From NCBI GenBank assembly GCA_000092065.1, contig CP000590.1: a stretch of 64,000 nt of DNA. One strand, 5' to 3'. The notes under the pieces were generated by a model. The model did not search any database. It worked only from the letters and a program-made list of their open reading frames with translations, and was not told where the DNA came from. Each line of letters begins with the position of its first letter. Position 1 is the stretch's first letter. The translations under genes and the position numbers were made by a program. This document shows positions 1 through 64,000 of this stretch, piece by piece. This DNA comes from Ostreococcus lucimarinus. Lineage: Eukaryota.

Positions 1-2755
1 GAGCCTGAGGGCGCATAACGAGGAAGCGATCGCGAAATATGCAAACTTTCCGGAGTTGGATAAGCCGGACGCGCACGTGGCGCGAGATGCGGATGGGTAC
101 TACGTCGTGAAGGAGGAGTGGCGAAAACCGACGAATCCCTTTGAAAAGTTGAAGCTCGCGAAGGATCCGATGCGAGAGTTGATCGGGATGAACGGGATCG
201 AGGAGATGGCCAAGGCGAGCGCGGCGGATTTCAAGGCTTGGGACGAGGCGTTGAATGACCCGGACGAGACCGATCAACGACCGAAGTGGGCGGGTTTGTT
301 TCATCGACGCAAAGGACACTACGGGCGATACATGATGCGACTCAAGCTTCCGAACGGACTCATTAACTCGACGCAGATGCGATATTTGGCGAGCGTGATT
401 AAAAAGTACGGCGAAGATGGGTGCTGCGACATCACGACGAGACAAAACATTCAGCTTCGTGGGGTTGAGTTGAAGGATGCGCCCGAAATCTTGCGCAAAC
501 TCGAAGAGCTCGGTATGTGCTCGTTGCAAAGCGGGTTGGACAACGTGCGCAACGCGACGGGGAACCCGCTCGCGGGTTTTGATCCGCAAGAAATCGTCGA
601 CACGCGACCTTACACGCTCGCCATTCAAGATTACGTCACCGGTGGTGGGCGCGGGAATCCAGCCATCGCTAACTTGGGGCGTAAGTGGAACGTGTGCGTC
701 GTCGGCAGCAGCGACTTTTTCGAGCATCCGGACATCAACGACTTGGCCTTCATTCCAGCGATGAAGGATGGCAAGTTCGGATTCAACATGATCGTCGGTG
801 GCTTCATATCTTCTCAGCGCGCAGCGGAGTCGGTCTCTCTCGATGCGTGGATCCCTGAGAACGAGCTTGTCGCCGCGACGCACGCCGTGTTGACGACGTT
901 TCGCGATTACGGCCATCGCGGCAACCGCCAAAAGTGCCGCATGATGTGGCTCATCGACGAGATGGGTTTGGAAACGTTTCGCACCGAAGTTGCGTCGCGC
1001 ATGCCAACGGGAGACTTGGCGCGCGGCGCCGAAGTGGATCTCATCGACCGAGAGTCTCCGCGACGCAGTTACATCGGCGTGCACGCGCAAAAGCAAGAGG
1101 GCTTGAGCTGGGTCGCCGCTGCCGTGCCGGGCGGACGTATGCAACCGGAAGATCTCGCGGAGATGGCTGATCTCGCGGACAAGTACGGCGAAGGTGAGAT
1201 TCGACTCACCGTCGAGCAAAACTTTATCATTCCCCACGTGCCGAACGATAAGATTGACGCCATTCTCCAAGAGCGTTTGTTTCAAGAGTACACGCCGTTC
1301 CCGGGCAAACTTGTGTCCAACATGGTGGCGTGCACCGGAAATCAGTTCTGCGGATTCGCGCAAATCGAGACGAAGCGACAAGCGCTCGAAATGGCGGAAC
1401 ACTTGGAAAGTTGCTTAGAACTTTCGAAGGACGTGCGCATGATTTGGACAGGTTGCCCGAACTCTTGCGCTCCGGTGCAAGTGGCGGACATTGGCCTCAT
1501 GGGCGCGCAGGTGAAGAATCCGACGGGCGAGAAGGGCATGGTACCAGGGGTGAACATCTTCATCGGTGGTACCGTCGGGCCGAACGGCCACTTGAAGGAA
1601 GCGCCAGAAATCGCAAAGGTCCCGTGCTCAGAGTTGAAGCCGGTTCTGGAACAGATTATGATTGAGAGGTTTGGCGCGACGCGCAAGGCGACGCCGACGC
1701 CGAATCCGGGGCGAGCGTCGCGCTGGAAAATCAACAAATCTGCGCAGTATACCAAGGGTGTCCCTAAAGCCATGGGTAAGGCGACGCACATTTGCACCGG
1801 ATGTGGTTACATTTATCAAGAGACGAAGAAGTTCGACGAGTTGCCGGATGACTACGTCTGTCCGTCGTGCAGCGCGCCGAAGTCCAAGTTTGAAGCGATG
1901 AAGCAGGAAGAGACGCCCACGAGCGCTCGCCCGGTCGTGGAGTACCCCGAAGGCACGCTCGCGACGCTGAAGAACGGCGAAACCGTTGAATTGAAGCTCG
2001 TTGAGAAGGAACAAGTGACGTCGAACACTGTACGCCTTCGATTTGAACTCCCGTCGCCGGAGCACATCCTCGGACTTCCCGTCGGGCAACACGTGACGGT
2101 GACCATCGACGGCGTGTCTCGTCCGTACACTCCGATCACGCGCGATGCGGACAAGGGTTTCATGGACCTTCTCGTGAAGATTTATGATCAAGGCGCGCTC
2201 ACGCAAAAGCTCAACGCCGTGGCCGTGGGATCTACCGTAGCGTTCGAAGGACCGAATGGGTTGGTGACGTACAGCGCTCGCGGCGAATTTTCTACGCGCA
2301 ATCCGGCGACGGGCTCTGTGGCGAAGAAATCATGCAAGAACATCGCCATGATCGCCGGTGGTACTGGCATCACCCCTATGCTTCAAGTCATTCGCCAAAT
2401 CTTCAACGATGTCGGGGACACGACGCGGGTCAACTTGTTATTCGCCAACGTCTCCTCGGCGGATATTCTCTTGAAGAAGGAGCTCGACGAGCTCGCGAGC
2501 GCGCACAAAAACTTGACGGTGCACTACGCGATCGACAAGGATGAACCAAACTGGAACGGCGAGGTTGGATACGTTTCAGAGGAAATGATCAAGAAGTGCG
2601 ACTTGCTGAAGCGAGGTGGCTTGATGGACAAATTGTTTTCATCCGCCGACGACACCGCGGTCCTCGTGTGCGGCCCGCCGGCGATGGTTGAGAAAGCCGT
2701 TGTGCCCGCGTTGGACGCACTGAATGTCTCTACAGATTCTCGAATTTTCTTTTAA
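1..2755 (+). CDS. NII: Nitrite reductase (siroheme/4Fe-4S, plant Fd-NiR type) fused C-terminally to a rubredoxin and a cytochrome-b5-reductase-type FAD/NAD(P)H domain; 5' end lies outside the window
   Basis: The frame is open from nt 2 with no stop before the TTG used by the ORF track, so the N-terminus/transit peptide is left of the window. It matches plant NiR block by block (RPKWAGLFHRRKGHYGRYMMRLKLPNG, TTRQNIQLRG, QSGLDNVRN, GNRQKCRMMWLIDE, cluster cysteines CTGNQFCG and TGCPNSC). About nt 1780-1900 encode a rubredoxin knuckle pair (CTGCGYIY...YVCPSC). About nt 1960-2752 encode an FNR-like module (RPYTPIT, GGTGITPM, CGPPAM, C-terminal IFF). Confidence 0.93.
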   Translation, partial: SLRAHNEEAIAKYANFPELDKPDAHVARDADGYYVVKEEWRKPTNPFEKLKLAKDPMRELIGMNGIEEMAKASAADFKAWDEALNDPDETDQRPKWAGLFHRRKGHYGRYMMRLKLPNGLINSTQMRYLASVIKKYGEDGCCDITTRQNIQLRGVELKDAPEILRKLEELGMCSLQSGLDNVRNATGNPLAGFDPQEIVDTRPYTLAIQDYVTGGGRGNPAIANLGRKWNVCVVGSSDFFEHPDINDLAFIPAMKDGKFGFNMIVGGFISSQRAAESVSLDAWIPENELVAATHAVLTTFRDYGHRGNRQKCRMMWLIDEMGLETFRTEVASRMPTGDLARGAEVDLIDRESPRRSYIGVHAQKQEGLSWVAAAVPGGRMQPEDLAEMADLADKYGEGEIRLTVEQNFIIPHVPNDKIDAILQERLFQEYTPFPGKLVSNMVACTGNQFCGFAQIETKRQALEMAEHLESCLELSKDVRMIWTGCPNSCAPVQVADIGLMGAQVKNPTGEKGMVPGVNIFIGGTVGPNGHLKEAPEIAKVPCSELKPVLEQIMIERFGATRKATPTPNPGRASRWKINKSAQYTKGVPKAMGKATHICTGCGYIYQETKKFDELPDDYVCPSCSAPKSKFEAMKQEETPTSARPVVEYPEGTLATLKNGETVELKLVEKEQVTSNTVRLRFELPSPEHILGLPVGQHVTVTIDGVSRPYTPITRDADKGFMDLLVKIYDQGALTQKLNAVAVGSTVAFEGPNGLVTYSARGEFSTRNPATGSVAKKSCKNIAMIAGGTGITPMLQVIRQIFNDVGDTTRVNLLFANVSSADILLKKELDELASAHKNLTVHYAIDKDEPNWNGEVGYVSEEMIKKCDLLKRGGLMDKLFSSADDTAVLVCGPPAMVEKAVVPALDALNVSTDSRIFF

Positions 2756-2920
2756 GACAAAGCGAACAACTACATAGTTTACTCACAATTCATCAGCTCA
2801 CGTCGTTTGTCATTTAAAATCAGTCGACGTCTAAAACATGTTGCGCGGCGCGCGACTGCTTCCGGCGTTCGTTTGCGCACATGAGACTCGATAAGTTAGG
2901 AAAGAAGAGGAATAAGAAAA

Positions 2921-2925
2921 TTACA
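2921..2925 (-). terminator. TGTAA (minus strand) downstream of the NAR2 stop
   Basis: Plus-strand TTACA about 100 nt beyond the NAR2 stop. Confidence 0.3.
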
Positions 2926-3024
2926 AGCAACGTCTCCGTAACAAGGACGCGTGTGCACGGTTCATCTATCTACAATTTGTTTTCCCGATGAAGTTGATCG
3001 CGTCGAAAGTCGCGCGTTGCGCGC

Positions 3025-3877
3025 TTACGCATATTGCGCTGCGGCGGCGTTTTGCTTCTTGTAATCGTACATCGTACCGGCAGTGGCGACGATGATAGAG
3101 AACGCGATGAAGAAGCTCATCGTGCCGACGAGCGCTTGCGGCAAGCGGTCGTAGGTGACGACTTCGAAGGTGCAAGAAGAATCGTCGCCGTATCGCACGT
3201 AGCCGCTGGAGTCCGATTCCAAGACTTGGATAAAGTACTTGGCCGGCGCGATGTTCAACGGGAGCGGGATGTCGACGTTACCAGTCGCCGACCCGCCCGT
3301 GATGCCCGCTTTGAGATAGTCGGCCTCGACCACGGTTTGCTTGCATCGCTTGTTCTTGTTGACGATGTCTTTCTTCTTGCGCCACGGCTTGGAGGCGAGT
3401 TCGGAGTCGTCGTAGCACAACTTCACCATCATCGTGTTCCCCGACGTCGTGGAAGCACCGGTCCACGCCACGTTGATGGAGTTCAAACCACCCTGCGCTT
3501 TCTACGAACGTGAAAAACAAATAATCAAGTCAGTCTTCGAATCACGAACGAAATCGCCAGCGTCGCCGCGCCCGACCCCCAAAGGACACTCGCGCCGGTC
3601 GAACGCTTATCCGCCCTCGCGTCGTCTCCGCCCGCGCGTCGTCCCCACGCCACCCACGCGTCCACTCGCGCGTCGAGCGCGCGCCCGAATGCGTTATTTC
3701 TCGCGCGGTCGCGCGCACACGCACCGAACCAGCCGCGCACGCCCCGCCGTCGATCGTCGTCGTCACGCCGAGCGTGTTCGACGACATCTCGCTGTACTTG
3801 GTGAACGCGTGCGCGCCGTCCGCGAGCATCGCCGTGGCGGCGAGACCACCGATCAAGAGCTTCTTCAATTCAACCAT
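3025..3877 (-). CDS. NAR2: NAR2/NRT3 high-affinity nitrate transporter accessory protein (2 exons: 3877-3725, 3501-3025)
   Basis: Exon 1 starts at ATG 3877 with a signal-peptide-like MVELKKLLIGGLAATAMLADGAHA. The phase-0 intron 3724-3502 has a GTGCGT donor, an ACTGAC branch and a TAG acceptor. Exon 2 carries the NAR2 core (INVAWTG, MMVKLCYDDSELASKPWRKKKD...NKRCKQTV, compare plant IKVKLCYAP..DRPWRK..DKTCP) and one C-terminal TM helix (MSFFIAFSIIVATAGTM). Confidence 0.85.
3502..3724 (-). other. Intron of NAR2
   Basis: On the minus strand: GTGCGTGTGCG donor, AGACTGAC branch, 25 nt, then TAG. Phase 0, joining ...GGACAAGS to KAQGGLNSINVAW. Confidence 0.75.
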
Positions 3878-4249
3878 CGTCGTTCGTGCGTCGTTCGCGC
3901 GTCGTCGTCGTCGTCGCGGGCGCGTCGAGGAGTGTCGACATCGGCGCGACGCGCGGCGTTTCGGGACGCCAAGCGTCGCCAAAGGGCGACCGTTGGTGAC
4001 CCTTCGTTCCAAGCGTCACACGGCTAAACATCGTTTATATACGCGCGTCGACCCGGTTTATTTTATTAACTATTACGCGTACGCGTGTAAGTTGTATTTT
4101 TACCTTGAATACGTAAAAACACGATGAGGGTTTCGTGAATGTTTTATGCGTCGTCGCGACGGGACGCGACGCGGTGCGACGCCGCGCGTCACTCCACAGC
4201 GCGTCAGCGAGCACGCCGCGACCTCGAATCGCGACAGCGCACGCGCGAA
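3878..4249. promoter_or_regulatory. Shared divergent promoter region of NAR2 and NRT2 with a central AT-rich island
   Basis: 372 bp between the two ATGs. Positions about 4028-4140 are strikingly AT-rich for this DNA (TTTATATACG..., TTTATTTTATTAACTATTACGCGTACGCGTGTAAGTTGTATTTTTACC) and include tandem ACGCGT ACGCGT at 4075-4086. Confidence 0.5.
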
Positions 4250-5958
4250 ATGGCGATCACTAAAGAATTCAATGTCCCCGTGGACAGGTGCGTGTGGTTC
4301 GAGGCGCGCGCGAACGTGGGGGGGGGTTAAAGCGACGACGATGCGTCGCGGTTGTGTCGAAACGACGTGGTCGAATCGAGCGCGTGTGCGGTCGCGCGCG
4401 ATGGCGACGCGGCGCTCGAACGCGTCGATAACGATGAAAGATATATTTGTTTATGCTTTCATGCCCGCGAGACTGACGTGTAACGCGCGGTGCCGTCGTA
4501 CGTGGCCACAGCGAGCACAAGGCGATGAAGCTGAACGTCTTCAGCTTTGATCGCCCGCACCACTTGTCCTTCCACATGTCCTGGTTGGGTTTCTTCATCT
4601 CTTTCGTCTCGACGTTCGCGGCGGCGCCGATGATTCCGGTGATTCGTGAAGACTTGGGTCTCACGAAGCCGCAGCTCGGGAACGCTGGTTTGGCGGCGGT
4701 GACGGGTACTATTATTTGCCGCGTGCTGATGGGTACGGTGTGCGACCTCATCGGCCCGCGACTCGGTTTGTCGGTTATTCTTTTGGCCACCGCGCCCTTC
4801 TGCTTCGCCATGGCCATGGTGCAAGGCTTCGAAGGTTTCCTGATCTGCCGTTTGGGCATCGGTCTGGGTCTCGCCACGTTCGTGGCGTGCCAGTTCTGGA
4901 TGTCTTGCATGTTCAACAGCAAGTGCGTCGGTCTCGCCAACGCGACCGCCGCGGGCTGGGGTAACTTGGGCGGCGGAGTCACGCAATTCTTGATGCCGGG
5001 CATCTACGCCATCTGCTACTCGGCGACCAACAGCCGTGCGTTCACTGCCTGGCGTTGGGCGTACATCTTCCCGGGCATGTGCCACACCGTAGTCGGTTTG
5101 ATGGTCATGTACCTCGGCCAAGATTTGCCGGATGGTAACTACAAGGTGCTCACGACTTCGGGCGCGCTCGAAAAGAAGTCCTCCATGAAGGTCAACTTGA
5201 TCGGCATGAAGAACTACCGCATGTGGTGCATGGTCGCCACCTACGGTTTCTGCTTCGGCGTTGAACTCACGATGAACAACATCGTCGCCGGTTACCTCTT
5301 TGATCAATTCGGCGTCTCCCTCTCTGTCGCAGGCGTGTTGGCGTCTTGCTACGGTATGATGAACTTGTTCGCCCGCTCCGTGGGTGGCATCATCTCTGAC
5401 TGGTCTTCTAACCGCTTCGGTATGCGAGGACGTCTTTGGACTTTGTGGTCCACCCAAACGCTCGAAGGTGTGCTGTGCATCTTCATGGGTCTCTCCAAGG
5501 ACAACTTGGGCGCCACCATCGCGTTCATGGTGTTCTTCTCCATTTGCGTGCAGGCGTCCGAAGGCGCTTCTTACGGTATCGTGCCGTTCATCTCCCGCCG
5601 CGCTCTCGGTGTCGTCTCTGGTTTCATCGGTGCTGGCGGTAACGCTGGTGCCACCATCGCCACCGCCGCCTTCTTCACCAAGGATTCCATTGAGACGTAC
5701 GAAGGTCTCCAGTACCTCGGTTACACCGTCATCGGCGTCACCGCTTTGGTCATCCCGATTCACTTCCCAATGTGGGGCTCCATGTTCTTCCCGGCATCCA
5801 AAACGGCCACGGAAGAGGACTACTACATTCACAACGAGTTCACTCCGGAAGAAATCAAAGCTGGTCTCGCCGCTCCGGTCCAAAAGTTCTGCAACAACTC
5901 TCGCAACGAGCGCCCGGTTTGGAAGCGCGAGCAAGATGCGGTTGAAGCCTCCGCGTAA
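4250..5958 (+). CDS. NRT2: NRT2 high-affinity nitrate/nitrite transporter, MFS NNP family (2 exons: 4250-4287, 4512-5958)
   Basis: Exon 1 encodes MAITKEFNVPVD. The intron 4288-4511 has GTGCGT...ACTGAC(4472-4477)...CAG. Splicing restores the NRT2 N-terminal signature VPVDSEHKA. The body is a multi-TM MFS protein (FSFDRPHHLSFHMSWLGFFISF, GNAGLAAVTGTIICRVLMG, AGWGNLGGG). Confidence 0.95.
4288..4511 (+). other. Intron of NRT2
   Basis: GTGCGTGTGG donor, ACTGAC at 4472-4477, CACAG acceptor. Phase 2. The splice creates the conserved VDSEHKA. Confidence 0.92.
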
Positions 5959-6019
5959 TTCTTTTTTACTCTCGCGTCGCAAGAGTGCATCGTTTATAAA
6001 AAATCACCTCTACGTAGTG

Positions 6020-6024
6020 TGTAA
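6020..6024 (+). terminator. TGTAA, candidate poly(A) signal of NRT2
   Basis: 62 nt after the stop. UGUAA is the known chlorophyte poly(A) signal. Confidence 0.35.
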
Positions 6025-6122
6025 CATAACTCTTATTGCAAACTCTCCACGAACAGCCGACGTCTGGGGCGACGCGCGAAATTGATCAACAAATTGTCTT
6101 CCTACAAATTCAACTCTACGCT

Positions 6123-7550
6123 CTATCGCTGCCCGCCTTCGGCGGACGGTCCCACTTCGAGTCTACGCTGCACCTCCATCAATATGTGCGTCCCGATCCC
6201 CGCGGCGAAACCAATCGCCGTACTCTTAGTCGCGATCGTCACCGCAGCGGTCACCATGACGAGATACTTCTGGTGCTGATGCCATCCGGGTTTCGTCTTC
6301 AAGCCCATGCCAATGAGCTCCAAACTCGACGAAAATAACATGACTCCTAATATAGTCTTCGGAAAGTGCTCCAAGAGCTTCGTTAATGAGCTCCCGAATA
6401 ATAAACCGAGGGCAAGCTTGCACAAGCCGAGGAACACGATCGATCCTCCGCCGCGAGCACCGAAAGCGTACTGAGCCGCTAAACCGCCAGCGCCGTGGCA
6501 CGACGGCATCGCGCCTACCCAACACCCGACGATATTCATCATCCCCACGCTCGTCGCCACTGAGCTCGGCGACGCGGGAAAATCAGGAAACAATTCTTTG
6601 CTCAGTGCACACACGGAGATCACTGAATTTAACGTCGTCAATGGAAGTTGCGGGACGCCGGCGTTTACGATGCCGCGCTTTGCCTCGGACCACGACGCGC
6701 TCAAAATCTTTGGCGTGGCTGGTCCAAACTTCAATCCGCTCAGCGCGCCATCTTTCGTCATGGCCATGGTGATACCGAGCACAACGAGAATAAGCGCCAT
6801 GGGAATGTAGTGACGCATGCGTTTCCGACGTTCGCCATCCGCCTCAAGTTCGCCTCGCTCGTCGCGAATTGCCGGATACTCGGGCGAGCACACATACATG
6901 ACCGCACACATGGCCACGATGGTGACCAGTAGGCCATCCGTGCCAAACATCCCTCGCACCACACTAGCATCGCTCGACGTGTACACCGCGAGTAAAAACC
7001 CTTTCCTGGCGAGCAACAATCCAAGTCCCACTTGCATGCCTTGCACAACCGCGAGCGGCGTCACTTTATTAAACGTGTCCATCAATCTCGTCGTTCCAAG
7101 CACCAACACGATGGAAGACACGAACAAACCGGCGACCATAATTTCGTTGACATTCAACGGCGACTCTCCCAACGCCACCGCCGCGATCGTCTTCATCGGC
7201 TGCACGGGCATGGGTATCTCGTACAGAAACGCCGTGAGCACGTTGTACAATCCCGTGAACACGATTGTCGTCCCCGCGTCCACGCCACACTCGATCGACA
7301 TCCCGACGAGCAGCGGTAAAAAAGTCCCGAGATCTCCAAGCGCGCCGCTCGCCTCTCGCCAACCGAACTCGCGCCAAAACTTTTCCGCGCGCGCGCCGAC
7401 GACCGCCGCCGTCCCGCCGACGCGCCCTCTCGTCGCGCGCAGCTCCGACGCCGTCGTCTCGCCGCGCTTCTCGCGCGCGCCCGCGTCCACGACGCGAGCG
7501 TCATCATCGTCGTCCGCGATGCGAATCTCGTACTCACCCGCGGACGTCAT
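6123..7550 (-). CDS. MOT1: MOT1-type molybdate transporter (SulP-related)
   Basis: A 475-codon ORF with ATG at 7550. Both MOT1-family signature blocks are present (PMPVQPMKTIAAVAL and GAMPSCHGAGGLAAQYAFGARGG), and the protein is hydrophobic and multi-TM throughout. Confidence 0.9.
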   Translation of the reverse strand: MTSAGEYEIRIADDDDDARVVDAGAREKRGETTASELRATRGRVGGTAAVVGARAEKFWREFGWREASGALGDLGTFLPLLVGMSIECGVDAGTTIVFTGLYNVLTAFLYEIPMPVQPMKTIAAVALGESPLNVNEIMVAGLFVSSIVLVLGTTRLMDTFNKVTPLAVVQGMQVGLGLLLARKGFLLAVYTSSDASVVRGMFGTDGLLVTIVAMCAVMYVCSPEYPAIRDERGELEADGERRKRMRHYIPMALILVVLGITMAMTKDGALSGLKFGPATPKILSASWSEAKRGIVNAGVPQLPLTTLNSVISVCALSKELFPDFPASPSSVATSVGMMNIVGCWVGAMPSCHGAGGLAAQYAFGARGGGSIVFLGLCKLALGLLFGSSLTKLLEHFPKTILGVMLFSSSLELIGMGLKTKPGWHQHQKYLVMVTAAVTIATKSTAIGFAAGIGTHILMEVQRRLEVGPSAEGGQR

Positions 7551-7773
7551 CGCGCGAGGGCGTCGTGACCTTTCGCGTCCCGCGAAAAGCGCTTTTTCGC
7601 GTGGATGCTCGACCCGCGCGCGTCGCCGCGCGCGCGGATGCGCGAGGAACGCTCGAGGAGATCGTGTTTAACCCAACCCGTGCGCGTGCGCGTCGCGCGC
7701 GAGGCGTAAGCGTCGCGCGCGCTGACGTGTGTGGACGCGAAATGAGAACGTGGGGACGCGCGCGCGCGCGCGC

Positions 7774-7815
7774 GACGAAGACGAAGACGAAGACGAAGAC
7801 GAAGACGAAGACGAA
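7774..7815. repeat. (GACGAA)7 microsatellite
   Basis: Seven perfect tandem hexamers between the MOT1 start and the CNX2 stop. Confidence 0.95.
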
Positions 7816-7842
7816 GAGACGATGGAAATCTCGCGCAACAGG

Positions 7843-9078
7843 CTAACCCCCTATCTTGATCATCGCGCGATTATCCTGCGCCGCGAGCTCGTGCATGCCC
7901 GCGTGCGCGGCCTTCTTTCGCTTGACCGCAGCGCCGATGACGCGCAAAATGTCGTCGTCCGACGCGCCCGAGCGCATGGCGTCTCGCAAGCTCACCTCTG
8001 AATTGCCGAATAAACAAACCTTCAAATTACCGTCCGCCATGATGCGTAAGCGGTTACATCCGCCGCAGAATGAGTTCGTCATGCTCGTGATGAAGCTCAC
8101 CGAACCTTTGTGACCGGGCAGGGTGAAGTTCTTCGCGACTTCCTCGCGCGGGTCGTCGACGCGCGTCAACGCGCCGTACGCCTCTTCTATTCTCGCGCGC
8201 ATCTCGGCGTACGACACCATCTTCTTCGTGCTCCACTTATTGCCGTCGAACGGCATGTACTCTATAAATCTCACATTAATCGGCTTGTCTTTCGTCAACG
8301 CCACGAAATCAAGCAGCTCGTCGTCGTTTTGCCCGCGCATGACGACGCAGTTCACCTTGACGCTCTGAAATCCGAGTTCGCACGCCTTGTCGACGCTCGC
8401 CAGTACCCGATCGTGCCCTTTCCTCCGCGTCATGAACTCAAACTTCGCCGGCACGAGCGTATCAAGCGACACATTCAAACGCGTCAATCCGTTCGCTCTA
8501 AGCGCGTCTAACCGCTTCGCGAGCGTCACTCCGTTCGTCGTGACGCTCGTCTCGCGCACCCCCGGCGTCCCGCTCACCCGTCGCACCACGTCTTCCAAAT
8601 CTTTTCTCAGCGTCGGCTCACCCCCGGTGAGCCGCACTTTATCCACCCCAGCCGCGGCAAATATTTTAACCACCCTCCCGATCTCATCCGCGGTGAGCAA
8701 CTCATCCTTCGCCGTCAAATCCACGCCGTCCTCGGGCATGCAATACCCGCACCGCAGGTTGCACTTTTCCGTCAAGCTGATGCGCAGGTAATTATGCCCT
8801 CGCCCGAACGCATCCACGAGTTCCGGCGCGACGTTCGCCGTTCGCGACGTCATCGCGCGCGCGGCGACTCGCGGATCGATTCGCGCCCTCGCCCGCGCGC
8901 CCTCGCCCGCGCGCGTCGGTTCCTCCACCGCTCGCCGCGGTGCACTTTTTGTCCCGAGCGCGCTCACCGCGTCCTCGCGCGCGCGTTCGACGCCCTGATC
9001 GCCGCGCGCGATCGCCGCGAGCGTCGCGCTCGCGCGCCGCGCGCCCGGGCGCGTCCACGCGCCGCGCGCGAGCGACAT
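7843..9078 (-). CDS. CNX2: GTP 3',8-cyclase (MoaA/CNX2), first step of molybdenum cofactor synthesis
   Basis: Radical-SAM signature [22 protein letters not shown], then GGEPTLR, and the C-terminal cluster motif FCGGCNRLR. The ORF stays open to ATG 9324, but that extension is not MoaA-like and overlaps exon 1 of the opposite-strand gene, so I take ATG 9078. The start is uncertain. Confidence 0.88.
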
Positions 9079-9154
9079 CCTCTGACGTCGCTTCGCGTCG
9101 TTTCGCCCTGTCGACCGGACCGCACCGCGCGTCACTCCGTCGCGCGCGCTCGCG

Positions 9155-9937
9155 ATGTCGCGCGCGCTCGAGGACGACCACGGCTCGTTCGCCGTGATAG
9201 ATCTCGTCGCGCACCTGTACCGCGGCGGCGCGGAAGATCGAGGCGCGCTCGCGAAGATTTGGTCGCGGTACAGCGATGCGACGGTTTCAGAGCGGAAGAC
9301 GACAGGTTTCGAGATGGTGCGCATGCATCACGCGACGCTGACGAGGATGTTTCGAGACGGTGCGTGCGACACGCTCAATTTTCGCGAGCGCGACGCGCGT
9401 CGGGACCGAGGGCGCGCGGTCGAGGGACGGGACGCAAAACGGCGCGAGACGGGACGACGACGAGGACGGGCGAGCGGGACGCGACGGACCGACTGACGAC
9501 GACGACGCGTTCGAACGCGAAAAGACCCGGATGGGGATTACTTAGATATCGAAGACGTGCGCATGACGTGGGAAGAGTTCGTGGACGCGCTGAGAGACGC
9601 CACGGGGGCGTCGGCGGATGAACCGGCGTCGCCGGAGAACGCGAAGTCGTACGACGCGCTCGAACGACCGGTGATGCAAAGAAATCAATCGTTCTCGAAC
9701 TTGGCGAAGGATTTGGAGGAAGTCATCGCCGCCGCGCGCTCGCCCGGGACGAGCGCGGACAACACGCCCGAAGGTTCGACGCGTGGGATTCAGAGAATTT
9801 CATCCTCTGGGATGCTTTTGGGCATCGGCTGCTCGAGCCGCGAACCGTCGCTTCGAGGCGGCAACGCGTTTCACGCGGGCATGACCGTGCGCTCGGAAGA
9901 TTTGAAGAGTCGCCTCGAGAAGAACGCGACGCAGTGA
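9155..9937 (+). CDS. Hypothetical Ser/acidic-rich protein embedded in the nitrate/Moco cluster (2 exons: 9155-9359, 9525-9937)
   Basis: The donor GTGCGTGCG at 9360, ACTGAC at 9492-9497, and the first AG at 9523-9524 (alternative AG at 9544-9545) all give phase-1 in-frame junctions. Codon third positions are G/C-biased. I recognise no family. The exon 1 start could also be ATG 9314. Confidence 0.5.
9360..9524 (+). other. Intron of the hypothetical cluster gene (alternative acceptor at 9545)
   Basis: GTGCGTGCGAC donor and ACTGAC at 9492-9497. The first AG (9523-9524) and the next AG (9544-9545) are both phase-1 compatible with the downstream ORF. Confidence 0.6.
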
Positions 9938-10070
9938 TCGTTTCCGCGAAATGCGCCGCATCAATACGCGTAATACGTCAATATAATCTATTGTACCTCG
10001 CTCCCGCGCCGAAAAGCGCAGCCAAAAGTCGCTTCGCCCCACAAGTCGTCGGCGTCGACGCGCGCGCGTC

Positions 10071-11447
10071 ATGCCCGCCGAAACCGAAACCGCGCGCAAG
10101 TACCACATCGTCGGCGACTACGCCACCGCGCTGAACCCTCGAAACGACGCGCGAAGCGTGGAAAAATACGCGCGACACTTGGTGCTGCGTCCCCACGGCG
10201 CGCGCATCCAACGCGCGCTGTGCGCCGCGCGCGTCCTCGTCGTCGGCTGCGGTGGCCTCGGGTGCCCGTGCGCGATATATCTCGCCGCCTCGGGCGTGGG
10301 AACGCTCGGATTGTGCGACGCGGACGCGGTGGAGCTGAGCAACTTGCATCGACAGGTGGGACACTCGACGGCGGCGACCGGGACGTCGAAGGCGAAGTCG
10401 TTGGCGGCGCGGTGCGAGGGATTGAACGATGGCGTTCGAGTCGTGGTGCGAGAAACGTTCGCGACGACGGAAAATGTGATGGAACTTGTGGCGGGGTACG
10501 ACTTGGTGTGCGATTGTAGCGATAATCCGAGGACGAGGTATTTGTTGTCGGACGCGTGCGCGAGCGCGGAGATTCCGCTCGTGAGCGCGGCGTGCGTGGG
10601 ATTTGAAGGGCAGCTCACGGTGCTGTGTGGCACGCGAGCGTGGAATGATGACGATGAATCGTTTGGGGAGTTTGCGCCCGCACCGTGTTATCGATGTTTG
10701 TTTCCGACGCCGCCGGCGTCGGGAGACGCCGGGACGTGCGGGGCGTCTGGCGTGCTCGGACCGCTGCCTGGCATCGTGGGTACTTTTCAAGCGCTCGAGG
10801 CCATGAAAACGCTGGCTGGGGTAGGGGAGTCCATGCGAGGAAAAATGTTAACGTTCGACGCGTTGAGCGCGAGACCGACGATGACGTTGAACATGCGGGA
10901 ACAGCGAGACGCCGCGTGCGCGTGTTGCTCGACGTTGACGTCTCACGACGGACGCTTCGACGTCGCGACGTACGATTACGACGCTTTCTTATCGTCGACG
11001 CCGTGTCCGATGCGCGGAAGAAAAGCGAGACGCGGTGGCGTTGATGTGAACGCGCCGCCGAAGTTTGGGGCGCGAGAAATGCCGGAGCGCGGCGGCGGCG
11101 GCTGGCGACGCGTGGATGCGAAAGCGGCGACGACGTACGTCAAAGATGAGGGCGTCACCGTAGTCGACGTGCGTCCCAAGCACATGTACGACGCAGCGCA
11201 CATACCTGGATCTATTTCGTTACCAATAGAAACGCTCGACGTCGAGACGTGGAACGGCGCCGTGGGCGCGGCGGTTGAAGGATACCGTCTGTGCTTCGTG
11301 TGCGCGGGAGGCAACAACAGCCAAAGAGCGGCGCAATGGTTCGTGGACGCGAAAGTCGCCACCGCTGCCCCGGCGAGCGTCGTCGACGTTTGTGGCGGTC
11401 TCGCCGCGATGCGCGACGCGGGCTACGACGTCCCGAGACTCGATTGA
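10071..11447 (+). CDS. CNX5: Molybdopterin-synthase adenylyltransferase/sulfurtransferase (MoeB-ThiF fold plus rhodanese; CNX5/MOCS3/UBA4)
   Basis: Nucleotide-binding VLVVGCGGLGCPCAIYLAASGVG, SNLHRQV, a zinc-type cysteine pair (PCYRCLFP), and a C-terminal rhodanese-like domain (VVDVRP...FVCAGGNNSQRAAQW). Confidence 0.9.
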   Translation: MPAETETARKYHIVGDYATALNPRNDARSVEKYARHLVLRPHGARIQRALCAARVLVVGCGGLGCPCAIYLAASGVGTLGLCDADAVELSNLHRQVGHSTAATGTSKAKSLAARCEGLNDGVRVVVRETFATTENVMELVAGYDLVCDCSDNPRTRYLLSDACASAEIPLVSAACVGFEGQLTVLCGTRAWNDDDESFGEFAPAPCYRCLFPTPPASGDAGTCGASGVLGPLPGIVGTFQALEAMKTLAGVGESMRGKMLTFDALSARPTMTLNMREQRDAACACCSTLTSHDGRFDVATYDYDAFLSSTPCPMRGRKARRGGVDVNAPPKFGAREMPERGGGGWRRVDAKAATTYVKDEGVTVVDVRPKHMYDAAHIPGSISLPIETLDVETWNGAVGAAVEGYRLCFVCAGGNNSQRAAQWFVDAKVATAAPASVVDVCGGLAAMRDAGYDVPRLD

Positions 11448-11655
11448 TTAAAATTGTTTCAACGCGCGGCGAGCACTTTATTTCTACAACAACACGCCTA
11501 CGATTCCACGCGCGCTTGCACGATCTCCGGTCGTTCACCCTTGGATTCCGCGGTTTGCATCGTCGCGAGCGCCGCCTCGACGACGCCCTCGGTGAGTTCG
11601 CCGCTCGCGCTCATCGCGTCCACCACCTCCTGCGCCTCTTCGGGCGATTGCGAGT

Positions 11656-12339
11656 TCAGAACTTTGTAGTAATTCGAAAAGTCGCGGCGACGATCGCCCC
11701 ACCCACGATTCGCCGCCACCACCGTCCACGCCGCGGCTTCTCGCCCTTATCCGACGCGGCGTCGCGCGTCGAGAGCGCGACCTCCGCGACGACGTCCTCT
11801 TCCGACCGCCCCTGCGGGCATCCGTTCGCCTCGAGATATCGCAACACGCCCTCGCTCGCGCCGCCCGCGTACTTGACCCAAAAGTCTCTGTCTTTCGCCA
11901 ACCACGCCGGCACCGGCGACGCGCGCGTCGTCGTCTCGCGCTCCGTCTCCGCCTCCGTCTCCGCCTCCGCCTCCGCCTCCGCCTCCGCGTCGCCCTCGCG
12001 CGTCACCACCCCGATCTGAAAATCTCTCAGCTGCGTCCACGCCCGCGCGCTGTGAATCTCCTCGAACTCATCGCTCGCCTCTTTCCCGAGCGCCCGCGCG
12101 ATCGCCAGCGCCGTCGACACCTGCCCCGCGTTGTTGAATCCCGGGTGCGTCGTCGCGAACGCCGTGATGTCGAACACGCGCTCGCGCACCACGATCCATC
12201 CGTCCGCGAGGCGCGCGTGCGCCGCGACGTCCTCGCGCGTGTACTTTCGCCACCTCGCGCGCTCGTCGTCCGTCGGCGCGCGCCGGAGCGCGTCGACGAC
12301 GGCGAGGTCGACGGCGACGTCGCGCCCGGACGCGTGCAT
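11656..12339 (-). CDS. Stand-alone cytochrome b5-fold heme protein resembling the heme domain of nitrate reductase, with an acidic (E-A/E-T) repeat linker and an unknown C-terminal region
   Basis: From ATG 12339: YTREDVAAHARLADGWIVVRERVFDITAFATTHPGF...DEFEEIHSARAWTQLRDFQIGVV. Both heme-ligand histidines are present (HPG.. and ..IHS). The AIHS-like second motif and the layout (W-I-V-V-x-x-x-V-F-D-x-T-x-F) look like NR heme domains rather than the microsomal b5 motif VGHS. The inter-histidine loop is about 8 residues longer than usual. The 3' end is ambiguous (see finding on 11498-11722). Confidence 0.65.
   Translation of the reverse strand: MHASGRDVAVDLAVVDALRRAPTDDERARWRKYTREDVAAHARLADGWIVVRERVFDITAFATTHPGFNNAGQVSTALAIARALGKEASDEFEEIHSARAWTQLRDFQIGVVTREGDAEAEAEAEAETEAETERETTTRASPVPAWLAKDRDFWVKYAGGASEGVLRYLEANGCPQGRSEEDVVAEVALSTRDAASDKGEKPRRGRWWRRIVGGAIVAATFRITTKF
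11941..11987. repeat. GCCTCC/GTCTCC hexamer repeat (encodes the E-A/E-T acidic linker of the b5 protein on the minus strand)
   Basis: CTCCGTCTCCGCCTCCGTCTCCGCCTCCGCCTCCGCCTCCGCCTCCG; translated on the minus strand as AEAEAEAEAETEAETE. Confidence 0.9.
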
Positions 12340-12658
12340 CGTCGCGCCGTTCGAGCGCGGACGACCGGACGCGTCGTCGGCGGCGCGCGGACGCGCGGCC
12401 GCGCGCGCGCGGACGCGTCGCGCGTCGCGCGCGCGCGTCGCGCGTCGCGTCGTGGCGCGACGACGTCGACGGGCGCGAAGCGTCACTTTGGTAAAAAAGG
12501 AAAAAATGCGTATGGGCAAACAGTATGACGCTTCGGCGACGCTTGGAGATTCCGAAACGACTCGGTCGACGGCTGGCGTCGACGCGACGCGACGCGCACA
12601 ACGCGGCCCTCGCGCGGTCGACGCGGCGTCGCGAGACTCGAAGCGTCGTCGTCGAGTC
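12340..12658. promoter_or_regulatory. Shared divergent promoter region of the stand-alone b5 gene and NR
   Basis: 319 bp between ATG 12339 (minus strand) and ATG 12659 (plus strand). Mostly CG-rich, with one A-rich patch at about 12486-12520 (GGTAAAAAAGGAAAAAATGCGTATGGGCAAAC). Confidence 0.45.
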
Positions 12659-14324
12659 ATGGCGAACGCCGTCGTCGCGATCGTCGCCGCGGGCGCGGGC
12701 GCGTTCGCGGGCAAGCTGCTCGACGGGAAAAAGCGCGAGACGTCGCGAGGCGCGGACGACGCGGACGACGTCGACTTTAAGACGGACGCGAAGTCCAACG
12801 TCGATCACGCGGCGGCGGCGAAAAAGCATCAGTACCTGGCGCAGAAGTACCCGGAGGTGGACGAGCGAGACTTGAAGACGCCGGATAATTGGGTGAAGAG
12901 GCATCCGTGCGTGCGAGACGCGAGGCGACGCGAACGCGGGACGACGAGGACGCGGCGAACGACGACGGCGCGCGTGACTGACGGTGGTTTGCGTCGATCG
13001 TGGTGATAGGAATTTGATTCGTCTGACCGGGAAACACCCGTTTAACGTCGAGGCGTCGCTTCCGGAGTTGTATGATTACGGATTCATCTCGCCGGTGAAC
13101 TTGCACATCGTGCGGAATCACGGCGCGGTGCCGAAGTGCGATTGGGACACGCACAAGATTAACATTTGTGGCAACGTCCCGAAACCGTTCGAGATCGGTA
13201 TGGACGAGTTGGTGAAAATGCCGAGCGACACGTTCCCGTGCTTGGTGGTGTGCGCGGGGAACCGTCGGAAGGAACAAAACTTGGTCAAGTCGTCGATTGG
13301 GTTCTCGTGGGGGCCGTGCGCCATCGGAAACACGTACTGGACGGGCGTACCGCTGCGAGTGTTGCTCAACAGAGCGGGCATTCATAAGCCCGGTCCGGGT
13401 GCGCGATACGTGTGCTTGGCTGGTCCGCAAAACGAATTGCCGAAGGACTACCCCGATCAAGACGGTGGTCCGGGATCGTACGGCACATCCATCGACATGG
13501 AAACCGCGCTCGATCCGACGTGCGATGTCATTGTGGCGTACGAACAAAACGGTGCCAAGCTTCACCCAGACCATGGATTCCCAGTGCGGGTGATCATTCC
13601 CGGTTACATCGGTGGGCGCATGATAAAGTTTTTGAAGGAGATTAAAGTCACCGACAGAGAGTCAAACAACTTTTATCACTTCAACGATAACCGCGTGTTA
13701 CCGCCGCCAGTTGACGCTGAGCGCGCGACCGAGGAGGGATGGTGGTTCAAGCCCGAGTTCATCATCAACCAACTCAACATTAACGGTGCCATCGCGTACC
13801 CGGCGCCCGAAGAAGTCATTCCCAAGTCGCAAAAGACGTACGCCTTCAAAGGTTACGCCTACTCTGGCGGCGGTCGCAAGGTCATTCGCGCCGAGCTTTC
13901 CTTCGATCAAGGCTTGAGCTGGGAATTGAGTGATATTCACACTCGCGAAGAACCGCGATGGGCCGATTTCAGCTCCGGTGACAAGGCCAGGCACTGGTGC
14001 TGGTGCATGTGGACTCTCGAAGTGCCGATTGAGAAGCTCCTCGACAAAAAGTGCGTCGAAGTGTGCTTCCGCGCCGTCGATCAATCCATGAACAAAATGG
14101 ACGAGCGCCCGACGTGGAACGTCATGGGTATGTTGAACAACCCGTGGTACCGCGTCCGCATCCACCACACGCCCACGGGCGACGTTCGCGTGGAGCATCC
14201 GTGCATCGCCGGTCCGACCCCCGGCGGCTGGATGCAAAAGATGGCGGCTAAGGAACCCACCGGAGAACTTCTCTGGGGCTGGGGCGGCCAAGGCACGCCG
14301 GCCGCGCCCCCGAGAGAAGAATAA
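12659..14324 (+). CDS. NIA: Nitrate reductase, molybdopterin-binding and dimerisation domains only (2 exons: 12659-12906, 13010-14324); no heme or FAD domain in the ORF
   Basis: Exon 1 ends ...DERDLKTPDNWVKRHP. The phase-2 intron 12907-13009 has GTGCGTGCG...ACTGAC...ATAG. Exon 2 continues NLIRLTGKHPFNVE. NR-specific blocks are present (LVVCAGNRRKEQNLVKSSIGFSWG, GFPVRVIIPGYIGGRMIKFLKEI, NFYHFNDNRVLPPPVD, GYAYSGGGRKV, MGMLNNPWYRV, EHPCIAGPTPGGWMQKM). TAA lies at 14322-14324, followed by an AT-rich 3' region. An alternative start is ATG 12506. Confidence 0.9.
12907..13009 (+). other. Intron of nitrate reductase
   Basis: GTGCGTGCGAG donor, GTGACTGAC branch, GATAG acceptor. Phase 2, joining ...NWVKRHP to NLIRLTGKHPF (conserved NR motif). 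Confidence 0.9.
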
Positions 14325-14360
14325 ATTATTCGTGATGTTTTTCGATTTATTATGACCTCG

Positions 14361-14365
14361 TGTAA
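14361..14365 (+). terminator. TGTAA, candidate poly(A) signal of NR
   Basis: 37 nt after TAA 14322-14324, inside an AT-rich stretch. This supports a genuine 3' end of the NR transcript here. Confidence 0.4.
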
Positions 14366-14485
14366 GATTATCACCATCATTCCTTAAGTCTCTCTCTCTT
14401 CGCCGTCGACGCTCGGCGTCGACGCTCGCGCGCCTCACACGCAGCCTCGCGTCCGACTTCGCTTCATCCCACGACCGCGCGCGCG

Positions 14486-14767
14486 ATGGATCTCATATTC
14501 ATCCTCCGTCAATACATCGGCATCGTCCTCTCCATGGCCGCCTTCGCCGGCTTCGCCTTCTGCACCAAACTCGAGCGACGCTTCGACCTCGACCAAACCA
14601 AAATCATTCACGTCTCCGTCGGTCTCGCCGTCGTCGGCCTGCTGTTCCACGAACTGCGCCCGTACAAGCGACAGGCTGGATTGACGTTTAGCAAAGAGCA
14701 GGCCGAGGAGGAGTGGAAGGCGCGCGAGGAGGAGATCGCCGCGGCGAAGACGAAGAAGAAAAAGTAA
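14486..14767 (+). CDS. Hypothetical small membrane protein (two predicted TM helices, Lys/Glu-rich tail)
   Basis: ATG 14486, 93 codons. Hydrophobic segments IGIVLSMAAFAGFAF and VSVGLAVVGLLF, and G/C-biased third positions. No family recognised. The long overlapping minus-strand ORFs look like composition artefacts. Confidence 0.4.
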   Translation: MDLIFILRQYIGIVLSMAAFAGFAFCTKLERRFDLDQTKIIHVSVGLAVVGLLFHELRPYKRQAGLTFSKEQAEEEWKAREEEIAAAKTKKKK

Positions 14768-14987
14768 CTTTTCGACGGCGCGCGCGGGACGCGTCGAGTT
14801 CGCCGCTCGAGCGGCGCGGCGCGGCGTCGCGACGCGCGTAGGTTGTAATTCGATTAGCGTCGCGCTCGCGCGCCGCGCGTCCGTCCGCGTCGTCGTCGAC
14901 GGCGTCCGCGAGGCTTCGGGCGCGACGTCGACCCCGCGCCAAGGGACACGAAGAGGCGCGAGGAGACGGCACTCCGCGCCGCGACGC

Positions 14988-16781
14988 ATGGGATGCGCCG
15001 CGTCCTCCGCGAGCGCGTCCGCGCCCGCGAGCGCGCTCGCGCTCGTCGACTTCAACGCGCGATTCGCGGACGAGTACGTCGTGCGGGAGAAAATCGGCGT
15101 CGGACAGCAAGGGACGGTGTACCTGTGCGAGGACGCGGAGACCGGGACGACGCGCGCGATGAAGGAGACGCACATCGGGGTGTTCGGCGCGAACGCGAAG
15201 CGACGAGAGGCGTACTGCGAGATTGAATTGCTGTCGCAGATGCGACATCCGAACGTGGTGAGGATGGTGAAGGCGTACCAGACGAGCGCGGAGGTGCAGG
15301 TGGTCATGGAACACGCCGGGCGAGACACGTTGTTGACGTACCTCGTCGCTCTGGACGACGCCGAGGGGATGACGGAGGAAGAAAAGATGCACATTAAACA
15401 TGAATTGATTCGGCAGTTGGTGGACGCGGTCGCGCACGTGCACTCGAGGGATGTGGTGTTTCGGGATTTGAAGCACGAAAACGTCATGGTCACGAGCGAC
15501 GACGATTTGAGAAACGCGCAGATTAAGCTCGTTGATTTCGGTCGCGCGGCGTCGCTGCGCCGGGAAGATCGACTGAATAATCAGCCACCTCTCGGGACGT
15601 CGTTATTTCAAGCGCCCGAAGTAGAAGAGCGTCGAGAGTATGGACAAGCGGCGGATATGTGGGCCGTCGGCGTCTTCGTTTACTTTTTAGTCACGGGGCA
15701 GATGCCGTTCGAGCACACCGTGGCGGGGCTTTACAAGGTGCTGCGAGGAGAATATGAACCCATGGAAGAGTCAATAAATAAGCACGCGCGCAATTTGGTG
15801 GCTAAGCTTCTCGTGCTCGACCCGGCGAAACGAATCAACGCTGCTCAAGCGAGCACGCATCGATTCTTGCGGCAGAGAAACGCCGCGCACGTGCACGTCG
15901 GCGAGGGCGACGCGCTCAGAGTGCCGAAACACATGGAAAAAGCGGCAAAGAGACAACTCCGAGCGCTCGTGATGCAGGACAGTCTGGAGCTGCACACGGT
16001 GGGATTGCTCGCGGAGAAGCTCACGCCCGAGGATTTGAAGACGCTTCGGCGTTGGTTACGCATGAAGGCGGAAATGTCTGTGCGCGGAGGAGTGGCGAAC
16101 GCGCGCGAAAAAAATGCATCTCATAGTATCTCTCAGCGACAGTCTCCGGATGCTTCAATCCGAGCGGGTCACACGTACACCGACGAACTCCAGGCACACG
16201 TGGCGCTCAACGCGTTGTACAATGAAATGACGAAGGATCAAGGGAGTGAGTCCAACAGTAGAGAAGTGAGCTTCCATGGCGGCGCACTTACGAAAACGCA
16301 GTCGTACCAGAAGCTCACGGAAGCACTGGAAAATTTAGAAGAAATGAGTTCTGGTGACGAAGCCGATGTGCACAGGCCGTCTCCGCCAAAGAAGATTAGC
16401 AAAAGCTCGCTGAGCGACGCCGCGCGGCAAGAGTCCGCACAAAAGACTACTGGCACGAGTGATATCGCTACAAGCCGCAGTTTCGTCGGCTACGCGCATC
16501 AGAGCGGAATGTGTACGGTGGATGAGCTCATCACTGCTTGCATTAGCGCTGGCCTTCAATCCGTGGCGGACGAGTTGCAAACCGTTCGCGACGATTTGAA
16601 AAAAGAACGCTTGGCGAAGCTCGCGGCGACGGGCGCGGATACGCAGACGCAGAACGAGAGCGTCCTTCTCGACATCATGCTCTTCAGATACGAAGACTTA
16701 CTTGCGAAGGTCGAGAACGCGCACTTAGACCAAGTAAAGGACTGGTCAGTTCGAGCGGGAGTGATGGAGAACGGGCTGTAG
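14988..16781 (+). CDS. Ser/Thr protein kinase (CaMK/CDPK-like catalytic domain, no EF hands seen), N-terminal MGC acylation motif
   Basis: MGCAAS start (myristoylation/palmitoylation consensus). Kinase subdomains are IGVGQQGTV, RAMKE, FRDLKHENVMV, DFGRA and FQAPE. The C-terminal half matches no recognised domain. Confidence 0.85.
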   Translation: MGCAASSASASAPASALALVDFNARFADEYVVREKIGVGQQGTVYLCEDAETGTTRAMKETHIGVFGANAKRREAYCEIELLSQMRHPNVVRMVKAYQTSAEVQVVMEHAGRDTLLTYLVALDDAEGMTEEEKMHIKHELIRQLVDAVAHVHSRDVVFRDLKHENVMVTSDDDLRNAQIKLVDFGRAASLRREDRLNNQPPLGTSLFQAPEVEERREYGQAADMWAVGVFVYFLVTGQMPFEHTVAGLYKVLRGEYEPMEESINKHARNLVAKLLVLDPAKRINAAQASTHRFLRQRNAAHVHVGEGDALRVPKHMEKAAKRQLRALVMQDSLELHTVGLLAEKLTPEDLKTLRRWLRMKAEMSVRGGVANAREKNASHSISQRQSPDASIRAGHTYTDELQAHVALNALYNEMTKDQGSESNSREVSFHGGALTKTQSYQKLTEALENLEEMSSGDEADVHRPSPPKKISKSSLSDAARQESAQKTTGTSDIATSRSFVGYAHQSGMCTVDELITACISAGLQSVADELQTVRDDLKKERLAKLAATGADTQTQNESVLLDIMLFRYEDLLAKVENAHLDQVKDWSVRAGVMENGL

Positions 16782-16885
16782 TTAATATGTATGATTTCGA
16801 AATGAATCACAACACGACGAAGCTAAGCGCTAACACTCTTTTTTGTTTTTTCGATGTTTTTGCTTTGTAATGTACTCTCACGCTC

Positions 16886-18622
16886 TCACATGTAGCGCGG
16901 CCCGTACGCCGACGGCGAGTTTGGATCCATGCGCGCTCCCCATTGGAACTCCGTCATCAGACAGACGTGGTCACTCGACCACTGCGTATTGGGTAAACCA
17001 CCATACTTGGCGCGAACCTCGCGCTCACCGGGAAGTTCAAGTAAACTCACCGGCGCGAGGGCGTCTTCGGTATAGAAGACGTAATCCAGCGCACCGTTGA
17101 AGTCTTTGGTGCAATTGGTGAACAACGGCTCGCCGATGACGTCCACACGGTCGCGCTGGCGCTCCAGCGCCTCTGAATCCAAACATGGTTTATGCAAGTT
17201 AGTGTACGCCGACACGAGCGGAAGCGGGTGCGATAACTTCGTAGACGGTTGCAAGATTCCAAAAGGATCGATGCCAAGTTCTGGGTGGTCCGCGGGAACG
17301 CGACCGTTCGACAGGAGCGAGTGCGCCGCCGATCCTGGAACCGAGTTGAAATCTCCGCACACCACCATGGGAATTTCCGCAGACGTCGCAATCTTTTCCA
17401 AACCCTTGAGCAACGTGTGAACCTGCCATAACTTAACGTCGTTGTGCTCGGTGTTGGCATGAATGTGCGTATTCGCCACGCATAGCAACTGCCGTTTCCC
17501 TTGCAACAGTTGCTGGTCCACGTCCAACGCCTCGAGGACGACGATGAGAGCGATGTTATCCTTCATCAACCGGTTTAGCGCATCCTTCTTCTGCGTCGCT
17601 CCGCCGAGAGACTCGACCAGACTCAGCGCAGCCTTATTGAATTCTACCTCGTACTTCTTAATCAACGCAAACTTGTCCTTCTTGAAGAAGATGGCGCAGC
17701 CGTCGATGACAAATTTCCCTTCACTGAACACTTGCGCCGTCTTCTTCTTGTAAACTGAAGCGTAACCGTACTTGGCCATTTCACCTTGAAAAAAGTCCTC
17801 GTAGTGGTCGGATTGCACTTCCTGCAAGCAAAGAATATCTGCATTGTAGTTGACAATCTCCTTCAAGATGTTCTGTCGGCGGTACGCCCACGCCAACGCC
17901 CAGTCGGGGACGTACCCGTACATGTCGCTGTTACAGTATAGATCAGCAAGCACGTTGTACGTCGCCACCGTGAAAGTGCGAGGTTCTGGAGTGCTATTGT
18001 GCGAAATCTTCACCAAATTCCTTCTCGGTGGCTCCGGCGCTGGAATCACTCTGCCGGTTATCACATTTTGCGGCTGCGCTTGCTCGTTCCCACTCTTCGC
18101 GTCCACGGGTACGACTTCCAACTTCAACACGTGCCCGACGTCATCCGCGCTCACCGTATAGTTCCTCGTCTGACAAACTTCAATCCAAGGCTCCACTCGT
18201 TTCTTCTCATCGGGTTTGTCCTCTGCCCGCTCCGCCTTTGCCGCCTTCCATCCATCGACGTCATCCTTCGGAGACGCTCGATCCGCCTTGGTCGGGAATG
18301 GCTCCCCATTCGCGATCCGGTTACGATTCCACTCTCGCCACGCGTGCTTGAAGCATTCGGAATCGCAGTGATACGTGCGCGTCGCTATATTCAGAAGCGT
18401 AGCCTGTTCCGCCGGGTGCACCGAGCACACGTTCATTTTCGTCTTCTTCCCCGACCGAAACCATCGATACCGCACGTAACTCCCCTCGTGCGCGTTCTCC
18501 TTACCGATATCCTCCGTCGTCGACGTCCCATCGCTCTTACGCGTCACGATATACGGCGCGAGCTCCACGCCGACGATGGGCGTGTCGGTGTTCAGCGTCG
18601 CCCTCGTCACGGTCAAACTCAT
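16886..18622 (-). CDS. CCR4: CCR4-type deadenylase (endonuclease/exonuclease/phosphatase family)
   Basis: EEP domain: FTVATYNVLADLYCNSDMYGYVPDWALAWAYRRQNILKEIVNYNADILCLQEVQ, ...VANTHI..., CGDFNS, SDHVCLM. ATG at 18622. Confidence 0.85.
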   Translation of the reverse strand: MSLTVTRATLNTDTPIVGVELAPYIVTRKSDGTSTTEDIGKENAHEGSYVRYRWFRSGKKTKMNVCSVHPAEQATLLNIATRTYHCDSECFKHAWREWNRNRIANGEPFPTKADRASPKDDVDGWKAAKAERAEDKPDEKKRVEPWIEVCQTRNYTVSADDVGHVLKLEVVPVDAKSGNEQAQPQNVITGRVIPAPEPPRRNLVKISHNSTPEPRTFTVATYNVLADLYCNSDMYGYVPDWALAWAYRRQNILKEIVNYNADILCLQEVQSDHYEDFFQGEMAKYGYASVYKKKTAQVFSEGKFVIDGCAIFFKKDKFALIKKYEVEFNKAALSLVESLGGATQKKDALNRLMKDNIALIVVLEALDVDQQLLQGKRQLLCVANTHIHANTEHNDVKLWQVHTLLKGLEKIATSAEIPMVVCGDFNSVPGSAAHSLLSNGRVPADHPELGIDPFGILQPSTKLSHPLPLVSAYTNLHKPCLDSEALERQRDRVDVIGEPLFTNCTKDFNGALDYVFYTEDALAPVSLLELPGEREVRAKYGGLPNTQWSSDHVCLMTEFQWGARMDPNSPSAYGPRYM

Positions 18623-19043
18623 GCCGACGACTCCACCCCACGATCCGCACCAGCACCACCCTCGACGCCCTCAATCGATCGTCCAACGCCCTCAGCGCGC
18701 CCTCGACCCCCCCCCGCGTCCGCTCGCGTCCTCTTCCTCGCGCGTTTCGCGTGATTTCCGTTCGAAATGTCGATCTTCCCCGGCGATTACCCGCGCTCGA
18801 TCGCCGTCCCGCGTCGCGCGCGCGCGTTTTCGCGTCGCGCGCGCCGCGTTCCCGACGACGGCTTCGTCGCCCGCGCCGCGACGCGCTTCGCGCGCCCGCG
18901 GGCGTCTCGGCGCGGCGTTCTGCGCGCGTTTCGGCGTCGCGCGGCGGCGTCGATCCCTCGCGCGCGCGAAATCACCCCCGGTCGGCGACATCGACGTCGC
19001 CGACGGGGGGTTTTCTTCGCGAAAACGAAACGACGATTCGCGT

Positions 19044-19074
<31 letters not shown>

Positions 19075-19222
19075 ACCGAACCGCGCGCCGCAGCGCGCGA
19101 CGCGCGACGGCGCGCGGCGCGATCCTCGAGACGGCGAACGCGCGCGCGATCGCGCCCGGCGTCGTCGTCGCGGCGGCGCGACGGCGCGCGACGCCGAGGC
19201 GAACGACCCGAAGGCGCGTCAC

Positions 19223-20440
19223 ATGACGGTGAAACAGCGACCTCGGACGGGAGGGCGCGCGACGGCGCGCGAGGACGGCGCGCGCGAGGCGAACGAGGAA
19301 GCGCGAGCGCGCGCGAGCGGACGCGCGGCGCGAAGCGCGACGATCGGGAGTGGGTTGGCGTTGGCGTTGTGGTGGGCGTCGTCGCCTCGGTGGTGGACGG
19401 CGACGCGGGACGAAGGGAAACCGGCGGTGGACGCGCGCGCGGCGGCGTACGCGTTCGGGACGTCGACGGAGGCGATTTCGGGGTGGTCGCTGCGTGATGT
19501 CGCAGAATTTCTGGCGATGAGCGATGCGCGATGGTTGGGGTCGACGGTGGAGGCGACGGAGGCGGTTTCGCGAGACGACGGGCGAAAGCGCGTCGCGCGT
19601 CGCGCCGACGGGTTCGCGCGATTCGTCGCGACGCATCATAAAACTGGTACGGCGCTGATGCACGACGTGTTTTCGACGATCGCAAATAGATCGTCTCCGC
19701 CGTACACGTTCTTTGACGTGCGAGCGTTCGAAGACGCGGAGCTTGTGGTCAACGAGGTCACGGGGAAGGGACTCGAGCGCGCGGCGCGACGGCGATTCAG
19801 GGAAGCGGATATCGTGTTGGATTACCATTTCGGCAAGTCTTTGCCGGCTTTCATCGAGCAGAACGAAACCACGCGACTGCTACAATCCATGATTTCGGTG
19901 TCGAACGCCCGCGAATACAGAATTGTGCACGTCGTACGCGATCCGCTCGACGTCCTCGTGAGCGGTTTGGCGTATCACGCGCGATCGCCAAACGACGAAC
20001 GGTGGCTCTCTCGCGCGCGAGTCGCCGAGCTTTCGTACGCGGAATTCCTCAAAACTGCGAGCCCAAAAGATGCAATTGCGGCGGAGATGTCGTTTTCGGA
20101 CGACGAAATACGTATGCTCGCGCTGACTTACGTACAGTGCGAGCGAAATCGCGACACGTGCTTGAACTTGAGATTGGAGGCGTTCGAACGTAATTTCGAT
20201 CGCACGCTCGAGCGTGCGCTTCGGTTTCTTCGATTTCCCTCGCAGAACATCACGTCGATGATTCAAATTGCCAGCGTGCACGACGTCAGCAAGTGGTCGG
20301 AGGATGAGTTACGGAAAAACGAACATTACACGAAGCGCATCGATAGGCGGCCGTATTACGAAGCCGCGCGCGAAGACGATGACATATGGCGAACGATCAC
20401 CGCGCTTCGACGCGCGATGGGGTACGACGCGACCTCGTAG
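19223..20440 (+). CDS. Sulfotransferase-like type II membrane protein
   Basis: From ATG 19223: a signal-anchor (IGSGLALALWWASS), a PAPS 5'-phosphosulfate loop-like HHKTGT, and a 3'-phosphate motif-like VVRDPLDVLVS. The ORF upstream of 19223 is Arg-rich low complexity. Confidence 0.65.
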   Translation: MTVKQRPRTGGRATAREDGAREANEEARARASGRAARSATIGSGLALALWWASSPRWWTATRDEGKPAVDARAAAYAFGTSTEAISGWSLRDVAEFLAMSDARWLGSTVEATEAVSRDDGRKRVARRADGFARFVATHHKTGTALMHDVFSTIANRSSPPYTFFDVRAFEDAELVVNEVTGKGLERAARRRFREADIVLDYHFGKSLPAFIEQNETTRLLQSMISVSNAREYRIVHVVRDPLDVLVSGLAYHARSPNDERWLSRARVAELSYAEFLKTASPKDAIAAEMSFSDDEIRMLALTYVQCERNRDTCLNLRLEAFERNFDRTLERALRFLRFPSQNITSMIQIASVHDVSKWSEDELRKNEHYTKRIDRRPYYEAAREDDDIWRTITALRRAMGYDATS

Positions 20441-20552
20441 ATTTCGTCGTCGCAAGTGGTAAACAAACAAGCGCTGTGTAATAATTACGAAACGGTCCTT
20501 CTTCTATTGACGATCGAATGCGTCGAGGCGACCTCGTAGATTTTGTCGTCGC
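20429..20552. repeat. 25-bp direct repeat pair (24/25 identical) bracketing the space between two convergent genes
   Basis: GCGACCTCGTAGATTTCGTCGTCGC at 20429-20453 (it contains the sulfotransferase stop TAG) and GCGACCTCGTAGATTTTGTCGTCGC at 20528-20552 (5 nt from the Aurora stop). Confidence 0.85.
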
Positions 20553-20557
20553 CGCGC

Positions 20558-21574
20558 TCAGGGGAGCCCTGCTTCGGGGATAGGAATGCCGTTTGGAGAC
20601 GCGTTCTCCTTGATCCATGGGTGATCTAGCAATCGGCTGAGCGGTATGCGCGACGCTGGCTCCTTGACGAGCAAGCTTCGAATGAGGTCCTTGGCGTTTT
20701 CGCTAATATACGACGGAAATTGTAAGTCCACTCGCAAGATGCGCTTGTACGTCTCGCTGTGCCCTTCGGCTTCAAACGGCGGCGTTCCGACCAAGAACTC
20801 GTACGCCAATACGCCCAGCGACCACACATCGACGGCGTAATCGTGGTCGCGACCTTCCACCATTTCTGGTGGCAAGTAATCCAGCGTACCGCAGAGCGTC
20901 TGTCTTCGACTGTTCGGCGCGTGCACCGACCAACCGAAATCCGCGATTTTCAATTCGCCCTTGATGCCGACGAGCAAGTTTTCCGGCTTGATGTCTCGAT
21001 GGATGACGTGCTTCTTGTGACAATAGATCAGCGCCCGAGCCAAAGAGGCGATATAAGTCGCACTTCGCCGCTCGCTAAACCGTTTTTGACGCTGCAACTC
21101 CTTGTACAACTCTCCCATCGCCGCGTACTCCAAAATCAAAAACACGCGCGTGTTGTCGTAAAAGTATCCGTACAGACGCAAAATATTCGGGTGTCTCAGG
21201 TGCGACTGAATCTCAATCTCCCGTCGCAACTGGTGTTCGACGTGCGACGCGCACAGCTGCGTCTTGTGCAACACCTTCAGCGCGACGATGTACTTACTCT
21301 TCTTCTCCCGCGCCAAGTACACCGAACCAAACTTGCCCTTCCCGAGCGGTTTACCGATGTCAAAATCTTCCAACTTCCACTCCTTCCCCGCCTGCGCCGC
21401 GCCATCCCGCCCGTCCCCTCCGACGTTCCCGATCCGTTCGTTCCCGAGCCCGAGCCCGAGCCCCTCTCCCGGCGTCCCTCTCGCGCCTCTCGGCGTCTTC
21501 CCGCTCGCCGTCGCGTCCCCCCGCGCGCCTCTCCCGCCCGTCCCGACGCCTTCGTTCTCCTTCTCCATCCTCAT
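20558..21574 (-). CDS. Aurora-family Ser/Thr kinase
   Basis: [75 protein letters not shown] take ATG 21574 (MRMEKEN); the 166 codons upstream in the ORF are R-rich low complexity. Confidence 0.92.
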
Positions 21575-21908
21575 CGACGCGTCCGATCGCGCGCGCGCGC
21601 GTCCTCGTCCTCGCTCTTCGCGTCCTCGTCCTCGCGCGTCGCTCTTCGCGCTTCGCCTCGCGCCTCCGCGTCGCGTCGGGGGGACGAACGCGTCGAGCCG
21701 TTGGACTTTAAACGACACTCGCGTCGCCCGTTCGGCGCCGCGCGTCGCCGTCCCGCGTCTCCGGTCCGCCGCGCGCTCGTGCCGACGACGCGCGTCTCTT
21801 CCGCGCCGTTCGCCGCGATCCGGCGCGTCGGCGCGTCGCGTCGCGTCGTCGTGTGCCGCGTCGGCGCGTCGGCGCGGACGCCCGCGATGCGATGAAAACA
21901 CGCGCCGG

Positions 21909-21962
21909 ACTGTTTGCGCATACGTATATACGGAAACACACGTCGTACTGTTTGCGCATACG
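21909..21962. repeat. Two perfect 16-bp direct repeats (ACTGTTTGCGCATACG) in the Aurora / PH-RCC1-BRX divergent promoter
   Basis: The copies lie at 21909-21924 and 21947-21962; identity extends to 19/20 when the next 4 nt are included. This is the only AT-richer patch between ATG 21574 (minus strand) and ATG 22084 (plus strand). Confidence 0.8.
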
Positions 21963-22083
21963 AATACGACGCGAGGCGCGAAAGCCATCCACCGCGCGCG
22001 CGCGCGCGTCGTCACTCGCCGCCGCGCGCTCGGACCGCGCGCGACGCGCGACGCGCGCGCGCGCATGTCCACCGCGTAGCGCC

Positions 22084-24954
22084 ATGCGCGAGATCACCGC
22101 GGACGAGGCCGCGACGGCGACGAAGCGCGGCGCGCCGTTGGTCAAGCTGTGCCGACGCGGGGCGCCGCACGTCGTCTTCGCGCAGGCGCGCGCGGACGCG
22201 CTCACGTGGGTCGGCAGGCGCGAGCGCGAGAAACGGATCGCGTTCGCGCGCGTCGAGCGCGTGCTGCGAGGGAAACACACGGAGAATTTTCGACGGAAGG
22301 GTGGGCGGGCGCGGGACGACGCGCGATGCTTTTCGATCGTGTACGACGAGGGACGAGGAAGCGAGAGAAAGCGGACGTGGGACGCGGAGTGCGAGAGCGA
22401 AAGTCAGAGAGATGCGTGGGCGCTCGCGGTGGAGCTCGCGGCGCGCGCGGCGAGGGAGGAGGAGGATGAGGGAACGCGACGAGGGAACGCGAGCTCGAGC
22501 GGCGGCGGCGCGAGCGCGGAGGGGGAAGAGAGCGCGAGCGGGGGTGGGATCGGGACGGCGGTGACGGTGGCGCGCGCGGTTGGAAAGTTTAAGCAGCGAG
22601 GAATGCGTTCGCCGTCGTTGAGGGAGCGGGAGGAGAGGTTGGTGGACGGCGCGACGGACGCGTTCGGCGAGGCGATTCCGAGCGAGGTGTACGCGTGGGG
22701 ATGGGAAGCGGACGTCACGCGCGAGAGCGCGGCGGCGAGCGCGGCCGGTGGTGGATTCGCGACGAAAACGGCGCGTTGGCGGCGCGTGGACACGCCGCGC
22801 GTGCTCGAGGGAACGGATACTTTGGACGTCGTGGAAATAGCCATCGGCGCGCGGCACGGTTTGGCGCGCACGCGCGCCGGCGCCGTGTATTCCTGGGGTG
22901 AGGGCGCGGGCGGTAAGCTCGGACTTCCGTCCGCTCAAGACGCAGAGATGCCCACGCGCGTTGAGCTCGACGGTCGCGCCGTGACGCTGGCGTGTGGAGT
23001 CGCGCACTCGCTCGCCGTGGTGCGAGACGCGGACGCGTCTTCAGACGGAGACGGCGGCGACGCGTGCGTTTGGGGCGATCCGAACGCGGCACCGGGGCTG
23101 CTCGGGCGCCCGGAAGCGCGCGCCGTGACGTTTTTCCCGGGTAAAATATCTTTCGCGATGGATTCAATTTCCGCGGGGGGTGGCGTGAAGGTGGTACAAG
23201 TGTCTTGCGGACCGTGTCACACGGCGTGCGTGACGGAGACGGGTGCGTGTTTCACGTGGGGAGAGGGTTCGTTCTACGCCCTCGGCCACGGTGATCGAGA
23301 GTGCCAGCGCGCTCCCCGGGAATTAGAGACATTTCGCCGCGATAACCGCGTCGTGCTTCGCGTAGCGTGCGGCGTCTGGCATACGGCTGCAATCGTCGCC
23401 GCCGTGGGAAACACGATTCGCAAAGTGCCCGTCGTCGCGGACGACGACGAATTCGACACCGTGGATGGAGAGTTGTTCACCTGGGGCGACGGAGAAAGCG
23501 GTCAACTCGGTATACGTGGCGTCGAAGAAGCATCCGTGCCCACGGCGACTTCAGACCAGTTAGGAAAGCCAGGTAGCGAAGTCTGCAACGTGAGCTGCGG
23601 ACAGCATCACACCGTCGCGTTGACTTCAAAGGGTGACGTGTGGCTCGCCGGGTGCGTGGGCAAAGTAGATAATTCCCTCCGCGTCAAAGTGTTTACGCGA
23701 TTACCGAATTTCGAAACAGGATCTGTGAGTGCGGTAGAGAGCGGCGATAATCACGTCGTCGCCGCGACACGAGATGGACGAGTCTTCTCGTGGGGCGTCG
23801 GTAAAAACGGAAGGCTCGGTCACGGCAAAAACGACCGTGACAAAGCCGCTCCAGAAGAGATTGAGTCTTTGCGCGGGCGCACCGTTCTGAGAATAGCGTG
23901 CGGCCCGACGTCGAGCGCTTGTGTACTCAAACCAGCTCGCATGACGACCAAGCAAAAAGCGAGCATGGTGCGTTTGTCCACGTTTTCCCTGAAGCAAGCG
24001 ATTTCGTCGTTCAGAGCAGACGACACTTCAACGCGAGCTCTCGAACGAAGAGATGGCGACGGTAGCAACGTAGATACCGGCTCAACGTCCTCGTATAGCA
24101 CGAAACGAGATCAACGAAGTAGTGGTACCAGATCGCGCAACGGTGGCCGCGGTAGTCAAGGCTTGCGAAACGAAAAGCAAGCGCATCGAATCATGAGCGT
24201 GCTGAGCCCGACGTTTGAGAACATAGCGAAAACGTCGAATCGAATCGCCGGCGGCGAAACCACGAAAGCCACACCTCAGTCATCGCATCGTATGACACCC
24301 GCGTCGCCGAACGCAGTCTTGGCGCAAGCAGTGCAACCGATGAAGTTGGAGTTCCGTAACTCGATCCGAGTCGAGGAAGTTGTCCTTCCTGAGACGCCCG
24401 CGTCGCCTGCGATTGAACCGGCGCCGTCCCCGCCGCAGATCGAGAGGGAGCCGCCGCCGACTGAACCGCCGCCAGCACCATCACCAGTAACGTCTAGCGA
24501 CCATATGCGCGACGTTGACGTCGATAAATACTTCATGGACCGCGCGCGCCGCACCGCAAATGAGGCAGAAGCGCAGCTCATACGCCTCGCGGAAGAAGAG
24601 GCCGTGTTGGAGCGCGCGATGCAAGCTGCCATCGCCACCAAGTCAAAGGTGGTCAGAAACGCTCCTCCGCAGTCGCCTTCGAAGGCGACGCGAACGGTGA
24701 TCGCTAATGTTGGTCGGAGTGCCATGCGACGTGCGGATTGCGCGAGCATTCCAATCGGTGAAGCGCGCGAATGGATCGACGAGGTTGAAAACGGCGTATT
24801 CATGACGCTGCGAACGCACGGCGATCGCACGATTCTCAAACGTGTGCGCTTCAGCAAGCGCATATTTAGCAACGAATTAGCCAAACAGTGGTGGGAGGAA
24901 AACAAAGAGCGCGTTATACGCGAAAACGATCTCACCATTCTCGCGCCTGCTTAA
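22084..24954 (+). CDS. PH-like / RCC1-repeat / BRX-domain protein (PRAF-like but without a recognisable FYVE finger)
   Basis: From ATG 22084: an N-terminal PH-like segment ([17 protein letters not shown]...FSIVY), multiple RCC1 blades ([56 protein letters not shown]), and a C-terminal BRX motif ([28 protein letters not shown]). Confidence 0.8.
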
Positions 24955-25008
24955 AACATTGGAAATGAAATTCGTCTGTATTCTACGATCAACTGCTGTG
25001 CTATTCTC

Positions 25009-25851
25009 CTAGTCGTCCGATTCTCGATCGGGCATCCACGACACTATGACGTACAAAAACGCCAAAAAGTCGTACAACGTGTGCGTAAACATCGCACTCC
25101 CTAACCCGTCGCGCACACTCTCGATCGAAAACAAAACGCTCGCCCACGTGGCCCACACCGCGTACTGCGGCGTGATGGCGTGCAGCGCGCCGAAAACCAG
25201 CGAAGTGCTCGCCAACGACCCCATCGCCGCGACGTCTGCGCCCGCCCCGAGCCCTTCCAACCGCGCGTCAACCCATGGCATGAGAAAGCCACGGAACAGC
25301 GCTTCCTCACCCACACCCGCGCCGCAACTCAGCGCCAAAATCCCGAGCACGCCGAGCGGCGCCACCGCCGGGAGCACGCTCTCCTCAAACATTTTCCTCA
25401 CCTCTCGTAAATACTCGTACTTGTCGCTCTGCGTCACCGCGAACGACAGCGATGCTAACAGAGGTATCATGTACAGCGCCGCCGCGTCGACGTTGAACGC
25501 GGCGACGCCGTCGATGACGTCCGGGTGCACGTCCGCGAACTGCGTCAATACTTGTGAGCCCACCGCCATGCCGGCGTAAAACGCCACCGACGCGCGAAGA
25601 AATCCGCGCGAGTCGATCGCTCCGGTTCGCGCGTTTACCGAACCGTCGCTCAGAGGCCCTTGATCGTCCGTGGACGACCGCGCGGCGACGAAACCATCGC
25701 GCGAGGCGCGAGGGAGGGCGAAACGGATAGACAGGGACGGCGTCGTCGTCGTCGCGCTGCGCGACGCGAGACGCGGCGAGCGGCGCGAACGCGACGTGGA
25801 CGCGCGCTCGACGCCGGCGCGCGCGCGCGCGGGAGCGAGGGCGACGCGCAT
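25009..25851 (-). CDS. CPBP (CAAX protease / Abi) family intramembrane metalloprotease, organelle-targeted
   Basis: Motifs GVGEEALFRGFLMPW and LVFGALHA..., several TM segments, and a Ser/Arg/Ala-rich transit-peptide-like N-terminus. ATG at 25851. Confidence 0.75.
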   Translation of the reverse strand: MRVALAPARARAGVERASTSRSRRSPRLASRSATTTTPSLSIRFALPRASRDGFVAARSSTDDQGPLSDGSVNARTGAIDSRGFLRASVAFYAGMAVGSQVLTQFADVHPDVIDGVAAFNVDAAALYMIPLLASLSFAVTQSDKYEYLREVRKMFEESVLPAVAPLGVLGILALSCGAGVGEEALFRGFLMPWVDARLEGLGAGADVAAMGSLASTSLVFGALHAITPQYAVWATWASVLFSIESVRDGLGSAMFTHTLYDFLAFLYVIVSWMPDRESDD

Positions 25852-25911
25852 CGCGCGCTGAAAAGTGTGGTGGCGTCGCGCTCCGTACTACATGGTGCTT
25901 TCGCGCGCGCG

Positions 25912-26973
25912 TCACGTCTTCTTGGGCTTGCCCACGGTCAACAGCTCGGCGCCTAAGAATTTCACCGATTCCGCGACGCCGATGGCATCGCCCGAACCAA
26001 CCTTGATCAAACCACCGCGAAAGTGGTCGTAGCCAGCGTCGGCGCCTAAATCGCGCTCCGCCGCCGCGCGCGTCACGTGACTGTCCACCACCGCGAGCGT
26101 GCACTTTTCGCTTCGAATCGCGTCGAGCGTCGCGGCACACATCGCCTCGCGCGCCGCCGCACCGTCGGCGGCGCTTCCGATCGTCGGCGGAAGCACTAAA
26201 CGCGCGCCCGCCGCGAAGGCGGCCAACGCGCCGAATCCAAAGCCCATCGCGTGCCCGAGCGGCACCGGCACGCACACCGAATCCGTCTCCCTAATCTCCA
26301 ACGCCCGCACCGCGCGCGTCGCCGCGTCCGCGAACGTCATCCCTCCCACCGGCGCGTCCGCGCCACCGAAATAATACATCGCATCGTTCGCCGTCTCCAT
26401 CGCGTCGCTCGCCGTCTCGCCGTTCGCGTACGCCGCGCGCAGCACCTCCCACAAGATTACTTTATCCCGCACCGTCCCACCGCCCACCGCGATCGGTTCG
26501 TGCGCCCCGATCAGCCCTCCCGCCGTCTCCGCGTCTTCGCGTCTCACCATCGTCCCGCGCGTGCGTCCATCGCCGAACGTCTCCCGCAAATCATCCGTCG
26601 CCCTCGCGCCTCGCGCGCTCGTCCCCGCGAGCGCCGTCCCCAGGTACGCCACCACGCTCTCTCGCGCGTTCCCCGTCCCGACGCCCAGCGGTCTCGACGA
26701 CGCGTCGTATCCGAGGTCTTCCAGCGCGCGCGCGAACGTCAGCGCGCGATCGAGCAGTTCGCCGTACGTCCACTCGTCGCGCGCGCGCGTCCCGCTCGCG
26801 CCCGTCGTCGTCACCGCCGCGCGCTCGGCGTCCGCGCGTCGCAGCGCGTCGCGCGCGAAGCGTCCGAGCGTGTCCCGCGTCGCGCCGTTCGCGAGCCGTC
26901 GCGCGCGCATCGTCGACGCGTCGTCGGTCGCGTCTCGAAGTGCGCGCGTCGCCATTCGTCGTCGCGTCGCCAT
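25912..26973 (-). CDS. Truncated, degenerate AMP-dependent synthetase/ligase (ANL)-like protein
   Basis: ANL N-domain layout: WTYGELLDRALTFARALEDLG, VPVPLGHAMGFGFGALAAFAAGARLVLPP. The P-loop position reads YYFGGADAPVGG instead of T-S-G-T-T-G-x-P-K-G, and the ORF ends before the usual Y-G-x-T-E block. Start could be ATG 26973, 26955 or further in. Confidence 0.5.
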   Translation of the reverse strand: MATRRRMATRALRDATDDASTMRARRLANGATRDTLGRFARDALRRADAERAAVTTTGASGTRARDEWTYGELLDRALTFARALEDLGYDASSRPLGVGTGNARESVVAYLGTALAGTSARGARATDDLRETFGDGRTRGTMVRREDAETAGGLIGAHEPIAVGGGTVRDKVILWEVLRAAYANGETASDAMETANDAMYYFGGADAPVGGMTFADAATRAVRALEIRETDSVCVPVPLGHAMGFGFGALAAFAAGARLVLPPTIGSAADGAAAREAMCAATLDAIRSEKCTLAVVDSHVTRAAAERDLGADAGYDHFRGGLIKVGSGDAIGVAESVKFLGAELLTVGKPKKT

Positions 26974-26983
26974 TCGTCGACGC
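26948..26983. repeat. 18-bp tandem duplication (17/18) at the start of the ANL-like gene
   Basis: GTCGCCATTCGTCGTCGC followed by GTCGCCATTCGTCGACGC. It duplicates the start context (MATRRR-MATR) and ends 1 nt before the cyclophilin ATG on the other strand. Confidence 0.85.
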
Positions 26984-26984
26984 G

Positions 26985-27704
26985 ATGGCGCCGTCGCACG
27001 CGTACCTCGACCTCGACGTCGACGGACACCGAGAGAAACACGCGCGCGCGCGCGCCTTCGTCGCGGCGACGAACCTGCGGTACGGGTTCGACGGCGACGA
27101 CCTCGACGGATTGGGCGGCGCGCAGCGGAGTCGAATCGTCGAGCTGTACGAGGCGGATCGCGAGTGGGGCGCGCGCGGGGCGATTCGAATCGACGCGCCG
27201 ACGCGCGAGCGCGTGGTGTTTGAACTGTTCGACGCGAAGAGCGCGCGGGCGTGCGAGAATTTTCGAGCGCTGTGCGAGGGAATGGGGACGTCGAGAGCGA
27301 CGGGGCGGCGGCGGACGTACGAGGGGAGTCGAATGCATCGGTGCGTGAGGAATTTTATGATGCAGGGCGGCGATTACACGCACGGGAACGGGGCGGGGGG
27401 GGAATCGATTTGGGGGAAGAAGTTTAAGGACGACGCGGGAGGGTTGAAGCTGAAGCACGATGCGATGGGCGTGCTTTCGATGAGCAACACGGGGAAGAAT
27501 TCGAATTCGAGCCAATTTTTCGTCACGCTCGGAGCGTGTAAGCATTTGGACGGGAAACACGTGGTGTTCGGGAAATGCGTGCGCGGGATGGACGTACTGG
27601 AGAGAATTAACGATGAGTGCGCGGTAGACGCGGGCGGGACGTCGGAGGAACCGAAGGTGCCCGTCGTCGTCGCGGGGTGCGGCGTTCTCGACGCGCTCGA
27701 TTAG
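26985..27704 (+). CDS. Cyclophilin-type peptidyl-prolyl cis-trans isomerase
   Basis: ACENFRALCEG, HRCVRNFMMQGGDYTHGNGAGGESIWG, LSMSNTGKNSNSSQFFVT, HLDGKHVVFGK. ATG 26985. Confidence 0.9.
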   Translation: MAPSHAYLDLDVDGHREKHARARAFVAATNLRYGFDGDDLDGLGGAQRSRIVELYEADREWGARGAIRIDAPTRERVVFELFDAKSARACENFRALCEGMGTSRATGRRRTYEGSRMHRCVRNFMMQGGDYTHGNGAGGESIWGKKFKDDAGGLKLKHDAMGVLSMSNTGKNSNSSQFFVTLGACKHLDGKHVVFGKCVRGMDVLERINDECAVDAGGTSEEPKVPVVVAGCGVLDALD

Positions 27705-27739
27705 AGAGGAATTCTAGCACATGTACTGTACGTTACAAT

Positions 27740-30700
27740 CTAAGGCGGGGATTCTTCCGTTTCTTTGAGAAGGCCCAGTGCATCGGGCGTTAGCTCCGAG
27801 TCGATCGCGCTCGCTTTACCCCACATCTTGCCCCACAGCGGATCGTCTCTCGGGACGATTTCGCTCGCGCAGAGGACGAGGAGAACATTCTTTATGGCTT
27901 CAGGGATCGCGTCCACGAGTTCCTCCGTCTTGGCGTGCTTGCGCAGTAAAGACGTAGCGTCTAAAATGGCGAGCAGGACGCTCGCAAACGCCGCAGCGTC
28001 TTCGTTTCGCATCTTTGAGCCGTATTGGAGCAACGTCTTTGATACGCAAGAAACCGCGATGCGCGCCGTGTTTTCTGCGGCGCCACCATCTTTGGCGCGC
28101 GTCTTGCGTACGGTTTCCGTCAGCTCCTGGAGCATCGTCAGCAAAACCGCATCAAACGTGGTAAGCCACAAGTCGCCGCCGGCGTCGAGCGATTCAGCGC
28201 CGAGCAACACGCGTTGCAACGTTAAAATCGCGTCATCGCGCACCATGGCGCGCGTATCTTCAAAGCTAATGCGACCGAGTTCGCGGACTAAATCGCCCCA
28301 AGCGCCGGCTATAATTTCAGCTTTTGCCTCATCAGTCACGGATGCGCTCGTTGCCCACGCGCACATCGCCATGTTTGCGTCCGAGAGCAATTGCAACGCG
28401 GCGACGCTTCGTTCGTCACCACCTTGCTCGCTGTCGACAAACGCGCTCGCCGCTTCGAGGCACGATCTCACGTTCGCGGCGTTCACTTTCGCCGCCTCTC
28501 GCATGATTCGCGTGAGTCCTGCAAATCCTGTTTCCGCAGCCTCCGCATGTCTCGCGCTCGCCATGAGAAGCTTGCACACCGTGTCCCAACTCTGTCGCGT
28601 TTTAATCTTGTCCGCGCCGTTGCTGATCAAAGAATCGATTTCGGCAACGATGCGGCCGAAGAACGCGTCTGCGACCGCGGGTTTGAGCGTGAACAAAACG
28701 GGCAGCGCATCTAACAAATCGTCGGCGACGTCCTCGTCGGTAGGAATCAGCTTGGCACACATTCGAATCAAGTCAAAAATGACGATTTCACACGCCGGTG
28801 ACGGGCTCTCTGACGCTTGGAGAACGGCTCTGAGGTAGCTCAATAGTATGGGTAAAACGGCACGAATACGGTCGCAATTGCGCAAAGTCACCATAAACAT
28901 GGCGTCGAGACAAAAGAGCGCGGCGTCTTCGTCATCTGCGGTGGCGGCGACGAGTCCGGGGTCCCCCGCGGCCCAAATTAGTGCTCGCATCAGATGTGTC
29001 AATGACTCGAGCTCCAAGAACTTTGTGTCGGCGAAAAGTTCTTTCACGCGACACGCTGTCGCACACGCCGTGGCAAGTTCCTCTATGCTCTGCTCCGCCT
29101 CGGACGGCGGTGGTAATGGCGAGTCGCGCCCGTCGTCGCCGGAAATCATCGCCGAAAATGACCGCAGCAAAGAAGAACCTTGGTTCCGCTTCGCCGCAGC
29201 GATCTCTCGTACTCGCATCGTCTGCATTTCCGATCGATGCGTGAAGTCGGATCCGCTTACAAATATATCCTCTGGAACCAAACCAACCTTAGTCATGCGC
29301 AGCACTGTGTCCAGAATATTGCACCATCCTTGACGAAGCGTGTCCCCGTACTTGTGTGCGATGCCAAAAATCGTCCGCGTCGCCGCGCAAGCCTTGATAT
29401 CCTCACCGAACACCACGAGCGGTCGCAATCGTTCGCCTGACGGCGACATCGCGTCCTTAGCCAAACTTTCATTGGAAAACTTGCATAGCGTGGCGACGAG
29501 TTGATCGAGAACTTCAGACATGCCGTGCGCAGCCGCAATGTTTGCCACCGACAGGAAACCTCCGAGGCTTGATTGCAACACTTTATCGTCCGCCGTGTGC
29601 TCAAACACGGCCGCAATCGCGGCTGTCGTCGAGCCCCAAACGATGCCGAATAATTCGCCGTCGTACAACGCCGCTTCAGCGAGATTGGGCGTCGGCGGTA
29701 GTTTGCCTTGGCCCGCCCCGACGTCGCGCGACAATTCCGCCCATCGGCTTGGCGTCAAGCTCATCGCCCCACCGTCGTCAAGCTTGATCTCGTCCGTGAC
29801 AATGGAATCGAATATGTTAACCAATACCTCGGCGGGCCAATCATTACCGCCATTTGTTCCGCGATTGTTGCGGATGAACTGTTCGAGCGTCATCTTATTC
29901 TTCACCTGCGCATTGTGTTGATCGGTGTTCAGCATAATTATACTGTACGACAGCACGTACGCCGAGTCCGCATCCGCTACGGAGTCCGGGTTCGCTTCAT
30001 AATAACGCGCAGCAAAACATTCGAGTATGCGAGAAATTTTCTGTGCTTCTCCGGGGAGCTTGAATCCAGACAAAAAGGATCGCAGAGCTCGATCAAGCGT
30101 GACATCTCGAAAGTCAAAGAGCTTGGTGTACTCATCCAAAACCGTGATAATGAACGCCGCGGGCTCGCCGAGGTAGTCGCCGACGACTTCCTTATCTAAA
30201 GCGGGCGCGAATTTCAAGAATCTCGCCACTGCCGCGGGTTCGAGCGGATCTGCCAAAAGTTTAATCTCTTGCATGAACGCCAAACCCTTCTTGTACGAGC
30301 GATTAAAATGTTCCGCCGCGCTCAATAGACGTCGCTTGAAGTATTTAGTCCTTGCACGAGCCTCGAACCGGCTTGGACCAGTGGTATCAGAGCCATCAGA
30401 CAGCGACCATGGGTCCATGACGACGGTGTTCGCGAATTCGAACGTCGGTCGCGTAGTCGCCGCCGGAGAGCGGTTGGACACAGCTTGCACAATGGACAAC
30501 AACCCTTCCAAGCTCAACAAATGCACGGGCGCGAGCGTCGCATCTCCTGGATACGATGCTTGCGCCAAAACACTCGTCACCTCTTCAAACACATTAGGCT
30601 TTGTGAGCTCGCAATCGTAGTACATGTACAAATCCGTCGCGAAATTGTCGTTCTTGCACAAATCCACGAGCGCCTCGAGTGCGACGCGTTGCGTCTCCTC

Positions 30701-32035
30701 TTCCACACCATTACGACTCGAGCACAGCGGCAAGAGAACCATGCGAACAAACACTTCTAAGTGTAACTTGAGTTCTTCTCGGAACTCACTGTAAATGATC
30801 GTTATGAGAGACGTCGACGCCGCCAACACGTGCGGCGAACACGACGTAACCACTCCGCACAACGCGCGCGAAAGATCATCCAAAACCAAATTCAATAGCG
30901 CATGATTCGCTCTGAAGTACTCAGCGTTCGCATCGATCATGATCGTCACGAGTTTTAGCCCAAACAAACTATTCGCATCCTCCGAACCACGACCGTGCGT
31001 GTCTGGGGCAATGAGACTCGTGGCGAACCGGAAAATTTCAATCAAAGCGGGCAACCCGTACGGCCCCTTCGCCACATCCGTGTGCTCGTGCGCGGTGACA
31101 TCCATTCCAGGTCCGGTCGCATGCGGACTATCGACGCCCGCATCGCCTCTCACGACCGCCGGGGGCGTAGCCGGGATCACGATGGCTTGCCTCGGCGACG
31201 TCAGTCGCGGTCCCTTCTCCCCCGTCGTCGCCTTTGCCTTTGCCGCGATCTCCCCCGTGCGCCGACTGACGTGATACACGATTTCGCTCAGCGTCTGCTT
31301 GCTCAATTCTCTCAACAACGGCGTCTCTTTCCCGCTCTGATGTCCAATACGATAGCACGCCTGAAACACGTCGCACAAATCGTCGTCGCTCAGCGCGTAA
31401 CCGCAGTCGCATCGCACGCACGCCGCCAGCACATACATAATCTGGCTCAACACCGCATCGTCATCGTCCACACTCGTCGCTTCAAACCTACACAGCGTCA
31501 CCGCGTCCGCGATGGCGTGCATGATCACCCCTGGGCCACCCGGCGCGTCCCTCGTCGCGACTTCGCTCTTCAAAATCTTCAAGATCGCGCTCAGCGCCTG
31601 CGCCGTGATCATCCCTCCCGTCTCCACGCTCCGTATCACGTCCAGAAACGGTTCGAGATATCGCAACGGAGTCATCGCATCGTCCTCTTCCGCGTCTCTC
31701 TCTTCGCTTTGCTCGCTCGCGTCGCTCGCGCTCGCTCGATCGCGTCCCCGCGCGCGCGTCCCCGCGTCCGCATCTTGCGTCCGTTCCGGCGGTCGCGCCG
31801 TCCGCAGCGCGACGAAGGCGTCCAACAGGGCGTCTTCGACGCCGTCTTCGTCGTACGCGTCGCTCGCGCCGTACAATCCGTACGCGTTGAGCGCGCTCGA
31901 GGCGCTCGAGCGACCGCTCCAGCGTTGATGCGCGCGCATCGAGGCGACGACGGCGCGCGCTTCGTGCTTGACGATCGTCGCGAAGCGCGCGGGATCGAAC
32001 GAGCGATTCGGCGGTGCGTCGACATCGCGCGTCAT
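27740..32035 (-). CDS. Large ARF guanine-nucleotide exchange factor, GBF1/GNOM type (Sec7 domain)
   Basis: A 1431-codon ORF with ATG 32035. HUS-box-like LYMYYDCEL, and a Sec7 core FKLPGEAQKISRILECFAARYYEANP...YSIIMLNTDQHNAQVKNKMT. Confidence 0.9.
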   Translation of the reverse strand: MTRDVDAPPNRSFDPARFATIVKHEARAVVASMRAHQRWSGRSSASSALNAYGLYGASDAYDEDGVEDALLDAFVALRTARPPERTQDADAGTRARGRDRASASDASEQSEERDAEEDDAMTPLRYLEPFLDVIRSVETGGMITAQALSAILKILKSEVATRDAPGGPGVIMHAIADAVTLCRFEATSVDDDDAVLSQIMYVLAACVRCDCGYALSDDDLCDVFQACYRIGHQSGKETPLLRELSKQTLSEIVYHVSRRTGEIAAKAKATTGEKGPRLTSPRQAIVIPATPPAVVRGDAGVDSPHATGPGMDVTAHEHTDVAKGPYGLPALIEIFRFATSLIAPDTHGRGSEDANSLFGLKLVTIMIDANAEYFRANHALLNLVLDDLSRALCGVVTSCSPHVLAASTSLITIIYSEFREELKLHLEVFVRMVLLPLCSSRNGVEEETQRVALEALVDLCKNDNFATDLYMYYDCELTKPNVFEEVTSVLAQASYPGDATLAPVHLLSLEGLLSIVQAVSNRSPAATTRPTFEFANTVVMDPWSLSDGSDTTGPSRFEARARTKYFKRRLLSAAEHFNRSYKKGLAFMQEIKLLADPLEPAAVARFLKFAPALDKEVVGDYLGEPAAFIITVLDEYTKLFDFRDVTLDRALRSFLSGFKLPGEAQKISRILECFAARYYEANPDSVADADSAYVLSYSIIMLNTDQHNAQVKNKMTLEQFIRNNRGTNGGNDWPAEVLVNIFDSIVTDEIKLDDGGAMSLTPSRWAELSRDVGAGQGKLPPTPNLAEAALYDGELFGIVWGSTTAAIAAVFEHTADDKVLQSSLGGFLSVANIAAAHGMSEVLDQLVATLCKFSNESLAKDAMSPSGERLRPLVVFGEDIKACAATRTIFGIAHKYGDTLRQGWCNILDTVLRMTKVGLVPEDIFVSGSDFTHRSEMQTMRVREIAAAKRNQGSSLLRSFSAMISGDDGRDSPLPPPSEAEQSIEELATACATACRVKELFADTKFLELESLTHLMRALIWAAGDPGLVAATADDEDAALFCLDAMFMVTLRNCDRIRAVLPILLSYLRAVLQASESPSPACEIVIFDLIRMCAKLIPTDEDVADDLLDALPVLFTLKPAVADAFFGRIVAEIDSLISNGADKIKTRQSWDTVCKLLMASARHAEAAETGFAGLTRIMREAAKVNAANVRSCLEAASAFVDSEQGGDERSVAALQLLSDANMAMCAWATSASVTDEAKAEIIAGAWGDLVRELGRISFEDTRAMVRDDAILTLQRVLLGAESLDAGGDLWLTTFDAVLLTMLQELTETVRKTRAKDGGAAENTARIAVSCVSKTLLQYGSKMRNEDAAAFASVLLAILDATSLLRKHAKTEELVDAIPEAIKNVLLVLCASEIVPRDDPLWGKMWGKASAIDSELTPDALGLLKETEESPP

Positions 32036-32248
32036 GTCGGGCGCGCGCGCGCGAGGGCGCGGCGAGTCGGCGTGTGAGGATCGATGGACGCGTCGCGGCA
32101 GTCTTGAACATCCAGCGCGCGGCGAGCGGCGACCGCGGCGCGGCGGCTCGATCGGAAACGATGCGCGCGAGCGCGCGGGTCGACGATCGGTTCGTGTGAC
32201 GCATGATTAATAACGTCTGTGTTCTAGCTATGTGTGCGATGTGCGCGG

Positions 32249-35200
32249 TCAAGGGTCGATTTCGCCGCGCTCGATGGCGGCTTGTCGCGCGGCGGCGCGC
32301 CGCTCGACGTCTTTTCGCGCGAGCTCGTCGGCTTGCGCGCGGAGGTTGGCGTATTCGGGCGGAATGCCGCCGGATTGCTCGAGCCACTTGCGCGCGGCGT
32401 CGTCGGGAAGTACGATGGCGACGTCCAAGCGCTCTTCATCGGACATTTGGGTGAGGTAGTGCTCGGCCCAATCCGGAAGCGGGACGCCTTCCTCCGCAGA
32501 GGCCATGCTGTGGATTTGGTCCTTGACGAGCCCCCAGAATTTTCCCTTGGAAGGGTCGTCCGACCAAATTGCGCTCATCAAATCGTCCCAATACACTTCT
32601 TGCTGTTCACCCCACGCGATGTCCCAAACCCCCATGCCACGATCGCGTGTGATACCAGCCTTTTCGAAGGCTTGCGCAAGCTGGCGACCGCCGATTTCTC
32701 GCGCCGTCGCGAGCGACTCCTTGAGCGAAAAGAGCATCTCTCTATTTTTCGGCTCGTGAAGAATCGCCACCGTACGCTGGGCCGCCTTAATCAACGTCTT
32801 TCTCACCTCATTGTACACTAATAAATCCAATTCAGGCGATAACTGCCTCATCACCTCGATGTGCTCAGTCTTGCCGACGCGCAGGTAACCTTCTTCGCGC
32901 GTAGGTTCGGCGGCGAGGGCGATGGGACCTAAATCACTCCACCCGTTCTGCATCACCATTTCGCACGCCAAATTCGTCGCAGCGGCGACATCGTGCATGC
33001 CGCGGGTCGTTACGTTCTCGGGACCGTACAAATAACGCTCCGCCATCTGGCCTGCGAGGAGTACGCACAGCTTGGCTTCGTAATACTCCATGGAGCGCAC
33101 CGTGCGAGCCGCGGGAGAGTCGACTTCATCCGGCACGTAGACGATTTGACCCGTGGCTACACCACCGTTAAACACCGTCACCTTGCTAATCTCGTCGTAC
33201 GAAGGCATGTGCATCGCGACCACGGCCTGCGCGGCGTAATAATTCACCACCGAGTCTCGTTCGTACGCGTCGAGTTGCGCGATGAGGGTATCTTCGAGCA
33301 TTCTATCGCGAGCCAAACTTCCGCTGCCACTTCCGTTGCGAACGAACGCTTGCGATCGTCGAATATCGTCGATGCAAAACAAGAAGTCACCCGTAGACGC
33401 GAGCGCCTTCTCGCCTTGCGCACAGCGCATGACGGCCGACTTGGTGAGGTTCTCGATGTCGGCGCCGCTGAAACCGGCAGTTTGTCTGGCGAGGTACTCG
33501 TAGTCCAAGTTGGGATCGACACTCGACGCGAACGATGGCTTGTTGCAGTGCAAGAACAAGATTTCTTGACGCGACTTCTTGTTCGGCAGACCCATCTCGA
33601 TGATGCGATCAAAACGACCGGCACGAATGAGCGCAGGATCGAGTACTTGCGGACGGTTCGTCGCCGCCAACACCATGATGCCCGTGGCGGTCGAGAAACC
33701 GTCCATCTCCGTCAGCATTTGATTGATCGTCGCCGTCGCTTCGTCGTTACCGTAAACCTGACCGGATTGTGTCTCAGTACGCTTCGTGCCGACGGCATCG
33801 AATTCATCGATGAAGATGATGCACGGCGCAACCTTCTTGGCTTGATCAAACAAGTTGCGAATACGCGCGGCTCCGACGCCGACGAACATCTCCATAAACT
33901 CCGTACCAGCGCATGAGAAGAAGGGCACATTTGCCTCGCCCGCGACACAACGAGCGAGCAACGTCTTACCCGTACCGGGCGGACCGCACAAAAGCACGCC
34001 TGCGGGAATGCGCGCGCCCATGGAGTTGTACTTTTCGAAATCCTTCAAGTAGGAAATGAGTTCAAACATTTCCGCCTTGACGTTGTCGATGCCGGTGATG
34101 TCCTTCAACGTCATCCCTTGGCGAACGTTCGAGTCGTAGTTACGCGTAGTCATGTTACCGAACATGTCTTCCGAGCTATCCTTGTACGTGCCTTCGTAAA
34201 TAAGCCACGCATAGAACACCATCACCATCGGCGTCAACGCGTTGAACAGGAACGCCGTAATCTCGAGCCAGCGAGGATACTTCTCCATCTCAATCTGAAT
34301 GACCCCTCCATTACCCGGTCTTTCGGTGACGAGCTTTTTGAACAACACCGGATCGTACGGAAGGTTGCAACCGAACACCTCCTCCGTGTCGTCGATGTAA
34401 TATCTAATGCTCGTCTCGTTGGCGCGGTACACCACGCGGTTGACGCGCCCGACGTCGAGTAATCTGTGGAACGACGTGTAAGACGTCTCCGTGGGGAATC
34501 TATCGGTGCCCATGGTTGAGTACGGATCGCGCAAGTACGCCAAGTTCACGTTGCGCACGAATCGTTCGCCGCGGTTGGAGAAAATCTTCTTGACGGGATT
34601 CTTCTTCTCCTGTTCGTACTTTTCGTACCGCTGGATGTCCTTCAAAACCTTTTCCTCCGCCGCGCTCAATTGCCTATTCCTACTCTCGGTGTGCTCACCA
34701 GTTTTCAACCCAACGAGTTCTTTCACCCTGTCCGCCATCACCTTCACCTTATCCACCTGTCCTCCCTGTTTGGGGGCCCTACGTTGGTGTTCTAAATTCA
34801 TTTTTTTCTTCTTCACCGTCCCGCGACGTCGTCGTCGTCTCTGCTTCGTCGGCGCCTCGACGACGCGCGGCTTATCCTCCGCGATCGCGTCGAGCTCTTC
34901 CAACAACTTCGCCGTCTCGTCCTCTTCATCCTTGGGATCGGAATCCACCGGCGCGATGTCGATCCCCACCCCCGCCACCTCGCCCACGCACGGCTCGCGC
35001 CGCGCGCTCGCCGTCGCCGCGCTCCTCGCCCCCTCCCGCCTCGCCTCGCGCGCCCCAGTCTCCAGCGCGCCCGCCGCTTTCGGCGCGCTCAACATCACCA
35101 ACGCCGCGATCGCGCCCATCTTCGTCGCCCGCTTCGCGCGCGCCCAGCCGTCGTCCGCGTTCGCGTCCCTCGCCGCGCGTCCCGCGCCGTCGTCGCCGCC

Positions 35201-35332
35201 GACGCCGCATCGCACCCCTCGTCCCCACCGCGCGCCCGCCTTCGCCCGCGCGACGCGCGCGCGTCGTCGTCCGAGTCCATCCGCGATCGCGCCGCGCGTC
35301 GGCGCGATCGTCGCGCCTCGCGCGATCGACAT
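32249..35332 (-). CDS. FtsH-like AAA+ protein with intact ATPase motifs but no zinc-protease HEXXH motif (FtsHi-type)
   Basis: Walker A GPPGTGKT, Walker B IIFIDEFD, and second region of homology [19 protein letters not shown]. At the position of FtsH A-Y-H-E-A-G-H-A the sequence reads [15 protein letters not shown]. Start taken at ATG 35332 (the ORF is open to 35605); the start is uncertain. Confidence 0.85.
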
Positions 35333-35676
35333 CGCGCGTCCGCGCGCGATCGGTCGAGTAAACCTAAGCCGCGATCGTCGAGCCGCGAATCGCGCGCGCG
35401 CGCGTCTCGAGGCGCGTCGAACCCGCGCGCGCGCGTCTCCCGACGCGTTCGCGACCTCGGCGCGCGCTTCGAGCGACCGCGCGTCGCGTCGCGCGCGTCG
35501 TCGTGTGCGCGCCGCCGCGCGCGGCGCGAGGGTTCGACGCGCGCTCGAATGATCGCGTTTCGTACGTCGTTTTCGACATACACTAGAGCATTTTAGCGCC
35601 ATCATTCAAAACGCTCGCGACGCGCGCCGACGCGCGCGCGACGGCGCGACGCGCGGCGACACCGCGACGCGCGACG

Positions 35677-36849
35677 ATGTCGAGCGTCGCGCCGACGCGC
35701 GCGCGATGGTCGTCGCGGCGGTTCGCGGGCGACGCGGGACGCGCGCGCGACGCGCGCGCGACGCGACGGCGCGCGCGAGATTTGAACGCGGCGCCGGCGA
35801 CGCGCGCGGGCGACGGCGACGGCGACGGCGCGGCGCTGGATTTCAACGCGTGCGCGCGCGAGCACGCGCGAGCGTTTCGCGCGACGCCGATGAGCGCGCG
35901 ACTGACGCGAGAGTTCGGGATGGGGGACTCGGGGACGGACGTGTCGCTCGCGCAGCGGTTGCTCGGGCGGGACGCGAGACGCGCGCACGGCGTGTGCGAC
36001 CGAGAGACGACGGAGGCGCTGCGCGCGTGGCAGATTTCGCGCGGATTAAAGCCGAGCGGGTTCTTCGGGGCGAGCTCGCGGGCGCAGATGGCGATGGAGG
36101 AGGAGCGGTGGCGCGAACTGGGGGGGGGGGCGCTGCTGGAGCGACTTTGGGAGGAGGAGGCGCGCGCGCGGGACGCGAGCGAACGCGCGAACGAACGCGC
36201 GGGAGGGAGCGGACGGACGCGCGGCGTGGTGGCGACGTCGACGACGCCGCGCGAAGCGCCGCGCGTCTCGCGCGTCGCGCGCGGCGCGTTGGTGTTGGTG
36301 GTCGCGTCGGCGGCTTTGGGCGCGGCGGCGCGTCTGAGAAATCGCGAGCGCTTCGCGGCGTTCGTCGATTCGGCGACGGCGTGGACGCGCGAATCGCGCG
36401 CGAAGGTCGCGCTCGACGTCGCGCGCGAGTTTATCGGCGCGTGCGGCGCGCGCGCGCGCGCGCGCTGGACCGAGATCGCCGCAGATTTCGCCGAGCGGCG
36501 CCGAGCGCTCGTCCGCGCCGCCGCGACGGCGATTTCTCGCGTTCGATCCGCGGCGGAACGCGTCGCGACGAACGACGCGCTCGACGCCGGCGCACCGCTC
36601 GCGGAGGGACACTTCGATGAAAACGGTCGCTGGTGGGAGTCCCCACTGCCCGCGTCCACGCCCAAAGCCGCCGACGCGAGGCCGCGTCCCGCCGAGCCGT
36701 CTCCGCGAGGCGGAGCGTCGACGGCTCGCGAGCGCGCCGAGCAAATGCGCGAGCGCTGGGTCAACATCCGTCGCCAACAGGTCGACGTCGGCGCGGACGA
36801 GCGTCGAGCGATTGAGCGCGTCTCTAAATTTCTCCGCGACGCCGAATGA
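35677..36849 (+). CDS. Hypothetical membrane protein with a peptidoglycan-binding-like (PGBD/PG_binding_1) motif
   Basis: MGDSGTDVSLAQRLLGRDARRAHGVCDRETTEALRAWQISRGLKPSGFFGASSRAQM fits the G-x-x-G-x-D-V-x-x-L-Q...T-x-x-A-L-x-x-F/W-Q...G-L-x-x-x-G pattern. One TM segment (GALVLVVASAALGAAA) and strong G/C third-position bias. It competes with long low-complexity ORFs on both strands. Confidence 0.45.
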   Translation: MSSVAPTRARWSSRRFAGDAGRARDARATRRRARDLNAAPATRAGDGDGDGAALDFNACAREHARAFRATPMSARLTREFGMGDSGTDVSLAQRLLGRDARRAHGVCDRETTEALRAWQISRGLKPSGFFGASSRAQMAMEEERWRELGGGALLERLWEEEARARDASERANERAGGSGRTRGVVATSTTPREAPRVSRVARGALVLVVASAALGAAARLRNRERFAAFVDSATAWTRESRAKVALDVAREFIGACGARARARWTEIAADFAERRRALVRAAATAISRVRSAAERVATNDALDAGAPLAEGHFDENGRWWESPLPASTPKAADARPRPAEPSPRGGASTARERAEQMRERWVNIRRQQVDVGADERRAIERVSKFLRDAE

Positions 36850-36939
36850 GCGCGCGCGCGCGATTTCAATGTACACGCATTCGTCGCCCTCGATTCGCTC
36901 CGTCGCCGCGCCTCCGCCGCGCCCGCACTCGACGACGCC

Positions 36940-38802
36940 ATGCTCGGTTTAGACACCTACGGCTCGTCCGATTCCGACGACGAGAACGACGCGCTCGCGA
37001 ACGTCGCGTCCGTCAAGCGCCCGATCGCGTCCGCGCCGCCCGTCGACGCCGGCGCGTTGGCGCTCGAGCGCGCGCTCGACGGCGATGGCGGCTCGACGGG
37101 AATGCGCGTCGTTCCGCTCGCGTCCACGCGCACGGTCGTCGGTGCGCGCGACGCGCGAACGCGATGGCATCGATCGATCGCTCGACGCGCGCGCGTCGCG
37201 CGAGGAACGCGCGTGGACGATGGACTGACGGAGATTCGTTCGACGCGCGCAGACCCGACGACGCGAGAGATGCGCGTGAACCTGACGTACGACGAGATGA
37301 CGGCCCCGATCGAGGGACCGAGGCACGAGACGCGAGAGGATAGACTCACGGGGCGAGGGGCGAGGAATCACGCGCTCGGGCAGGTGGACGCGACGACGGT
37401 GAACGCGTTTAGTTTCGACGAACAGTACAATACGTACAATTCGCGGGGGTACGCGGCGGCGCCGTCGGGGACTGGGGTCGTCGGTGACGCCGACGCGATG
37501 CGAGCGAGCAAGGGGGAGACGGCGTTTAATATTTCTGCGGCGAAAAAACGAAGGATTCGCGAGGAAGTGCTCGCGGGGGTGGCGACGCCGGCGAGCGGCG
37601 AGACGGATACGTCGGCGTGGGCGCCGGCTCGAGCGGCGCAAAAGGTGCTCGTGCACGATGATTTGTCGGAGAAGGAGAAGGAGTACGTGAAATGGCACAT
37701 GGATAATCGCGAGGCAAAGCTTCGGGCGAAAGGAAAGTTGGAAGGTTTGGAGACGGGTCCGGGCGAGGACGGCGGCGCTCAAGACGACTCAAAGTTTACA
37801 AAGTTTCACGGCTCGGAGGAAGTCAACTACGCGGGGGATTCTTGGATTGCGGCGCCAAAGAGCGAGAAGCGCGATGGAGATGGAACTTGCTTCGCGCCGA
37901 ACAAGTGCGTGCACACGTTTAACGGTCACACGAAGGGTGTGTCAAAGATTGAATTTTTCCCTCACACCGGTCACCTGTTGCTCTCGGCGGGCATGGACAA
38001 CGTGGTCAAGATTTGGGACGTGTACAACAGTCGAAAGTGCATGCGCACGTACATGGGACACGACAAGGCGGTAAAAGACGTGTGCTTCAACGGCGATGGC
38101 ACGCGCTTCGTGTCGACGTCGTGGGATAAAAAGGTTCGATTGTGGGACACGGAGACTGGCAAAATAATCCAAACCGTGACGAGCGGGAAAATCGGTTACT
38201 GCGCGAAGATTCATCCAAAGCAAGACAACTTGGTGTTGATCGGGCAGAGCGATAAAAAAATCGTGCAGTGGGACATGAACAACGGGGACTTGGTGCAAGA
38301 GTACGACCAGCATCTCGGGCCGGTGAACTCGATCACTTTCGCCGACGGCGGCGAACGCTTCATGTCCTCTTCGGACGACAAAACGCTTCGAGTTTGGGAG
38401 TTTGGAATCCCGGTGACGACTAAATACATCGCTGACCCGTCGATGCACTCCGTGCCCGCGACTGCGATATCGAACAACGGCAAGTACATCATCGGTCAAT
38501 CGCTCGACAATCAAATTATCACCTTTAGCGTCGACGAACGCTTTCGAAGAAACAACAAGAAACGCTTTGGTGGTCACCACAACGCCGGTTACGCGTGCCA
38601 GCCCGCGTTTTCTACCGATGACAGCACCGTCGTTAGCGGCGACGGGTCTGGTAAGATCTTCTTCTGGGATTGGAAGACGTCCAAAATCATCAAATCCGTC
38701 AAGGCGCACGCCGAGGTGTGCATCGGCGTCGCTTGGCACCCGCTCAAGAGCTCCGTCGTCGCGTCGTGCAGTTGGGACAAGACGATCAAGCTGTGGAAGT
38801 AG
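36940..38802 (+). CDS. PRP17: Pre-mRNA splicing factor PRP17/CDC40 (WD40), probably 2 exons: 36940-37141, 37253-38802
   Basis: N-terminal YGSSDSDDE and DPTTREMRVNLTYDEMTAPIEGP (compare the metazoan LDPAVKEVQYNPTYETMFAP), and a WD40 half with HTKGVSKIEFFPHTGHLLLSAGMDNVVKIWDV, VRLWDTETG and KKIVQWD. The 111-nt segment 37142-37252 has full intron signals and encodes only R-rich filler. Confidence 0.9.
   Translation: MLGLDTYGSSDSDDENDALANVASVKRPIASAPPVDAGALALERALDGDGGSTGMRVVPLASTRTVVGARDARTRWHRSIARRARVARGTRVDDGLTEIRSTRADPTTREMRVNLTYDEMTAPIEGPRHETREDRLTGRGARNHALGQVDATTVNAFSFDEQYNTYNSRGYAAAPSGTGVVGDADAMRASKGETAFNISAAKKRRIREEVLAGVATPASGETDTSAWAPARAAQKVLVHDDLSEKEKEYVKWHMDNREAKLRAKGKLEGLETGPGEDGGAQDDSKFTKFHGSEEVNYAGDSWIAAPKSEKRDGDGTCFAPNKCVHTFNGHTKGVSKIEFFPHTGHLLLSAGMDNVVKIWDVYNSRKCMRTYMGHDKAVKDVCFNGDGTRFVSTSWDKKVRLWDTETGKIIQTVTSGKIGYCAKIHPKQDNLVLIGQSDKKIVQWDMNNGDLVQEYDQHLGPVNSITFADGGERFMSSSDDKTLRVWEFGIPVTTKYIADPSMHSVPATAISNNGKYIIGQSLDNQIITFSVDERFRRNNKKRFGGHHNAGYACQPAFSTDDSTVVSGDGSGKIFFWDWKTSKIIKSVKAHAEVCIGVAWHPLKSSVVASCSWDKTIKLWK
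37142..37252 (+). other. Probable in-frame, stop-free intron inside the PRP17 ORF
   Basis: GTGCGCGCG donor, ACTGAC at 37224-37229, CGCAG acceptor. The length is 111 nt (a multiple of 3). Removal joins ...ASTRTVV to DPTTREMRVNLTYDEM and deletes only R-rich filler. Confidence 0.6.
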
Positions 38803-38964
38803 TCTCCGAGCTCAATCTTTGTCGTTGATATATCTCGCGTAGCGCACTTCCTCACGCGCGCGCCTTCTCTTTGCGTCGGCGTCTTCGTGTCCGCGTCTCG
38901 CTGTCCTTTCGCTTTCGCGAATTCTGAGCGCATCTCGTCATTGCCCCGCGCCCGATCGTCCAGC

Positions 38965-40164
38965 ATGCGCCGTTCGCGCGCGCGCGCGCTCGCCGGCGCG
39001 CTCGCGCTCACACTCGCCTGCGCCGCCCTCCCCCGCGCGCTCGCGCGCGCTGATTCGCACGCGGCGTCGCATCTGCGACTCGCCACGTCGGATGTCCCGG
39101 TCGACACCGTCGACGCTTCGGAGCCCGCGCGCGACGCCGTGCGCGAGGCGCGCGCGCTGGTCGCCGACGCCGCGGCGCTCGAAGCGAAGTTCGAGGCGTT
39201 CGTGGACGCGTTCGATAAACGCGCCGAGTACGCGACGAAGACGGCGACGGAACGCGCTCGGAGAATCGTCATCTTTGGCGAAAATCTCGTCAAGGCGGCG
39301 ACGAATCAAGCGAACGATCGAGGCAGCGCGAACCACGGGGTGACGATGTTCAGCGATCTCACCGCGGAAGAGTTTGCGGCGCGGTATTTGGGTCACGTGC
39401 GGTTGTCGAGCGAGGAGAGGGAGAAACGGAAGGCGAGGGGAGGGGAGACGCTCGAGACGTTGCCGGTGGAACATTTGCCGGAGGAATTCGATTGGCGATT
39501 TAAGGGCGCGGTGACGCGGGTGAAGGATCAAGGACAGTGTGGATCGTGCTGGACGTTTTCAACGACGGGTGCGATCGAGGGCGCGCACTTCATCAGCACC
39601 GGAAAGCTCGTTGAATTGAGCGAACAACAACTCGTGGACTGCGACGTCGGTTGCGATCCAGACGTGCCGAACGCGTGCGATTCTGGCTGTAACGGCGGCT
39701 TGCCGTCGAACGCGATGGAGTACATCGTAGAGCACGGAGGCATCGATACCGAGAAGTCGTACCCGTACGTCGGCGAGAAGGGCGAGTGCAAGGCGAAGAA
39801 AGGCAAACTCGGCGCGACGCTCAAGAACTTCTCCTTCGTCAGCGACGACGAAAAACAAATGGCGGCGGCGTTGGTCAAATACGGCCCACTGTCCATCGGG
39901 ATCAACGCTGCGTGGATGCAAAGTTACATCGGCGGCGTCGCCTGCCCTTGGCTCTGCGACGCCGAGTCGCTCGATCACGGCGTCCTCATCGTCGGCTACG
40001 GCTCGAGCGGCTTCGCCCCGGTTCGATGGGCGCCCGAACCGTACTGGATCGTCAAGAATTCTTGGAGTCCGGCGTGGGGCGAGGGTGGATACTACCGCAT
40101 ATGCAAAGACAAAGGTTCGTGCGGCATCAACAACATGGTCGTCGCCGCGCACGGCGTCGACTGA
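38965..40164 (+). CDS. Papain-family (C1A) cysteine protease with signal peptide and I29-type prodomain
   Basis: MRRSRARALAGALALTLACAALPRALA signal. Active-site blocks QGQCGSCWTFSTTGAIEG, LDHGVLIVGYG and WIVKNSWSPAWGEGGY. Confidence 0.92.
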   Translation: MRRSRARALAGALALTLACAALPRALARADSHAASHLRLATSDVPVDTVDASEPARDAVREARALVADAAALEAKFEAFVDAFDKRAEYATKTATERARRIVIFGENLVKAATNQANDRGSANHGVTMFSDLTAEEFAARYLGHVRLSSEEREKRKARGGETLETLPVEHLPEEFDWRFKGAVTRVKDQGQCGSCWTFSTTGAIEGAHFISTGKLVELSEQQLVDCDVGCDPDVPNACDSGCNGGLPSNAMEYIVEHGGIDTEKSYPYVGEKGECKAKKGKLGATLKNFSFVSDDEKQMAAALVKYGPLSIGINAAWMQSYIGGVACPWLCDAESLDHGVLIVGYGSSGFAPVRWAPEPYWIVKNSWSPAWGEGGYYRICKDKGSCGINNMVVAAHGVD

Positions 40165-40354
40165 TCGCGCTTCGCGTTCGCCTCGCGTCTTCATGCTTCT
40201 CTCGCGCCTCGTCGCCTTCATCGACGACGTCGCGCGCGTTTCTCGCATTTTCATCTCTGTATCTCATCATTCTAAAACTATCGTTACAATCGTATCTCGC
40301 CTCGCCGTCGTCGCGTTCGCGCGATAACCCTCGTCGTCTCGCCGCGCGTCCGCC

Positions 40355-40609
40355 CTACACCGCCTTCGGCCCGTTCGCGTCGAACGCCCCGCTCCACCTC
40401 TGGCTCGGTATCGCGTGCGCGGGATATATCGGCCGCTTCTCCCGCGCGCGCGAGTAGTTGAACGTCATCATCGCCAGCGCGCCGAGCGCGACGAATCCCC
40501 CGACCGTGTTTCGTTTCCACGCCTTCGGATCCGCGAACCACCCGCCGTACGTCGTCCACACGTGTCCCGTCACGCTCGTCGGTCCGCCGCCGCTCGCGGG
40601 CGCGCCCAT
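40355..40609 (-). CDS. Small single-pass membrane protein, family not identified (possibly a mitochondrial respiratory-complex accessory subunit)
   Basis: From ATG 40609: MGAPASGGG...[49 protein letters not shown]. One TM helix, and head-to-head with the proteasome gene. The assignment is a guess. Confidence 0.4.
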
Positions 40610-40773
40610 GGTCGTCGCTGTGCGAACGCCGCCGATGGACGCGTCGTCGTCTGTCGTCGCGGCGCGTCGTCGATCCGCGATCGTCGAACGGCGGATCGTC
40701 ACACGACGACGCGCGCGCGCGCGACGCTCGACGCGACGCGACTCGACTCGACGGCGTCGCGACTCGACTCGAG

Positions 40774-41487
40774 ATGTTTCAGACGCGCAGCGAGTACGAC
40801 CGGGGCGTGAACACGTTCAGCCCGGAGGGACGGTTGTTTCAGGTGGAGTACGCCATCGAGGCGATCAAGCTCGGGTCGACGGCGATCGCGATAAAGACGC
40901 GCGAGGGCGTGGTGCTGGCGGTGGAGAAGCGCGCGACGTCGCCGCTGATGGACGCGTCGTCGCTGGAGAAGATCGCGGAGATCGACGCGCACGTGGGGTG
41001 CGCGGTGAGCGGGCTGACGGCGGACGCGTGGACGATGGTGGAACACGGACGGGCGGAGTGCCAGAATCATTACTTTACGTATAACGAACCGATGCCGGTG
41101 CTGAGCTGCACGACGTCGCTGTGCGAACTGGCGATGTCGTTCGCGGGCGAGGGGGAGAAGAGAATGTCGAGACCGTTCGGGGTGGCGCTGTTGGTGGCGG
41201 GGAAGGATGAGGACGGGTATCACTTGGTGCACACGGATCCGAGCGGTACGGCGGTGCAATATAAAGCGAAAGCGATCGGAAGCGGGAGCGAAGGCGCGCA
41301 GACGGCGCTGCAAGAGGAATATAGAGACGATTTGACGCTCAAAGAGGCGGAGACGCTGGCGTTGAAGACGTTGAAGGCGGTCATGGAGGAAAAGGTCAAC
41401 ACGACGAACGTCGACATGGCGCGCGTGGCGCCGGCGTACGTCAAGTATTCCGACGCCGCGATTCAGGAAATCATCGATCGTTTATGA
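40774..41487 (+). CDS. PAE: 20S proteasome subunit alpha type-5
   Basis: [42 protein letters not shown] is a near-canonical alpha-5 N-terminus; 237 codons. Confidence 0.95.
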
Positions 41488-41518
41488 TGAGTGAGTAGAT
41501 TTAATTTCGGTTCGAGCT

Positions 41519-41534
41519 TGTAAGTTTCGTGTAA
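41519..41534 (+). terminator. Two TGTAA motifs downstream of the proteasome alpha-5 stop
   Basis: TGTAA at 41519-41523 and 41530-41534. Confidence 0.35.
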
Positions 41535-41554
41535 AAGATTCTTCGTTCAATGAT

Positions 41555-41559
41555 TTACA
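41555..41559 (-). terminator. TGTAA (minus strand) downstream of the DP stop
   Basis: Plus-strand TTACA about 70 nt beyond the DP stop. Confidence 0.3.
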
Positions 41560-41627
41560 TTACGTGCCTTGCGGCGCGCGCGCGCTCAACTGTTTTAAAC
41601 TAATCGATTATTCATCCAGTATTCCTC

Positions 41628-42818
41628 TCATTTCTTCGCCTTCTTCGCCGAAAGCGGCGATTTACCGACGCCTTTTGAGGGGGTCGGGGTTTTGCGCTTC
41701 ACCGGCGTCGCCTTTTGTGTCGTCGGTGTTTTCGACGTCGACGCTTTCGCCTCCGCGCCGCCGTCGTCGCCGACGACGCGCTTCTTGTGCAAATTGATCA
41801 TCTTCGTCAAGACGTGGAATCCGTCGTGGATTTGGAACGGCGTTCGATTGAAATCAAAGTGCACCGTTCGCTGATCGTCGGATATCTCCACGTCGATTTC
41901 CGCCTCGGATTTGGTTTGAATCAAAATGAAAGGAAGCTGAATGCCGGTGGGCGGCGGACCGTCCCCCGCGAGGGCTTTTTGGTTGCGTTCCACGAGCGCC
42001 ACGAGCGCGTCGTGTTGCTCCACGAGCTCGGCGAGGTAGTTGGTCTTCTGCTCGAACGCATCTATCGACTCCGTGGACGCCAATTCCCGATTCGACGTTC
42101 TCGGTCCCGCCGCCTTCGCGGGCGGCGGCGATTCGCCCGGTTTCACGTATCCCTCGGGGTATCCGTTCCAGAATATTTCCTTCTTCTTCTTTCTGATGAT
42201 TTCTAGCGCCATGAGAACATTAAGCGCGTCGTACACCCGTCGACGCACGTTCTTTTCGTCGAAATCCGCGTTCGTTTCTTCTGCAGTCACGCGAAGCTCC
42301 TCGACGAGCTCGTTCGCCACCTCGTTGTAAGACGTGTGCTTCTTCTCTTCAACCTTTTCGCACACGCGCATGCTAAAATGTCGCAACCCTTTCTGCTCGC
42401 GCTCGCCCGTCCCAGGAGTTTGCGGTAATGATTTTCGAATTTTGGACGACTTGGGCGTCGCGTACGCCTCATCGTCGCCAACTTCTGCTTTGACGCCCGC
42501 GCGCAAGTTCGCGCGCGCCGTGGCGATGATCCGTCGCGCCTGCGCGACGAATTCCGCCGCCTCCTGACACTTCTTTTCGGCCACCTCCGCGTCGTACTTC
42601 CCGATCGTAGGCGTCATCGCGCGCATCACCGTCGCTGCGGACGTCCCCGCCCTTTGAAATCGCAACCCGTCGTCCTCCGCCGCCTCGCGCCCGCTCACCC
42701 TCGCCGCCAAATCCCCGCGCTCGGGCGTCCCAAACTTCGGCGTAAACGCCCCACTATCCTCAAATCCCAACCCCGGCGACGTCGACTCCCCCCGTCGTCC
42801 TCCCTCGACGTCCCCCAT
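41628..42818 (-). CDS. DP: Transcription factor DP (E2F dimerisation partner)
   Basis: GLRHFSMRVCEKVEEKKHTSYNEVANELV, EKNVRRRVYDALNVLMALEIIRKKKKEIFWNG. The ORF-track start at 42830 is TTG; the first ATG is 42818. Confidence 0.9.
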   Translation of the reverse strand: MGDVEGGRRGESTSPGLGFEDSGAFTPKFGTPERGDLAARVSGREAAEDDGLRFQRAGTSAATVMRAMTPTIGKYDAEVAEKKCQEAAEFVAQARRIIATARANLRAGVKAEVGDDEAYATPKSSKIRKSLPQTPGTGEREQKGLRHFSMRVCEKVEEKKHTSYNEVANELVEELRVTAEETNADFDEKNVRRRVYDALNVLMALEIIRKKKKEIFWNGYPEGYVKPGESPPPAKAAGPRTSNRELASTESIDAFEQKTNYLAELVEQHDALVALVERNQKALAGDGPPPTGIQLPFILIQTKSEAEIDVEISDDQRTVHFDFNRTPFQIHDGFHVLTKMINLHKKRVVGDDGGAEAKASTSKTPTTQKATPVKRKTPTPSKGVGKSPLSAKKAKK

Positions 42819-42844
42819 GAACGCATTCAACGCATCCGCGTCGG

Positions 42845-42938
42845 CTAAGCCTACCCTCGCGCGTTCCGCTCGTCAGTCTCTCGCGTCTCTCGCTCGTCTC
42901 TCGTCTCTCGTCTCTCCTTCGCCTCGTTCCATTCGCAC
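42845..42938 (-). other. Candidate 5'-UTR intron of DP (acceptor ambiguous: 42845 or 42851)
   Basis: Minus strand: TTCAG|GTGCGAATGG donor (G at 42938), ACTGAC (plus-strand GTCAGT at 42872-42877), then GGTAG/GCTTAG acceptors about 20-25 nt on, just upstream of ATG 42818. There is no protein evidence. Confidence 0.35.
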
Positions 42939-43293
42939 CTGAATCCCCGAGCACATCGTCGACGTCCGCGTACTCCGACACCCCCTACGCCTCGTTCGCG
43001 CGCCGCGCTTCGCCGTCAGTCGCCTCTTCGGTTTCGCCGCGTCTCGCGCGTCTTCGTCCTTTAAAATCTCCAAAAAATCTCCGCATAAAGCCATCTGTCG
43101 AATCGTCCGTCGTCCGTCGTCTCGCGTTCGCCTCGCGTCTCGCACGCACCGCGTCTCGCAGCGATCGAAACAGTTCCTCCGCCAGCGCGTCGTCGTCGCG
43201 CGAGGTCGTCGCCGTCGCCGTCGTCGCGCGTCGTCGTCGCGTCGACATGTCGAGCGCGAATTCCGAAACGTCGCGTCGCGCGTCGCGTCGCGC

Positions 43294-43335
43294 GCGCGAT
43301 GGGACGCGCGCGACGCGCGATGGGACGCGCGCGCG
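43294..43335. repeat. 21-bp tandem duplication in the DP / SAS-6-like intergenic region
   Basis: GCGCGATGGGACGCGCGCGAC followed by GCGCGATGGGACGCGCGCGCG. Confidence 0.8.
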
Positions 43336-43436
43336 TCGCGCGCGTTCGCGCGGCTCGACGGCGCCGCGGTGCGCGCGCGTGTGACGCGCGCGACGCGACG
43401 ACGTCGGTTCGAACGACACTTCGCGACCGCGCGCGC

Positions 43437-43955
43437 ATGGCGACGTCGCGCGTCGCGCGCGCGACGCTGGACGTGCGAGGATACGCCGCGGATGGAAGCG
43501 CGCATCGCGTGAGCGCGCGCGCGAGCTTCGAGTACGCGTACGAGACGAGGGAGGACGACGCGAACGCGACGGTGCGAGTGATGCTCACGCCGAGCGACGG
43601 ACGGGCGACGTTCGCGCGGTACGCGTGCGCGCTGACGCGGGAACGGTTCGAAACGATGCGACGGGAACAGTCGTTGACGCTGCGGACGGCGAGGGAGTGC
43701 GCGGAGACGTGCGGGAGGGCGCTGGAGAAGGCGGCGCGCGGGGAGGGGCTCGCGGTGTTGGCGTGCGACGCGAAGAGCGGGAAAGCGAGGTTGGAGATCG
43801 TGGAGGAGTACGCGAATAGGTTGGTGAGCGTGATGGAGATGGAGTTTGAGATGATGGATGACGTCGAGGTCAGGGCGAGGGTGTCGGAGGAGTACGGGCG
43901 GATGAAGCGGACGTTGGCGGCGTACGAAGCCAAGTTTGGTCGGTTGGAGGCGTGA
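43437..43955 (+). CDS. Small protein with possible SAS-6/XRCC4-superfamily head domain plus a short coiled coil
   Basis: From ATG 43437: ...TVRVMLTPSDGRATFARYACALTRERFETMRREQSLTLRTARECAETCGRALE...ARLEIVEEYANRLVSVMEMEF. It recalls the SAS-6 N-domain pattern (L-T-D-x-x-x-P-F-F-L-Y...E-E-D-F-x-x-L-K-x-E-Q-S-L-L-V-D-F...S-I-V-E-T-N-x-F-K-x-L-x-H-L-x-L-x-F). The comparison is from memory only. Confidence 0.4.
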   Translation: MATSRVARATLDVRGYAADGSAHRVSARASFEYAYETREDDANATVRVMLTPSDGRATFARYACALTRERFETMRREQSLTLRTARECAETCGRALEKAARGEGLAVLACDAKSGKARLEIVEEYANRLVSVMEMEFEMMDDVEVRARVSEEYGRMKRTLAAYEAKFGRLEA

Positions 43956-44043
43956 GGAAGACGCGCGCGTTTGATCGTTTGTATTGATAACCAGTAAGAA
44001 TCTCCGATACTAGTGCTTCTACTTTCCTTCTGCGGTCGTCGCG

Positions 44044-46965
44044 CTACATCGGATTTATGAGGCCGATTGGCTGAGTCTGGCCTAAGCGGCCGCGCGGAGG
44101 CGTCGGCGGACGATCGCGGTTGACGTCTTGCAGCCACAAGTTGTCGTCGATGCGGTCGGAGGGCGATAAAGACTCCATGGCGATCGGTGGTAACGGGTGG
44201 ATGAGCTTGGGGTATAACGTCAGATCGCGCCCTAACACCAGAATCGCTCCGGCGTTATTCGCGGTCCCGCAATAGTTTGTTGCGCTAAAGACGGTGAGCA
44301 GTTGTCCTTGGGCGAAACGCTCGAAACCGTCCATGACGCACTCGTGCGCGCGGATGATCATCTGGATCCCGTTCGTTTCGCAGAACGCCTTCACACGATC
44401 TGGCCCGAAAGTCACGAGACCTGGACCCCGCGCGTTCGGGCGTAAACCTTCGATACCATCGTTCTCTGTCGGGTCGCTCCAGAGAATGTCCATGAGCTCG
44501 ACGCCGCCGTTTTCCATGTTCAACGGTCGCTTCAGCTCATTGATTTGCGAGATGTGCGTCAAGCTACGGCCGATACCACCGTGCATGCAGCAAATACGAT
44601 CCTCGATGACGGCCGCAAGCGGGAGCCATTCGAACAACTCGTTGAATCTTCGCCAGACTGCGTCGCCCGCGGATTCGCCCAGACGCTCGACGCACTCGAT
44701 GCGGAATCCAAACAACGCATTGATGTCCGACTCTTCGTGGTTACCGCGAAGTAAATGCACAGCTTGCGGGTGCTCAATTTTCAGCGCGAGCAGCAGAGAA
44801 ATGGTCTCCAAGGAGTACGCACCGCGATCGACGTAGTCTCCCAAGAAAACGTAATCGATGTATGCGATGTCGCCCGCCGTCGATGGCGCGCCGTATTCGG
44901 CGAATAACCGCATCAAATCTCCAAACTGACCGTGCAGGTCGCCAAAGATTTTCGCCGGACCTTTCACCGTAAGTACGGTCTCTTCGTTCTTGAAACAATG
45001 CTCTGCGGCGTCGCATAACTCGTTGATGGCGCTCGCGCTAAGAAAGAATCGACGATCCGTGCTCGGCTCCCAGGTGTGCGGATGAAGCAAGTGCGTGAGC
45101 ACGGCCTTGTGCACGGGTTGCGCCCCGAGCTCAGCGGCGCGTCTCGCGCGCGCCATCTTCGCTGGAGTGTCTCCGGGGGTGAGCATATCCACACCGGGAG
45201 TACCGATGCGTCGCGCCTCGTTTTCAAACTGATCGATGGACAGCTGCCGCACCATGCTCGCGACGCCTCGCGGCGTTGACTTCGCGCCAGAATCTGGCGG
45301 CGCGGCGGCAACGACTACGGCACGATGATGTAACCTAACTTCCGACGCGGGCGTGCGTAGAGCCGATTCTGGGGAGCCGAAACGAGCGAATCCAGGCGAT
45401 GGCGTGTGCACGGACGATCCCGGAGAGCCAGAGTCAGATTCGCCCAACGAAAACTTTCTTCGAGCGACCAACTCGAGCGCGGCTGCCGCTTCTTGCGCGC
45501 TCGCCGCACGCAGCTCTTTCTCCGCAGCGGCGTTCATGTTGTCGGGCGAATCCGGGGACCCCGGCGAACCTCCGAGCGGTCGCAAGGCGATGCCCTCGGG
45601 AGACGAGGGCGAACTGAAGGATCCGTTTGAATACGTTGCGTCTCGTTGCGTGTTGATTGCGAACGAGTCTCGAACGTTTCTCGGCGAGTGCATTCCTAAT
45701 ATATCAGCCGACAGCCCGGTTTCACCGAGCCATTTACGCCAAGCCAAGGAATTCGGATCGATGAGAGTCGCGAGCTCTCGCGTGCGTTCGGCGCGCGTCG
45801 AACCGCTCTCTTGCGGCGGCTCTTCGAGCACGACCAAATCATCCAACAACGTTCCGTTTCTCAAACCACCGTGCACGAAAATGAATGGACCATACGCCAC
45901 ACTTGCATGGCGGCACCGTCGTCCGACGAGTGAGCTCGCGTCGTAGGAAAGCTGTGCCTTGCCCTCGGAACTCTTCGCGTCCCGCCATCCCGTGCTTCCA
46001 CCCGACGACGTGTCCAGCATCGACATCGTCGCTTCGTTCGTGACGAGCTGTCCCCCACCCGACGCCCCACCGGTGATGTGCAATCTCGTGTCCACGAATG
46101 CGGTCGCGTGCTGGTATCGACGCGTTGGTGCCTTGCCCGGCGCTTCGGCCCACTCCCAACGCCCGTCGCGGTGCCTAGCCAAACCGTACGCGTCATTCAG
46201 CGCGAAACCGTCCGCACCGCGGCCACCGCAGAGCAGCAACAGACCATCGCTTCGAGTACTCGCGCTCGCGTACGTTCTCGCGCTCGGCACGGGCCCACTC
46301 GGCGCGCACTTGGTCCATTCGTACGGTTTCGTCGTCGTGTCCAACACCCACGTATCGTCCAAGCACTTCGAACCGTCCGTCCCCCCGATCACCACCAAAA
46401 ATCTCTGCGCCACGAAACTCAACACGTGCGCGTATCGTTGCCCCGGACCTTGCCCCCGCACGTGCACGCGGTGCCACTTCGGGTCCCTCGTCGCTAAATC
46501 CAACACGTACAAATCTTCATCCGCCAACCCGTCCGGCCCGATGCCGCCGAGCACGACGAGCATCCCTCCCACCGTGGCCGCCCCGTGCGCCGCCCGCGGG
46601 CTCGGCACGTCACCGCCGCACTCCAACTTCCCCCACTCCCCGTTAAACGGGTCCAAGACGTGCAATTCATTCGTCGCGCCGCTCAGCTTGACCCACGCGC
46701 CCGCGTCTCGACCCGCCTGCGGGCTCAACCCCACGTTCGCGCTCGCGTTCGCCCCGCTTCCGCCCTCGAGCTCGGTCGCACCCCCGAACGTGACTATCTT
46801 CGTCTTTTGATTCCATCGCAGCGCCGTCATCGTGTGTCCACAGCGCGCGCCCGGCGCCGAAGACGTCGCGAACGTTTTCGAGTCATTCGCGAACGTCGAC
46901 GCGTTATTCGTCGCGTCCGCGAACCCAGCGCGCGATCGCGTCGCGTCGAACGGCGCGGCGAGCAT
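44044..46965 (-). CDS. BSL: Kelch-repeat Ser/Thr protein phosphatase (BSU1/BSL, PPKL type)
   Basis: N-terminal kelch blades (PSPRAAHGAA, HVRGQGPGQRYAHV...) and a C-terminal PP1-like catalytic core GDLHGQFGDLMRLF, LGDYVDRG, LRGNHE. The ORF-track start at 47037 is TTG; the first ATG is 46965. Confidence 0.92.
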   Translation of the reverse strand: MLAAPFDATRSRAGFADATNNASTFANDSKTFATSSAPGARCGHTMTALRWNQKTKIVTFGGATELEGGSGANASANVGLSPQAGRDAGAWVKLSGATNELHVLDPFNGEWGKLECGGDVPSPRAAHGAATVGGMLVVLGGIGPDGLADEDLYVLDLATRDPKWHRVHVRGQGPGQRYAHVLSFVAQRFLVVIGGTDGSKCLDDTWVLDTTTKPYEWTKCAPSGPVPSARTYASASTRSDGLLLLCGGRGADGFALNDAYGLARHRDGRWEWAEAPGKAPTRRYQHATAFVDTRLHITGGASGGGQLVTNEATMSMLDTSSGGSTGWRDAKSSEGKAQLSYDASSLVGRRCRHASVAYGPFIFVHGGLRNGTLLDDLVVLEEPPQESGSTRAERTRELATLIDPNSLAWRKWLGETGLSADILGMHSPRNVRDSFAINTQRDATYSNGSFSSPSSPEGIALRPLGGSPGSPDSPDNMNAAAEKELRAASAQEAAAALELVARRKFSLGESDSGSPGSSVHTPSPGFARFGSPESALRTPASEVRLHHRAVVVAAAPPDSGAKSTPRGVASMVRQLSIDQFENEARRIGTPGVDMLTPGDTPAKMARARRAAELGAQPVHKAVLTHLLHPHTWEPSTDRRFFLSASAINELCDAAEHCFKNEETVLTVKGPAKIFGDLHGQFGDLMRLFAEYGAPSTAGDIAYIDYVFLGDYVDRGAYSLETISLLLALKIEHPQAVHLLRGNHEESDINALFGFRIECVERLGESAGDAVWRRFNELFEWLPLAAVIEDRICCMHGGIGRSLTHISQINELKRPLNMENGGVELMDILWSDPTENDGIEGLRPNARGPGLVTFGPDRVKAFCETNGIQMIIRAHECVMDGFERFAQGQLLTVFSATNYCGTANNAGAILVLGRDLTLYPKLIHPLPPIAMESLSPSDRIDDNLWLQDVNRDRPPTPPRGRLGQTQPIGLINPM

Positions 46966-47091
46966 TCTTCGCCCTCTGCGCGCCCGCGCGACGCGCAGTT
47001 CGCCGCTCGCGCGTCGTTCTGACGCGCAGTCGTTCAAGATTTTTGAATTTCAACGACGCGCGCGCGACAGTCGCGGCACTCGCGCGCGCGC

Positions 47092-48942
47092 ATGCCGCCG
47101 GCGACGCGGTCGCCGCTCGACGCGATCGCGCGAAACGTCGACATGCGCGCCTCGGCGCTGAGCGCGGTGGAGAAGTTGGCGCTCGAGGCCGACGCGACGG
47201 CGCTGTCGCCGATCGACGTCGCGCGCGCGCCGCGCGTCGAGACGACTCGCGCGCGCGAGAGCGACGCGACGGCGCGCGAGAGCGACGCGAACGCGCGCGA
47301 GGACGACGCGCGCGAGGACGACGCGGACGAGGCGTCGACGGCGACGACGGAGTATCGAGAGACGGTGGCGCTGCTGCGCGCGCAGACGACGGCGCTGCGC
47401 GAGGCGAACGAAGCGCGCGAGGAGCTCGAGGAAGCGCTTCGCGAGGCGGAGACGACGAAGGCGACGCTCGAGGGCGACGCGCTGGAGCGAATGCGCGCGG
47501 TGCGGGGAGAGATGGAATCGCTTCGCGCGACGCTGGAGGAGGTGGTGGAGAGTCGGCGACGCGCGCGAGAGGGGGAGGCGAACGCGGTGGCGCGAGCGAA
47601 GGCGTCGGAGGAGACGCTCGCGCGCGAGAGGGAATCGCACGAGCGCGCGGTGGAGGAAATGCGCGCGGAGCTGGCGCTCGCGCGGTCGAGCGCGGAAATC
47701 GCGGCTCGAGGCGTGCGAACGAAGGACGGCGTCGAAGTCACCGCGGAGCTGTACGAACAGTCGCACTCGATGGAAAAGAAGGCGTTGAAGGATGCGCAGC
47801 GGGCCAAAAACGCGCTCGTGGAGCAGAAGAAAACGCTCGAGGCGCTGGAGAAGCGATTGCGCGACACGAGGTCGCGCGCGGATTTAGCCGAAGCCAAGTG
47901 CCGAGAATTGAAATCGGCGCAAAAACGATGGGATCGATTGGAAGCCGGTGGTGATAACGCGTTCGCACAGTCCCCTGCCTCGGCAGCTACGCCGCGGACG
48001 CTGCGACAGAGCCATCGCGACGTGCGGGCGTACGCCGCCCAGCGCGTGGAGGCGTTGGAGAAGGATGTCAAGACGACGCGGCGCGAAGCTACGCTAGCGA
48101 CTGCGGATTTAGATTCAAAGTTAGCCGCCGAGTCAGGCACGCGTAGCGCTGTGCAAGGAAGCTTGGAGAGCGCACGCGCGCGTATCCGCGTGCTCGAAGG
48201 TGAGCGTGATGCGTTGCGAGCGCGCGCCGAGGCGGCAGAGACTGAGGTCGCAGATTTGAAGATGACGCTCAAGTTGACGGAGGAACGCGCGGCGCAAGCG
48301 GAGGAAACGGCGGCGAAAGAAATCGCGGCGGCTATGGACGCGATGCACCGAGTTCATTCGGCAGAAGACGCCCTGATGTCCGCCTCGCACCAGCAAGAGG
48401 AGGCGGTCAAGGCGAAAAGTGCAATGAAGCGGCGCGAATACGGAGAGAAGACGCGTGAGCTCGAGGAACGCATCGAAGCCGCTGAACGGGCGCGCGATGC
48501 CGCAGCGCAACGCGCACAAGTGGCGGAGGATGCACGCAGACGCGCCGAGTCCGAACTTGCGCGCGCGCAGACGAGCACAGCGCGCGACGGCGACGGCGCC
48601 GACGTCCGCGAACGAATTTGCGCCGCCGAGGACAGAGCGCTTCGCGCCGAGGAAGAGCTCTCTCAAGTCCGTAAAGCCGCGCGCGATGCCGCGCGCAACG
48701 CAAACGAATCCATCTCGCCGTCGCCCGAACGCGTGGCGCACCGACCACCGTTCTCGCAATCGCGACCGACTCGTCTTGCGCGCGAGCGCGACGGCCAACG
48801 CGCCGCCGCCGCCGAGCTCCTGCACAGCCTTCGCGCCAAACTCGAGGCCAGTTCCCCGTCGATCGGGCAGAAGTCGAAAAGTAGATTCACGGATGCCGAT
48901 CACGACGACGCCTCGTACGCTACGCCCGTGAAACGGGCTTGA
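47092..48942 (+). CDS. Long coiled-coil protein (E/A/R-rich heptad-like sequence), family unknown
   Basis: A 616-codon ORF from ATG 47092 with continuous E/A/R/L-rich helical repeats (e.g. ALREANEAREELEEALREAETTKATLEGDALERM). The opposite-strand 412-aa ORF is S/A-rich and looks like its mirror artefact. Confidence 0.5.
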   Translation: MPPATRSPLDAIARNVDMRASALSAVEKLALEADATALSPIDVARAPRVETTRARESDATARESDANAREDDAREDDADEASTATTEYRETVALLRAQTTALREANEAREELEEALREAETTKATLEGDALERMRAVRGEMESLRATLEEVVESRRRAREGEANAVARAKASEETLARERESHERAVEEMRAELALARSSAEIAARGVRTKDGVEVTAELYEQSHSMEKKALKDAQRAKNALVEQKKTLEALEKRLRDTRSRADLAEAKCRELKSAQKRWDRLEAGGDNAFAQSPASAATPRTLRQSHRDVRAYAAQRVEALEKDVKTTRREATLATADLDSKLAAESGTRSAVQGSLESARARIRVLEGERDALRARAEAAETEVADLKMTLKLTEERAAQAEETAAKEIAAAMDAMHRVHSAEDALMSASHQQEEAVKAKSAMKRREYGEKTRELEERIEAAERARDAAAQRAQVAEDARRRAESELARAQTSTARDGDGADVRERICAAEDRALRAEEELSQVRKAARDAARNANESISPSPERVAHRPPFSQSRPTRLARERDGQRAAAAELLHSLRAKLEASSPSIGQKSKSRFTDADHDDASYATPVKRA

Positions 48943-49016
48943 TAGATATTTAATGTACCAACTCCCGACTCCCAGCGACCTCGACCGCCACTCCGCGGCT
49001 CGCACGTCTCCCAACC

Positions 49017-49913
49017 ATGCGCCTGGATCTCGCCCGCGTCGCCAGATTCGCCCAGCGCACGACGGGCGACGCTTCGGACGCGACGCCGAGTCGTCACACC
49101 ACTCCAGCGCGGCGTAAAACAATTTCAATGACGCTCATGGCCATCGTGCACGGCTTTGGATTACTCACCTTAACCGTCCCGGAAAACGATCTCACGGCGA
49201 ACGGGTTCGACAACAGCACCGCGCGTACGCTCCTCGCGCTGTTTGCGTTCGATGTCGTCGCGTACTGGCGCGTGCTCGGAAGCGATCCCGGATACGTGGA
49301 CGCGAGCGAGGACGCGAACGACGACGCCGAGGACGGCGAGCGACGCGCGTGCGAAAAATGCGCCGGCGCGCGCGTGCCGCTGCGAGCGAAACACTGTCAC
49401 GTGTGCGAAAGATGCGTGCGAAAATTTGATCATCACTGCTTTTGGGTCGGGACGTGCGTGGGCGAGCGGAACCACGGACGGTTTTGGTGGTTTTTGTTGG
49501 CGCAGTCGTGCGTCGCGGCGCACGCGTGTTGGATCGCGGTCACGGGCGTCGTGGGAGCGACGGTGAATCACGCGACGTGGTTCGATGTCTGGCGTGATAA
49601 CGCGTGGAGTGCGATGGCGTGCGGATACACGCAAATGATGACGCTGTTTGTGGGATTTTTATTCGTGTTTCACAGTTATTTATTGCTCAGCGGGCAGACG
49701 ACGTGGGAGGTGAGCAGCGAGCAGCGGGTGACGTATTTGCGGTCTTTACCGCGCGGGAGCAAGCCATTTGACGAGGGTGCGATCGAAAACGCGCGCACGG
49801 CGTGTTTTCCGAGAAAGATTCCCAAAACTTGGCGCATTCCGAGTGTAGAAACGTTGCAGGCTCGAGAAAACGAGCAAACCTTCTTCCAAAACGATCACTA
49901 TAGCTGCTTCTAG
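49017..49913 (+). CDS. DHHC-type protein S-acyltransferase
   Basis: [42 protein letters not shown] flanked by TM segments. An alternative start lies at the downstream MTLMAIV methionine (about 110 nt downstream of ATG 49017). Confidence 0.85.
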
Positions 49914-49936
49914 ATTTGCTTGTATTGCATAGACTT

Positions 49937-51025
49937 TTAGCCTTGAAAGAATGTGTGCTTCGAGGGTTCGCTCGGAACGTATTCTATCGGCCCGACGACG
50001 ACGGCGGCTTCGGGCAACGGCGCGCCAGGTGACGGGATCTTTTGAAAGAAGACCACCTCGTTCTCTTTGACAGCTTTCGCTGCGAGTGCGGCCACACGCG
50101 AGGCGAGCTCGCCGTGATACGTCGCCCACGAGACGATTTCTCCGGAGGCCTGCGCGCAATCGCGCACGGCTTCCTCCGCGCGCCTACACGCTGCGATGAC
50201 TTCGCCGCACTCGTCCGCAGCGCGCCGCGCCTCGGCGTGCGCGAGAAATGCCTCCGCTTCGTGCGTCTTCCAAGCTACCAGCACGCCGGCCGTCAAAAAT
50301 ATGTCCACGCCGTTCCAATCGCATCGACGCGACTGCAACACCGCGTTGGCATCGCGGTACAACTCGCTCGCGCCGCGATGCAGCCGCGCGCGCAAATTCG
50401 CCGCGCTTCCGCGTTCGAGCGCTCGCCGACACGCCGCGCCCTGCGCGTCACCGAGCGAAATCAACGTCATCACCTCCGCCATCGACGCCGTGAGTTCATT
50501 CGCCACGCATTCACCATCCAACGACGCCTTCAGCGGCGGCAAAACCGTCTCCTGCAAGTGCTTGAACATCCCCGCCGCGACTCTCGCGTTCTTCGAGCAG
50601 CTCGCCGCGCCCGCGTCGCCCAATCCTCCCTCCGCCATCCGCGCCGCCGTCTCTCGCGCGCAAAGTCTTCTGTGACACGACGCGAGTCCAAACAGCGCGA
50701 ACGCGCGCTCGCCGGCCAATCCCGGCGCCGGATACGACCTCGCCTCGCGTCCGCTCTCGAGCGTCGACGCCCATCGCGCCGTCGGCCCCTCCCCGCGGTC
50801 CAGCGCCTCCAGCGCGCCCTCCGCCTCCGTGATCACGTCCACGTATCGCTCGTACTTGCGCCTTCCGACGTCCGCGTCCGCGTGCGCCGCCGCGTGCGCG
50901 CACGACGCGCGCGCGGCGTTCAACGCGCGAAGTCGTTGGAACGCGAGCGAATCCGCGGCGCCGTCGGCGACGAACTCGATCGCCTCGGGCGTCAGCGCGC
51001 GCGCGTAGTCGATCGGCAGGAACAT
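49937..51025 (-). CDS. BRO1-domain protein (BROX-like)
   Basis: From ATG 51025: AAGMFKHLQETVLPPL and KENEVVFFQKIPSPGAPLPE parallel the BROX blocks AAGIFKHLKESHLPKL and ENGFIYFQKIPTEAPQLE. The 445 codons upstream in the same ORF are R/P-rich low complexity. Confidence 0.75.
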   Translation of the reverse strand: MFLPIDYARALTPEAIEFVADGAADSLAFQRLRALNAARASCAHAAAHADADVGRRKYERYVDVITEAEGALEALDRGEGPTARWASTLESGREARSYPAPGLAGERAFALFGLASCHRRLCARETAARMAEGGLGDAGAASCSKNARVAAGMFKHLQETVLPPLKASLDGECVANELTASMAEVMTLISLGDAQGAACRRALERGSAANLRARLHRGASELYRDANAVLQSRRCDWNGVDIFLTAGVLVAWKTHEAEAFLAHAEARRAADECGEVIAACRRAEEAVRDCAQASGEIVSWATYHGELASRVAALAAKAVKENEVVFFQKIPSPGAPLPEAAVVVGPIEYVPSEPSKHTFFQG

Positions 51026-51108
51026 CTCGCGCGTCGTCGCGCGCGCGCGCGAGGGCCCGACGCGCCGTCGCGGCGCGCGGCGCGAGATGGCGTCGGACGG
51101 CGCGCGCG

Positions 51109-52260
51109 ATGCATCGAACTTTCGCCGCACCGCGACGCGCGCGCGGCGCGCGACGCGCGCGCGCGATGACGCGCGAATCACCCGCGACGGCGTCGACGTC
51201 CGCGCGCGCGTTTCTGCGCGGCGGCGCGTTCGAGCGCGCGGTGGCGACGCGTTCTTGGCCGTTTTTGGGCCTCTTCGCCGCGCGCGACGACGACGACGCG
51301 CGCGACGACGACGACGCGCGCGGCGAGGACGACGCGCGCGACGACGACGACGTCGCGAAAGTCGAGACCGTCGCGCGCGCGTCGCTCGATGGGCGCGTCG
51401 CGTACGATAAAGCGGCGTTGCTGCGACTTCGGGACGCGGCGGCGTCGAGCGGGACGCCGCCGGGCGCGACGGAGGAAGACATGCGGGCGTACCCTTGGCG
51501 CGCGCGCGTGGATGTGGGTCAAGGCGCGAGCGAGGTCGAGAATGACGCGGAGGAAGACGCGGTGACGGCGGCGGCGACGGCGAGGGTGGTGATGGAGACG
51601 GAGGCGGTCGCGCGCGCGCGGTCGGCGTGGCGCGAGCGGGAGACGTTCGAGGCGGACGCGGAACAGGCGGCGGTGGCGTTGAGGCGGGTGTTGGCGCGCG
51701 AATCGGAAGGTGACGGTGATGCGGTGAGCGAGGGTTATCGGGTGACGTTTCGCGACGGCGCCGTGCGGGCGTTCGTGCGAAAGCTGACGCGCGAACGGTT
51801 CGGCGATTTGTCGGCGGCGGATTTGGATCTTCGCGAGACGTCGCGAGAAGGAGAGACAGCGGTTTTGTACGGCACGCGAAGGCTCGCGGAAGACGGCGCG
51901 TACGAAGTGAGCGTGGCGTTCGTACATCCGTGGGATGGTGAACTCGAGCACGTGGTTTCGTGGCTCTCAAAACCGGCGGACGATTCGGAAACCGTCGTCT
52001 CGCCCGTGGGTTGGCTTCGCGCGAACGCCAGTCTCGGCGCCAGTTTACCCCCGAACGCGAAACGTGCGTACGACGACATCGCCACTGGTCGTGGCGATGC
52101 GCATGTGAACGTCTCAGCCGCGCGATTGTTTGTCGCGCTCGACGTCTCGACGAGCGCGTGCGGCCCTTTGGTGATGGAGTGTTACGATTTAGAATCGCGC
52201 GCGGGCGTAGAGTACTTCCTCGGGGGTGCCGACGCGGCGGAGCACGACGAGGATTATTAG
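51109..52260 (+). CDS. Hypothetical protein (acidic DDDDAR repeats; contains a Y-x4-L-L motif)
   Basis: ATG 51109 (or 51166). The C-terminal two thirds has ordinary globular composition and G/C-biased third positions. No family recognised. Confidence 0.4.
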   Translation: MHRTFAAPRRARGARRARAMTRESPATASTSARAFLRGGAFERAVATRSWPFLGLFAARDDDDARDDDDARGEDDARDDDDVAKVETVARASLDGRVAYDKAALLRLRDAAASSGTPPGATEEDMRAYPWRARVDVGQGASEVENDAEEDAVTAAATARVVMETEAVARARSAWRERETFEADAEQAAVALRRVLARESEGDGDAVSEGYRVTFRDGAVRAFVRKLTRERFGDLSAADLDLRETSREGETAVLYGTRRLAEDGAYEVSVAFVHPWDGELEHVVSWLSKPADDSETVVSPVGWLRANASLGASLPPNAKRAYDDIATGRGDAHVNVSAARLFVALDVSTSACGPLVMECYDLESRAGVEYFLGGADAAEHDEDY

Positions 52261-52341
52261 CGAGATAGCTCGATAGGCTTTTGCAACGTGAATGACAACG
52301 ATTATTATATGCGTGCGCAGTACGGAGACGAACATCGTTGT

Positions 52342-53616
52342 CTAGTCGTCGATACCACACTTCAAGTTGGCTGGGAGCGACTCGTCGATTTTCTTTGGGT
52401 ACGCCAAATTCAAGTTGCTCATGATTTCTACGAACTCCTCTTTGGTCTTCTTCAACCCTAATCGCGGGTTGAGCTCTTTTTCCTCACCGATCGTACTCAC
52501 CATACGCCCCTTGTAGTCGTGCGCTGGATACACGAGCGTCTCGTCGGGGAGTTCGAAGAGTTGAGTGCGCACCGAGTCGTATAGTTTTTCGCTCGAACCA
52601 CCTTGGAAATCGGTTCGACCGCATCCACGAATGAGTAACGCGTCGCCCGTGAAGACCATATTATCGCACACGTAGCTCACGCATCCGTCGGTGTGCCCCG
52701 GAGTCGCGCGGACTTCCAAGTTGATGACGTTGGAATCGGCGCCGAAAGAAATCACGTCGCCGTGCTTGATGTGCACGTCTGCGCGCGCGCCTGAAGACTC
52801 TGCGATGACGCTTTGCAGACCGGTGACTTTCGCCTTCAAATCACCGCTGCCCGTGATGTGATCGGCGTGGCAGTGCGTGTTGATGGCGTACTTGAGCTTC
52901 AAGCCCAAATCGTTGACAACCGCCAAATCACGGTCCACCATCTCCTTCAACGGATCGATTAACACCGCCTCCTTGCTCACCGGGTCCCCCAATAAGTACG
53001 TGTACGTCGAGCTCCCGCTTGTGTCGAACAACTGTCGGAAAATCAACCCTGCATCCGGGCGCAACCCCTCGCGCACGAAATCCGCCAACGGCGGCTTGGA
53101 GAAAAACTTCAAGTCCATCGCTCTCGCGCGTTGCAACGCCCCCGCCTGCGGCCATCGCTGCTCGCGAGCCTTGAACAGTATATACGCCATACTCGCTCGC
53201 GTTGCCGTCGAGCACTGCACCATCGTCGGTCGCGGTAACGCCTCCATGGCGTCCGCCAGCTTCTTCGCCAAGCCTCGCGTGAGCGTCGCGCCCTCCACGA
53301 CGAATTGTTTAAACCCATCGCCGAGCGCTTTCTTCGCCGCCGCCGGAAACGCGGCGTCGCTCTCGGCGTTCATGTATATCCACGACTTGAACTCACCCTC
53401 GCTCAGCGCTCGATCGACGTCCGCGGCGGAGAGATCGCCGACGAGCGTGATTCGTTCGCTCGAGAATTCTCGCGCGTGCGGTAAGTCGAGCGGCATCGTC
53501 CGCGTGAGACGACGCAGAAGCGCGAACGGGGGCCGGGAGACTCGAAACGAGACACCGCGAGGGTTCGTCGAGGGGCTGGATGCGAGTCGTGAGCACAGGG
53601 ACGCCGTGACGCGCAT
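52342..53616 (-). CDS. ETHE1: Persulfide (sulfur) dioxygenase ETHE1-type metallo-beta-lactamase with an N-terminal DUF442/PTP-like domain
   Basis: C-terminal half: [55 protein letters not shown]-terminal ~170 residues: ...[16 protein letters not shown], a Cys-x4-Arg loop as in DUF442-type domains. ATG 53616 with a transit-peptide-like leader. Confidence 0.85.
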
Positions 53617-53893
53617 GGGTGTGCCTGTGGCGCGCGATGGCGCGTCCGGGCGGCACCGCAGTCGGCACCGAGATGTGGAATCGACGCCGAGGGCGAGTTC
53701 GCGAGCGCGAGAGCGCGGCACGCGATCGACGGCGCGCGAAAACCAAACGACACGAGAGGAAGGGTAAAACGCGATGGAACGAGAACGAGAACGAGCGAAC
53801 GCGAGAGCGGTCGACGCGACGGCGCGCGCGCCGAGGCGCGGAAACGACTACGTGTTCGACGGTCGGCCACCACAAAACTAAACTTAACCGCGC

Positions 53894-54388
53894 CTACACC
53901 GCGCGCATCAACAGATAAATCCTATCATCGATCTCAATCTCCTGCAAATTCTTCGGATCGGCCTTCAAGTTCATCAATAATCCACCGAAGGAGATGTACG
54001 CGCTCGCGCGAGTCAATCCTCCCGCGTTTTCGTCGACCTTTTTGTAACACTTCCCGTACATCACGTACTCGTACCCATCCGCCAGCGACGGCTTCCCGCT
54101 CTGATCGAACGCGTCGTCTTCCGGAGTTCCATCCAGCGACAGCGTCGGCGCGAGCGCCAGGGAGAATCTCTGTCCGACCGTCAACGGGTACACGTCGACG
54201 TTGACGTCGATCGTGAGCTCTGCGTCGAATTCGCTTCGGCACTTGTACCTCGACACGCGATCGAATTTCTTTCCATCCGGATCGCGATCGATGACTTCAA
54301 ACATATCCTCGTACTTCGTCGCCCCCCCCGCGGTGGCTTTCTGCGCCGTCGCCGCCGCGGCGGCGGATTTCTTTTTACTTCCCGCCAT
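53894..54388 (-). CDS. RPB8: RNA polymerases I/II/III common subunit RPB8 (RPABC3)
   Basis: From ATG 54388: DMFEVIDRDPDGKKFDRVSRYKCRSEFDAELTIDVNVDVYPL...YVMYGKCYK...ISFGGLLMNLKADP. Confidence 0.9.
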   Translation of the reverse strand: MAGSKKKSAAAAATAQKATAGGATKYEDMFEVIDRDPDGKKFDRVSRYKCRSEFDAELTIDVNVDVYPLTVGQRFSLALAPTLSLDGTPEDDAFDQSGKPSLADGYEYVMYGKCYKKVDENAGGLTRASAYISFGGLLMNLKADPKNLQEIEIDDRIYLLMRAV

Positions 54389-54700
54389 GCGCGTCGTTGA
54401 TTCTCGTGCCGCGTTCCGCGCGACGCCGGCGTTCGCGCCTCGACGATCGCGCGCTTCGAGCGCGACGACGCGACGCGGCCGCCTTCGCGCGACGCTCGAC
54501 GTTCGCGCGGGCGGTCGCGCGCGAGAGTGCGGTCGCGGTCGCGGCGCGGAATCTCGCAGGGTTACGGCGACGCCCACCCGCGCAAACAGTGCGACACCGA
54601 CGACGCCGACCGCGCGCCCGTTTTTCGCGCGTTTTTCGTCGCGAAAAACCGGCACCGACGCGCGGTCGCGTCACACCGCGACGCGCGACGCGAACGCACC

Positions 54701-57319
54701 ATGAGCGAAGACACCGAAACCTTCGCCTTCCAGGCCGAGATCAACCAGCTGTTGTCGTTGATCATCAACGTGCGTCTCGACGCCGACCGCGACCGCGCGC
54801 GCGCCGCGAACGATCGCGGCGTCGCGACGCGCATCGCGATGGCGCGTCGCGGGACGACGGCGCGTCGAACGCATCGACGCGCTCGCGACGCGAGCGAACG
54901 ACTGACGAGGAAATCGTGGATTCGAAACGATCGCAGACGTTTTATTCCAACAAGGAAATCTTCTTGCGCGAGCTCATCAGGTGCGAGGCGCGAACGGCGA
55001 CGCGATTCGCGCGCGATGGCGATCGACGCATCGCGATGCGATGGCGGCGGTTGACTTTACGCGATGACGATGCGCGCGGGCGGGCGCGGGGGGGACGGAC
55101 GCGAGCGCGCGATGCGTGAGAATTCGTTTCGACGGGCGCGCGCGCGGGCGAGGACGCGCGCGCGAGGGATGGGGTAGAAAACGCGCGATCGTGATTCGGG
55201 CGTGCGTTTTCGAGTCATCTTCCAGAAGGGTGAAGAAGGCGCGACGGCGAGGACGAGCGGCGGCGCGCGCGAGCGAGACGCTTGGACGAACGGTGTGACT
55301 GACGACGAACGGTGTGTACGCGCGAATAATAGTAACTCTTCCGATGCGCTCGATAAGATTCGATTCGAGGGCTTGACGGATAAGTCCAAGCTCGAGTCCC
55401 AACCCGAGCTGTTCATTCACGTCGTGCCGGACAAGACGAATAACACGCTGACCATCATCGATAGCGGCGTGGGGATGACCAAGGCGGATCTCGTGAACAA
55501 TCTCGGTACGATCGCGCGTTCTGGTACGAAAGCGTTCATGGAAGCGCTCACCGCGGGGGCGGATATCTCGATGATTGGCCAGTTCGGCGTCGGTTTCTAC
55601 TCGTCGTACTTGGTCGCCGAAAAGGTCGTCGTGTACACCAAGCACAACGACGACGAGGGCTACCGATGGGAATCTCAAGCCGGTGGTTCGTTCACGGTGA
55701 CCAAGGACGCGTCCGCGAACGAACTCGGTCGTGGTACGAAGATGGTGCTTCACTTGAAGGATGATCAGCTCGAGTACCTCGAGGAGCGCCGCCTGAAGGA
55801 TTTGGTCAAGAAGCACTCTGAATTCATCTCGTACCCGATTTCGCTTTGGACCGAGAAGACGACCGAGAAGGAAGTCTCCGACGACGAAGCCGAGGAGGCT
55901 GGCGAGGAAGAAGAGGGCAAGATCACCGAAATCAAGGACGAGGGTGACGAGGTCAAGGAGAAGAAGACGAAGACGATCAAGGAAGTTTCTCACGAGTGGG
56001 CCATCATGAACAAGCAAAAGCCGATTTGGATGCGCGTGCCGGAAGAAATCACCAAGGATGAGTATGCTGCGTTCTACAAGTCGCTCACCAACGATTGGGA
56101 AGAGCAACTTGCGGTGAAGCACTTCGCCGTCGAAGGTCAATTGGAGTTCAAGTCGGTGCTCTTCGTCCCGAAGCGCGCGCCGTTTGATATGTTCGACGGC
56201 AAGAAGAAGTCGAACAACATCAAGTTGTACGTCCGTCGCGTTTTCATCATGGACAACTGCGAGGACATCATTCCGGAATACTTGGGCTTCGTTAAGGGCA
56301 TCGTCGACTCCGAAGATTTGCCGCTCAACATTTCTCGCGAAATGCTCCAGCAAAACAAGATTCTCAAGGTTATCAAGAAGAACATCGTCAAGAAGTGCCT
56401 CGAGATGTTCAATGAAATCGCCGAGAACAAGGATGACTACACCAAGTTCTACGAATCTTTCGGCAAGAACTTGAAGCTCGGTATTCACGAAGATGCGCAA
56501 AACCGCAGCAAGATCGCTGAGTTGATCCGATACTCTTCCACCAAGTCTGGCGAAGAGCAAACGTCGCTCAAGGATTACGTCACGCGCATGAAGGAGGGCC
56601 AAAAGGACATCTACTACATTACCGGCGAATCCAAGAAGGCGGTCGAGAACTCTCCGTTCATCGAGAAGCTCAAGAAGCGTGGCTACGAAGTTCTCTTCAT
56701 GACCGATCCGATCGACGAGTATGCGGTGCAACAGCTCAAGGAGTACGACGGCAAGAAGCTCGTCTCCGTCACCAAGGAAGGTCTGGAGCTCGACGAAACC
56801 GAGGAAGAGAAGAAGCAAAAGGAGGAAGTCAAGGCGCAATACGAGAACTTGTGCCGATTGATCAAGGACATCTTGGGCGACAAGATCGAGAAGTGCGTCG
56901 TCTCCGACCGCGTCGTCGACTCCCCGTGCGTGCTCGTCACCGGCGAATACGGCTGGAGCGCCAACATGGAGCGCATCATGAAGGCGCAAGCGCTTCGCGA
57001 CAACTCCATGGGTAGCTACATGTCGAGCAAGAAGACGATGGAAATCAATCCGGATAACTCCATCATGAAGGAGTTGCGCAAGCGCGCCGATGCGGACAAG
57101 GGTGACAAGACTGTCAAGGATTTGGTCCTCCTCGTATTCGAAACTGCGATGCTCACCTCTGGCTTCTCCTTGGACGAGCCGACGACGTTCGGCGGTCGCA
57201 TCCACCGCATGATCAAGCTCGGTCTCTCCATCGATGAGGACGACGCCCCGGCGGTTGATGACTTGCCCGCGCTCGAGGAAGAAGTCGACGAAGGTTCCCG
57301 CATGGAAGAAGTCGATTAA
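54701..57319 (+). CDS. HSP90: Cytosolic HSP90 (3 exons: 54701-54769, 54937-54980, 55333-57319)
   Basis: Splicing yields [23 protein letters not shown]|[15 protein letters not shown]|[12 protein letters not shown]..., the canonical HSP90 N-terminus. The protein ends MEEVD. Both introns have GTGCG donors and ACTGAC branches. Confidence 0.97.
54770..54936 (+). other. HSP90 intron 1
   Basis: GTGCGTCTCG donor, CGACTGAC branch, TCGCAG acceptor. Phase 0. Confidence 0.93.
54981..55332 (+). other. HSP90 intron 2
   Basis: GTGCGAGGCG donor, GTGACTGAC branch, AATAATAG acceptor. Phase 2; restores [14 protein letters not shown]. Confidence 0.93.
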
Positions 57320-57565
57320 TCGCCGCGCGCAGCAGTTGTGTTGACAAAAACGAGAGCGCCGCGTCGGCGGCGAGGATAATAGAAGAAAATACGCACCCCT
57401 CCTTACGAGGCGTCGAGATATACACCATCAACGTGATGTAACGTCAGATTCACGCGCACACGATTCATTCGCTCGACCGCCCTCTCGTCCGCTACGCGCT
57501 CGAACCAGCCCGGCCCAACACCGTCGCGACGAGCGCGACGCGCCGCACACGCCGCCTCCGTCGGC

Positions 57566-58860
57566 ATGGCGCCCGATCGCCGACCCCCCGACGGCAAATG
57601 GGCGCGCGCGCGCATCACGCGGCCGACGTTCGGCGCCATGGCGTCATCCATAGGCGCTGTGGTCGTCCCCGTCGCGATCGCGATGGCGCTCTGCGTGTGG
57701 TTGGTGACGCTGTTGCGCGGTGACGCCACCGAAGACGCGGAGGCGACGAGCGGTGGGGTGATCTCGGCGGTGTACACCGAAAAGGTACGACGATTTAAGA
57801 CGCGCGCGCGGCGAACGGACGATTGAACGACGCGTGGGATGGGAAAACCTGATGTTGGCGCGCCGCGAGAGGGTGTTGAGACGCGGAAACGCGACCTCAT
57901 CGACGATGATACTGACGCACGCGATGTGATTTCGCGAGTAAACAGAGCGGTGATAGCGAGTACGTCAAATTTACGGGTAGTGTGGAGAACGCGGCGGTGT
58001 TCGTGGGGTTCATTACCGCCATGACGTTTGCCCTTTTTCTGCTCTTCAAGTATCGAATGGGCAAGGTGATTTGGGCGTACATGGGCTTCAGCGGATTGTT
58101 GATATTCGGCGTGCTCGGGGGAAATATTCTCATGCGAGTGCTGCAAAAGTTAGATATAGCGATAGATATGGTGACGGTGGGGCTGCTGATGTGGAATTTC
58201 TCAATCGGCGGCGTGCTGATGACATTTTTCTGGCACGGACCTCTGGTGGTGAAGCAAGGATATTTAATTTGTGTGTCCACGATCGTGTCGTTTTACTTCA
58301 CGCAGATTCCCGAGTGGACGACGTGGTCGCTTTTGATCGCGATGGCGCTGTACGATCTGTACGCCGTGCTCACGCCGAACGGGCCGCTCAGGTTGATGGT
58401 GGAGTTGGCGCAAGAGCGCGACGAAGACATTCCCGCGCTCGTGTACGAATCAAGGGGCGGAAGTTTCGGCGACGCGCGCGCTCGCGCGCGGCAAAATTCT
58501 GGTGTATCGGGCGAGGCAGTCGGGGCCGATGGGTCGCCGTACGATCCGTCGTTGGAAGCCGACGACGAAGACGGTGAGTTCGGACTTCCCGATTCCATCA
58601 AACTCGGTCTCGGAGATTTCATCTTCTACAGCGTCCTCGTCGGTCGAGCGGCGATGTGGTCTCCGATCACGTGCGCGTTTTGTTTCATCGCCGTGCTGCT
58701 TGGTTTAGTGCTCACGCTCGTCGCCCTCGGCATGTACGGCAAGGCGCTTCCCGCGCTCCCCGTGTCCATCGCCCTGGGCTCGGCGACGTACTTTCTCTCT
58801 CGATTTTTCCTCGAGCCCGCGATCGTGCAGTCCTACGCCAGGCACTTCCTGTGCGAATAG
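57566..58860 (+). CDS. PSEN: Presenilin (2 exons: 57566-57784, 57946-58860)
   Basis: Catalytic motifs MALYDLYAVL and LGLGDFIFYS, plus PALPVSIALG. The intron 57785-57945 (GTACGA donor, ACTGAC, ACAG) joins ...AVYTEK to SGDSEYVKFTGSVENAAVFV in phase 0. Confidence 0.88.
57785..57945 (+). other. Presenilin intron
   Basis: AAG|GTACGA donor, ATACTGAC branch, AAACAG acceptor. The earlier AG would give an immediate TAA, so the second AG is used. Confidence 0.75.
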
Positions 58861-59045
58861 CGCGCGACTCGAATATTTCCCGACGACTCGCGTCGTCGTC
58901 GCCATCCGTAGAATGTAAACTTAGCCAGCCGCGTATTCCGCGCGTCGCGTCCGCCGCGCCCCGACCGGCCCTGGACGACGCGTCCCCACACCCGCGCGCG
59001 CGCCCGGTCGCGCCGATCGCCCCGTCGCGCTCGATTTCGACCGCG

Positions 59046-59557
59046 ATGTCCCTCGTCGTCGCGCGCGCGTCGACGCGCGCGCCGACGCGCGCCGGCGCGT
59101 CCGCGCGTCCGTCCCATCCGTCCCGCTCGAGGTTTCCCGCTCGAGGTTTGTCCCCAGTCTGTCGAAGCTCGGCGAGCGGAGACGGCGTCCCCGACCCGAT
59201 CAGCGCGCGCGAGAAAGCCGACGCCGCGCGCAAAGCCCTGCAGGGCGCGCTCGGGAACAAGCGCGACGTCCTGAGCAAGTTCGACGGCGGAGGAAAGGGC
59301 GGCGGGCCGCTGGACTGGTTCTTCGGCGGCGGCGGCGGCGACGACGACGGCGAAAACGCGCAAGCGCGAAAAATCGCCAACTGGGTCTTCCTCGCCTTCG
59401 TGGTGCTTTTGTTGTTCAAACCAGTCACCGCGGTGATCGTGAATGCGGTGTATTACGCGTTCGGGTGGCGCACGGGACGAGAGGCGCCGACGGAGGCGGA
59501 GCTCGCGGCGATGAACGCGCCCGCGGACGCGAGCGTGATATCAAAGTACGCCGCCGA

Positions 59558-59597
<40 letters not shown>

Positions 59598-59600
59598 TAG
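59046..59600 (+). CDS. Hypothetical organelle-targeted membrane protein with Gly-rich segment and poly-Asp C-terminus
   Basis: ATG 59046, a transit-peptide-like S/R/A leader, one or two hydrophobic helices (IANWVFLAFVVLLLF, VTAVIVNAVYYAFGW), and 13 consecutive Asp codons before the stop. Confidence 0.45.
59556..59594 (+). repeat. GAT(GAC)12 trinucleotide repeat encoding poly-Asp
   Basis: 13 consecutive Asp codons directly before GCG TAG of the 59046-59600 ORF. Confidence 0.95.
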
Positions 59601-59727
59601 TTAAATTTGTTTGTTGCTTGTATTAGACGTAACATCGTAGGCGGAGGTATTTCCCGCGGCGTCGTTCCGCGGCTCGTCGACGAAGCCGAGCGCGCCGCGC
59701 GCCCCTCCTCACATTCGCGCACGCACC

Positions 59728-60363
59728 ATGGTCAAGCAAATCGCCAGCGCGGAAGAATTCGCCGCCATTAAAGCGGCCGGTAAACCGGTGCGTGCGTCGA
59801 CGCGCGATCGCGCGCGAATCGACGTCGACCGCGACGCGATCGCACTCGGCACCGTCTCGGAATGCGAACGCGCGATCGACGCGCGCGACGCGACGTTCGT
59901 CGAGCGAGGCGCGCGCGCGCGGGTCTGAAACGTGCGCGTCGTCATCGCGCGTCGATGCGCGGCGTCGCGCTCGCGCTCCACGCGTCTGGAACGATGCATT
60001 CGAACGCGTCGCGCGGCGGCGATCGATCGATCGCCGCGCGAAAACCGACGCGAGCCGAGCGAAGACTGACGACGTCACGCCGCGAACGCGCGTCGCGCGA
60101 AACAGGTCGTCGTTGATTTCACCGCGAGCTGGTGCGGACCGTGCAAGTCCATCGCGCCGTTCTTCGAGGAATTGGCGGCCAAGTACCCAGAAGTTGAATT
60201 CGTCAAGATCGACGTCGACGAACTCGAAGACGTCGCGGCCGAGTGCGGAATCTCCGCGATGCCGACGTTCCAAGTGTACTCCAACGGCGTGAAGGTTTCT
60301 GAAATGACTGGTGCGGACAAGGACAAGCTGTCCGCGCTCGTCAAGGATGCCAACGAGTTGTAG
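59728..60363 (+). CDS. TRX: Thioredoxin (h-type; 2 exons: 59728-59787, 60106-60363)
   Basis: MVKQIASAEEFAAIKAAGKP|VVVDFTASWCGPCKSIAPFFEELAAKYPEVEFVKIDVDE. The phase-0 intron 59788-60105 has GTGCGTGCG...ACTGAC...ACAG. Confidence 0.93.
59788..60105 (+). other. Thioredoxin intron
   Basis: GTGCGTGCGTCG donor, AGACTGAC branch, GAAACAG acceptor. Phase 0; restores VVVDFTASWCGPC. Confidence 0.92.
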
Positions 60364-60401
60364 GTGGATGAAGCGCGCGCTAGACGTACGAAAAGTTCAG
60401 G

Positions 60402-60406
60402 TGTAA
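60402..60406 (+). terminator. TGTAA downstream of the thioredoxin stop
   Basis: 39 nt after the stop. Confidence 0.35.
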
Positions 60407-60498
60407 TCAGAGCGTCACTCGCGAACGTTTCAATTTATTTATCCGCTCGCGCGTTCGGGTTCCTTAATATTTCGCATTAAAATGAATCAAGCATTAAC

Positions 60499-61824
60499 CT
60501 AGGCCACGGGACTCCCGCCGTCGTCGTCGTCTCCGGACGGGAGCGAGGCCCCGGGCGGGCCCGTCGGACCGCGCGGCGTGGGGGTCAACAGTTTGGGGTT
60601 GTAACCGTCGATGTAAGTTTCGGATTGGCGCAAAAACGCGCCGAACGCCACGGCTTCGAGCACAAGGCGACGCTGCGACGCATATGCGAGCGTGAGCGTC
60701 TGTACTTTCTTCTCCGCGACCGCGTCGTTCACCGCATCCATGAGCTCTTCCGGGGTCACCGCGTTCATGCCCACCGCGTCTTGCATCTCGCGTTGCAAAT
60801 CTTCGATCGAACCGAACAACGCGCCGGTTTGGCGCTCGGCCACTTGTACGCCCTCCATGGAAACGATGCGCGCCGTTTGCGCCAACGTGGACTGATCAAA
60901 GTTCTGAATGTATTGCTTCAGAGTGAGTTGACTCCCCGTCCCGCTCGAGGGGGCGCTGTCGCTGAACAAGTCGAAATCCTCGCCGCCAAAGTTTTGCGGC
61001 GCCGCGTCAGCCTCGTCGATGGAATCCATCGCGCTGGCGCTGTTGAACAAGCGTTCGAGCGCCATGGCGCTCTCCATCGGGTCCATGGGCAAAGTGCCCA
61101 CCATGCGATCGAGCTGGAACCGCTTATCCGCGCGCGTGACAAAGTATCCAAACATGATCGACGCCGCGTACACCTGCGCCGCCTGAAGCTTGGACATCCG
61201 CACGAGCTGCGACGAGTACGCGTTCTCCCCCGCCCCTCCCAACACGGCCATCAGGTGTTCTCGCACCATGTCCAGCGCCTCCTTGCTGTGCACGCCGTCC
61301 GTCAACCGATTCAAATCGATCCCCTTCAGCATCGTCGTCTCGTCCAACGGCGGCAACATATCCACGCCGACGCTCAAAAACTTTTGAATGATCGTCGTGT
61401 ACATGATATCCTCCAGCCCGTTCCTCCGCTCCAGCGCCCGCACGTCCGCGATTCGTTTAAACAGCACCAACTGCTCCGTCTTCGCCTCCTCGCTCGCGCT
61501 CTTCGCCTCGCGTTCGACTTCCTCGCCCAGCCCGTCCAACTGCGAATCCACCGCCGCGTCGAACATCTCCGGCGCCGTTCGCAGTATGTACGCCAGCTGC
61601 TGCCCTCGCGGGCTCTCCGGCGTGCTCGGCGCTTTCAGTCCCGCCGCTGGATTCGTCTCCGCGTCCCCGAAGCCGTCGCCGCGTCCCGTCGCGCGCGCGC
61701 GTCCCGTCGCCCTCGCCCTCGCCGCGCGTCCCGCGTCCCATCGTCCGCGCGCGCGCGTCGCCGTCGCGCGCGCGCGCGCGCGCGTCGCCTCGAGCGTCGC
61801 TCGACCGATCGTCGCCGTCGCCAT
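60499..61824 (-). CDS. DUF760-family protein (UV-B-induced At3g17800-like), probably plastid-targeted
   Basis: From ATG 61824: an R/A/T-rich leader, then LEDIMYTTIIQKFLSVGVDMLPPL, LQAAQVYAASIMFGYF and RRLVLEAVAFGAFL. The family assignment is from memory of DUF760 proteins. Confidence 0.6.
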   Translation of the reverse strand: MATATIGRATLEATRARARATATRARGRWDAGRAARARATGRARATGRGDGFGDAETNPAAGLKAPSTPESPRGQQLAYILRTAPEMFDAAVDSQLDGLGEEVEREAKSASEEAKTEQLVLFKRIADVRALERRNGLEDIMYTTIIQKFLSVGVDMLPPLDETTMLKGIDLNRLTDGVHSKEALDMVREHLMAVLGGAGENAYSSQLVRMSKLQAAQVYAASIMFGYFVTRADKRFQLDRMVGTLPMDPMESAMALERLFNSASAMDSIDEADAAPQNFGGEDFDLFSDSAPSSGTGSQLTLKQYIQNFDQSTLAQTARIVSMEGVQVAERQTGALFGSIEDLQREMQDAVGMNAVTPEELMDAVNDAVAEKKVQTLTLAYASQRRLVLEAVAFGAFLRQSETYIDGYNPKLLTPTPRGPTGPPGASLPSGDDDDGGSPVA

Positions 61825-61949
61825 CGCCGTCGCGCGCGTCGTCGCGCCGCGTCGTCGTCTGTCGACGCGCGGCGAAACAATTTCCAAAACATTCGCGCGT
61901 CGCCACCGCGCGACGCGCGACGACGGCGACGCGCGCGCGTCGCGCGAGC

Positions 61950-62819
61950 ATGGCGACGCGCGCGCTTCGCGCGATGGCGACGCGCGCGACGCGCGCGACG
62001 GCGACGGCGACGCCGACGCTTCGACAATCGATGACGGCGCTCGTGCGACTCGTGCACCCGGACGTGCTCGCGGCGACGCACCCCGAGCACGCGCGCGCGA
62101 ACGGCGACGCGCTGGCGCACCTGCAGGGGACGCTGGACGACGCGCGCGGGCGAGGGGCGCTGCCGGGGGCGAGGGTGCGGCGATTGCGATTTTACGTGCG
62201 GGACGACGCGCGCGCGGAGGGCGTGCGAGACGTCGGGTTCACGCTGCGCACGACGGGAGGGGACTGTCGAAACGTGATGCGACGGGATTTGGGCGCGCTG
62301 TTCGCGCAGGTGGGGATCGAGCGGGAGTTCGAGTGGGGGGAGGGCGATTGGGGCGCGACGCGGACGGAGACGGAGGCGGAGGACGAAGGCGCGCGAGGAC
62401 GCGGGGAGGGCGAGACGTCGAGGTCGAGCGAGACGCCGGAGGTGGCGCAGGCGTACAGAGAACAGACGACGACGAACGCGGGGGGCGGTGGGACGCGGAC
62501 GAGGGACGTGCACGAGGCGCTCAAGGCGTTGGATCCCGCGTTCGAGGGCGTCGCCGCCGTCGCGTGGTTGCGCGACGCGAGCGAAAACGCGGACGAGGGC
62601 GAACGGAAGCGCATCGTCATGTTTGAGGTGATTCCGCATCTCGTGCGCGAGGGATGGAATCTGAAGGGCGAGACGCTGGAGGCGATTTGGCGCGGCGAAC
62701 GCGACGAGAAGGTTTTATTGGACGGGTTGGACGGCGGCAGCGCGTTGGCCGTCGTGTCCATTTTAAAGCACACGAAGAATCTCGAGCGCATGTACGGACC
62801 AGCGCCGCGGAAGGATTAG
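61950..62819 (+). CDS. Hypothetical protein with a J-like HPD segment (DUF4460/TCAIM-like?)
   Basis: ATG 61950. LVRLVHPDVLAATHPEHARANGDALAHLQGTL resembles the DUF4460 opening (V-H-P-D-x-F...N-x-x-S-L-x-x-L). The rest is unassigned. Confidence 0.45.
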   Translation: MATRALRAMATRATRATATATPTLRQSMTALVRLVHPDVLAATHPEHARANGDALAHLQGTLDDARGRGALPGARVRRLRFYVRDDARAEGVRDVGFTLRTTGGDCRNVMRRDLGALFAQVGIEREFEWGEGDWGATRTETEAEDEGARGRGEGETSRSSETPEVAQAYREQTTTNAGGGGTRTRDVHEALKALDPAFEGVAAVAWLRDASENADEGERKRIVMFEVIPHLVREGWNLKGETLEAIWRGERDEKVLLDGLDGGSALAVVSILKHTKNLERMYGPAPRKD

Positions 62820-62929
62820 GACGTAGAATCGATCGTCCGCTAGGTACGAGTAGGTAGCGCTTGTGTAAATAGTTAGCGAAAGATGTCGAGGTGATGTATC
62901 GTTACAAACAAGTGCGTCGTCGTGATAAT

Positions 62930-64000
62930 TCAGAATATTTGCGCGTTTCCTTGGCGAAGATTTTCGTTATCGTCTCGTTCGTAAGCGACCACGTAGCACT
63001 CGCGTTCGAATTCTTGAAGCGAGTTGAAAATGAGCTCATCGCGCGCCACGTAGGAAGTCACGCGCTCGTCGTCGTAAGTCTTCCACGCCTTCGATTTGCG
63101 CTCGCGGATGTGCGCGACGAAGTGCCCGAGCTCAACCGTGTTCCCGTGGTGCGAGATGACGGCGAGCAAGTCGAACGGTCTCGTAGCCGCCACCGATCGC
63201 GTGTTGTGACGCTTCACACCCGGGGTATCGGGCGAACTTTTGGACGCGTTGTTAGCGTGTTCGAGATCCGAATCGTCTCCAGACGATTTGGGGACGACGA
63301 TTTCGGCGGCGGCGGATCCAGCGTGCATCAGCGACATCTTTGAAGGAAGACGAATCGAAGCCGTGAGCTTTTGCAAACGCAACACACCGCGCGCTATCAC
63401 CGCATTGAATCGCTTGAGGTGCAAGAGGAGGAATTTCGGCTCTGAGACGATTTGTCGAGTCGAGATTGCGAACAAGCATCCACACGAACACTTGCGTTCG
63501 AGCTTTTCTGGAATGAAGTACCGATCGAGCAGCGCGTCGACAGACTCGTTCTCGTCGATGATGAGCTGCAACGTCAGCATGTACATCGATTCGTCCATCA
63601 CGCTCCTTTCGCCGCAGCTGACGCACGATAGCGCGTGCTCGATGCGCCACGCGAAGTTTTGTCGACTCGGACAGTGCGCCGCGTCGTCACCCATTTCGCG
63701 CTCGATCGTGTCCAACATTTGCGTCATGAATTCCATTGCGTCGTGTTGATCGAACTCTCCGTACTCGTCCCGCACGCGACCCATTTCGCGCTTCACGCCC
63801 GACGCGCTCAACTCGCTCGCGTCCGATCTGAAAAACTCGCCGAGCGCGGCGAGTAACGGTTTACCGTCCTCGTCTCCAGACACCTCGTGAACCGACTCCA
63901 CGAATCCACGCATGCTTCGCAACAACTGCAAAGACGCGGCGATGTAGCACGAATTCCCTAAATTTTCAATCCCGCCCGTCTCGCGCGCCGGTCGCCGTCG
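62930..64000 (-). CDS. Ubiquitin carboxyl-terminal hydrolase (USP/UBP, peptidase C19); 5' end outside the window
   Basis: The frame stays open to nt 64000. The Cys box GGIENLGNSCYIAASLQLL is encoded at about 63920-63976, QHDAMEF follows, and the His box is LLAVISHHGNTVELGHFVAHI...WKTYDDERV. Confidence 0.88.
   Translation of the reverse strand, partial: RRRPARETGGIENLGNSCYIAASLQLLRSMRGFVESVHEVSGDEDGKPLLAALGEFFRSDASELSASGVKREMGRVRDEYGEFDQHDAMEFMTQMLDTIEREMGDDAAHCPSRQNFAWRIEHALSCVSCGERSVMDESMYMLTLQLIIDENESVDALLDRYFIPEKLERKCSCGCLFAISTRQIVSEPKFLLLHLKRFNAVIARGVLRLQKLTASIRLPSKMSLMHAGSAAAEIVVPKSSGDDSDLEHANNASKSSPDTPGVKRHNTRSVAATRPFDLLAVISHHGNTVELGHFVAHIRERKSKAWKTYDDERVTSYVARDELIFNSLQEFERECYVVAYERDDNENLRQGNAQIF

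Follow-up and report, generated by a model that had tools for sequence, protein, structure and literature searches.

A rubredoxin and a cytochrome b5 reductase-type module extend the ferredoxin-type nitrite reductase of Ostreococcus lucimarinus

The fusion of nitrite reductase (NiR) with rubredoxin and a cytochrome b5 reductase (b5R) module is not new, being known in algae closely related to Ostreococcus lucimarinus. In Micromonas commoda it was named NIRFU (XP_002507511) by Cuvelier et al. 2017; its structure and function were then stated to be unknown, and a combined supply of electrons from ferredoxin and NAD(P)H had already been proposed for it (PMC5344333). The O. tauri orthologue, Nii (ostta10g00930; CAL56050/UniProt Q010I2/OUS43412), is annotated at full length, and a transit peptide has been predicted for the Micromonas orthologues. 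The idea of NAD(P)H supply is said to go back to the O. tauri genome paper, Derelle et al. 2006. No biochemical characterisation of any fusion member was found in our literature searches. One NII gene per Mamiellales genome has been reported (PMC2944026; PMC4620153).

Eukaryotic nitrate reductase, composed of Moco, cytochrome b5 and b5R-type FAD/NADH parts, follows the same logic within one polypeptide, from flavin to a one-electron carrier to a catalytic metal centre; the fused NiR has rubredoxin in place of heme b5 and siroheme/[4Fe-4S] in place of Moco. The NAD(P)H-nitrite reductases NirB/NiiA of bacteria, fungi and some algae carry out the reaction proposed here, the six-electron reduction of nitrite at siroheme/[4Fe-4S], but their flavoprotein part is unrelated to that of the NiR tail. 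NirB begins with a pyridine-nucleotide-disulfide oxidoreductase fold and also carries a BFD-type [2Fe-2S] domain, and NirB-type Pfam families (pyridine-nucleotide-disulfide oxidoreductase, BFD-like) gave no match on the protein studied here at E ≤ 0.01.

We analysed a stretch of 64,000 nucleotides of O. lucimarinus DNA (contig CP000590.1, assembly GCA_000092065.1), here called the window. A single stop-free frame of 917 codons occupies positions 2–2752, encoding in order the NiR core, linker 1, rubredoxin, linker 2 and an FAD/NAD(H) module (Table 1). The first-pass annotation, made from the letters alone, had described one uninterrupted ORF running from the core into an extension at 1780–2755; no stop occurs before 2753–2755, the span matches the stretch from the rubredoxin start through the stop codon, and all the motifs that it quoted sit in the translation where it had placed them. 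GC3 is 0.68–0.72 in all domains, with the exception of the short linker 2 (0.85). The fusion signal is far beyond chance.

Table 1 Features of the fused nitrite reductase gene and of neighbouring genes in the window (residue numbers are those of the window ORF)
Feature	Residues	Position (nt)	Strand	Remarks
Ferredoxin-type NiR core (predicted), siroheme + [4Fe-4S]		2..1687	+	Pfam, phmmer, AF2 superposition, RefSeq identity
C-x5-C (CTGNQFC), Cys ligands 1 and 2 of the [4Fe-4S]/siroheme centre		1331..1351	+	invariant in 111 aligned NiRs
GC-x3-C (GCPNSC), Cys ligands 3 and 4 of the [4Fe-4S]/siroheme centre		1451..1468	+	invariant in all aligned NiRs
Linker 1, ATPTPNPGRASRWKINKSAQYTKGVPKAMGKA	545–576	1688..1783	+	conserved, 32 residues, NiR core-rubredoxin junction
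Short rubredoxin	577–616	1784..1903	+	two Cys knuckles, CTGCG (1793–1807; CTGCGYIY 1793–1816) and CPSC (1859–1870; CPSCSAPK 1859–1882)
Linker 2	617–643	1904..1984	+	variable, rubredoxin-flavin junction
FAD-binding beta-barrel, cytochrome b5 reductase type	644–739	1985..2272	+	RPYTPIT 2120–2140
NAD(H)-binding domain	760–899	2333..2752	+	GGTGITPM 2357–2380; Asp827 2534–2536; CGPPAM 2669–2686; C-terminal SRIFF 2738–2752, last residue Phe
Stop codon TAA		2753..2755	+	first stop in frame
Cyt-b5 domain gene		11656–12798	-	same cluster as NII1
Nitrate-reductase-type Mo domain gene without b5/FAD domains		about 12.66–14.32 kb		same cluster as NII1

The translation is 100% identical over 559 aa to XP_001419920.1 of O. 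lucimarinus CCE9901, a RefSeq model flagged 'partial' that stops at residue 633, just short of the extension, its C-terminal end coinciding exactly with the end of plant homology. The 5' end of the gene lies off the left edge of the window, so that the predicted transit peptide and the first ~75 residues of the protein are encoded upstream; P0001, a 100% identical full-length protein, has an Arg/Ala/Thr-rich leader of 70 residues. The gene corresponds to NII1, a member of the nitrate-assimilation cluster already known (NII1, NAR2, NRT2, MOT1, CNX2, CNX5), and is reportedly the only assimilatory nitrite reductase gene of the species. It is the O. lucimarinus orthologue of NIRFU and Nii and belongs to the same gene family: domain order and nitrate-assimilation cluster are the same and nothing structural differs, only the O. 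lucimarinus RefSeq record ending before the extension.

From its sequence, the core is predicted to be a ferredoxin-type assimilatory nitrite reductase. Pfam analysis of the 899-aa ORF found two NIR_SIR_ferr + NIR_SIR repeats (9.7e-43 and 4.9e-48, respectively), phmmer matched aa 10–544 to tobacco NiR 3b0g (E 5e-203), and the AF2 model of the NiR part superposed on 3b0g/2akj with a TM of 0.93. The core is 55% identical to the spinach (2AKJ) and tobacco (3B0G) enzymes and shares their NIR_SIR repeats and their four cluster cysteines; these ligands (C426, C432, C467 and C471) are invariant in 111/111 aligned fused and unfused NiRs. The Pfam repeats, the four ligands and the tobacco match bear out the plastid-type siroheme/4Fe-4S core of the first-pass annotation. 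Plant NiRs depend on free ferredoxin, and their chain ends about where linker 1 starts.

Linker 1 is 97–100% identical among Ostreococcus clades and 78–88% identical to Bathycoccus and Micromonas, above the values of the core itself, and is modelled with low confidence (AF2 pLDDT 45–58 at aa 551–570). Linker 2 varies in length and shows 16–85% identity between lineages. The intervening domain matched Pfam Rubredoxin (PF00301) at 27.0 bits over aa 579–612 (cut-off 23), RUBY_RBDX (PF21349) at 27.3 bits (cut-off 26.5) and, by phmmer, the rubredoxins 1bq8/1brf (E about 3e-7 to 4e-7). Its four cysteines are invariant in 21/21 fused NiRs, in keeping with the rubredoxin (CTGCGYIY...YVCPSCSAPK) first noticed after the core; ~11 loop residues of the classical 54-aa rubredoxins are absent. 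The domain is 82–95% identical across Mamiellales genera, and rubredoxin and linker 1 are both under strong purifying selection. The metal bound is predicted to be iron, not zinc.

The C-terminal reductase belongs, more precisely, to the cytochrome b5 reductase type. Matches to FAD_binding_6 (8.8e-27, aa 646–739) and NAD_binding_1 (1.6e-28, aa 765–881) complete the domain HMM search, in which the NiR, rubredoxin, FAD and NAD families were all matched. By phmmer, the tail gave E 4e-58 against pig/human NADH-cytochrome b5 reductase and E 3e-38 against the homologous FAD fragment of nitrate reductase (1CNF). CYB5R3 (1NDH, 1UMK, 7W3O) is its best match in both sequence (41–46% identity) and structure (Foldseek TM 0.88–0.91 for the tail model; the AF2 model overall has a mean pLDDT of 84 and a pTM of 0.66). 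Common to CYB5R3 and the tail are RxYTxxS, GxGxxP, CGPPxM, the Asp239 equivalent and a C-terminal aromatic residue, and the FAD/NAD motifs are conserved in all 14 fused NiRs aligned with 12 animal b5 reductases. An FNR-superfamily module with RPYTPIT, GGTGITPM and CGPPAM, ending IFF as in nitrate reductases and b5 reductases, was thus correctly read at first pass. In a tree that included two nitrate reductase FAD domains, the fused modules formed one clade adjoining the b5 reductases, with which the NiR tail grouped in preference to the nitrate reductase domains.

The nitrate-reductase-type Mo-domain gene of the window, lacking b5/FAD domains, had given rise to the idea that a nitrate reductase donated the reductase half to NiR. 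This idea was rejected, the NiR tail being more similar to b5 reductases than to the FAD domains of nitrate reductases; it is also countered by metagenome contig L001 of a close relative, in which a canonical NIA1, complete with Cyt-b5 and FAD domains, lies directly upstream of NII1, and by the published O. tauri cluster, NAR1-NIA1-NII1 (PMC4620153).

Asp827 aligns with b5R Asp239, and the column is Asp in 14/14 fused NiRs and 12/12 animal b5 reductases. We take Asp239 to be the acidic selector of NADH over NADPH; its role in b5R coenzyme selection is reportedly due to Marohnic et al. 2003. The conserved Asp thus predicts a preference for NADH rather than NADPH. CYB5R3 has an N-terminal membrane anchor, where the NiR tail has rubredoxin. 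Relative to b5R, the Mamiellales tails have a 9-residue loop (FKxxHPKFP) deleted and GGKMSQ, presumably part of the b5-docking surface, changed to QGALTQ. The electron acceptor of the tail is presumably the fused rubredoxin, not free cytochrome b5.

Identity of the window protein to its tripartite relatives is 88% for O. tauri Nii (87–89% across O. tauri and O. mediterraneus), 68% for Bathycoccus, 65% for the presumed Micromonas group and 47–51% for Chlamydomonas sp. UWO241, an MMETSP transcript labelled 'type:complete' and EukProt models. With members such as that of Chlamydomonas sp. UWO241, the fusion also occurs outside Mamiellophyceae, a wider range than reported. All relatives keep CxxC...CxxC, RxYTP, GG(T/S)G(I/L/V)TP and the C-terminal Phe, and all but one keep CGPPxM (CGPAPM in P0023). 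Products spanning all domains include MMETSP 'type:complete' and Tara 'gene_type:complete' entries and UniRef Ostreococcus proteins of 934 aa, taken as MMETSP-derived.

Among 1.84 billion representative proteins, no rubredoxin followed by a b5R module was found away from NiR or NiR fragments. Other b5R fusions have a Cyt-b5 or Rieske domain in the position held here by rubredoxin, which makes a one-electron carrier N-terminal to b5R a recurrent design. A candidate stand-alone rubredoxin-b5R gene, P0234 (368 aa), was rejected, as it lies in the same frame as a NiR core on its contig, with one TAG inside that core. Seemingly unfused close relatives (P0020, P0026, P0027 and P0015) were likewise rejected, their C-termini being artefacts of intron read-through or frameshift. 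Where relatives have been given a "separate gene", the call is an artefact.

With moderate confidence, we regard an internal NADH-FAD-rubredoxin chain feeding NiR as the best explanation of the tail. Behind a transit peptide encoded upstream of the window, the mature chain would hold NiR, linker, rubredoxin and the b5R-type FAD/NAD(H) domain in one polypeptide. NADH would reduce FAD, the converter of two-electron to one-electron transfer, and FAD would in turn reduce the rubredoxin Fe(Cys)4 centre. Rubredoxin, in the role that cytochrome b5 has in nitrate reductase, would pass electrons to the NiR [4Fe-4S] cluster and thence to siroheme and nitrite, allowing nitrite reduction by pyridine nucleotide in addition to, or in place of, reduced ferredoxin. 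In this scheme we infer which way the electrons flow, that NADH is preferred and what share is left to ferredoxin. The first-pass annotation had put forward a chain from NAD(P)H by way of FAD to rubredoxin as a possible way round ferredoxin, and the Micromonas orthologue had prompted the same hypothesis in print (PMC5344333). The potential of rubredoxin presents a thermodynamic difficulty: the midpoint potentials of classical rubredoxins lie near -100 to +50 mV, and those of spinach NiR near -365 mV for the [4Fe-4S] cluster and near -290 mV for the siroheme. Rubredoxin would therefore have to pass its electrons steeply uphill to reach the cluster, unless its potential is tuned in this protein.

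In published data, expression reaches its maximum in the light, when ferredoxin is plentiful: O. tauri NiR protein is most abundant at midday, and in Micromonas NIRFU goes up within 1 h of exposure to high light (PMC5344333). Darkness had been offered at first pass as an example of when the chain would serve; these data lend no support to a role confined to darkness.

The fused NiRs were compared with unfused ones at the ferredoxin-docking site, which in the spinach enzyme we take to comprise K80, K83, W92, K100, R375, K436 and R556, a list said to stem from Hirasawa et al. 2009. The window equivalents are L66, P69, W78, K86, R361, S421 and K544, so that 4/7 positions are kept (W92, K100, R375 and R556) and 3/7 replaced (K80 to L, K83 to P and K436 to S), in a comparison whose best 120 matches were land plants, with unfused chlorophyte NiRs absent. 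Mamiellales NiRs have lost three basic residues of the patch (K80, K83 and K436), a loss that this composition of the comparison keeps from being tied firmly to the fusion. With the W92, K100, R375 and R556 equivalents kept, most of the electrons may still come from ferredoxin.

It is possible, if rather unlikely in our estimation, that ferredoxin stays the physiological donor and that the rubredoxin-b5R tail is auxiliary and not the main electron supply, serving for example to keep siroheme reduced, to rescue NO- or hydroxylamine-bound states, to dissipate excess electrons or to regulate the enzyme. The four retained docking positions, the peak of NiR transcript and protein in light and the rise of NIRFU in high light are consistent with such a tail, as are the potentials typical of rubredoxins, which lie too high for efficient reduction of the [4Fe-4S] cluster. 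The loss of the three lysines speaks against it, as do the strong purifying selection on the tail, the intactness of every catalytic motif of an NADH-FAD reductase and the failure to find the rubredoxin-b5R pair away from NiR.

We consider it improbable that the rubredoxin-like segment forms a structural zinc ribbon, the b5R module passing electrons not to the NiR core but to an external acceptor. Candidate acceptors are encoded 9–11 kb downstream in the cluster, a tail-anchored cytochrome-b5-like protein and a Mo-only nitrate-reductase-like protein; the clustered Cyt-b5 and Mo domain genes would need a reductase, and the Pfam rubredoxin score is barely over threshold. The signature CxxCGYxY ... 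DDYVCPxC ... F, however, closely matches true rubredoxins, the altered GGKMSQ region and deleted loop of Mamiellales argue against an external b5 acceptor, and NiR is predicted to enter the plastid, whereas each of the candidate partners carries a membrane anchor.

That NII1 and 'Cytb5R' are two genes or products, and the fusion an annotation artefact, is very improbable and close to refuted: the O. tauri cluster reads NIA1-NII1-Cytb5R-NAR2 in the review by Sanz-Luque et al. 2015 (PMC4620153), the RefSeq model ends at residue 633 and contig L001 has two gene calls at the locus, but homology in the window is continuous in one frame with no stop between core and tail, the RefSeq model is partial and ends exactly where plant homology does, the double call on L001 is due to one in-frame TAG that lies within the NiR core, away from the junction, and NIR and NRT3 follow each other directly in the current numbering of O. 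tauri genes. The other 'unfused' relatives are the artefacts described above, and a splice separating core and tail, like a stop one of the outcomes named at first pass as telling against the fusion, is contradicted by the transcript-derived proteins of relatives (MMETSP, Tara and the UniRef Ostreococcus entries), which cover all domains.

New here are the shortfall of the O. lucimarinus RefSeq model, the artefactual nature of the separate-gene calls, the wider range of the fusion, the occurrence of the rubredoxin-b5R pair on NiR alone among the proteins searched, the conserved Asp and the replacement of three of the seven docking residues; the practical value is modest and lies in flagging that RefSeq model, widening the known range, predicting NADH over NADPH and drawing attention to the difficulty posed by the rubredoxin potential. 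A broader reading, which we offer tentatively and think unlikely to hold as a whole, is that the sole NiR of some of the most abundant ocean picoeukaryotes is largely NADH-driven, with a partly eroded docking patch, through an old chlorophyte fusion (Mamiellophyceae and a Chlamydomonadales lineage) that was lost repeatedly and whose conserved linker sets rubredoxin at the former ferredoxin site. If NADH does feed nitrite reduction, the major marine primary producers Ostreococcus, Micromonas and Bathycoccus would assimilate nitrogen with less dependence on photosystem I and ferredoxin than plants do, a point that bears on how they grow in low light, when iron is limiting and when light levels change.

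The frame opening at base 2 of the window is free of stops for 917 codons, up to a TAA at 2753–2755, with the 5' end of NII1 lying to the left of the window. Across the 559 residues in common, its nitrite reductase (NiR) sequence does not differ from XP_001419920.1 of O. lucimarinus CCE9901, while the database protein P0001 (991 aa) shows 100% identity across all 917 window codons and supplies the ~75 residues missing upstream, an Arg/Ala/Thr-rich leader. NII1 of O. lucimarinus has NIRFU from Micromonas commoda and Nii from O. tauri as its orthologues. The first-pass annotation had described one open reading frame running from a NiR core into a rubredoxin and a flavin reductase. This observation was confirmed, since the frame is open, Pfam domains were found for each part, every quoted motif lies where it had been placed, and GC3 is equal across all NII1 domains.

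Features of NII1 and neighbouring genes in the window (aa, residues of the window translation)
Feature	Position	Strand	Evidence or remark
NIR_SIR_ferr/NIR_SIR repeats (n = 2)	899-aa ORF		Pfam, E 1e-42 to 5e-48
Linker 1, core to rubredoxin (32 residues)	1688–1783 (aa 545–576)		
Rubredoxin	aa 579–612		Pfam, 27.0 bits (cut-off 23)
Linker 2, rubredoxin to flavin domain	aa 617–643		
FAD_binding_6	aa 646–739		Pfam, 8.8e-27
Site of missing loop FKxxHPKFP	2180–2200 (aa ~708–716)		
NAD_binding_1	aa 765–881		Pfam, 1.6e-28
NAR2	3025–3486	minus	
NRT2	4525–5958	plus	
MOT1	6123–7550	minus	
CNX2/MoaA	7843–9324	minus	
CNX5/MoeB-rhodanese	10071–11447	plus	
Cytochrome b5 heme domain gene	11656–12798	minus	Pfam, 2.9e-11; HPG...H ligands
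Nitrate-reductase-type Mo gene	~12660–14324	plus	Oxidored_molyb + Mo-co_dimer
Mo gene, exon 1	frame of ORF 12131–13006		
Mo gene, short intron	~12905–12990		
Mo gene, exon 2	ORF 12984–14324		

Three sources could be read as pointing to two genes rather than one, and none of them holds up. A stop separating core and extension was looked for, and the genome has none at the junction, so the RefSeq model (633 aa, flagged partial, ending ...ERFGA) was rejected as the true end. It leaves out the rubredoxin and flavin domains, yet these are encoded in the same frame, and its end coincides exactly with the end of plant homology. The model is a homology-guided truncation, an annotation error worth correcting. 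In metagenome contig ERZ1283823 k141_536366 (L001), the two gene calls are split by one in-frame TAG that lies 40 codons short of the junction, still within the NiR core. This TAG (L001:4940–4960) replaces a Glu codon in a relative that is ~85% identical, and might reflect polymorphism, a pseudogene or an error in sequencing. The C-termini of other seemingly unfused relatives proved to be intron read-through or frameshifts. Transcript-derived proteins of relatives cover all domains, among them an MMETSP 'type:complete' transcript and Tara 'gene_type:complete' entries; the all-domain UniRef Ostreococcus entries are presumably MMETSP-derived. Finally, a 2015 review drew 'Cytb5R' as a separate O. 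tauri gene beside NII1 and called its relation to nitrate metabolism unknown (PMC4620153). Against a separate gene stand fused records of 986–990 aa (CAL56050, Q010I2 and OUS43412 'Nii'), and no gene lies between NIR and NRT3 in the current O. tauri locus numbering (NR 00920, NIR 00930, NRT3 00940).

The NiR core (2–1687) aligns with the ferredoxin-nitrite reductases of tobacco and spinach at E 5e-203 and 55% identity, and the four cysteines that ligate the [4Fe-4S]/siroheme centre show no variation. The rubredoxin, short by ~11 loop residues, retains the CxxCGYxY ... DDYVCPxC ... F signature. Among solved structures the tail comes closest to mammalian NADH-cytochrome b5 reductases (E 4e-58), with the nitrate reductase FAD fragment (3e-38) and plant-type FNR (~1e-6) both clearly worse; its nearest non-fused relatives in a large protein database are animal CYB5R3 (41–46% identity). 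In a rough neighbour-joining tree, without bootstraps and with just the two nitrate reductase FAD domains that passed the filter, all fused tails form a single clade adjoining b5 reductases. In an AlphaFold2 model built from 77 sequences (mean pLDDT 84, pTM 0.66), the core superposes on tobacco NiR (TM 0.93) and the tail on CYB5R3 of human and pig (TM about 0.9). The combined architecture was not found among solved structures.

Asp239 of cytochrome b5 reductase (b5R) was reportedly shown by Marohnic et al. (2003) to discriminate NADH from NADPH. Its equivalent is D827, in a column occupied by Asp in all fused NiRs compared, and NADH is therefore the predicted electron donor. Spinach NiR residues K80, K83, W92, K100, R375, K436 and R556 were reportedly implicated in ferredoxin docking by Hirasawa et al. 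(2009). Placed via the known cluster-Cys numbering, all of them coincide with Trp or Lys/Arg columns conserved in 88–100% of 90 unfused NiRs, as expected of a correct mapping. Four of these seven putative docking residues are kept in the window ORF (W92 as W78, K100 as K86, R375 as R361, R556 as K544), and three, all basic, are lost (K80 to L66, K83 to P69, K436 to S421), one of them located five residues N-terminal to the first Cys of the cluster. In the fused group outside Mamiellales, K80 is kept but K83 and K436 are missing too. Set against unfused NiRs of land plants, these losses are only suggestive. In Mamiellales tails and one further fused lineage, the 9-residue loop FKxxHPKFP of animal b5 reductases and Chlamydomonas-like fused NiRs is missing, and QGALTQ replaces the GGKMSQ of b5R. 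Judged from sequence, both changes are consistent with a changed redox partner.

Overall identity is 87–89% to other Ostreococcus clades, 68% to Bathycoccus and 65% to a group taken to be Micromonas. Within Mamiellales the rubredoxin is 82–95% identical. No stretch of the protein is better conserved there than linker 1 (78–100%, above the NiR core). Its model confidence is nonetheless low (pLDDT 45–58), and it may serve in docking or as a hinge instead of tethering passively; linker 2 is variable. The fusion was stated in 2017 to be confined to four Mamiellophyceae (PMC5344333). The distribution found here is wider: three-part proteins at 47–51% identity, all with both Cys knuckles, occur in Chlamydomonas sp. 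UWO241, an MMETSP transcript, EukProt models and several metagenome lineages. Among 1.84 billion representative proteins searched, all rubredoxin + b5R matches were NiR fusions or fragments thereof, so the rubredoxin version is NiR-specific; in other b5R fusions the same N-terminal position is taken by Cyt-b5 or Rieske domains, making a one-electron carrier before b5R a recurring design.

Gene order 3' of NII1, from NAR2 to CNX5, matches the published O. tauri nitrate cluster (PMC4620153). On L001, a canonical NIA1 (Mo, dimerisation, Cyt-b5, FAD) lies directly upstream of NII1. Further along the window, the nitrate-reductase-type gene lacks both cytochrome b5 and FAD/NADH domains, for which the next gene leaves no room. 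Its protein resembles Pichia nitrate reductase 2bih (E 3e-97) more than sulfite oxidase (1e-61) and keeps 79 of the 86 invariant columns of canonical nitrate reductases, although a close relative's canonical NIA1 is just 48% identical to it. The N-terminus is hydrophobic and a C-terminal GELLWGWGG.G.PAAP tail is conserved. Homologues (65–91% identity, 495–576 aa), including a Pseudoscourfieldia 'nitrate reductase' and a Pyramimonas transcript, are all Mo-only. The divergently transcribed cytochrome b5 gene encodes a C-terminal hydrophobic tail, as in tail-anchored b5, and its product might exchange electrons with the Mo-only protein as a redox partner.

In the proposed mechanism, electrons would pass from rubredoxin to the NiR cluster. 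Rubredoxins have potentials several hundred millivolts above that of the cluster, so this step would require a tuned rubredoxin or a tolerated uphill step. The enzyme's design follows that of nitrate reductase and its predicted overall reaction that of NirB, but it is no member of the NirB family, whose domains are all absent from it (Pfam). The 2006 O. tauri genome paper is said to have documented the fusion already. It is in any case known (PMC5344333), and would not surprise a specialist; its biochemistry is easy to test. The NAD(P)H route had been suggested to serve, for example, in darkness. Published expression does not favour a dark-specific role: Micromonas NIRFU rises within 1 hour of a high-light shift (PMC5344333), and in O. 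tauri the NiR protein reaches its midday maximum under long days. Each Mamiellales genome is reported to have one NII gene (PMC2944026, PMC4620153), which would make the fused enzyme the organism's sole assimilatory nitrite reductase.

What the first reader, a model, noticed from the sequence alone, without database searches (positions are those of the whole stretch)
12659..14324. Nitrate reductase ORF terminates at hinge 1: a Moco-only NR
The ORF matches plant NR through the dimerisation domain up to EHPCIAGPTPGGWMQKM, the position where hinge 1 normally leads into the heme domain. A short Gly/Pro-rich tail follows, and then TAA at 14322-14324. Downstream comes an AT-rich stretch with TGTAA at 14361-14365. 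No b5-like or FNR-like ORF exists in any frame before the kinase gene at 14988. Near the stop there is no GTGCG donor or ACTGAC branch that could splice around it.
Basis: partly seen in the sequence, partly recalled or inferred. Interest (0 to 1): 0.8.

Follow-up and report, generated by a model that had tools for sequence, protein, structure and literature searches.

The report
Stand-alone molybdenum-only nitrate reductase paralogue
This picoalga (Ostreococcus lucimarinus) carries a normal nitrate reductase just outside the window and also a second, conserved and expressed nitrate-reductase-type gene inside it that encodes only the molybdenum catalytic half, sits head-to-head with its own cytochrome b5 gene, and probably receives its electrons from a separate protein.

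Summary
A two-exon gene (12659-12906, 13010-14324) encodes a 520-aa protein with only the molybdopterin and dimerisation domains of eukaryotic nitrate reductase (NR), and it stops at TAA 14322-14324. The stop is not an artefact. It recurs in 99%-identical metagenome contigs, in syntenic orthologues, in two transcriptome-derived ORFs (one recorded as complete) and across Mamiellales, Pseudoscourfieldia and probably Pyramimonas.

The interpretation needs correcting, because this is not the organism's NR cut short. Contigs 99.5% identical to the window place an intact full-length NR about 0.9 kb left of window position 1, in the same nitrate-assimilation cluster.

The Moco-only gene is an old paralogue (NJ bootstrap 94%), sister to a full-length Prasinococcus NR. 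It keeps all 12 NR catalytic and Moco-site residues I checked and is more conserved than the canonical NR. It is paired head-to-head with a lineage-specific cytochrome b5 gene that is probably tail-anchored.

In Pseudoscourfieldia the neighbouring full-length NR has lost its Mo-ligand cysteine, while the Moco-only gene is intact.

Best reading: a stand-alone nitrate- or nitrite-reducing subunit supplied with electrons in trans. I found no paper describing it. Function is inferred, not shown.

The parts
12659..12906 (+). Exon 1 of the Moco-only NR paralogue (aa 1-83, last codon split). It includes an N-terminal Ala/Val/Gly-rich hydrophobic stretch, aa 3-21.
   Evidence: The start matches the orthologue N-termini MANVAV.../MVANIA.... 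Kyte-Doolittle mean is 1.66 over 19 aa, and similar in the other Mamiellales members.
12907..13009 (+). Intron, 103 nt (GTGCGT donor, TGACTGAC branch-like motif, AG acceptor)
   Evidence: The junction is confirmed by the identical NCBI protein XP_001419925.1. The orthologue P0002 has no intron and reads straight through.
13010..14324 (+). Exon 2, ending in TAA at 14322-14324
   Evidence: The same 446-aa ORF is called in L011.
13119..13676 (+). Molybdopterin-binding domain (aa 120-305), with Mo-ligand Cys164 and the NR-type substrate residues
   Evidence: Pfam PF00174, E 9e-52. The best PDB match is the Pichia NR fragment 2bih at 350 bits, against about 216 bits for sulfite oxidase. R118, C164, R168, R169, W183 and N310 are conserved.
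13761..14168 (+). Moco-oxidoreductase dimerisation domain (aa 334-469), containing the NR-type WNVMGM motif
   Evidence: Pfam PF03404, E 8e-44. M457 and N453 are conserved.
14262..14309 (+). Conserved C-terminal tail motif GELLWGWGGQGTPAAP (aa 501-516)
   Evidence: The motif is present in the Moco-only members listed except the Pyramimonas transcript. It is also present in hinge 1 of the full-length Prasinococcus NR P0028. The AF2 model gives it pLDDT below 50, so it is flexible or unresolved.
11656..12339 (-). Divergently transcribed cytochrome b5 family gene (227 aa), the proposed electron donor
   Evidence: Pfam Cyt-b5, E 1.5e-11. Both heme-ligand His positions align to b5 structures. The family-specific invariant motif is HPGFxNxGQVSTAxAIxRxLG. 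The same head-to-head pairing occurs in L004, L011 and M. pusilla L014, and the gene is two genes away in L009.
12340..12658 (.). Intergenic region of 319 bp shared by the b5 and Moco-only genes (putative bidirectional promoter)
   Evidence: Coordinates. GC is 0.71 with an A-rich island at about 12490-12510. Promoter function is inferred from the arrangement and was not tested.
11517..11681 (.). 165-bp insertion relative to three near-identical contigs. It changes the last residues of the b5 protein (…AATFRITTKF* instead of …AASARGIVGVLL*).
14486..14767 (+). Conserved 93-aa ORF with two hydrophobic segments, syntenic with the Moco-only gene
   Evidence: tblastn hits in L004, L005-7, L011 and M. 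pusilla L014. No Pfam or NCBIfam match.
14988..16781 (+). Ser/Thr protein kinase (N-terminus MGCAAS), an orthologous neighbour of the Moco-only gene in three genera
   Evidence: Pfam Pkinase. It is 43-61% identical to the neighbouring kinase in L004, L005, L009 and L014, against 27% to a paralogous kinase.
1..2755 (+). Nitrite reductase fused to rubredoxin and a cytochrome-b5-reductase-like FAD/NAD module (module at about 1946-2752). The gene starts about 208 bp left of the window.
   Evidence: Pfam. L011 gene 4559-7522 maps here. The C-terminal module scores 205 bits to NADH-cytochrome b5 reductase 3 and 139 bits to the NR FAD fragment. The fusion is known as NIRFU (PMC5344333).
4525..11447 (.). 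Rest of the nitrate/molybdenum cluster: NRT2-like MFS 4525-5958(+), MOT1 6123-7550(-), CNX2 7843-9324(-), CNX5 10071-11447(+)
   Evidence: Pfam. The order matches the published O. tauri cluster NAR1-NIA1-NII1-Cytb5R-NAR2-NRT2-MOT1-CNX2-CNX5 (PMC4620153).

Best explanation
The gene encodes a stand-alone catalytic subunit of the eukaryotic nitrate reductase type, made of the Moco domain and the dimerisation domain only. It is an ancient, selectively maintained paralogue of the canonical NR, found in Mamiellales and Pseudoscourfieldia and probably in Pyramimonas (an MMETSP transcript).

It binds Moco through Cys164, dimerises, and reduces nitrate to nitrite (or possibly nitrite to NO) at an unchanged NR active site. 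It has no heme or flavin domain of its own, so electrons must arrive in trans.

The most likely donor is the cytochrome b5 encoded head-to-head with it. That b5 would in turn be reduced by an NAD(P)H-dependent cytochrome-b5-reductase-type flavoprotein. The logic would then be a three-component chain, NAD(P)H -> FAD -> b5 -> Mo, assembled from separate polypeptides, probably at a membrane surface.

Shown: gene structure, domain content, conservation of the stop, transcript-derived ORFs, active-site conservation, phylogeny and synteny.

Inferred: Moco binding, substrate, electron donor and localisation.
For: **Architecture and reality of the stop:**

**NR-type rather than sulfite-oxidase-type:**
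- The best PDB sequence match is the nitrate-reducing fragment of Pichia NR, at 350 bits against about 216 for sulfite oxidase.
- The best fold match is also that fragment, 2bih, E 1.6e-42.
- All 12 NR catalytic and Moco-site residues I selected for checking are present in the window protein and all ten other Moco-only members compared. They include the Mo-ligand Cys, the two Arg, Trp, the Asn of DNR and the M-G-M motif. The Asn and Met positions are the ones changed in the chicken sulfite oxidase 'altered substrate' mutants 3r18 and 3r19.

**Selection:**
- The clade is monophyletic (94%) and its internal branching follows the taxa.
- Ostreococcus and Bathycoccus are 79% identical for the Moco-only protein and 64.5% for the canonical NR. 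Ostreococcus and Pseudoscourfieldia are 66% and 33%.

**Electron supply in trans:**
- The b5 gene is head-to-head with the Moco-only gene in Ostreococcus species (window, L004, L011) and in M. pusilla CCMP1545 (L014). It is two genes away in the Bathycoccus-like L009.
- The b5 family is prasinophyte-restricted among the 100 hits at E<=1e-5 and has invariant family-specific motifs.
- The cluster also encodes a module most similar to NADH-cytochrome b5 reductase.
- In Pseudoscourfieldia/Pycnococcus the adjacent full-length NR keeps b5, FAD and NAD but has lost the Mo-ligand Cys and eight other active-site residues. That loss is conserved in orthologues at 65-75% identity, while the neighbouring Moco-only gene is intact. 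There, a separate Moco-only polypeptide is the only intact NR active site seen in the locus.

**Established knowledge (my recollection, not tested here):** recombinant Moco/dimer fragments of NR, such as the one crystallised as 2bih, reduce nitrate when given an artificial electron donor.
Against: - There is no biochemical or genetic evidence of any kind here.
- The same genome has an intact canonical NR 0.9 kb outside the window, so the need for a second nitrate-reducing site is unexplained.
- The b5 family also occurs in Chloropicon, where no Moco-only homologue appeared among the 120 hits listed and the b5 gene is not near nitrate genes.
- In Micromonas-like loci L001-L003 and L008 no b5 gene is adjacent.
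- In this very window a 165-bp insertion removes the hydrophobic C-terminal tail of the b5 protein.
- The b5-reductase-like module is fused to nitrite reductase, which is reported to carry a plastid transit peptide (PMC5344333). That may be the wrong compartment.
- The N-terminal hydrophobic stretch is only borderline for a membrane helix and is absent outside Mamiellales.
- The AF2 model is mediocre (mean pLDDT 67) and says nothing about either terminus.
Confidence: 0.55

Rival explanations
1. Heterodimer partner of the canonical NR. The Moco-only protein uses its dimerisation domain to pair with the full-length NR and borrows that subunit's b5/FAD/NADH arm, or else modulates it. On this reading the adjacent b5 gene is not the main donor.
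For: The dimerisation domain is retained and scores strongly. The two genes are adjacent in the Bathycoccus-like L009 and in Pseudoscourfieldia L010, and close in M. pusilla L014 and O. lucimarinus L011. In Pseudoscourfieldiales the full-length protein has a dead Moco domain but conserved dimerisation, b5 and FAD/NAD parts. That is what a dedicated electron-donor subunit would look like. The Chattonella NR3 paper proposes similar complementation between NR isoforms (PMC6128913).
Against: The paralogues are only about 51% identical over Moco plus dimer in the same species. The conserved b5 pairing and the N-terminal hydrophobic stretch are left unexplained. No interaction data exist. This rival is compatible with the main explanation, since both are electron supply in trans, and it may be the true mechanism in Pseudoscourfieldia.
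Confidence: 0.25
2. Same enzyme, different reaction. It mainly reduces nitrite to nitric oxide (or works in an NO/nitrate cycle) rather than serving nitrate assimilation, in analogy to NO formation by NR and the sulfite oxidase family.
For: A canonical NR already covers assimilation. A globin gene lies directly downstream of the Moco-only gene in the Micromonas-like locus L008. Globin-NR coupling is known from the raphidophyte NR2-2/2HbN (PMC6128913). Reviews report nitrite-to-NO reduction by Mo enzymes of this family (PMC4620153).
Against: The active site cannot be told apart from assimilatory NR at the 12 positions checked, so sequence does not separate the two substrates. The globin neighbour was seen in one locus only.
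Confidence: 0.15
3. Plant-type sulfite oxidase. That enzyme also consists of Moco plus dimerisation domains only, and oxidises sulfite with O2 as acceptor.
For: The two-domain architecture is the same. Bacterial sulfite dehydrogenase models give weak, sub-threshold hits.
Against: The protein scores 350 bits to NR and 194 bits to plant sulfite oxidase 1ogp. It sits inside the NR tree. It has Asn310 and Met455/Met457 where sulfite oxidases have Tyr and Arg; those are the positions engineered in 3r18/3r19. The C-terminus is ...PPREE, with no peroxisomal SKL-type signal. The gene lies in the nitrate cluster.
Confidence: 0.03
4. Artefact or decaying pseudogene: a sequencing or assembly error, a strain-specific nonsense mutation, or an NR remnant.
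For: None was found. The NCBI record annotates only a partial 375-aa model.
Against: The same stop occurs in independent assemblies and species. Transcript ORFs end there too, one of them recorded as complete. The family shows strong conservation and short branches across prasinophyte lineages.
Confidence: 0.01

Closest known systems
Canonical eukaryotic assimilatory nitrate reductase (NIA1/EUKNR: Moco - dimerisation - cytochrome b5 - FAD - NAD(P)H)
   Same: Homologous Moco and dimerisation domains, 50-62% identical. The 12 NR catalytic and Moco-site residues checked are identical. The protein branches inside the NR tree. The gene lies in the nitrate-assimilation cluster.
   Different: It lacks hinge 1 onward: no cytochrome b5, FAD or NAD(P)H domain. 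It has a conserved WGWGG tail and, in Mamiellales, a hydrophobic N-terminus. It coexists with a canonical NR in the same cluster.
Recombinant nitrate-reducing Moco fragment of Pichia angusta NR (PDB 2bih/2bii)
   Same: It covers the same two domains as the natural protein here, and is the best sequence and fold match.
   Different: That fragment is a laboratory truncation of a full-length enzyme. Here the truncated form is a natural, conserved gene product.
Chattonella subsalsa NR3 (heme-less NR; PMC6128913)
   Same: A natural NR paralogue that has lost a canonical redox domain and coexists with another NR. Its authors also invoke complementation in trans.
   Different: NR3 lacks only the b5 domain and keeps FAD/NADH. 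The prasinophyte protein lacks all three. They come from different lineages (a raphidophyte and green algae).
Plant sulfite oxidase (PDB 1ogp)
   Same: The Moco plus dimerisation architecture with no heme domain.
   Different: Lower similarity (194 bits against 350). It has sulfite-type active-site residues, peroxisomal targeting, and uses O2 as acceptor rather than needing an electron donor.
mARC / cytochrome b5 / NADH-cytochrome b5 reductase three-component system
   Same: The proposed logic is the same: a Mo enzyme with no redox partner domains, fed by a separate, membrane-anchored b5 and a b5 reductase. In Chlamydomonas, mARC also reduces nitrite to NO (PMC10385300).
   Different: mARC has a MOSC-type Moco domain unrelated to the sulfite oxidase/NR fold. 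The partnership proposed here rests only on gene neighbourhood.
Ichthyosporean chimeric NR (CS-pNR) and raphidophyte NR2-2/2HbN
   Same: Further examples showing that the NR electron-input modules can be exchanged while the Moco module is kept (PMC6400420; PMC6128913).
   Different: Those remain single fused polypeptides. Here the input modules are absent from the polypeptide.

Membership tests
Eukaryotic assimilatory nitrate reductase (EUKNR) | Sulfite-oxidase-fold Moco domain with the Mo-ligand Cys and the nitrate-type residues (two Arg, Trp, the Asn of DNR, the Met of WNxMGM) | tested here: met
   All 12 positions I selected for checking are conserved. The best PDB match is the NR fragment 2bih.
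Eukaryotic assimilatory nitrate reductase (EUKNR) | Dimerisation domain (PF03404) | tested here: met
   aa 334-469, E 8e-44.
Eukaryotic assimilatory nitrate reductase (EUKNR) | Cytochrome b5 heme domain in the same polypeptide | tested here: not met
   No PF00173. No b5-like sequence lies between the stop and the next gene. Transcript ORFs end at the same stop.
Eukaryotic assimilatory nitrate reductase (EUKNR) | FAD and NAD(P)H domains in the same polypeptide | tested here: not met
   No PF00970 or PF00175. tblastn is negative downstream.
Eukaryotic assimilatory nitrate reductase (EUKNR) | Phylogenetic placement among NR Moco domains | tested here: met
   In the NJ tree the Moco-only clade is sister to the full-length Prasinococcus NR (98.5%), among green-algal NRs. 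No sulfite oxidase outgroup was included; similarity scores supply that comparison.
Eukaryotic assimilatory nitrate reductase (EUKNR) | NAD(P)H-dependent nitrate reduction | not testable with these tools
   This needs an enzyme assay.
Plant-type sulfite oxidase | Moco plus dimerisation domains only | tested here: met
Plant-type sulfite oxidase | Sulfite-type active-site residues (Tyr and Arg at the positions that are Asn and Met in NR) | tested here: not met
   FNDNRV and WNVMGM are present. They align with the engineered positions of the chicken sulfite oxidase mutants 3r18 and 3r19.
Plant-type sulfite oxidase | C-terminal peroxisomal targeting signal | tested here: not met
   The protein ends ...GTPAAPPREE.
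Three-component Mo reductase of the mARC type | MOSC-type Moco domain | tested here: not met
   The only Pfam hits are PF00174 and PF03404.
Three-component Mo reductase of the mARC type | Separate cytochrome b5 and b5 reductase as obligatory electron donors | tested here: inconclusive
   The b5 gene is head-to-head in Ostreococcus and M. pusilla, and a b5-reductase-like module is in the cluster. No interaction or activity data exist.
Heme-less NR of the Chattonella NR3 type | Moco, dimerisation, FAD and NADH domains, lacking only b5 | tested here: not met
   FAD and NAD domains are absent. The NR3 architecture is described in PMC6128913.

The most novel reading that the evidence does not exclude
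Several prasinophyte lineages run a 'split' nitrate reductase. A free Moco/dimerisation subunit, conserved since before Mamiellales and Pseudoscourfieldiales diverged, is reduced in trans, either by a dedicated membrane-anchored cytochrome b5 (with a b5-reductase-type flavoprotein) or by the b5/FAD arm of a full-length NR. In Pseudoscourfieldia/Pycnococcus this has gone to completion: the full-length 'NR' is a catalytically dead electron-donor scaffold and the Moco-only protein is the only nitrate-reducing site. That would be the first natural multi-subunit eukaryotic assimilatory NR. It would also be a molecular candidate for a membrane-associated nitrate/nitrite reductase in abundant marine picoalgae.
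Probability: 0.35. Interest if true: 0.8.

Novelty: new variant of a known kind. Interest (0 to 1): 0.62.

Why it matters
Eukaryotic assimilatory NR is a textbook single-chain, three-cofactor enzyme. [quoted passage not shown]

A naturally free, strongly conserved NR catalytic module with its own b5 neighbour shows that the electron-input half can be detached in nature. It also gives a natural system for asking how b5 docks to the Mo domain, and whether electron transfer can run between subunits.

The organisms concerned (Ostreococcus, Micromonas, Bathycoccus) are abundant marine primary producers; one Micromonas-type orthologue alone is indexed in 217 blocks of the public assembly collection. 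Nitrate-use and NR marker studies that count 'one NR' per genome overlook this second gene, and automatic annotation misnames it as 'predicted protein, partial', 'Nitrate reductase [NADH]' or 'DMSO/TMAO reductase YedYZ'.

Gene targeting by homologous recombination is, to my recollection, available in Ostreococcus tauri, so the hypothesis could be tested directly.

Tried and rejected
**Literature.** I found the NiR fusion (NIRFU), the published cluster order, and Chattonella NR3. I found no description of a Moco-only prasinophyte NR. A search for guessed O. tauri locus tags (ostta10g0098-0103) returned nothing. The O. tauri genome paper was requested by a PMC id I recalled, and that id was not held.

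**Truncation of the only NR.** Rejected, because the canonical NR lies just outside the window.

**Gene fission with the lost b5 surviving as the neighbouring gene.** Not supported either way. The neighbour is about 35-38% identical to NR b5 domains, which is ordinary for b5 proteins. Its closest solved relatives are microsomal and outer-mitochondrial b5.

**Lost FAD domain moved to nitrite reductase.** Not supported. That module is closer to NADH-cytochrome b5 reductase 3 than to the NR FAD domain.

**Sulfite oxidase.** Rejected on active-site residues and similarity scores.

**Structure prediction.** The AF2 run had only 23 aligned sequences and gave a mediocre model (mean pLDDT 67). It confirmed the fold but was uninformative for the N-terminal stretch and the WGWGG tail.

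**NCBIfam.** It gave only sub-threshold bacterial sulfite dehydrogenase hits.

**Phylogeny.** My first bootstrap script timed out. The tree reported is neighbour-joining with 200 replicates, not maximum likelihood, and deep nodes are unresolved (24-34%).
Full report
**1. What is in the sequence**

An ATG at 12659 opens a 248-nt exon. A 103-nt intron (12907-13009) starts with GTGCGT, contains TGACTGAC and ends in AG. A second exon runs from 13010 to TAA at 14322-14324.

The spliced product is 520 aa. The junction (…NWVKRHP|NLIRLTGKHPF…) is the one used in the NCBI model XP_001419925.1, 'predicted protein, partial [Ostreococcus lucimarinus CCE9901]'. Its 375 residues are identical to the window protein, which also identifies the organism.

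Pfam finds only the molybdopterin-binding domain (aa 120-305) and the Moco dimerisation domain (aa 334-469). tblastn with three full-length NRs finds no b5-like or FAD-like sequence between the stop and the kinase gene at 14988, even at E<=10. No GTGCG donor or CTGAC/CTAAC branch motif lies near the stop.

**2. The stop is genuine**

- Three marine metagenome contigs (L011-L013) are 99.2-99.7% identical to window 1-16161 and carry the same 446-aa exon-2 ORF.
- Syntenic orthologues from two other Ostreococcus lineages (87% and 84% identity) end at the same place. The same 90-97 aa ORF and kinase follow them.
- MMETSP transcriptome ORFs from Ostreococcus (523 aa, labelled complete) and Micromonas pusilla (521 aa) also end there. 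The M. pusilla transcript lacks the intron that is read through in genomic gene calls.
- The roughly 20 closest database homologues (63-87% identity) all have only the two domains. They include Pseudoscourfieldia marina and a Pyramimonas transcript. Full-length NRs begin at about 60% identity and below.

**3. It is not the organism's only NR**

L011-L013 extend 4.7 kb to the left of the window. They show NAR1, then a 939-967 aa NR with all five Pfam domains, ending about 877 bp before window position 1, then the nitrite reductase whose 3' part opens the window. That NR has every catalytic residue I checked.

The gene order is NAR1 - NR - NiR(+b5R-like) - NAR2 - NRT2 - MOT1 - CNX2 - CNX5. This equals the published O. 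tauri cluster (PMC4620153). The b5 gene and the Moco-only gene then extend it.

A Bathycoccus-like contig (L009), M. pusilla CCMP1545 (L014) and Pseudoscourfieldia marina (L010) likewise carry both a full-length NR and the Moco-only gene within a few kb.

The finding is therefore a second, distinct gene, not a truncated NIA1.

**4. What kind of protein it is**

Its best solved relative is the nitrate-reducing fragment of Pichia angusta NR. The sequence score is 350 bits, against about 216 for animal and 194 for plant sulfite oxidase. The Foldseek E-value is 1.6e-42, from a mediocre AF2 model with mean pLDDT 67.

I selected 12 NR catalytic and Moco-site positions and checked them in the window protein and ten other Moco-only sequences. 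All 12 are present in all eleven. They include the Mo-ligand Cys164, Arg118, Arg168/169, Trp183, Asn310 and the M-G-M motif at 455-457. Asn310 and the Met residues are the positions that separate NR from sulfite oxidase; they align with the engineered residues of the chicken sulfite oxidase 'altered substrate' mutants 3r18 and 3r19.

In a neighbour-joining tree of the Moco plus dimer region (200 bootstraps):
- the Moco-only proteins form one clade (94%) whose internal branching follows the taxa;
- that clade is sister to the full-length NR of Prasinococcus (98.5%);
- the canonical Mamiellales NRs form a separate, longer-branched clade (100%);
- deeper nodes are unresolved.

The Moco-only protein is the better conserved of the two. 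Identity between Ostreococcus and Bathycoccus is 79% for the Moco-only protein and 64.5% for the canonical NR. Between Ostreococcus and Pseudoscourfieldia it is 66% and 33%.

The 'short Gly/Pro tail' is a conserved motif, GELLWGWGGxGxPAAP. The Prasinococcus NR has it too, in hinge 1, followed by its b5 and FAD domains. This suggests the family descends from a full-length NR that lost everything after that motif.

**5. Neighbourhood**

Directly upstream, on the other strand and 319 bp away start-to-start, is a 227-aa cytochrome b5 family gene (11656-12339).

The same head-to-head pair occurs in two other Ostreococcus lineages and in M. pusilla CCMP1545. In the Bathycoccus-like contig the b5 gene is two genes away.

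The b5 protein belongs to a family found only in prasinophyte-type sequences among the 100 hits at E<=1e-5. It has an invariant HPGFxNxGQVSTAxAIxRxLG segment between the heme ligands, a second conserved motif (PxWL…FW…YL…PQ), and in most Mamiellales a basic-hydrophobic C-terminal tail.

An orthologous Ser/Thr kinase (N-terminus MGCAAS) and a small ORF with two hydrophobic segments travel with the pair in Ostreococcus and M. pusilla. The kinase is also next to the gene in the Bathycoccus-like contig.

At the other end of the cluster, nitrite reductase is fused to a rubredoxin and a FAD/NAD module. This is the known NIRFU fusion (PMC5344333). Here that module is closer to NADH-cytochrome b5 reductase 3 (205 bits) than to the NR flavin domain (139 bits).

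**6. A natural experiment**

In Pseudoscourfieldia/Pycnococcus the full-length 'nitrate reductase' next to the Moco-only gene has Ser in place of the Mo-ligand Cys. Eight other active-site residues are also changed: NRR->LRG, FVRNHG->FFHHHS, PDHGFP->PDLGAP, WNxMGM->WNFLGL. Its b5 and FAD/NAD domains are intact.

The same substitutions are kept in environmental orthologues that are 65-75% identical over more than 1000 aa. The Moco-only protein there is intact.

The simplest reading is that, in that lineage, catalysis sits on the Moco-only polypeptide and electrons come from another polypeptide. I did not scan the whole genome for a further intact NR, so this remains an inference.

**7. Mechanism**

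The best-supported explanation (about 0.55) is a stand-alone NR-type catalytic subunit that dimerises, binds Moco, and reduces nitrate (or nitrite) with electrons delivered in trans. The most probable donor is the co-located b5, with a b5-reductase-type flavoprotein behind it.

The main rival (about 0.25) is heterodimerisation with the canonical NR, borrowing its b5/FAD arm. It shares the in-trans principle and may be what happens in Pseudoscourfieldia.

A nitrite-to-NO role (about 0.15) cannot be told apart by sequence. A globin gene follows the Moco-only gene in one Micromonas-like locus.

Sulfite oxidase (0.03) and artefact or pseudogene (0.01) are effectively excluded.

The weak points are these:
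- there are no biochemical data;
- an intact canonical NR exists in the same genome;
- the b5 family also occurs in Chloropicon, with no Moco-only partner seen among the listed hits;
- some Micromonas loci have no adjacent b5 gene;
- the NiR-fused reductase is reported to carry a plastid transit peptide;
- in this very strain a 165-bp insertion (11517-11681) removes the b5 protein's hydrophobic tail.

**8. Relation to what is known**

The protein works like, and is homologous to, the Moco half of eukaryotic NR. It fails two defining features of that family as an enzyme architecture, the heme and flavin domains. I therefore file it as an NR-derived variant, not a canonical member.

Its closest precedents are:
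- the laboratory Moco fragment of Pichia NR;
- Chattonella NR3, which lacks only the heme domain (PMC6128913);
- plant sulfite oxidase, which has the same two-domain layout but different chemistry;
- the mARC/b5/b5-reductase system, by analogy only.

Reviews and comparative papers count one NR per Mamiellales genome and do not mention this gene. The origin-of-NR study does not discuss it. All ten literature searches found no description.

The sequences themselves are public, though poorly named. The novelty lies in recognising the family, its b5 pairing and the Pseudoscourfieldia case, not in new sequence.

**9. Verdict**

Novelty: a new variant of a known kind. Interest is about 0.6. The finding is surprising for NR specialists and can be tested directly in Ostreococcus, but its function is still inferred.

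Noticed in passing
window 11517-11681: A 165-bp insertion is absent from three otherwise 99.5%-identical metagenome contigs. It lies in the last codons of the b5 gene and replaces the hydrophobic C-terminal tail (…AASARGIVGVLL) with …AATFRITTKF. It occurs only once in the window, and one frame reads as a clean peptide (…SPEEAQEVVDAMSASGELTEGVVEAALATMQTAESKGERPEIV).
   Followed up: partly
L010 12964-16098 (Pseudoscourfieldia marina CP150406.1); proteins P0300-P0302: The full-length 'nitrate reductase' has a conserved but apparently dead Moco domain (Mo-ligand Cys->Ser plus eight other active-site changes) with intact b5, FAD and NAD domains. The changes are kept in orthologues at 65-75% identity, and an intact Moco-only gene sits next to it.
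   Followed up: partly
window 1-2755, module at about 1946-2752: Nitrite reductase is fused to rubredoxin and a FAD/NAD module (the known NIRFU fusion). The module is more similar to NADH-cytochrome b5 reductase 3 (205 bits) than to the NR flavin fragment (139 bits).
   Followed up: partly
L008 11888-12304: A 138-aa globin gene lies immediately downstream of the Moco-only gene in a Micromonas-like contig. It recalls the NR-hemoglobin couplings tied to NO metabolism.
   Followed up: no
window 14486-14767 and 14988-16781: A 93-aa ORF with two hydrophobic segments and a Ser/Thr kinase starting MGCAAS (an acylation-like N-terminus) stay next to the Moco-only gene in Ostreococcus and M. pusilla. 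The kinase also does so in the Bathycoccus-like contig. They may be part of the same functional module.
   Followed up: partly
L014 1-3157 (Micromonas pusilla CCMP1545 GG663738.1): The 1114-aa full-length NR gives two separate b5-like tblastn hits (132-383 and 978-1229), suggesting a duplicated heme domain. An RWP-RK/NLP-type regulator lies at 14694-18407 in the same locus.
   Followed up: no
homologue list (e.g. P0032, P0035, P0039, P0051, P0058): Many environmental NR homologues of 730-755 aa have Moco, dimer, FAD and NAD domains but no cytochrome b5 Pfam hit. That is the Chattonella NR3 architecture, so heme-less NRs appear to be widespread.
   Followed up: no
window 12340-14485: GC content changes sharply: 0.71 in the b5/Moco intergenic region, 0.65-0.69 in exon 1 and the intron, and 0.575 in exon 2. 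The same alternation of GC-rich spacers and less GC-rich coding sequence runs across the window.
   Followed up: no

What the first reader, a model, noticed from the sequence alone, without database searches (positions are those of the whole stretch)
32249..35332. FtsH-like AAA protein with a destroyed protease site (FtsHi-type)
Walker A, Walker B and the arginine-finger region are intact. The zinc-binding H-E-x-x-H of FtsH, however, reads Y-A-A-Q-A ([15 protein letters not shown]). In land plants such FtsHi proteins act as ATPase motor subunits at the chloroplast inner envelope rather than as proteases. The protein also has a long N-terminal extension and a C-terminal tail not found in plain FtsH.
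Basis: partly seen in the sequence, partly recalled or inferred. Interest (0 to 1): 0.5.

Follow-up and report, generated by a model that had tools for sequence, protein, structure and literature searches.

The report
Protease-dead FtsH-like ATPase in Ostreococcus-type alga
This nuclear gene of a tiny marine green alga encodes an FtsH-type membrane ATPase that keeps a complete motor domain but has lost its zinc protease site, so it is most likely a chloroplast protein-import motor subunit of the known FtsHi kind rather than a protease.

Summary
Window 32249..35332 (minus strand) is one intron-free gene of 1027 aa. It has canonical Walker A, pore loop, Walker B and arginine-finger motifs. No HExxH or HxxxH occurs anywhere in the ORF.

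The loss is ancient and selected. Every orthologue recovered has Y[YFT]AAQ, including clusters that hold Ostreococcus tauri XP_003081545 and a partial Micromonas pusilla protein. The AAA module is 92% and the dead protease domain 80% identical among seven Ostreococcus-type relatives.

In NJ trees the gene's clade joins other HEXXH-less green-algal FtsH-like proteins. That group includes Chlamydomonas Fhl3, a solved subunit of the Ycf2/Orf2971-FtsHi import motor. Support against canonical FtsH is 95-100%. They share a FIDEFD Walker B signature. The gene's clade is a separate lineage from the Fhl3 orthogroup.

Localisation and partners were not testable. Published prasinophyte plastomes do encode the Ycf2-like partner.

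Verdict: a new member of a known kind, of modest interest.

The parts
32249..35332 (-). Coding sequence of the FtsH-like pseudo-protease (1027 aa plus stop), no introns
   Evidence: ORF list; identical-length gene calls on metagenome contigs; colinear alignment with 7 orthologues and with E. coli FtsH
35333..35605 (-). In-frame upstream extension of the ORF (91 codons), probably not translated
   Evidence: No homologue extends into it. Gene calls start at 35332. It lies in the ~290-bp divergent intergenic region shared with the 410-aa neighbour.
35120..35332 (-). Ala/Arg/Gly-rich N-terminal presequence-like region (residues 1-71 of the 1027-aa protein)
   Evidence: Composition A18 R14 G13 of 71. 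Poorly conserved: 30% pairwise identity. pLDDT below 50. A transit-peptide role is inferred, not tested.
35063..35119 (-). First hydrophobic segment [19 protein letters not shown] (TM1 or signal-like, ends in a conserved A-x-A)
   Evidence: Kyte-Doolittle peak; consensus KIGAVAAFVLLxAPKAASA with 6 invariant positions
34706..35062 (-). Low-complexity acidic then poly-basic linker ([13 protein letters not shown])
   Evidence: Alignment A1: variable length but invariant R167, R169, T172, K175; 36% pairwise identity
34274..34705 (-). Two long helices followed by an FtsH periplasmic-type domain (PD-FtsH, core 34310..34492)
   Evidence: Weak Pfam FtsH_ext (E 0.014-0.07). AlphaFold alpha/beta unit with pLDDT 80-87. 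The SYT.F...GRV..V...LPYDP.L motif is shared with the Fhl3-like proteins and Fhl3 itself. 83% pairwise identity.
34196..34270 (-). Second transmembrane segment [25 protein letters not shown]
   Evidence: Hydropathy peak; aligns with TM2 of E. coli FtsH; helix 354-383 in the model
33419..33997 (-). AAA+ ATPase module with lid: Walker A 33962..33985, pore loop 33875..33892, Walker B 33797..33820, arginine-finger region 33605..33661
   Evidence: Pfam AAA E 5e-43 and AAA_lid_3 E 4e-10; motifs; 92% pairwise identity and 202 of 241 invariant columns among 7 orthologues
32696..33262 (-). Peptidase_M41-like pseudo-protease domain
   Evidence: Pfam PF01434 75.5 bits against cutoff 29.9; 80% pairwise identity among orthologues
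33227..33241 (-). Y-Y-A-A-Q at the position of the zinc-binding H-E-x-x-H
   Evidence: HMMER alignment to E. coli FtsH H414-E415-A-G-H418; MAFFT; Y[YFT]AAQ in all 12 clade members examined
33038..33040 (-). Retained Glu (E856) at the position of the third zinc ligand of E. coli FtsH
   Evidence: Alignment (MAERY opposite LAEEI); invariant AGQMAERY in the clade
32252..32653 (-). Clade-specific Trp-rich helical C-terminal tail (134 aa)
   Evidence: No Pfam family. 43 of 134 invariant columns, including VWD.AWG...EVYWDD and P.W...YL. Predicted helices with pLDDT 78-91 at the end. No counterpart in E. coli FtsH or in the aligned part of Fhl3.

Best explanation
The gene encodes a membrane-anchored, FtsH-derived AAA+ ATPase whose M41 protease domain is catalytically dead. 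It belongs to the green-lineage FtsHi radiation.

Most likely mode of action, all inferred: the protein is imported into the chloroplast and sits in the inner envelope, with its PD-FtsH domain and N-terminal extension in the intermembrane space. Its AAA and pseudo-protease domains face the stroma. There it assembles into a hexameric ring together with the plastid-encoded Ycf2-like protein (ORF1260 in O. tauri) and possibly other FtsH-like subunits. The ring uses ATP hydrolysis and the intact aromatic pore loop to pull incoming preproteins through TIC. The conserved pseudo-protease domain forms the lower ring, and the clade-specific tail docks accessory subunits.

Shown here: the domain anatomy, loss of the zinc site, strong purifying selection on all folded domains, and grouping with Fhl3 and FtsHi2 rather than with active FtsH.

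Not shown: plastid targeting, envelope location, partners and pulling activity.
For: Motor motifs are intact and almost invariant among orthologues.

HEXXH is replaced by YYAAQ in all orthologues, and no alternative motif exists.

The protein scores 438.8 bits on TIGR01241 FtsH_fam, below the 600-bit equivalog cutoff, although it aligns over model positions 23-594 of 598.

The NJ clan of HEXXH-less green-algal proteins, including Chlamydomonas Fhl3, has 95-100% support under two distance corrections and three column sets. With FtsHi2 orthologues added, support is 74-100% on the AAA+M41 and AAA-only sets and 55% on M41 alone.

The Walker B signature FIDEFD, the DE[AS]..TINQ motif and the loss of the PRG strand are shared with the other HEXXH-less algal groups. 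The transcribed Fhl3 has FIDEFD, the related DESASIINE and no PRG strand. Canonical FtsH has none of these changes.

Among motor subunits in the PDB, Fhl3 is the best match by sequence profile (E 2.5e-13) and by Foldseek (E 8e-35, 29% identity over 666 columns including the N-terminal domain).

Literature: all six Chlamydomonas core subunits lack HEXXH, keep the FtsH periplasmic and cytoplasmic domains, and carry extra elements used for assembly (bioRxiv 10.1101/2024.09.02.610899). ftsH/ycf2-like and ycf1 genes are present in all 12 prasinophyte plastomes compared, and Ostreococcus ORF1260 and Micromonas orf1577 are Ycf2-like (PMC4194372, PMC5344333).
Against: There is no experimental or computational evidence here for plastid targeting or for contact with Ycf2 or TIC.

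The protein is more similar to bacterial FtsH than to any solved motor subunit. Identity is 33-37% against 18-29%, and the M41 profile gives E 1.5e-20 for E. coli FtsH against 2.5e-13 for Fhl3.

It is not in the Fhl3 orthogroup, and its relation to Fhl1, Fhl2, Ctap1, FtsHi1/3/4/5 and FtsH12 is untested.

The trees are distance-based with limited taxon sampling. Pseudo-proteases with relaxed M41 domains could attract each other, although the AAA-only trees agree.

Arabidopsis FtsHi3 is reported to lie outside the Ycf2 complex (PMC6460958), so being an FtsHi does not guarantee motor membership.
Confidence: 0.62

Rival explanations
1. It is an FtsHi-type pseudo-protease that works outside the Ycf2 import motor. 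It could form a separate envelope complex like Arabidopsis FtsHi3. Or it could be a non-catalytic partner in mixed hexamers with active FtsH, tuning quality control rather than import.
For: It forms its own lineage, distinct from the Fhl3 orthogroup. It is closer to canonical FtsH than to any solved motor subunit. It keeps the third-ligand Glu and a well-conserved M41-like domain. FtsHi3 is reported in a complex distinct from the Ycf2-FtsHi complex (PMC6460958).
Against: It shares derived sequence signatures and a well-supported clan with Fhl3. The lineage keeps the plastid Ycf2-like gene, which needs nuclear partners. None of about 25 Fhl3-type loci recovered from metagenomes carries the Mamiellophyceae tetranucleotide signature. 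This weakly suggests that this lineage fills that role.
Confidence: 0.22
2. It is a mitochondrial inner-membrane AAA protein, an inactive relative of the m-AAA or i-AAA proteases.
For: The Arg/Ala-rich N-terminus could serve as either kind of presequence. YME1 and AFG3L2 are detectable structural relatives.
Against: The mitochondrial AAA proteases score far lower than bacterial FtsH and Fhl3. The clade groups with chloroplast motor subunits. Related HEXXH-less proteins were found only in green algae and in a dinoflagellate whose plastid derives from a green alga.
Confidence: 0.05
3. It is still a protease and uses other metal ligands, or it is a decaying pseudogene.
For: The third-ligand Glu is retained and the M41 fold is well conserved.
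Against: Both His ligands and the catalytic Glu are replaced by Tyr, Tyr and Gln. The whole ORF contains no HxxxH. The replacement is fixed in every orthologue examined. The AAA module is 92% and the M41-like domain 80% identical across species, which rules out decay.
Confidence: 0.03

Closest known systems
Chlamydomonas reinhardtii Fhl3 (PDB 8xks_F, 8xqw_B/C), two copies per Orf2971/Ycf2-FtsHi import motor
   Same: Same architecture: long N-terminal extension, PD-FtsH domain, TM, AAA, M41-like domain without HEXXH. Shared FIDEFD Walker B signature, no PRG strand. Same bootstrap-supported clan. Best PDB motor match by profile and by Foldseek.
   Different: Only 29% identity. Fhl3 belongs to a separate orthogroup with YEAGK at the dead site (93% support). 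That group unites with a third group to the exclusion of this clade (84-89%). Fhl3 has a degenerate pore loop (VYSG) and GAPGTGKT, whereas this protein keeps the canonical MFVG and GPPGTGKT. The Trp-rich tail has no counterpart in the part of Fhl3 that could be aligned.
Arabidopsis FtsHi1/2/4/5 and FtsH12 of the Ycf2-FtsHi complex (PDB 8xku/8xkv)
   Same: FtsH-derived AAA plus M41-like proteins with N-terminal extensions. FtsHi2 orthologues (P0009-11) join the same clan in AAA+M41 and AAA-only trees (74-100%). All are detected by Foldseek.
   Different: Identity is only 18-29%. FtsH12 keeps HEXXH. FtsHi2 has NEAAM at the site and DELDA instead of DEFD. No 1:1 orthology is shown. FtsHi1/4/5 and FtsH12 could not be placed in the tree.
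Canonical FtsH (E. coli FtsH, PDB 7vhp; TIGR01241; MEROPS family M41)
   Same: Two hydrophobic segments flank a periplasmic-type domain. Full AAA module with identical pore loop. M41 fold. Retained third-ligand Glu. Highest pairwise similarity of any solved protein (E 7e-99, 33-37% identity).
   Different: HEXXH is replaced by YYAAQ. The TIGR01241 score is 438.8 against a 600-bit cutoff. About 250 extra N-terminal residues and a 134-aa tail. It falls outside the canonical FtsH groups in all trees.
Ostreococcus tauri XP_003081545.1 / Q010G3 / OUS43395.1 ('P-loop containing NTP hydrolase', 'cell division protein FtsH')
   Same: Orthologue. It lies in the 90% cluster of P0004, which is 73% identical over 74% of the 1118-aa ORF and 67% over the full alignment. 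Same length class and YFAAQ at the dead site.
   Different: Different species. It carries only a generic automatic annotation, and no FtsHi assignment was found in the searchable literature.

Membership tests
Canonical FtsH zinc metalloprotease (MEROPS M41 / TIGR01241) | AAA+ module with Walker A, Walker B, aromatic pore loop and arginine fingers | tested here: met
   [39 protein letters not shown]; Pfam AAA E 5e-43
Canonical FtsH zinc metalloprotease (MEROPS M41 / TIGR01241) | HEXXH zinc-binding and catalytic motif in the M41 domain | tested here: not met
   YYAAQ aligns with HEAGH; no HExxH or HxxxH in the ORF
Canonical FtsH zinc metalloprotease (MEROPS M41 / TIGR01241) | Score above the curated equivalog cutoff of TIGR01241 FtsH_fam | tested here: not met
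   438.8 bits against a cutoff of 600; NF008004 gives 349 bits against 1008
Canonical FtsH zinc metalloprotease (MEROPS M41 / TIGR01241) | Peptidase_M41 fold present | tested here: met
   PF01434 75.5 bits against cutoff 29.9; Foldseek TM-score (target-normalised) 0.77-0.78 to FtsH cytosolic regions
Canonical FtsH zinc metalloprotease (MEROPS M41 / TIGR01241) | Two transmembrane segments flanking a periplasmic/lumenal FtsH_ext domain | tested here: inconclusive
   Two hydropathy peaks. FtsH_ext is only weak (E 0.014), but the motif is conserved and the model is confident. The first segment could be a cleavable signal.
FtsHi (green-lineage pseudo-protease FtsH homologues; subunits of the Ycf2-FtsHi import motor) | FtsH-derived AAA plus M41-like protein lacking the zinc motif | tested here: met
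FtsHi (green-lineage pseudo-protease FtsH homologues; subunits of the Ycf2-FtsHi import motor) | Phylogenetic grouping with characterised FtsHi subunits, apart from active FtsH | tested here: met
   NJ clan with CrFhl3 100/95-99/96% (AAA+M41 / AAA only / M41 only). With FtsHi2 orthologues 74-100%, but 55% on M41 alone. Caveats: distance method and incomplete reference set.
FtsHi (green-lineage pseudo-protease FtsH homologues; subunits of the Ycf2-FtsHi import motor) | 1:1 orthology to a named subunit (Fhl1/2/3, Ctap1, FtsHi1-5, FtsH12) | tested here: not met
   Excluded from the Fhl3 orthogroup (Fhl3-like plus third group 84-89% without it). Not tested for the other subunits because their sequences were not retrievable. 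Foldseek identities are 18-29%.
FtsHi (green-lineage pseudo-protease FtsH homologues; subunits of the Ycf2-FtsHi import motor) | Plastid-encoded Ycf2-type partner present in the lineage | not tested
   Literature only. ftsH/ycf2-like and ycf1 are in all 12 prasinophyte plastomes compared; O. tauri ORF1260, Micromonas orf1577 (PMC4194372, PMC5344333). The plastome of this window's organism was not available.
FtsHi (green-lineage pseudo-protease FtsH homologues; subunits of the Ycf2-FtsHi import motor) | Chloroplast inner-envelope location and physical association with Ycf2 and TIC | not testable with these tools
   Needs localisation and interaction experiments

The most novel reading that the evidence does not exclude
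Mamiellophyceae (Ostreococcus, Micromonas and relatives) may run a streamlined Ycf2-FtsHi motor. In it, this single nuclear lineage would supply most or all nuclear-encoded ring positions next to the plastid Ycf2-like protein. It is the least-derived FtsHi known, with a fully canonical pore loop and ATPase site. That would make it both a minimal version of the import motor and a near-intermediate between the FtsH protease and the FtsHi motor subunits.

The hint is weak. A metagenome scan with Fhl3-type patterns returned about 25 Fhl3-type loci. None carried the tetranucleotide signature shared by all loci of this clade (r 0.86-0.96 among clade loci; best Fhl3-type locus 0.64-0.75). Yet Mamiellophyceae are abundant in such data. 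The inventory of FtsH-like genes in a Mamiellophyceae genome was not made.
Probability: 0.15. Interest if true: 0.55.

Novelty: new member of a known kind. Interest (0 to 1): 0.3.

Why it matters
The Ycf2-FtsHi complex is the proposed ATP-driven motor of protein import into green plastids. It has been characterised only in Arabidopsis, tobacco and Chlamydomonas. This gene shows that the smallest free-living green algae keep an FtsH-derived pseudo-protease of the same radiation. It forms its own lineage and has an unusually well-preserved motor domain. O. tauri has a very small genome and, to my knowledge, can be transformed. The orthologue there (XP_003081545) is a practical entry point for asking what the minimal composition of the motor is, and whether all ring positions need distinct paralogues. 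As a sequence finding it is an expected family member, not a surprise.

Tried and rejected
1. The full-length word-index protein search was swamped by the low-complexity N-terminus. It gave only 13 hits.

2. A 13-sequence profile without the N-terminus returned a flood of bacterial FtsH and no named plant or Chlamydomonas proteins.

3. A profile of the M41-like domain plus tail returned only 7 hits, all from the same clade.

4. The exhaustive representatives search was dominated by proteins with several AAA modules. Relatives had to be re-ranked locally by the M41 domain.

5. PDB queries with the N-terminal region found nothing. The AAA-only query was swamped by p97/CDC48.

6. The afdb50 fold library was not available.

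7. Kikuchi et al. 2018 (PMC6305978) is not held.

8. P0009-P0011 are named 'FtsH 3' or 'hypothetical' by their sources, and I first used them as an outgroup. They turned out to be FtsHi2 orthologues: 1807 bits to 8xku_F. The trees were re-rooted accordingly.

9. I considered P0221, the top profile hit with HESGH, as a possible FtsH12-like algal protein. I rejected this: it is a bacterial FtsH with two AAA modules on 49% GC contigs.

10. The hypothesis that the gene is the Mamiellophyceae orthologue of Fhl3 is not supported by the trees.

11. I tried to decide whether Mamiellophyceae also carry Fhl3-type or third-group paralogues, using a metagenome scan plus tetranucleotide signatures. No clear case emerged and the test is weak, so this stays open.
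Full report
**What is there**

The minus strand carries one uninterrupted ORF, 32249..35605. Gene calls on two near-identical marine metagenome contigs start at the Met at 35332, giving 1027 aa (P0001, 99.8% identical). All homologues align from that Met.

The window is 61.7% GC and gene-dense, and the gene studied here has no introns. Its neighbours are typical green-lineage nuclear genes:
- a GBF1-like Sec7 GEF
- a PRP17-like WD40 protein
- a Kelch-PP1 phosphatase of the BSL type
- an RCC1+BRX protein
- a DP transcription factor

The 90% cluster of P0004 is 73% identical to the query over 74% of the 1118-aa ORF (67% over the full 1027-aa alignment). It contains Ostreococcus tauri XP_003081545.1 / Q010G3 / OUS43395.1. 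The cluster of P0225 (49% identical) contains a partial Micromonas pusilla CCMP1545 protein. The organism is therefore an Ostreococcus-type member of the Mamiellophyceae. The gene order FtsH-like, Sec7 GEF..., RCC1/BRX is kept in another member of the clade.

**Anatomy**

Pfam finds AAA (E 5e-43), AAA_lid_3, Peptidase_M41 (75.5 bits against cutoff 29.9) and a weak FtsH_ext.

Walker A (GPPGTGKT), the aromatic pore loop (MFVG), Walker B (IIFIDEFD) and the arginine-finger region ([19 protein letters not shown]) are canonical.

Two hydrophobic segments flank about 260 residues. These comprise:
- an acidic stretch
- a conserved poly-basic patch ([13 protein letters not shown])
- two long helices
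- an alpha/beta unit with the classical FtsH periplasmic-domain motif

The first hydrophobic segment ends in a conserved A-x-A, so it could be a membrane anchor or a cleavable signal. This was not resolved.

After the M41-like domain comes a 134-aa Trp-rich helical tail. It has no Pfam family.

The AlphaFold model (mean pLDDT 64.9) is confident for the PD-FtsH domain, parts of the AAA module, the M41-like domain and the end of the tail. It is disordered over most of the first 190 residues.

**The dead protease site**

HMMER against E. coli FtsH and two independent MAFFT alignments place H414-E415-A-G-H418 opposite Y789-Y790-A791-A792-Q793 (window 33227..33241). Both zinc-binding His and the catalytic Glu are lost.

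The ORF contains no HExxH and no HxxxH, so a shifted motif is excluded. The Glu at the position of the third zinc ligand is retained (E856).

The protein aligns over almost the whole TIGR01241 FtsH model but scores 438.8 bits against a 600-bit cutoff.

**Selection**

All twelve clade members examined carry Y[YFT]AAQ. Mean pairwise identity among seven Ostreococcus-type orthologues is as follows:

| Region | Identity | Invariant columns |
|---|---|---|
| Presequence-like N-terminus | 30% | 4/71 |
| PD-FtsH domain | 83% | 48/73 |
| AAA module | 92% | 202/241 |
| M41-like domain | 80% | 112/189 |
| C-terminal tail | 56% | 43/134 |

This is a functional gene with an ancient, fixed loss of catalysis and a still-constrained pseudo-protease domain.

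**Relatives**

Re-ranking the exhaustive search by the M41-like domain gave several other HEXXH-less FtsH-like groups. The list below counts the query's own clade as the first group:
- G1 is the query's own clade.
- G2 has YEA[AGS][KR] at the dead site. Members include Picocystis and a dinoflagellate with a green-alga-derived plastid.
- G3 has MAAAK, YCAGK or HEAG[IR]. Members include Cymbomonas KAK3256446.
- G4 is a single Prasinoderma protein with YTAGR.

I transcribed residues 282-983 of Chlamydomonas Fhl3 from a PDB alignment (8xks_F). Its M41 fragment matches G2 best (about 155 bits), and it joins G2 with 93% bootstrap support. G2 is therefore the Fhl3 orthogroup.

P0009-P0011 are named 'FtsH 3' or 'hypothetical protein' by their sources. 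P0009 is an orthologue of Arabidopsis FTSHI2: it scores 1807 bits to 8xku_F, and Chlamydomonas Fhl2 is its best algal match. P0011 is 78% and P0010 51% identical to P0009.

**Trees**

NJ trees used 460 AAA+M41 columns and 100 bootstraps. I repeated them with gap-free columns, gamma-corrected distances, AAA only and M41 only.

| Grouping | Support |
|---|---|
| G1 | 100% |
| G1+G2+G3+G4 against all canonical FtsH (bacterial, E. coli, red-algal Cyanidium) | 100% AAA+M41; 95-99% AAA only; 96% M41 only |
| Same clan plus FtsHi2 orthologues | 74-100% AAA+M41 and AAA only; 55% M41 only |
| G2+G3 without G1 | 84-89% |

So the gene belongs to the FtsHi radiation but is a lineage of its own, not the Fhl3 orthologue.

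Derived signatures agree with the trees. FIDEFD replaces FIDE[IL]DA, DE[AS]..TINQ replaces DEREQTLNQ, and the IIPRG strand is lost. G1 to G4 share all three changes. Fhl3 has FIDEFD, the related DESASIINE and no PRG strand. Canonical FtsH has none of the three.

**Comparison with solved structures**

The M41+tail profile of the clade hits E. coli FtsH at E 1.5e-20, Fhl3 at 2.5e-13, Arabidopsis FtsH12 at 1.3e-5 and FtsHi5 at 7e-3. No other motor subunit is hit.

Foldseek gives the following:

| Target | E-value | Identity |
|---|---|---|
| E. coli FtsH | 3e-38 | 33% |
| Fhl3 | 8e-35 | 29% over 666 columns, including the N-terminal domain |
| Arabidopsis chains, including FtsH12, FtsHi2 and FtsHi5 | 2e-29 to 2e-24 | 18-29% |

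The protein is therefore the least-derived FtsHi-type protein in this comparison. It keeps the canonical pore loop, where Fhl3 has VYSG.

**Function**

The Chlamydomonas structure paper reports that all six core subunits (Orf2971, Fhl1, Fhl2, two copies of Fhl3, Ctap1) lack HEXXH. Their N-terminal domains lie in the intermembrane space. Their AAA and pseudo-protease rings lie in the stroma. They carry extra elements used for assembly (bioRxiv 10.1101/2024.09.02.610899).

Prasinophyte plastomes, including Ostreococcus and Micromonas, retain ftsH/ycf2-like and ycf1 genes (PMC4194372, PMC5344333).

By homology, the most likely role is an ATP-hydrolysing, substrate-engaging subunit of the inner-envelope Ycf2-FtsHi import motor. 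Targeting, location and partners are inferred, not shown. A role outside that complex, as reported for Arabidopsis FtsHi3 (PMC6460958), remains a real alternative.

**An open lead**

A metagenome scan with Fhl3-type M41 patterns returned about 25 YEAxK/R loci. Loci carrying the query's clade share a tetranucleotide signature (r 0.86-0.96 among themselves, 0.98 for the same species). The best Fhl3-type locus reaches only 0.64-0.75, and the G3 loci -0.1 to 0.47.

This hints, weakly, that Mamiellophyceae may lack Fhl3-type and G3 paralogues, so that this lineage may fill several ring positions. A genome inventory is needed to test this.

**Verdict**

The finding is a new member, and a distinct lineage, of a known kind. 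In O. tauri the orthologue is annotated only generically, and no paper in the searchable library discusses FtsHi in Micromonas or Ostreococcus. Interest is modest.

Noticed in passing
window 35620..36852 (+): A 410-aa Ala/Arg-rich ORF is divergently transcribed from the FtsH-like gene. It is called as a gene on both near-identical metagenome contigs but has no Pfam family.
   Followed up: partly
window 21853..32035, compared with L084/L085: The gene order FtsH-like, GBF1-like Sec7 GEF, AMP-binding fragment, RCC1+BRX protein is conserved in a related species whose protein is 65% identical over the full alignment (P0007 genome).
   Followed up: partly
window 44044..47037 (-) and 21853..24954 (+): A Kelch-repeat PP1-like phosphatase (BSL/BSU1 type) and an RCC1+BRX (PRAF-like) protein are present. 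To my knowledge both architectures are typical of the plant lineage, which fits a green-algal nuclear origin for the window.
   Followed up: no
window 47092..48942 (+): A 616-aa ORF has no Pfam match at E 1e-5. It is unclear whether it is a real gene or a GC-driven ORF.
   Followed up: no
window 30000..38000, both strands: Many long ORFs (100-450 aa) overlap real genes on the opposite strand or in other frames, for example 35583..36956 (-) and 32993..33916 (+). Their translations are rich in Arg and Ala. High GC content probably produces them as artefacts, and they should not be read as genes.
   Followed up: no
L003, L009, L011, L012 (proteins P0226, P0231, P0227, P0092): This is a further family of HEXXH-less FtsH-like proteins, with MAAAK/R at the dead site and a degenerate third-ligand region (GPRAGLTLL). 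It sits in conserved synteny (bestrophin, ribosomal protein L19, FtsH-like, CCDC89-like) on 62-71% GC picoeukaryote contigs. Their tetranucleotide signature differs from the window's. The organism is unknown.
   Followed up: partly
L004/L005 (P0221) and P0015, P0017, P0024, P0030 and others: Bacterial FtsH homologues carry two to five AAA modules in tandem. P0221, for example, reads FtsH_ext-AAA-AAA-M41 on 49% GC contigs. They crowd the top of the exhaustive protein search.
   Followed up: partly
P0087 (EukProt 'Dinoflagellata sp. MGD'): An Fhl3-group pseudo-protease (YTAGK) is encoded by a dinoflagellate that, to my knowledge, has a plastid derived from a green alga. This suggests that FtsHi-type motor subunits were carried along with the green endosymbiont.
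   Followed up: no
P0009-P0011 (Noccaea, Malus and one unnamed protein): P0009 is named 'FtsH 3' and P0011 'hypothetical protein' by their sources. P0009 is an FtsHi2 orthologue (NEAAM at the dead site; 1807 bits to PDB 8xku_F). Database names in this family are unreliable.
   Followed up: yes

Follow-up and report, generated by a model that had tools for sequence, protein, structure and literature searches.

In the textbook picture of eukaryotic sulfide and persulfide catabolism, SQR, rhodanese and ETHE1 are separate proteins. One gene in the 64,000-nucleotide stretch of Ostreococcus lucimarinus DNA analyzed here (contig CP000590.1; hereafter the window) places an additional domain in front of an ETHE1-type persulfide dioxygenase (PDO), which raises the questions of what this domain is, where the two halves of the protein came from and what they might accomplish together. 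The fusion of a DUF442 domain to a PDO is already known from the bacterial protein Blh, and ETHE1 itself is well known; what is new is a fusion built on the eukaryotic ETHE1 lineage with a distinct DUF442 subfamily. A description of a eukaryotic DUF442-ETHE1 fusion was not found in the literature searched, and none of the DUF442 papers found concerns algae.

The fusion gene and its dioxygenase half

The complete coding sequence of the fusion lies on the minus strand (52,342-53,616) as an uninterrupted, intron-free open reading frame in which 424 codons are followed by a stop, and both this reading frame and the HCHADH and CSTATR motifs quoted by the initial annotation were recovered. That annotation had also considered an intron or a stop separating the two halves in cDNA. 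Neither a stop nor a gap divides them in the reading frame, the fused orthologues align with the protein without gaps over its whole length, and several of the fused sequences from other algae are transcript-derived (MMETSP, EukProt), which answers the matter of an intervening intron or stop for the family as a whole. The protein is 99% identical to one from a public assembly (P0001) and 79% identical to its best named homologue, that of Ostreococcus tauri, for which the public names are "Beta-lactamase-like" and "persulfide dioxygenase"; no paralogue was found by tblastn elsewhere in the 64-kb window.

Codon usage and neighbors mark the fusion gene as native to the nuclear genome of an Ostreococcus-like prasinophyte. 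The GC content of the window is about 0.6, and the GC3 values of the two gene halves (0.79 and 0.74) are close to those of the neighboring genes (0.76-0.81). These neighbors include genes for a BRO1-domain protein (49,940-51,052, minus strand), the RNA polymerase subunit RPB8 (53,897-54,367, minus strand) and a cytosolic HSP90 (55,202-57,319, plus strand), as well as an unknown ORF. A gene model of O. tauri (P0008) merges RPB8 with the fusion gene, and synteny is therefore conserved between the two species.

The first 40 residues (53,497-53,616, minus strand) contain 8 Arg, 11 Ser/Thr and neither Asp nor Glu, and AlphaFold models this segment as disordered (pLDDT ~31). The model of the full-length protein has a pTM of 0.82. 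Judged from their composition and disorder, the first 40 residues probably constitute an organelle-targeting presequence, the target organelle probably being the mitochondrion. Extensions of like composition are found in two picoalgal relatives, P0003 and P0010, the former of which also starts with MR.TAS. The O. tauri gene models begin at the internal Met41, without the presequence, and for this reason the start codon given here for the fusion gene is to be taken as a predicted one. The initial annotation had treated about 170 extra residues in front of the dioxygenase as a domain; the extension is real, but its folded part amounts to about 147 residues (aa 41-187), the rest being the 40-residue presequence.

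The C-terminal half (aa 188-424; 52,345-53,055, minus strand) is an ordinary eukaryotic ETHE1-type (type I) PDO, for which oxidation of glutathione persulfide (GSSH) is predicted. This assignment, already made in the initial annotation, is borne out by end-to-end matches to ETHE1 of Arabidopsis (2gcu; E 1.6e-83, 284 bits) and human (4chl; E 6.6e-82, 279 bits), as well as by the placement of this half in a neighbor-joining tree. The type-I PDO of Myxococcus xanthus (4ysb) also matches end to end (E 1.8e-74, 254 bits), the Pfam family Lactamase_B is matched with E 8.6e-18 (65 bits), and the type-II enzyme of P. putida (4ysk; E 2e-16) and the CstB-like 3r2u (E 4e-11) give much weaker matches. The 237 residues are 59-63% identical to the human and Arabidopsis enzymes and retain all of the metal-motif residues. 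The ETHE1 motifs HCHADH (His248, His250, Asp252 and His253; 52,858-52,875, minus strand, confirmed by translation) and ATPGHTDGC are present, as are the later metal-site residues in their ATPGH (His) and FTGD (Asp) contexts. In an alignment of 23 divergent homologues, His248, His250, Asp252, His253, His308, Asp325 and His366 are all invariant, and we take these residues to be the equivalents of the Fe ligands of human ETHE1.

Identity of the N-terminal domain

The segment in front of the dioxygenase (aa 41-187; 53,056-53,496, minus strand) is confidently predicted to form an alpha/beta domain of 147 residues (pLDDT 96 when modelled alone by AlphaFold), and the predicted structure has a PTP fold. 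Sequence comparisons identify it as a divergent DUF442/BLH_phosphatase domain whose homology is visible only at the level of family profiles. A direct Pfam scan of the fusion protein itself gave no match to PF04273 at E <= 1, and TIGR01244, which has a cutoff of 85.85 bits, scored only 12.5 (E 0.11); with the window's own copy being Pfam-negative, family profiles are needed to see the DUF442 homology. A homologue search with the N-domain alignment, limited by its word index, yielded 5 near-identical fragments and was not informative.

At the family level, the picture is consistent. PF04273 is matched by 10 of the 23 orthologous algal N-domains, with a best E of 1.5e-5, and the profile of the N-domain family matches the DUF442 crystal structures 3gxg (E 3.7e-5) and 2f46 (E 5.2e-5) in alignments that match up the catalytic Cys. 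When this profile is compared by hhalign with the DUF442 domain of Sinorhizobium meliloti Blh, the two align over 133 columns with 96.5% probability (E 1e-9) and with their Cys loops in register. When 1.84 billion representatives were searched exhaustively with the profile, 3033 relatives were recovered; 34 of the 64 sampled were PF04273 proteins (best E 1.2e-25), and the relative from Nostoc scores 41.8 bits against PF04273, above the cutoff of 26.1. The matches of orthologues, crystal structures, Blh and PF04273 relatives together therefore point to a PTP/DSP-like fold with a specific affinity to DUF442. The DUF442-like nature of the domain proposed in the initial annotation thus gains support from profiles, hhalign and the predicted structure, but not from a direct PF04273 scan of the protein. 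We regard the domain as a distinct DUF442 subfamily, invisible to Pfam, with a C..x.RA[GS] loop and, at its C-terminal end, an additional helical region.

The Cys-x4-Arg loop noted in the initial annotation reads CSTATR and extends from Cys135 to Arg140 (53,197-53,214, minus strand; translation confirmed). In 103 of the 120 homologues listed, the dioxygenase domain is preceded by a C-x4-R-[ASGV]-[ASG] motif, and neither Cys135 nor Arg140 varies in either alignment of divergent homologues, so that the loop is not a chance motif. CSTATR is the form present in most green-algal sequences, and it aligns with the CQTGRR loop of Blh and with the corresponding Cys loops in the crystallized DUF442 proteins; the variants CRSGNR, CKSGAR and CTSGNR, which occur in other sequences, approach the canonical DUF442 loops. 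Characterized loops such as CRTGTR and CQTGRR have Arg or Lys at position 2 and Gly at position 4, both of which are missing from CSTATR, and this departure means that activity could be altered or lost. Arg99, which ends the CRTGTR loop in the DUF442 domain of SQR from Cupriavidus pinatubonensis, is essential (PMC8533005).

Further indications come from the company that the domain keeps. A relative of the N-domain is contained in an SQR-domain-ETHE1 polypeptide of 857 aa (P0129), others stand between YeeE/YedE and ETHE1 in two polypeptides (P0151, from a eukaryotic transcriptome, and P0157), one is fused to a PDO in the reverse order, PDO-DUF442 (P0201), and still others are fused with rhodanese domains. 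Such repeated pairing with SQR, YeeE, rhodanese and PDO, whether by fusion or as neighboring genes, is indicative of sulfur chemistry. It has to be weighed together with the loop against a different reading of the domain, namely that it is a phosphatase, or a catalytically silent module for regulation or docking, and not a sulfurtransferase. The predicted structure, taken alone, is as close to true dual-specificity phosphatases as to DUF442. However, the loop is of rhodanese length and lacks one residue compared with the phosphatase P-loop, which is Cys-x5-Arg, and no conserved Asp/Glu column able to serve as the general acid of a PTP was found in the N-domain alignment. The strict conservation of both Cys and Arg speaks against a silent module, and against either version stand the profile homology, which is specifically to DUF442, and the recurrent association with sulfur-metabolizing partners. 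We therefore consider a phosphatase or a silent module unlikely and favor a putative sulfurtransferase.

Distribution and origin of the two halves

The DUF442-ETHE1 fusion is common in eukaryotic algae. Apart from Ostreococcus tauri, it is present in [Myrmecia] bisecta, Bryopsis, Prasinoderma coloniale and a record labelled "Tetra...", as well as in the dinoflagellates Gymnodinium catenatum and Kryptoperidinium foliaceum and the chrysophyte Mallomonas. All trees were built by neighbor-joining only. In the PDO tree, all eukaryotic sequences fall together, fused and unfused ones being interleaved, and the algal PDO half is placed in this clade with the plant, human and diatom enzymes with moderate support (~70% bootstrap). 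It is 59-73% identical to eukaryotic ETHE1s, among them the unfused diatom, plant and human proteins, and among the bacterial enzymes found, none exceeds 64% identity to it. Descent of the PDO half from cyanobacteria was rejected, as the cyanobacterial PDOs, which are only 49-52% identical to it, form a clade of their own with 100% support.

The initial annotation compared the protein with bacterial Blh and suggested that a bacterial-type sulfide-detoxification module might have been acquired laterally. The architectural part of this comparison is well founded. In Blh of Xylella fastidiosa, Agrobacterium and rhizobia (NF040641), an N-terminal DUF442 domain with a Cys-x4-Arg loop is likewise followed by a C-terminal GSSH-type PDO in one frame, and the blh genes of S. 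meliloti and R. leguminosarum are collinear with the algal protein in tblastn over 82% of the query, with 26-27% identity. This shared domain order, and an N-domain family that proved mostly prokaryotic in the exhaustive search, are what could be expected of a recent transfer of a Blh-type gene into the alga. The remaining evidence nevertheless makes such a transfer very improbable, and the suggestion is not supported as far as a recent event is concerned. The protein is not an orthologue of Blh: where the Blh model NF040641 has a cutoff of 625 bits, it scores 100.2, and the match is confined to the C-terminal half (best stretch aa 278-421). The whole proteins share 27% identity and the PDO halves 35%, the affinities of the algal PDO half lying in the eukaryotic clade. 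This half belongs to the ETHE1/type-I lineage, which differs from that of the Blh PDO (Blh served as the outgroup in our tree), and the two N-domains, although homologous, represent different DUF442 subfamilies. Whereas blh sits in the bigR operon together with BigR, YeeE/YedE and TauE, the algal gene is nuclear, has a presequence and lies outside any such operon, its codon usage, neighborhood and synteny with O. tauri all being native. Moreover, the fusion spans chlorophytes, Prasinoderma, dinoflagellates and a chrysophyte.

Genomes of 185,579 species of bacteria and archaea, one each, were also scanned, and the outcome argues against this kind of transfer. The scan returned 589 PDO relatives, and among the best 80 of these 589 loci no fusion with the algal N-domain in the same order was found. 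Many of the 80 bear a C-terminal rhodanese instead, and the weak N-domain profile matches within them are due to the loops of these C-terminal rhodaneses and not to DUF442. Three loci from Pseudobdellovibrionaceae (L025, L039 and L059) have N-terminal extensions of 140 residues, in which no match to the N-domain profile was found. By eye, these extensions look rhodanese-like.

The closest prokaryotic relatives of the N-domain that were identified are stand-alone proteins of about 150 residues belonging to the PF04273/TIGR01244 family. Over their full length, the proteins from Nostoc and Nostochopsis score 93 and 87 bits with the profile of the algal N-domain, as compared with 23 bits for Blh. 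In both of these cyanobacteria, represented by plasmid pANSO36B of Nostoc cf. commune and by a MAG of Nostochopsis, the gene for the N-domain relative immediately precedes a type-I PDO gene, in the same order as in the algal fusion. In front of the pair is a gene for an ArsR/BigR-like regulator. A gene for a TauE/SafE sulfite exporter comes next after the pair in Nostoc; in Nostochopsis, one ORF lies between the pair and the exporter gene. These clusters share the gene order of the algal protein, but they consist of two separate genes with an operon-type regulation and are bacterial. Stand-alone copies of the domain also exist in the red algae Rhodosorus and Bangiopsis and in the cercozoan Mataza, and the cyanobacterial gene order and these copies therefore fit an old bacterial, possibly cyanobacterial, source of the N-domain.

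It can accordingly be imagined that the two halves are chimeric, an ancient bacterial N-domain, possibly from the cyanobacterial ancestor of plastids, having been fused early to the mitochondrial-type ETHE1 of the host. The profile scores, the gene order and the red-algal copies speak for this scenario, and a PDO half that is not cyanobacterial agrees with a chimeric protein. A cyanobacterial donor is called into question, however, by stand-alone relatives from other bacteria, for instance Candidatus Sumerlaeota, which are equally close; in a neighbor-joining tree of the N-domain it is these, and not the cyanobacterial ones, that stand beside the eukaryote-like clade, the domain being short and the tree without support. 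The occurrence of the domain in Mataza, a representative of the non-photosynthetic Rhizaria, likewise counts against the scenario. We therefore put this scenario forward only tentatively, as a possible history that is more doubtful than probable. It concerns origin, and it is compatible with a mechanism in which a sulfurtransferase works with ETHE1.

Putative coupling of sulfur transfer to persulfide oxidation

Precedents for the function come from characterized bacterial proteins. In Blh, the DUF442 domain takes sulfur from thiosulfate and passes it to GSH; the GSSH so formed is oxidized to sulfite by the fused ETHE1 domain, and the two activities are coupled (PMC5823870). SQR of C. pinatubonensis has a DUF442 domain that acts as a rhodanese, and the free domain boosts PDO several-fold (PMC8533005; PMC9163753). 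The collinear alignment with Blh and the homology of the N-domains make a similarly coupled chemistry likely in the alga, and we favor, with a probability of about 0.75, the reading that the protein is a two-domain enzyme of sulfane-sulfur catabolism in which a sulfurtransferase is coupled to ETHE1, and that it is encoded by a native gene and probably imported into an organelle, most likely the mitochondrion.

According to this reading, the N-domain would shuttle sulfane sulfur between GSH and a thiosulfate or persulfide donor, and the resulting GSSH would be fed to the dioxygenase. As homology and conservation suggest, Cys135 would carry the persulfide intermediate and Arg140 would bind the anionic sulfur donor. 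The ETHE1 domain, presumably a mononuclear non-haem iron enzyme, would then convert GSSH and O2 into sulfite and GSH. The N-domain may also shift sulfur from GSSH to sulfite, giving thiosulfate and so removing sulfite. Sulfurtransferase activity, its direction, the coupling of the domains and the targeting are all features that we infer. A single polypeptide could in this way do the job of the separate rhodanese (TST/STR1) and ETHE1 of animals and plants, as Blh does in Xylella and Agrobacterium. Plant and animal ETHE1 are single-domain proteins that are accompanied by separate rhodaneses (TST, STR1), whereas the algal enzyme carries its 147-residue DUF442-like domain in front of the dioxygenase.

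With the SQR-DUF442-ETHE1 and YeeE-DUF442-ETHE1 polypeptides of eukaryote-like sequences taken into account, it may be speculated that the algal fusion belongs to an undescribed eukaryotic toolkit, a mitochondrial sulfide-oxidation pathway that has been progressively fused and in which a PTP-fold DUF442 domain replaces rhodanese. The domain would possibly be of bacterial or cyanobacterial descent, and the fusion perhaps older than its loss in land plants, animals and diatoms. This wider proposal is the less probable side of the question at present, and it is offered as a suggestion.

Many algae, including the abundant marine picoalga Ostreococcus, thus join a putative sulfurtransferase of non-rhodanese type, with a PTP fold, to ETHE1. 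The algal fusion is neither new chemistry nor evidence for recent gene transfer; it shows the same two-step architecture in eukaryotes and in bacteria, built from different PDO lineages. Standard domain annotation misses the algal DUF442 domain, and its recognition improves the annotation of algal sulfur metabolism. The protein is also a compact, intron-free candidate for studying substrate channelling from sulfur transfer to persulfide oxidation. A comparable combination of a PDO with a sulfurtransferase module exists in the PDO-rhodanese fusions BpPRF (5ve3) and CstB, and the PDO domain of BpPRF matches the algal protein at 254 bits. In these fusions the module has a true rhodanese fold and is C-terminal, whereas in the alga it is a PTP-fold DUF442 domain located at the N-terminal side.

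Multidomain chains and tandem DUF442-like proteins

Among the relatives retrieved in the database searches, P0129 (857 aa), a representative protein from the Logan assemblies, carries in one polypeptide a Pyr_redox_2 domain, a DUF442-like domain (aa 465-611) of dinoflagellate-type resemblance and an ETHE1 domain, in this order. The N-terminal Pyr_redox_2 domain looks like a sulfide:quinone oxidoreductase (SQR) and, if it is one, the entire SQR - sulfurtransferase - persulfide dioxygenase (PDO) pathway would be contained within a single chain. Three other relatives, namely P0151 (668 aa) from a EukProt transcriptome and P0157 and P0289 (568 and 767 aa, respectively) from JGI, are fusions of the DUF442-like domain and ETHE1 with a membrane domain of the YeeE/YedE type (DUF6691, Sulf_transp), and the domain content of these proteins parallels the set of genes in the bacterial blh-bigR-yeeE-tauE operon found at locus L082. 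Tandem DUF442-like domains, in two or three copies and without the metallo-beta-lactamase fold (MBL) domain, are found in P0126, which comes from an MMETSP transcriptome, as well as in P0127, P0128 and P0141.

Cyanobacterial loci

Two cyanobacterial clusters combine an ArsR/SmtB regulator, a stand-alone PF04273 protein, a type-I PDO and a TauE/SafE exporter. One of them (L081, 3545-6081) lies on the conjugative plasmid pANSO36B of Nostoc cf. commune SO-36, and the other (L035, 2049-5199) comes from a Nostochopsis MAG and has one additional ORF separating the PDO gene from the TauE gene. The DUF442 and PDO genes, separate in both Nostoc and Nostochopsis, are collinear with the algal DUF442-ETHE1 fusion. 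In the Nostoc and Stigonema loci L023, L044, L050, L060 and L068, and likewise in the tblastn match H2, the cyanobacterial PDO is the C-terminal part of a longer open frame, about 777 residues in length; these frames, the first 500 residues of which are annotated as 'FAD/NAD(P)-binding protein', are a further PDO fusion architecture.

Boundaries of the gene and neighboring frames

A public O. tauri gene model, P0008 (521 aa), presents the upstream RPB8 gene (PF03870) and the DUF442-ETHE1 gene as one, a merger that is probably a mis-annotation, and other O. tauri models start at an internal Met, leaving out the presequence. The presequence is included, with MGTA ahead of it, in the near-identical P0124 (172 aa, source 'merc'), which shows that a second assembly, from a very close strain, also contains the upstream region; the frame shift after its residues GATLTR is probably an assembly indel. 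On the 3' side, the stop codon of the DUF442-ETHE1 gene is overlapped by an 807-codon minus-strand ORF (49937-52360), most of which is artefactual. The part of it that encodes a protein, one with a BRO1 domain, is limited to the C-terminal 371 codons (49940-51052, minus strand), and its Arg/Pro-rich upstream portion is the antisense of a plus-strand ORF (51109-52260). The latter, which has Asp-rich repeats and lacks any Pfam match, is convergent with the ETHE1 gene, with about 80 bp between its own end and the 3' end of that gene.
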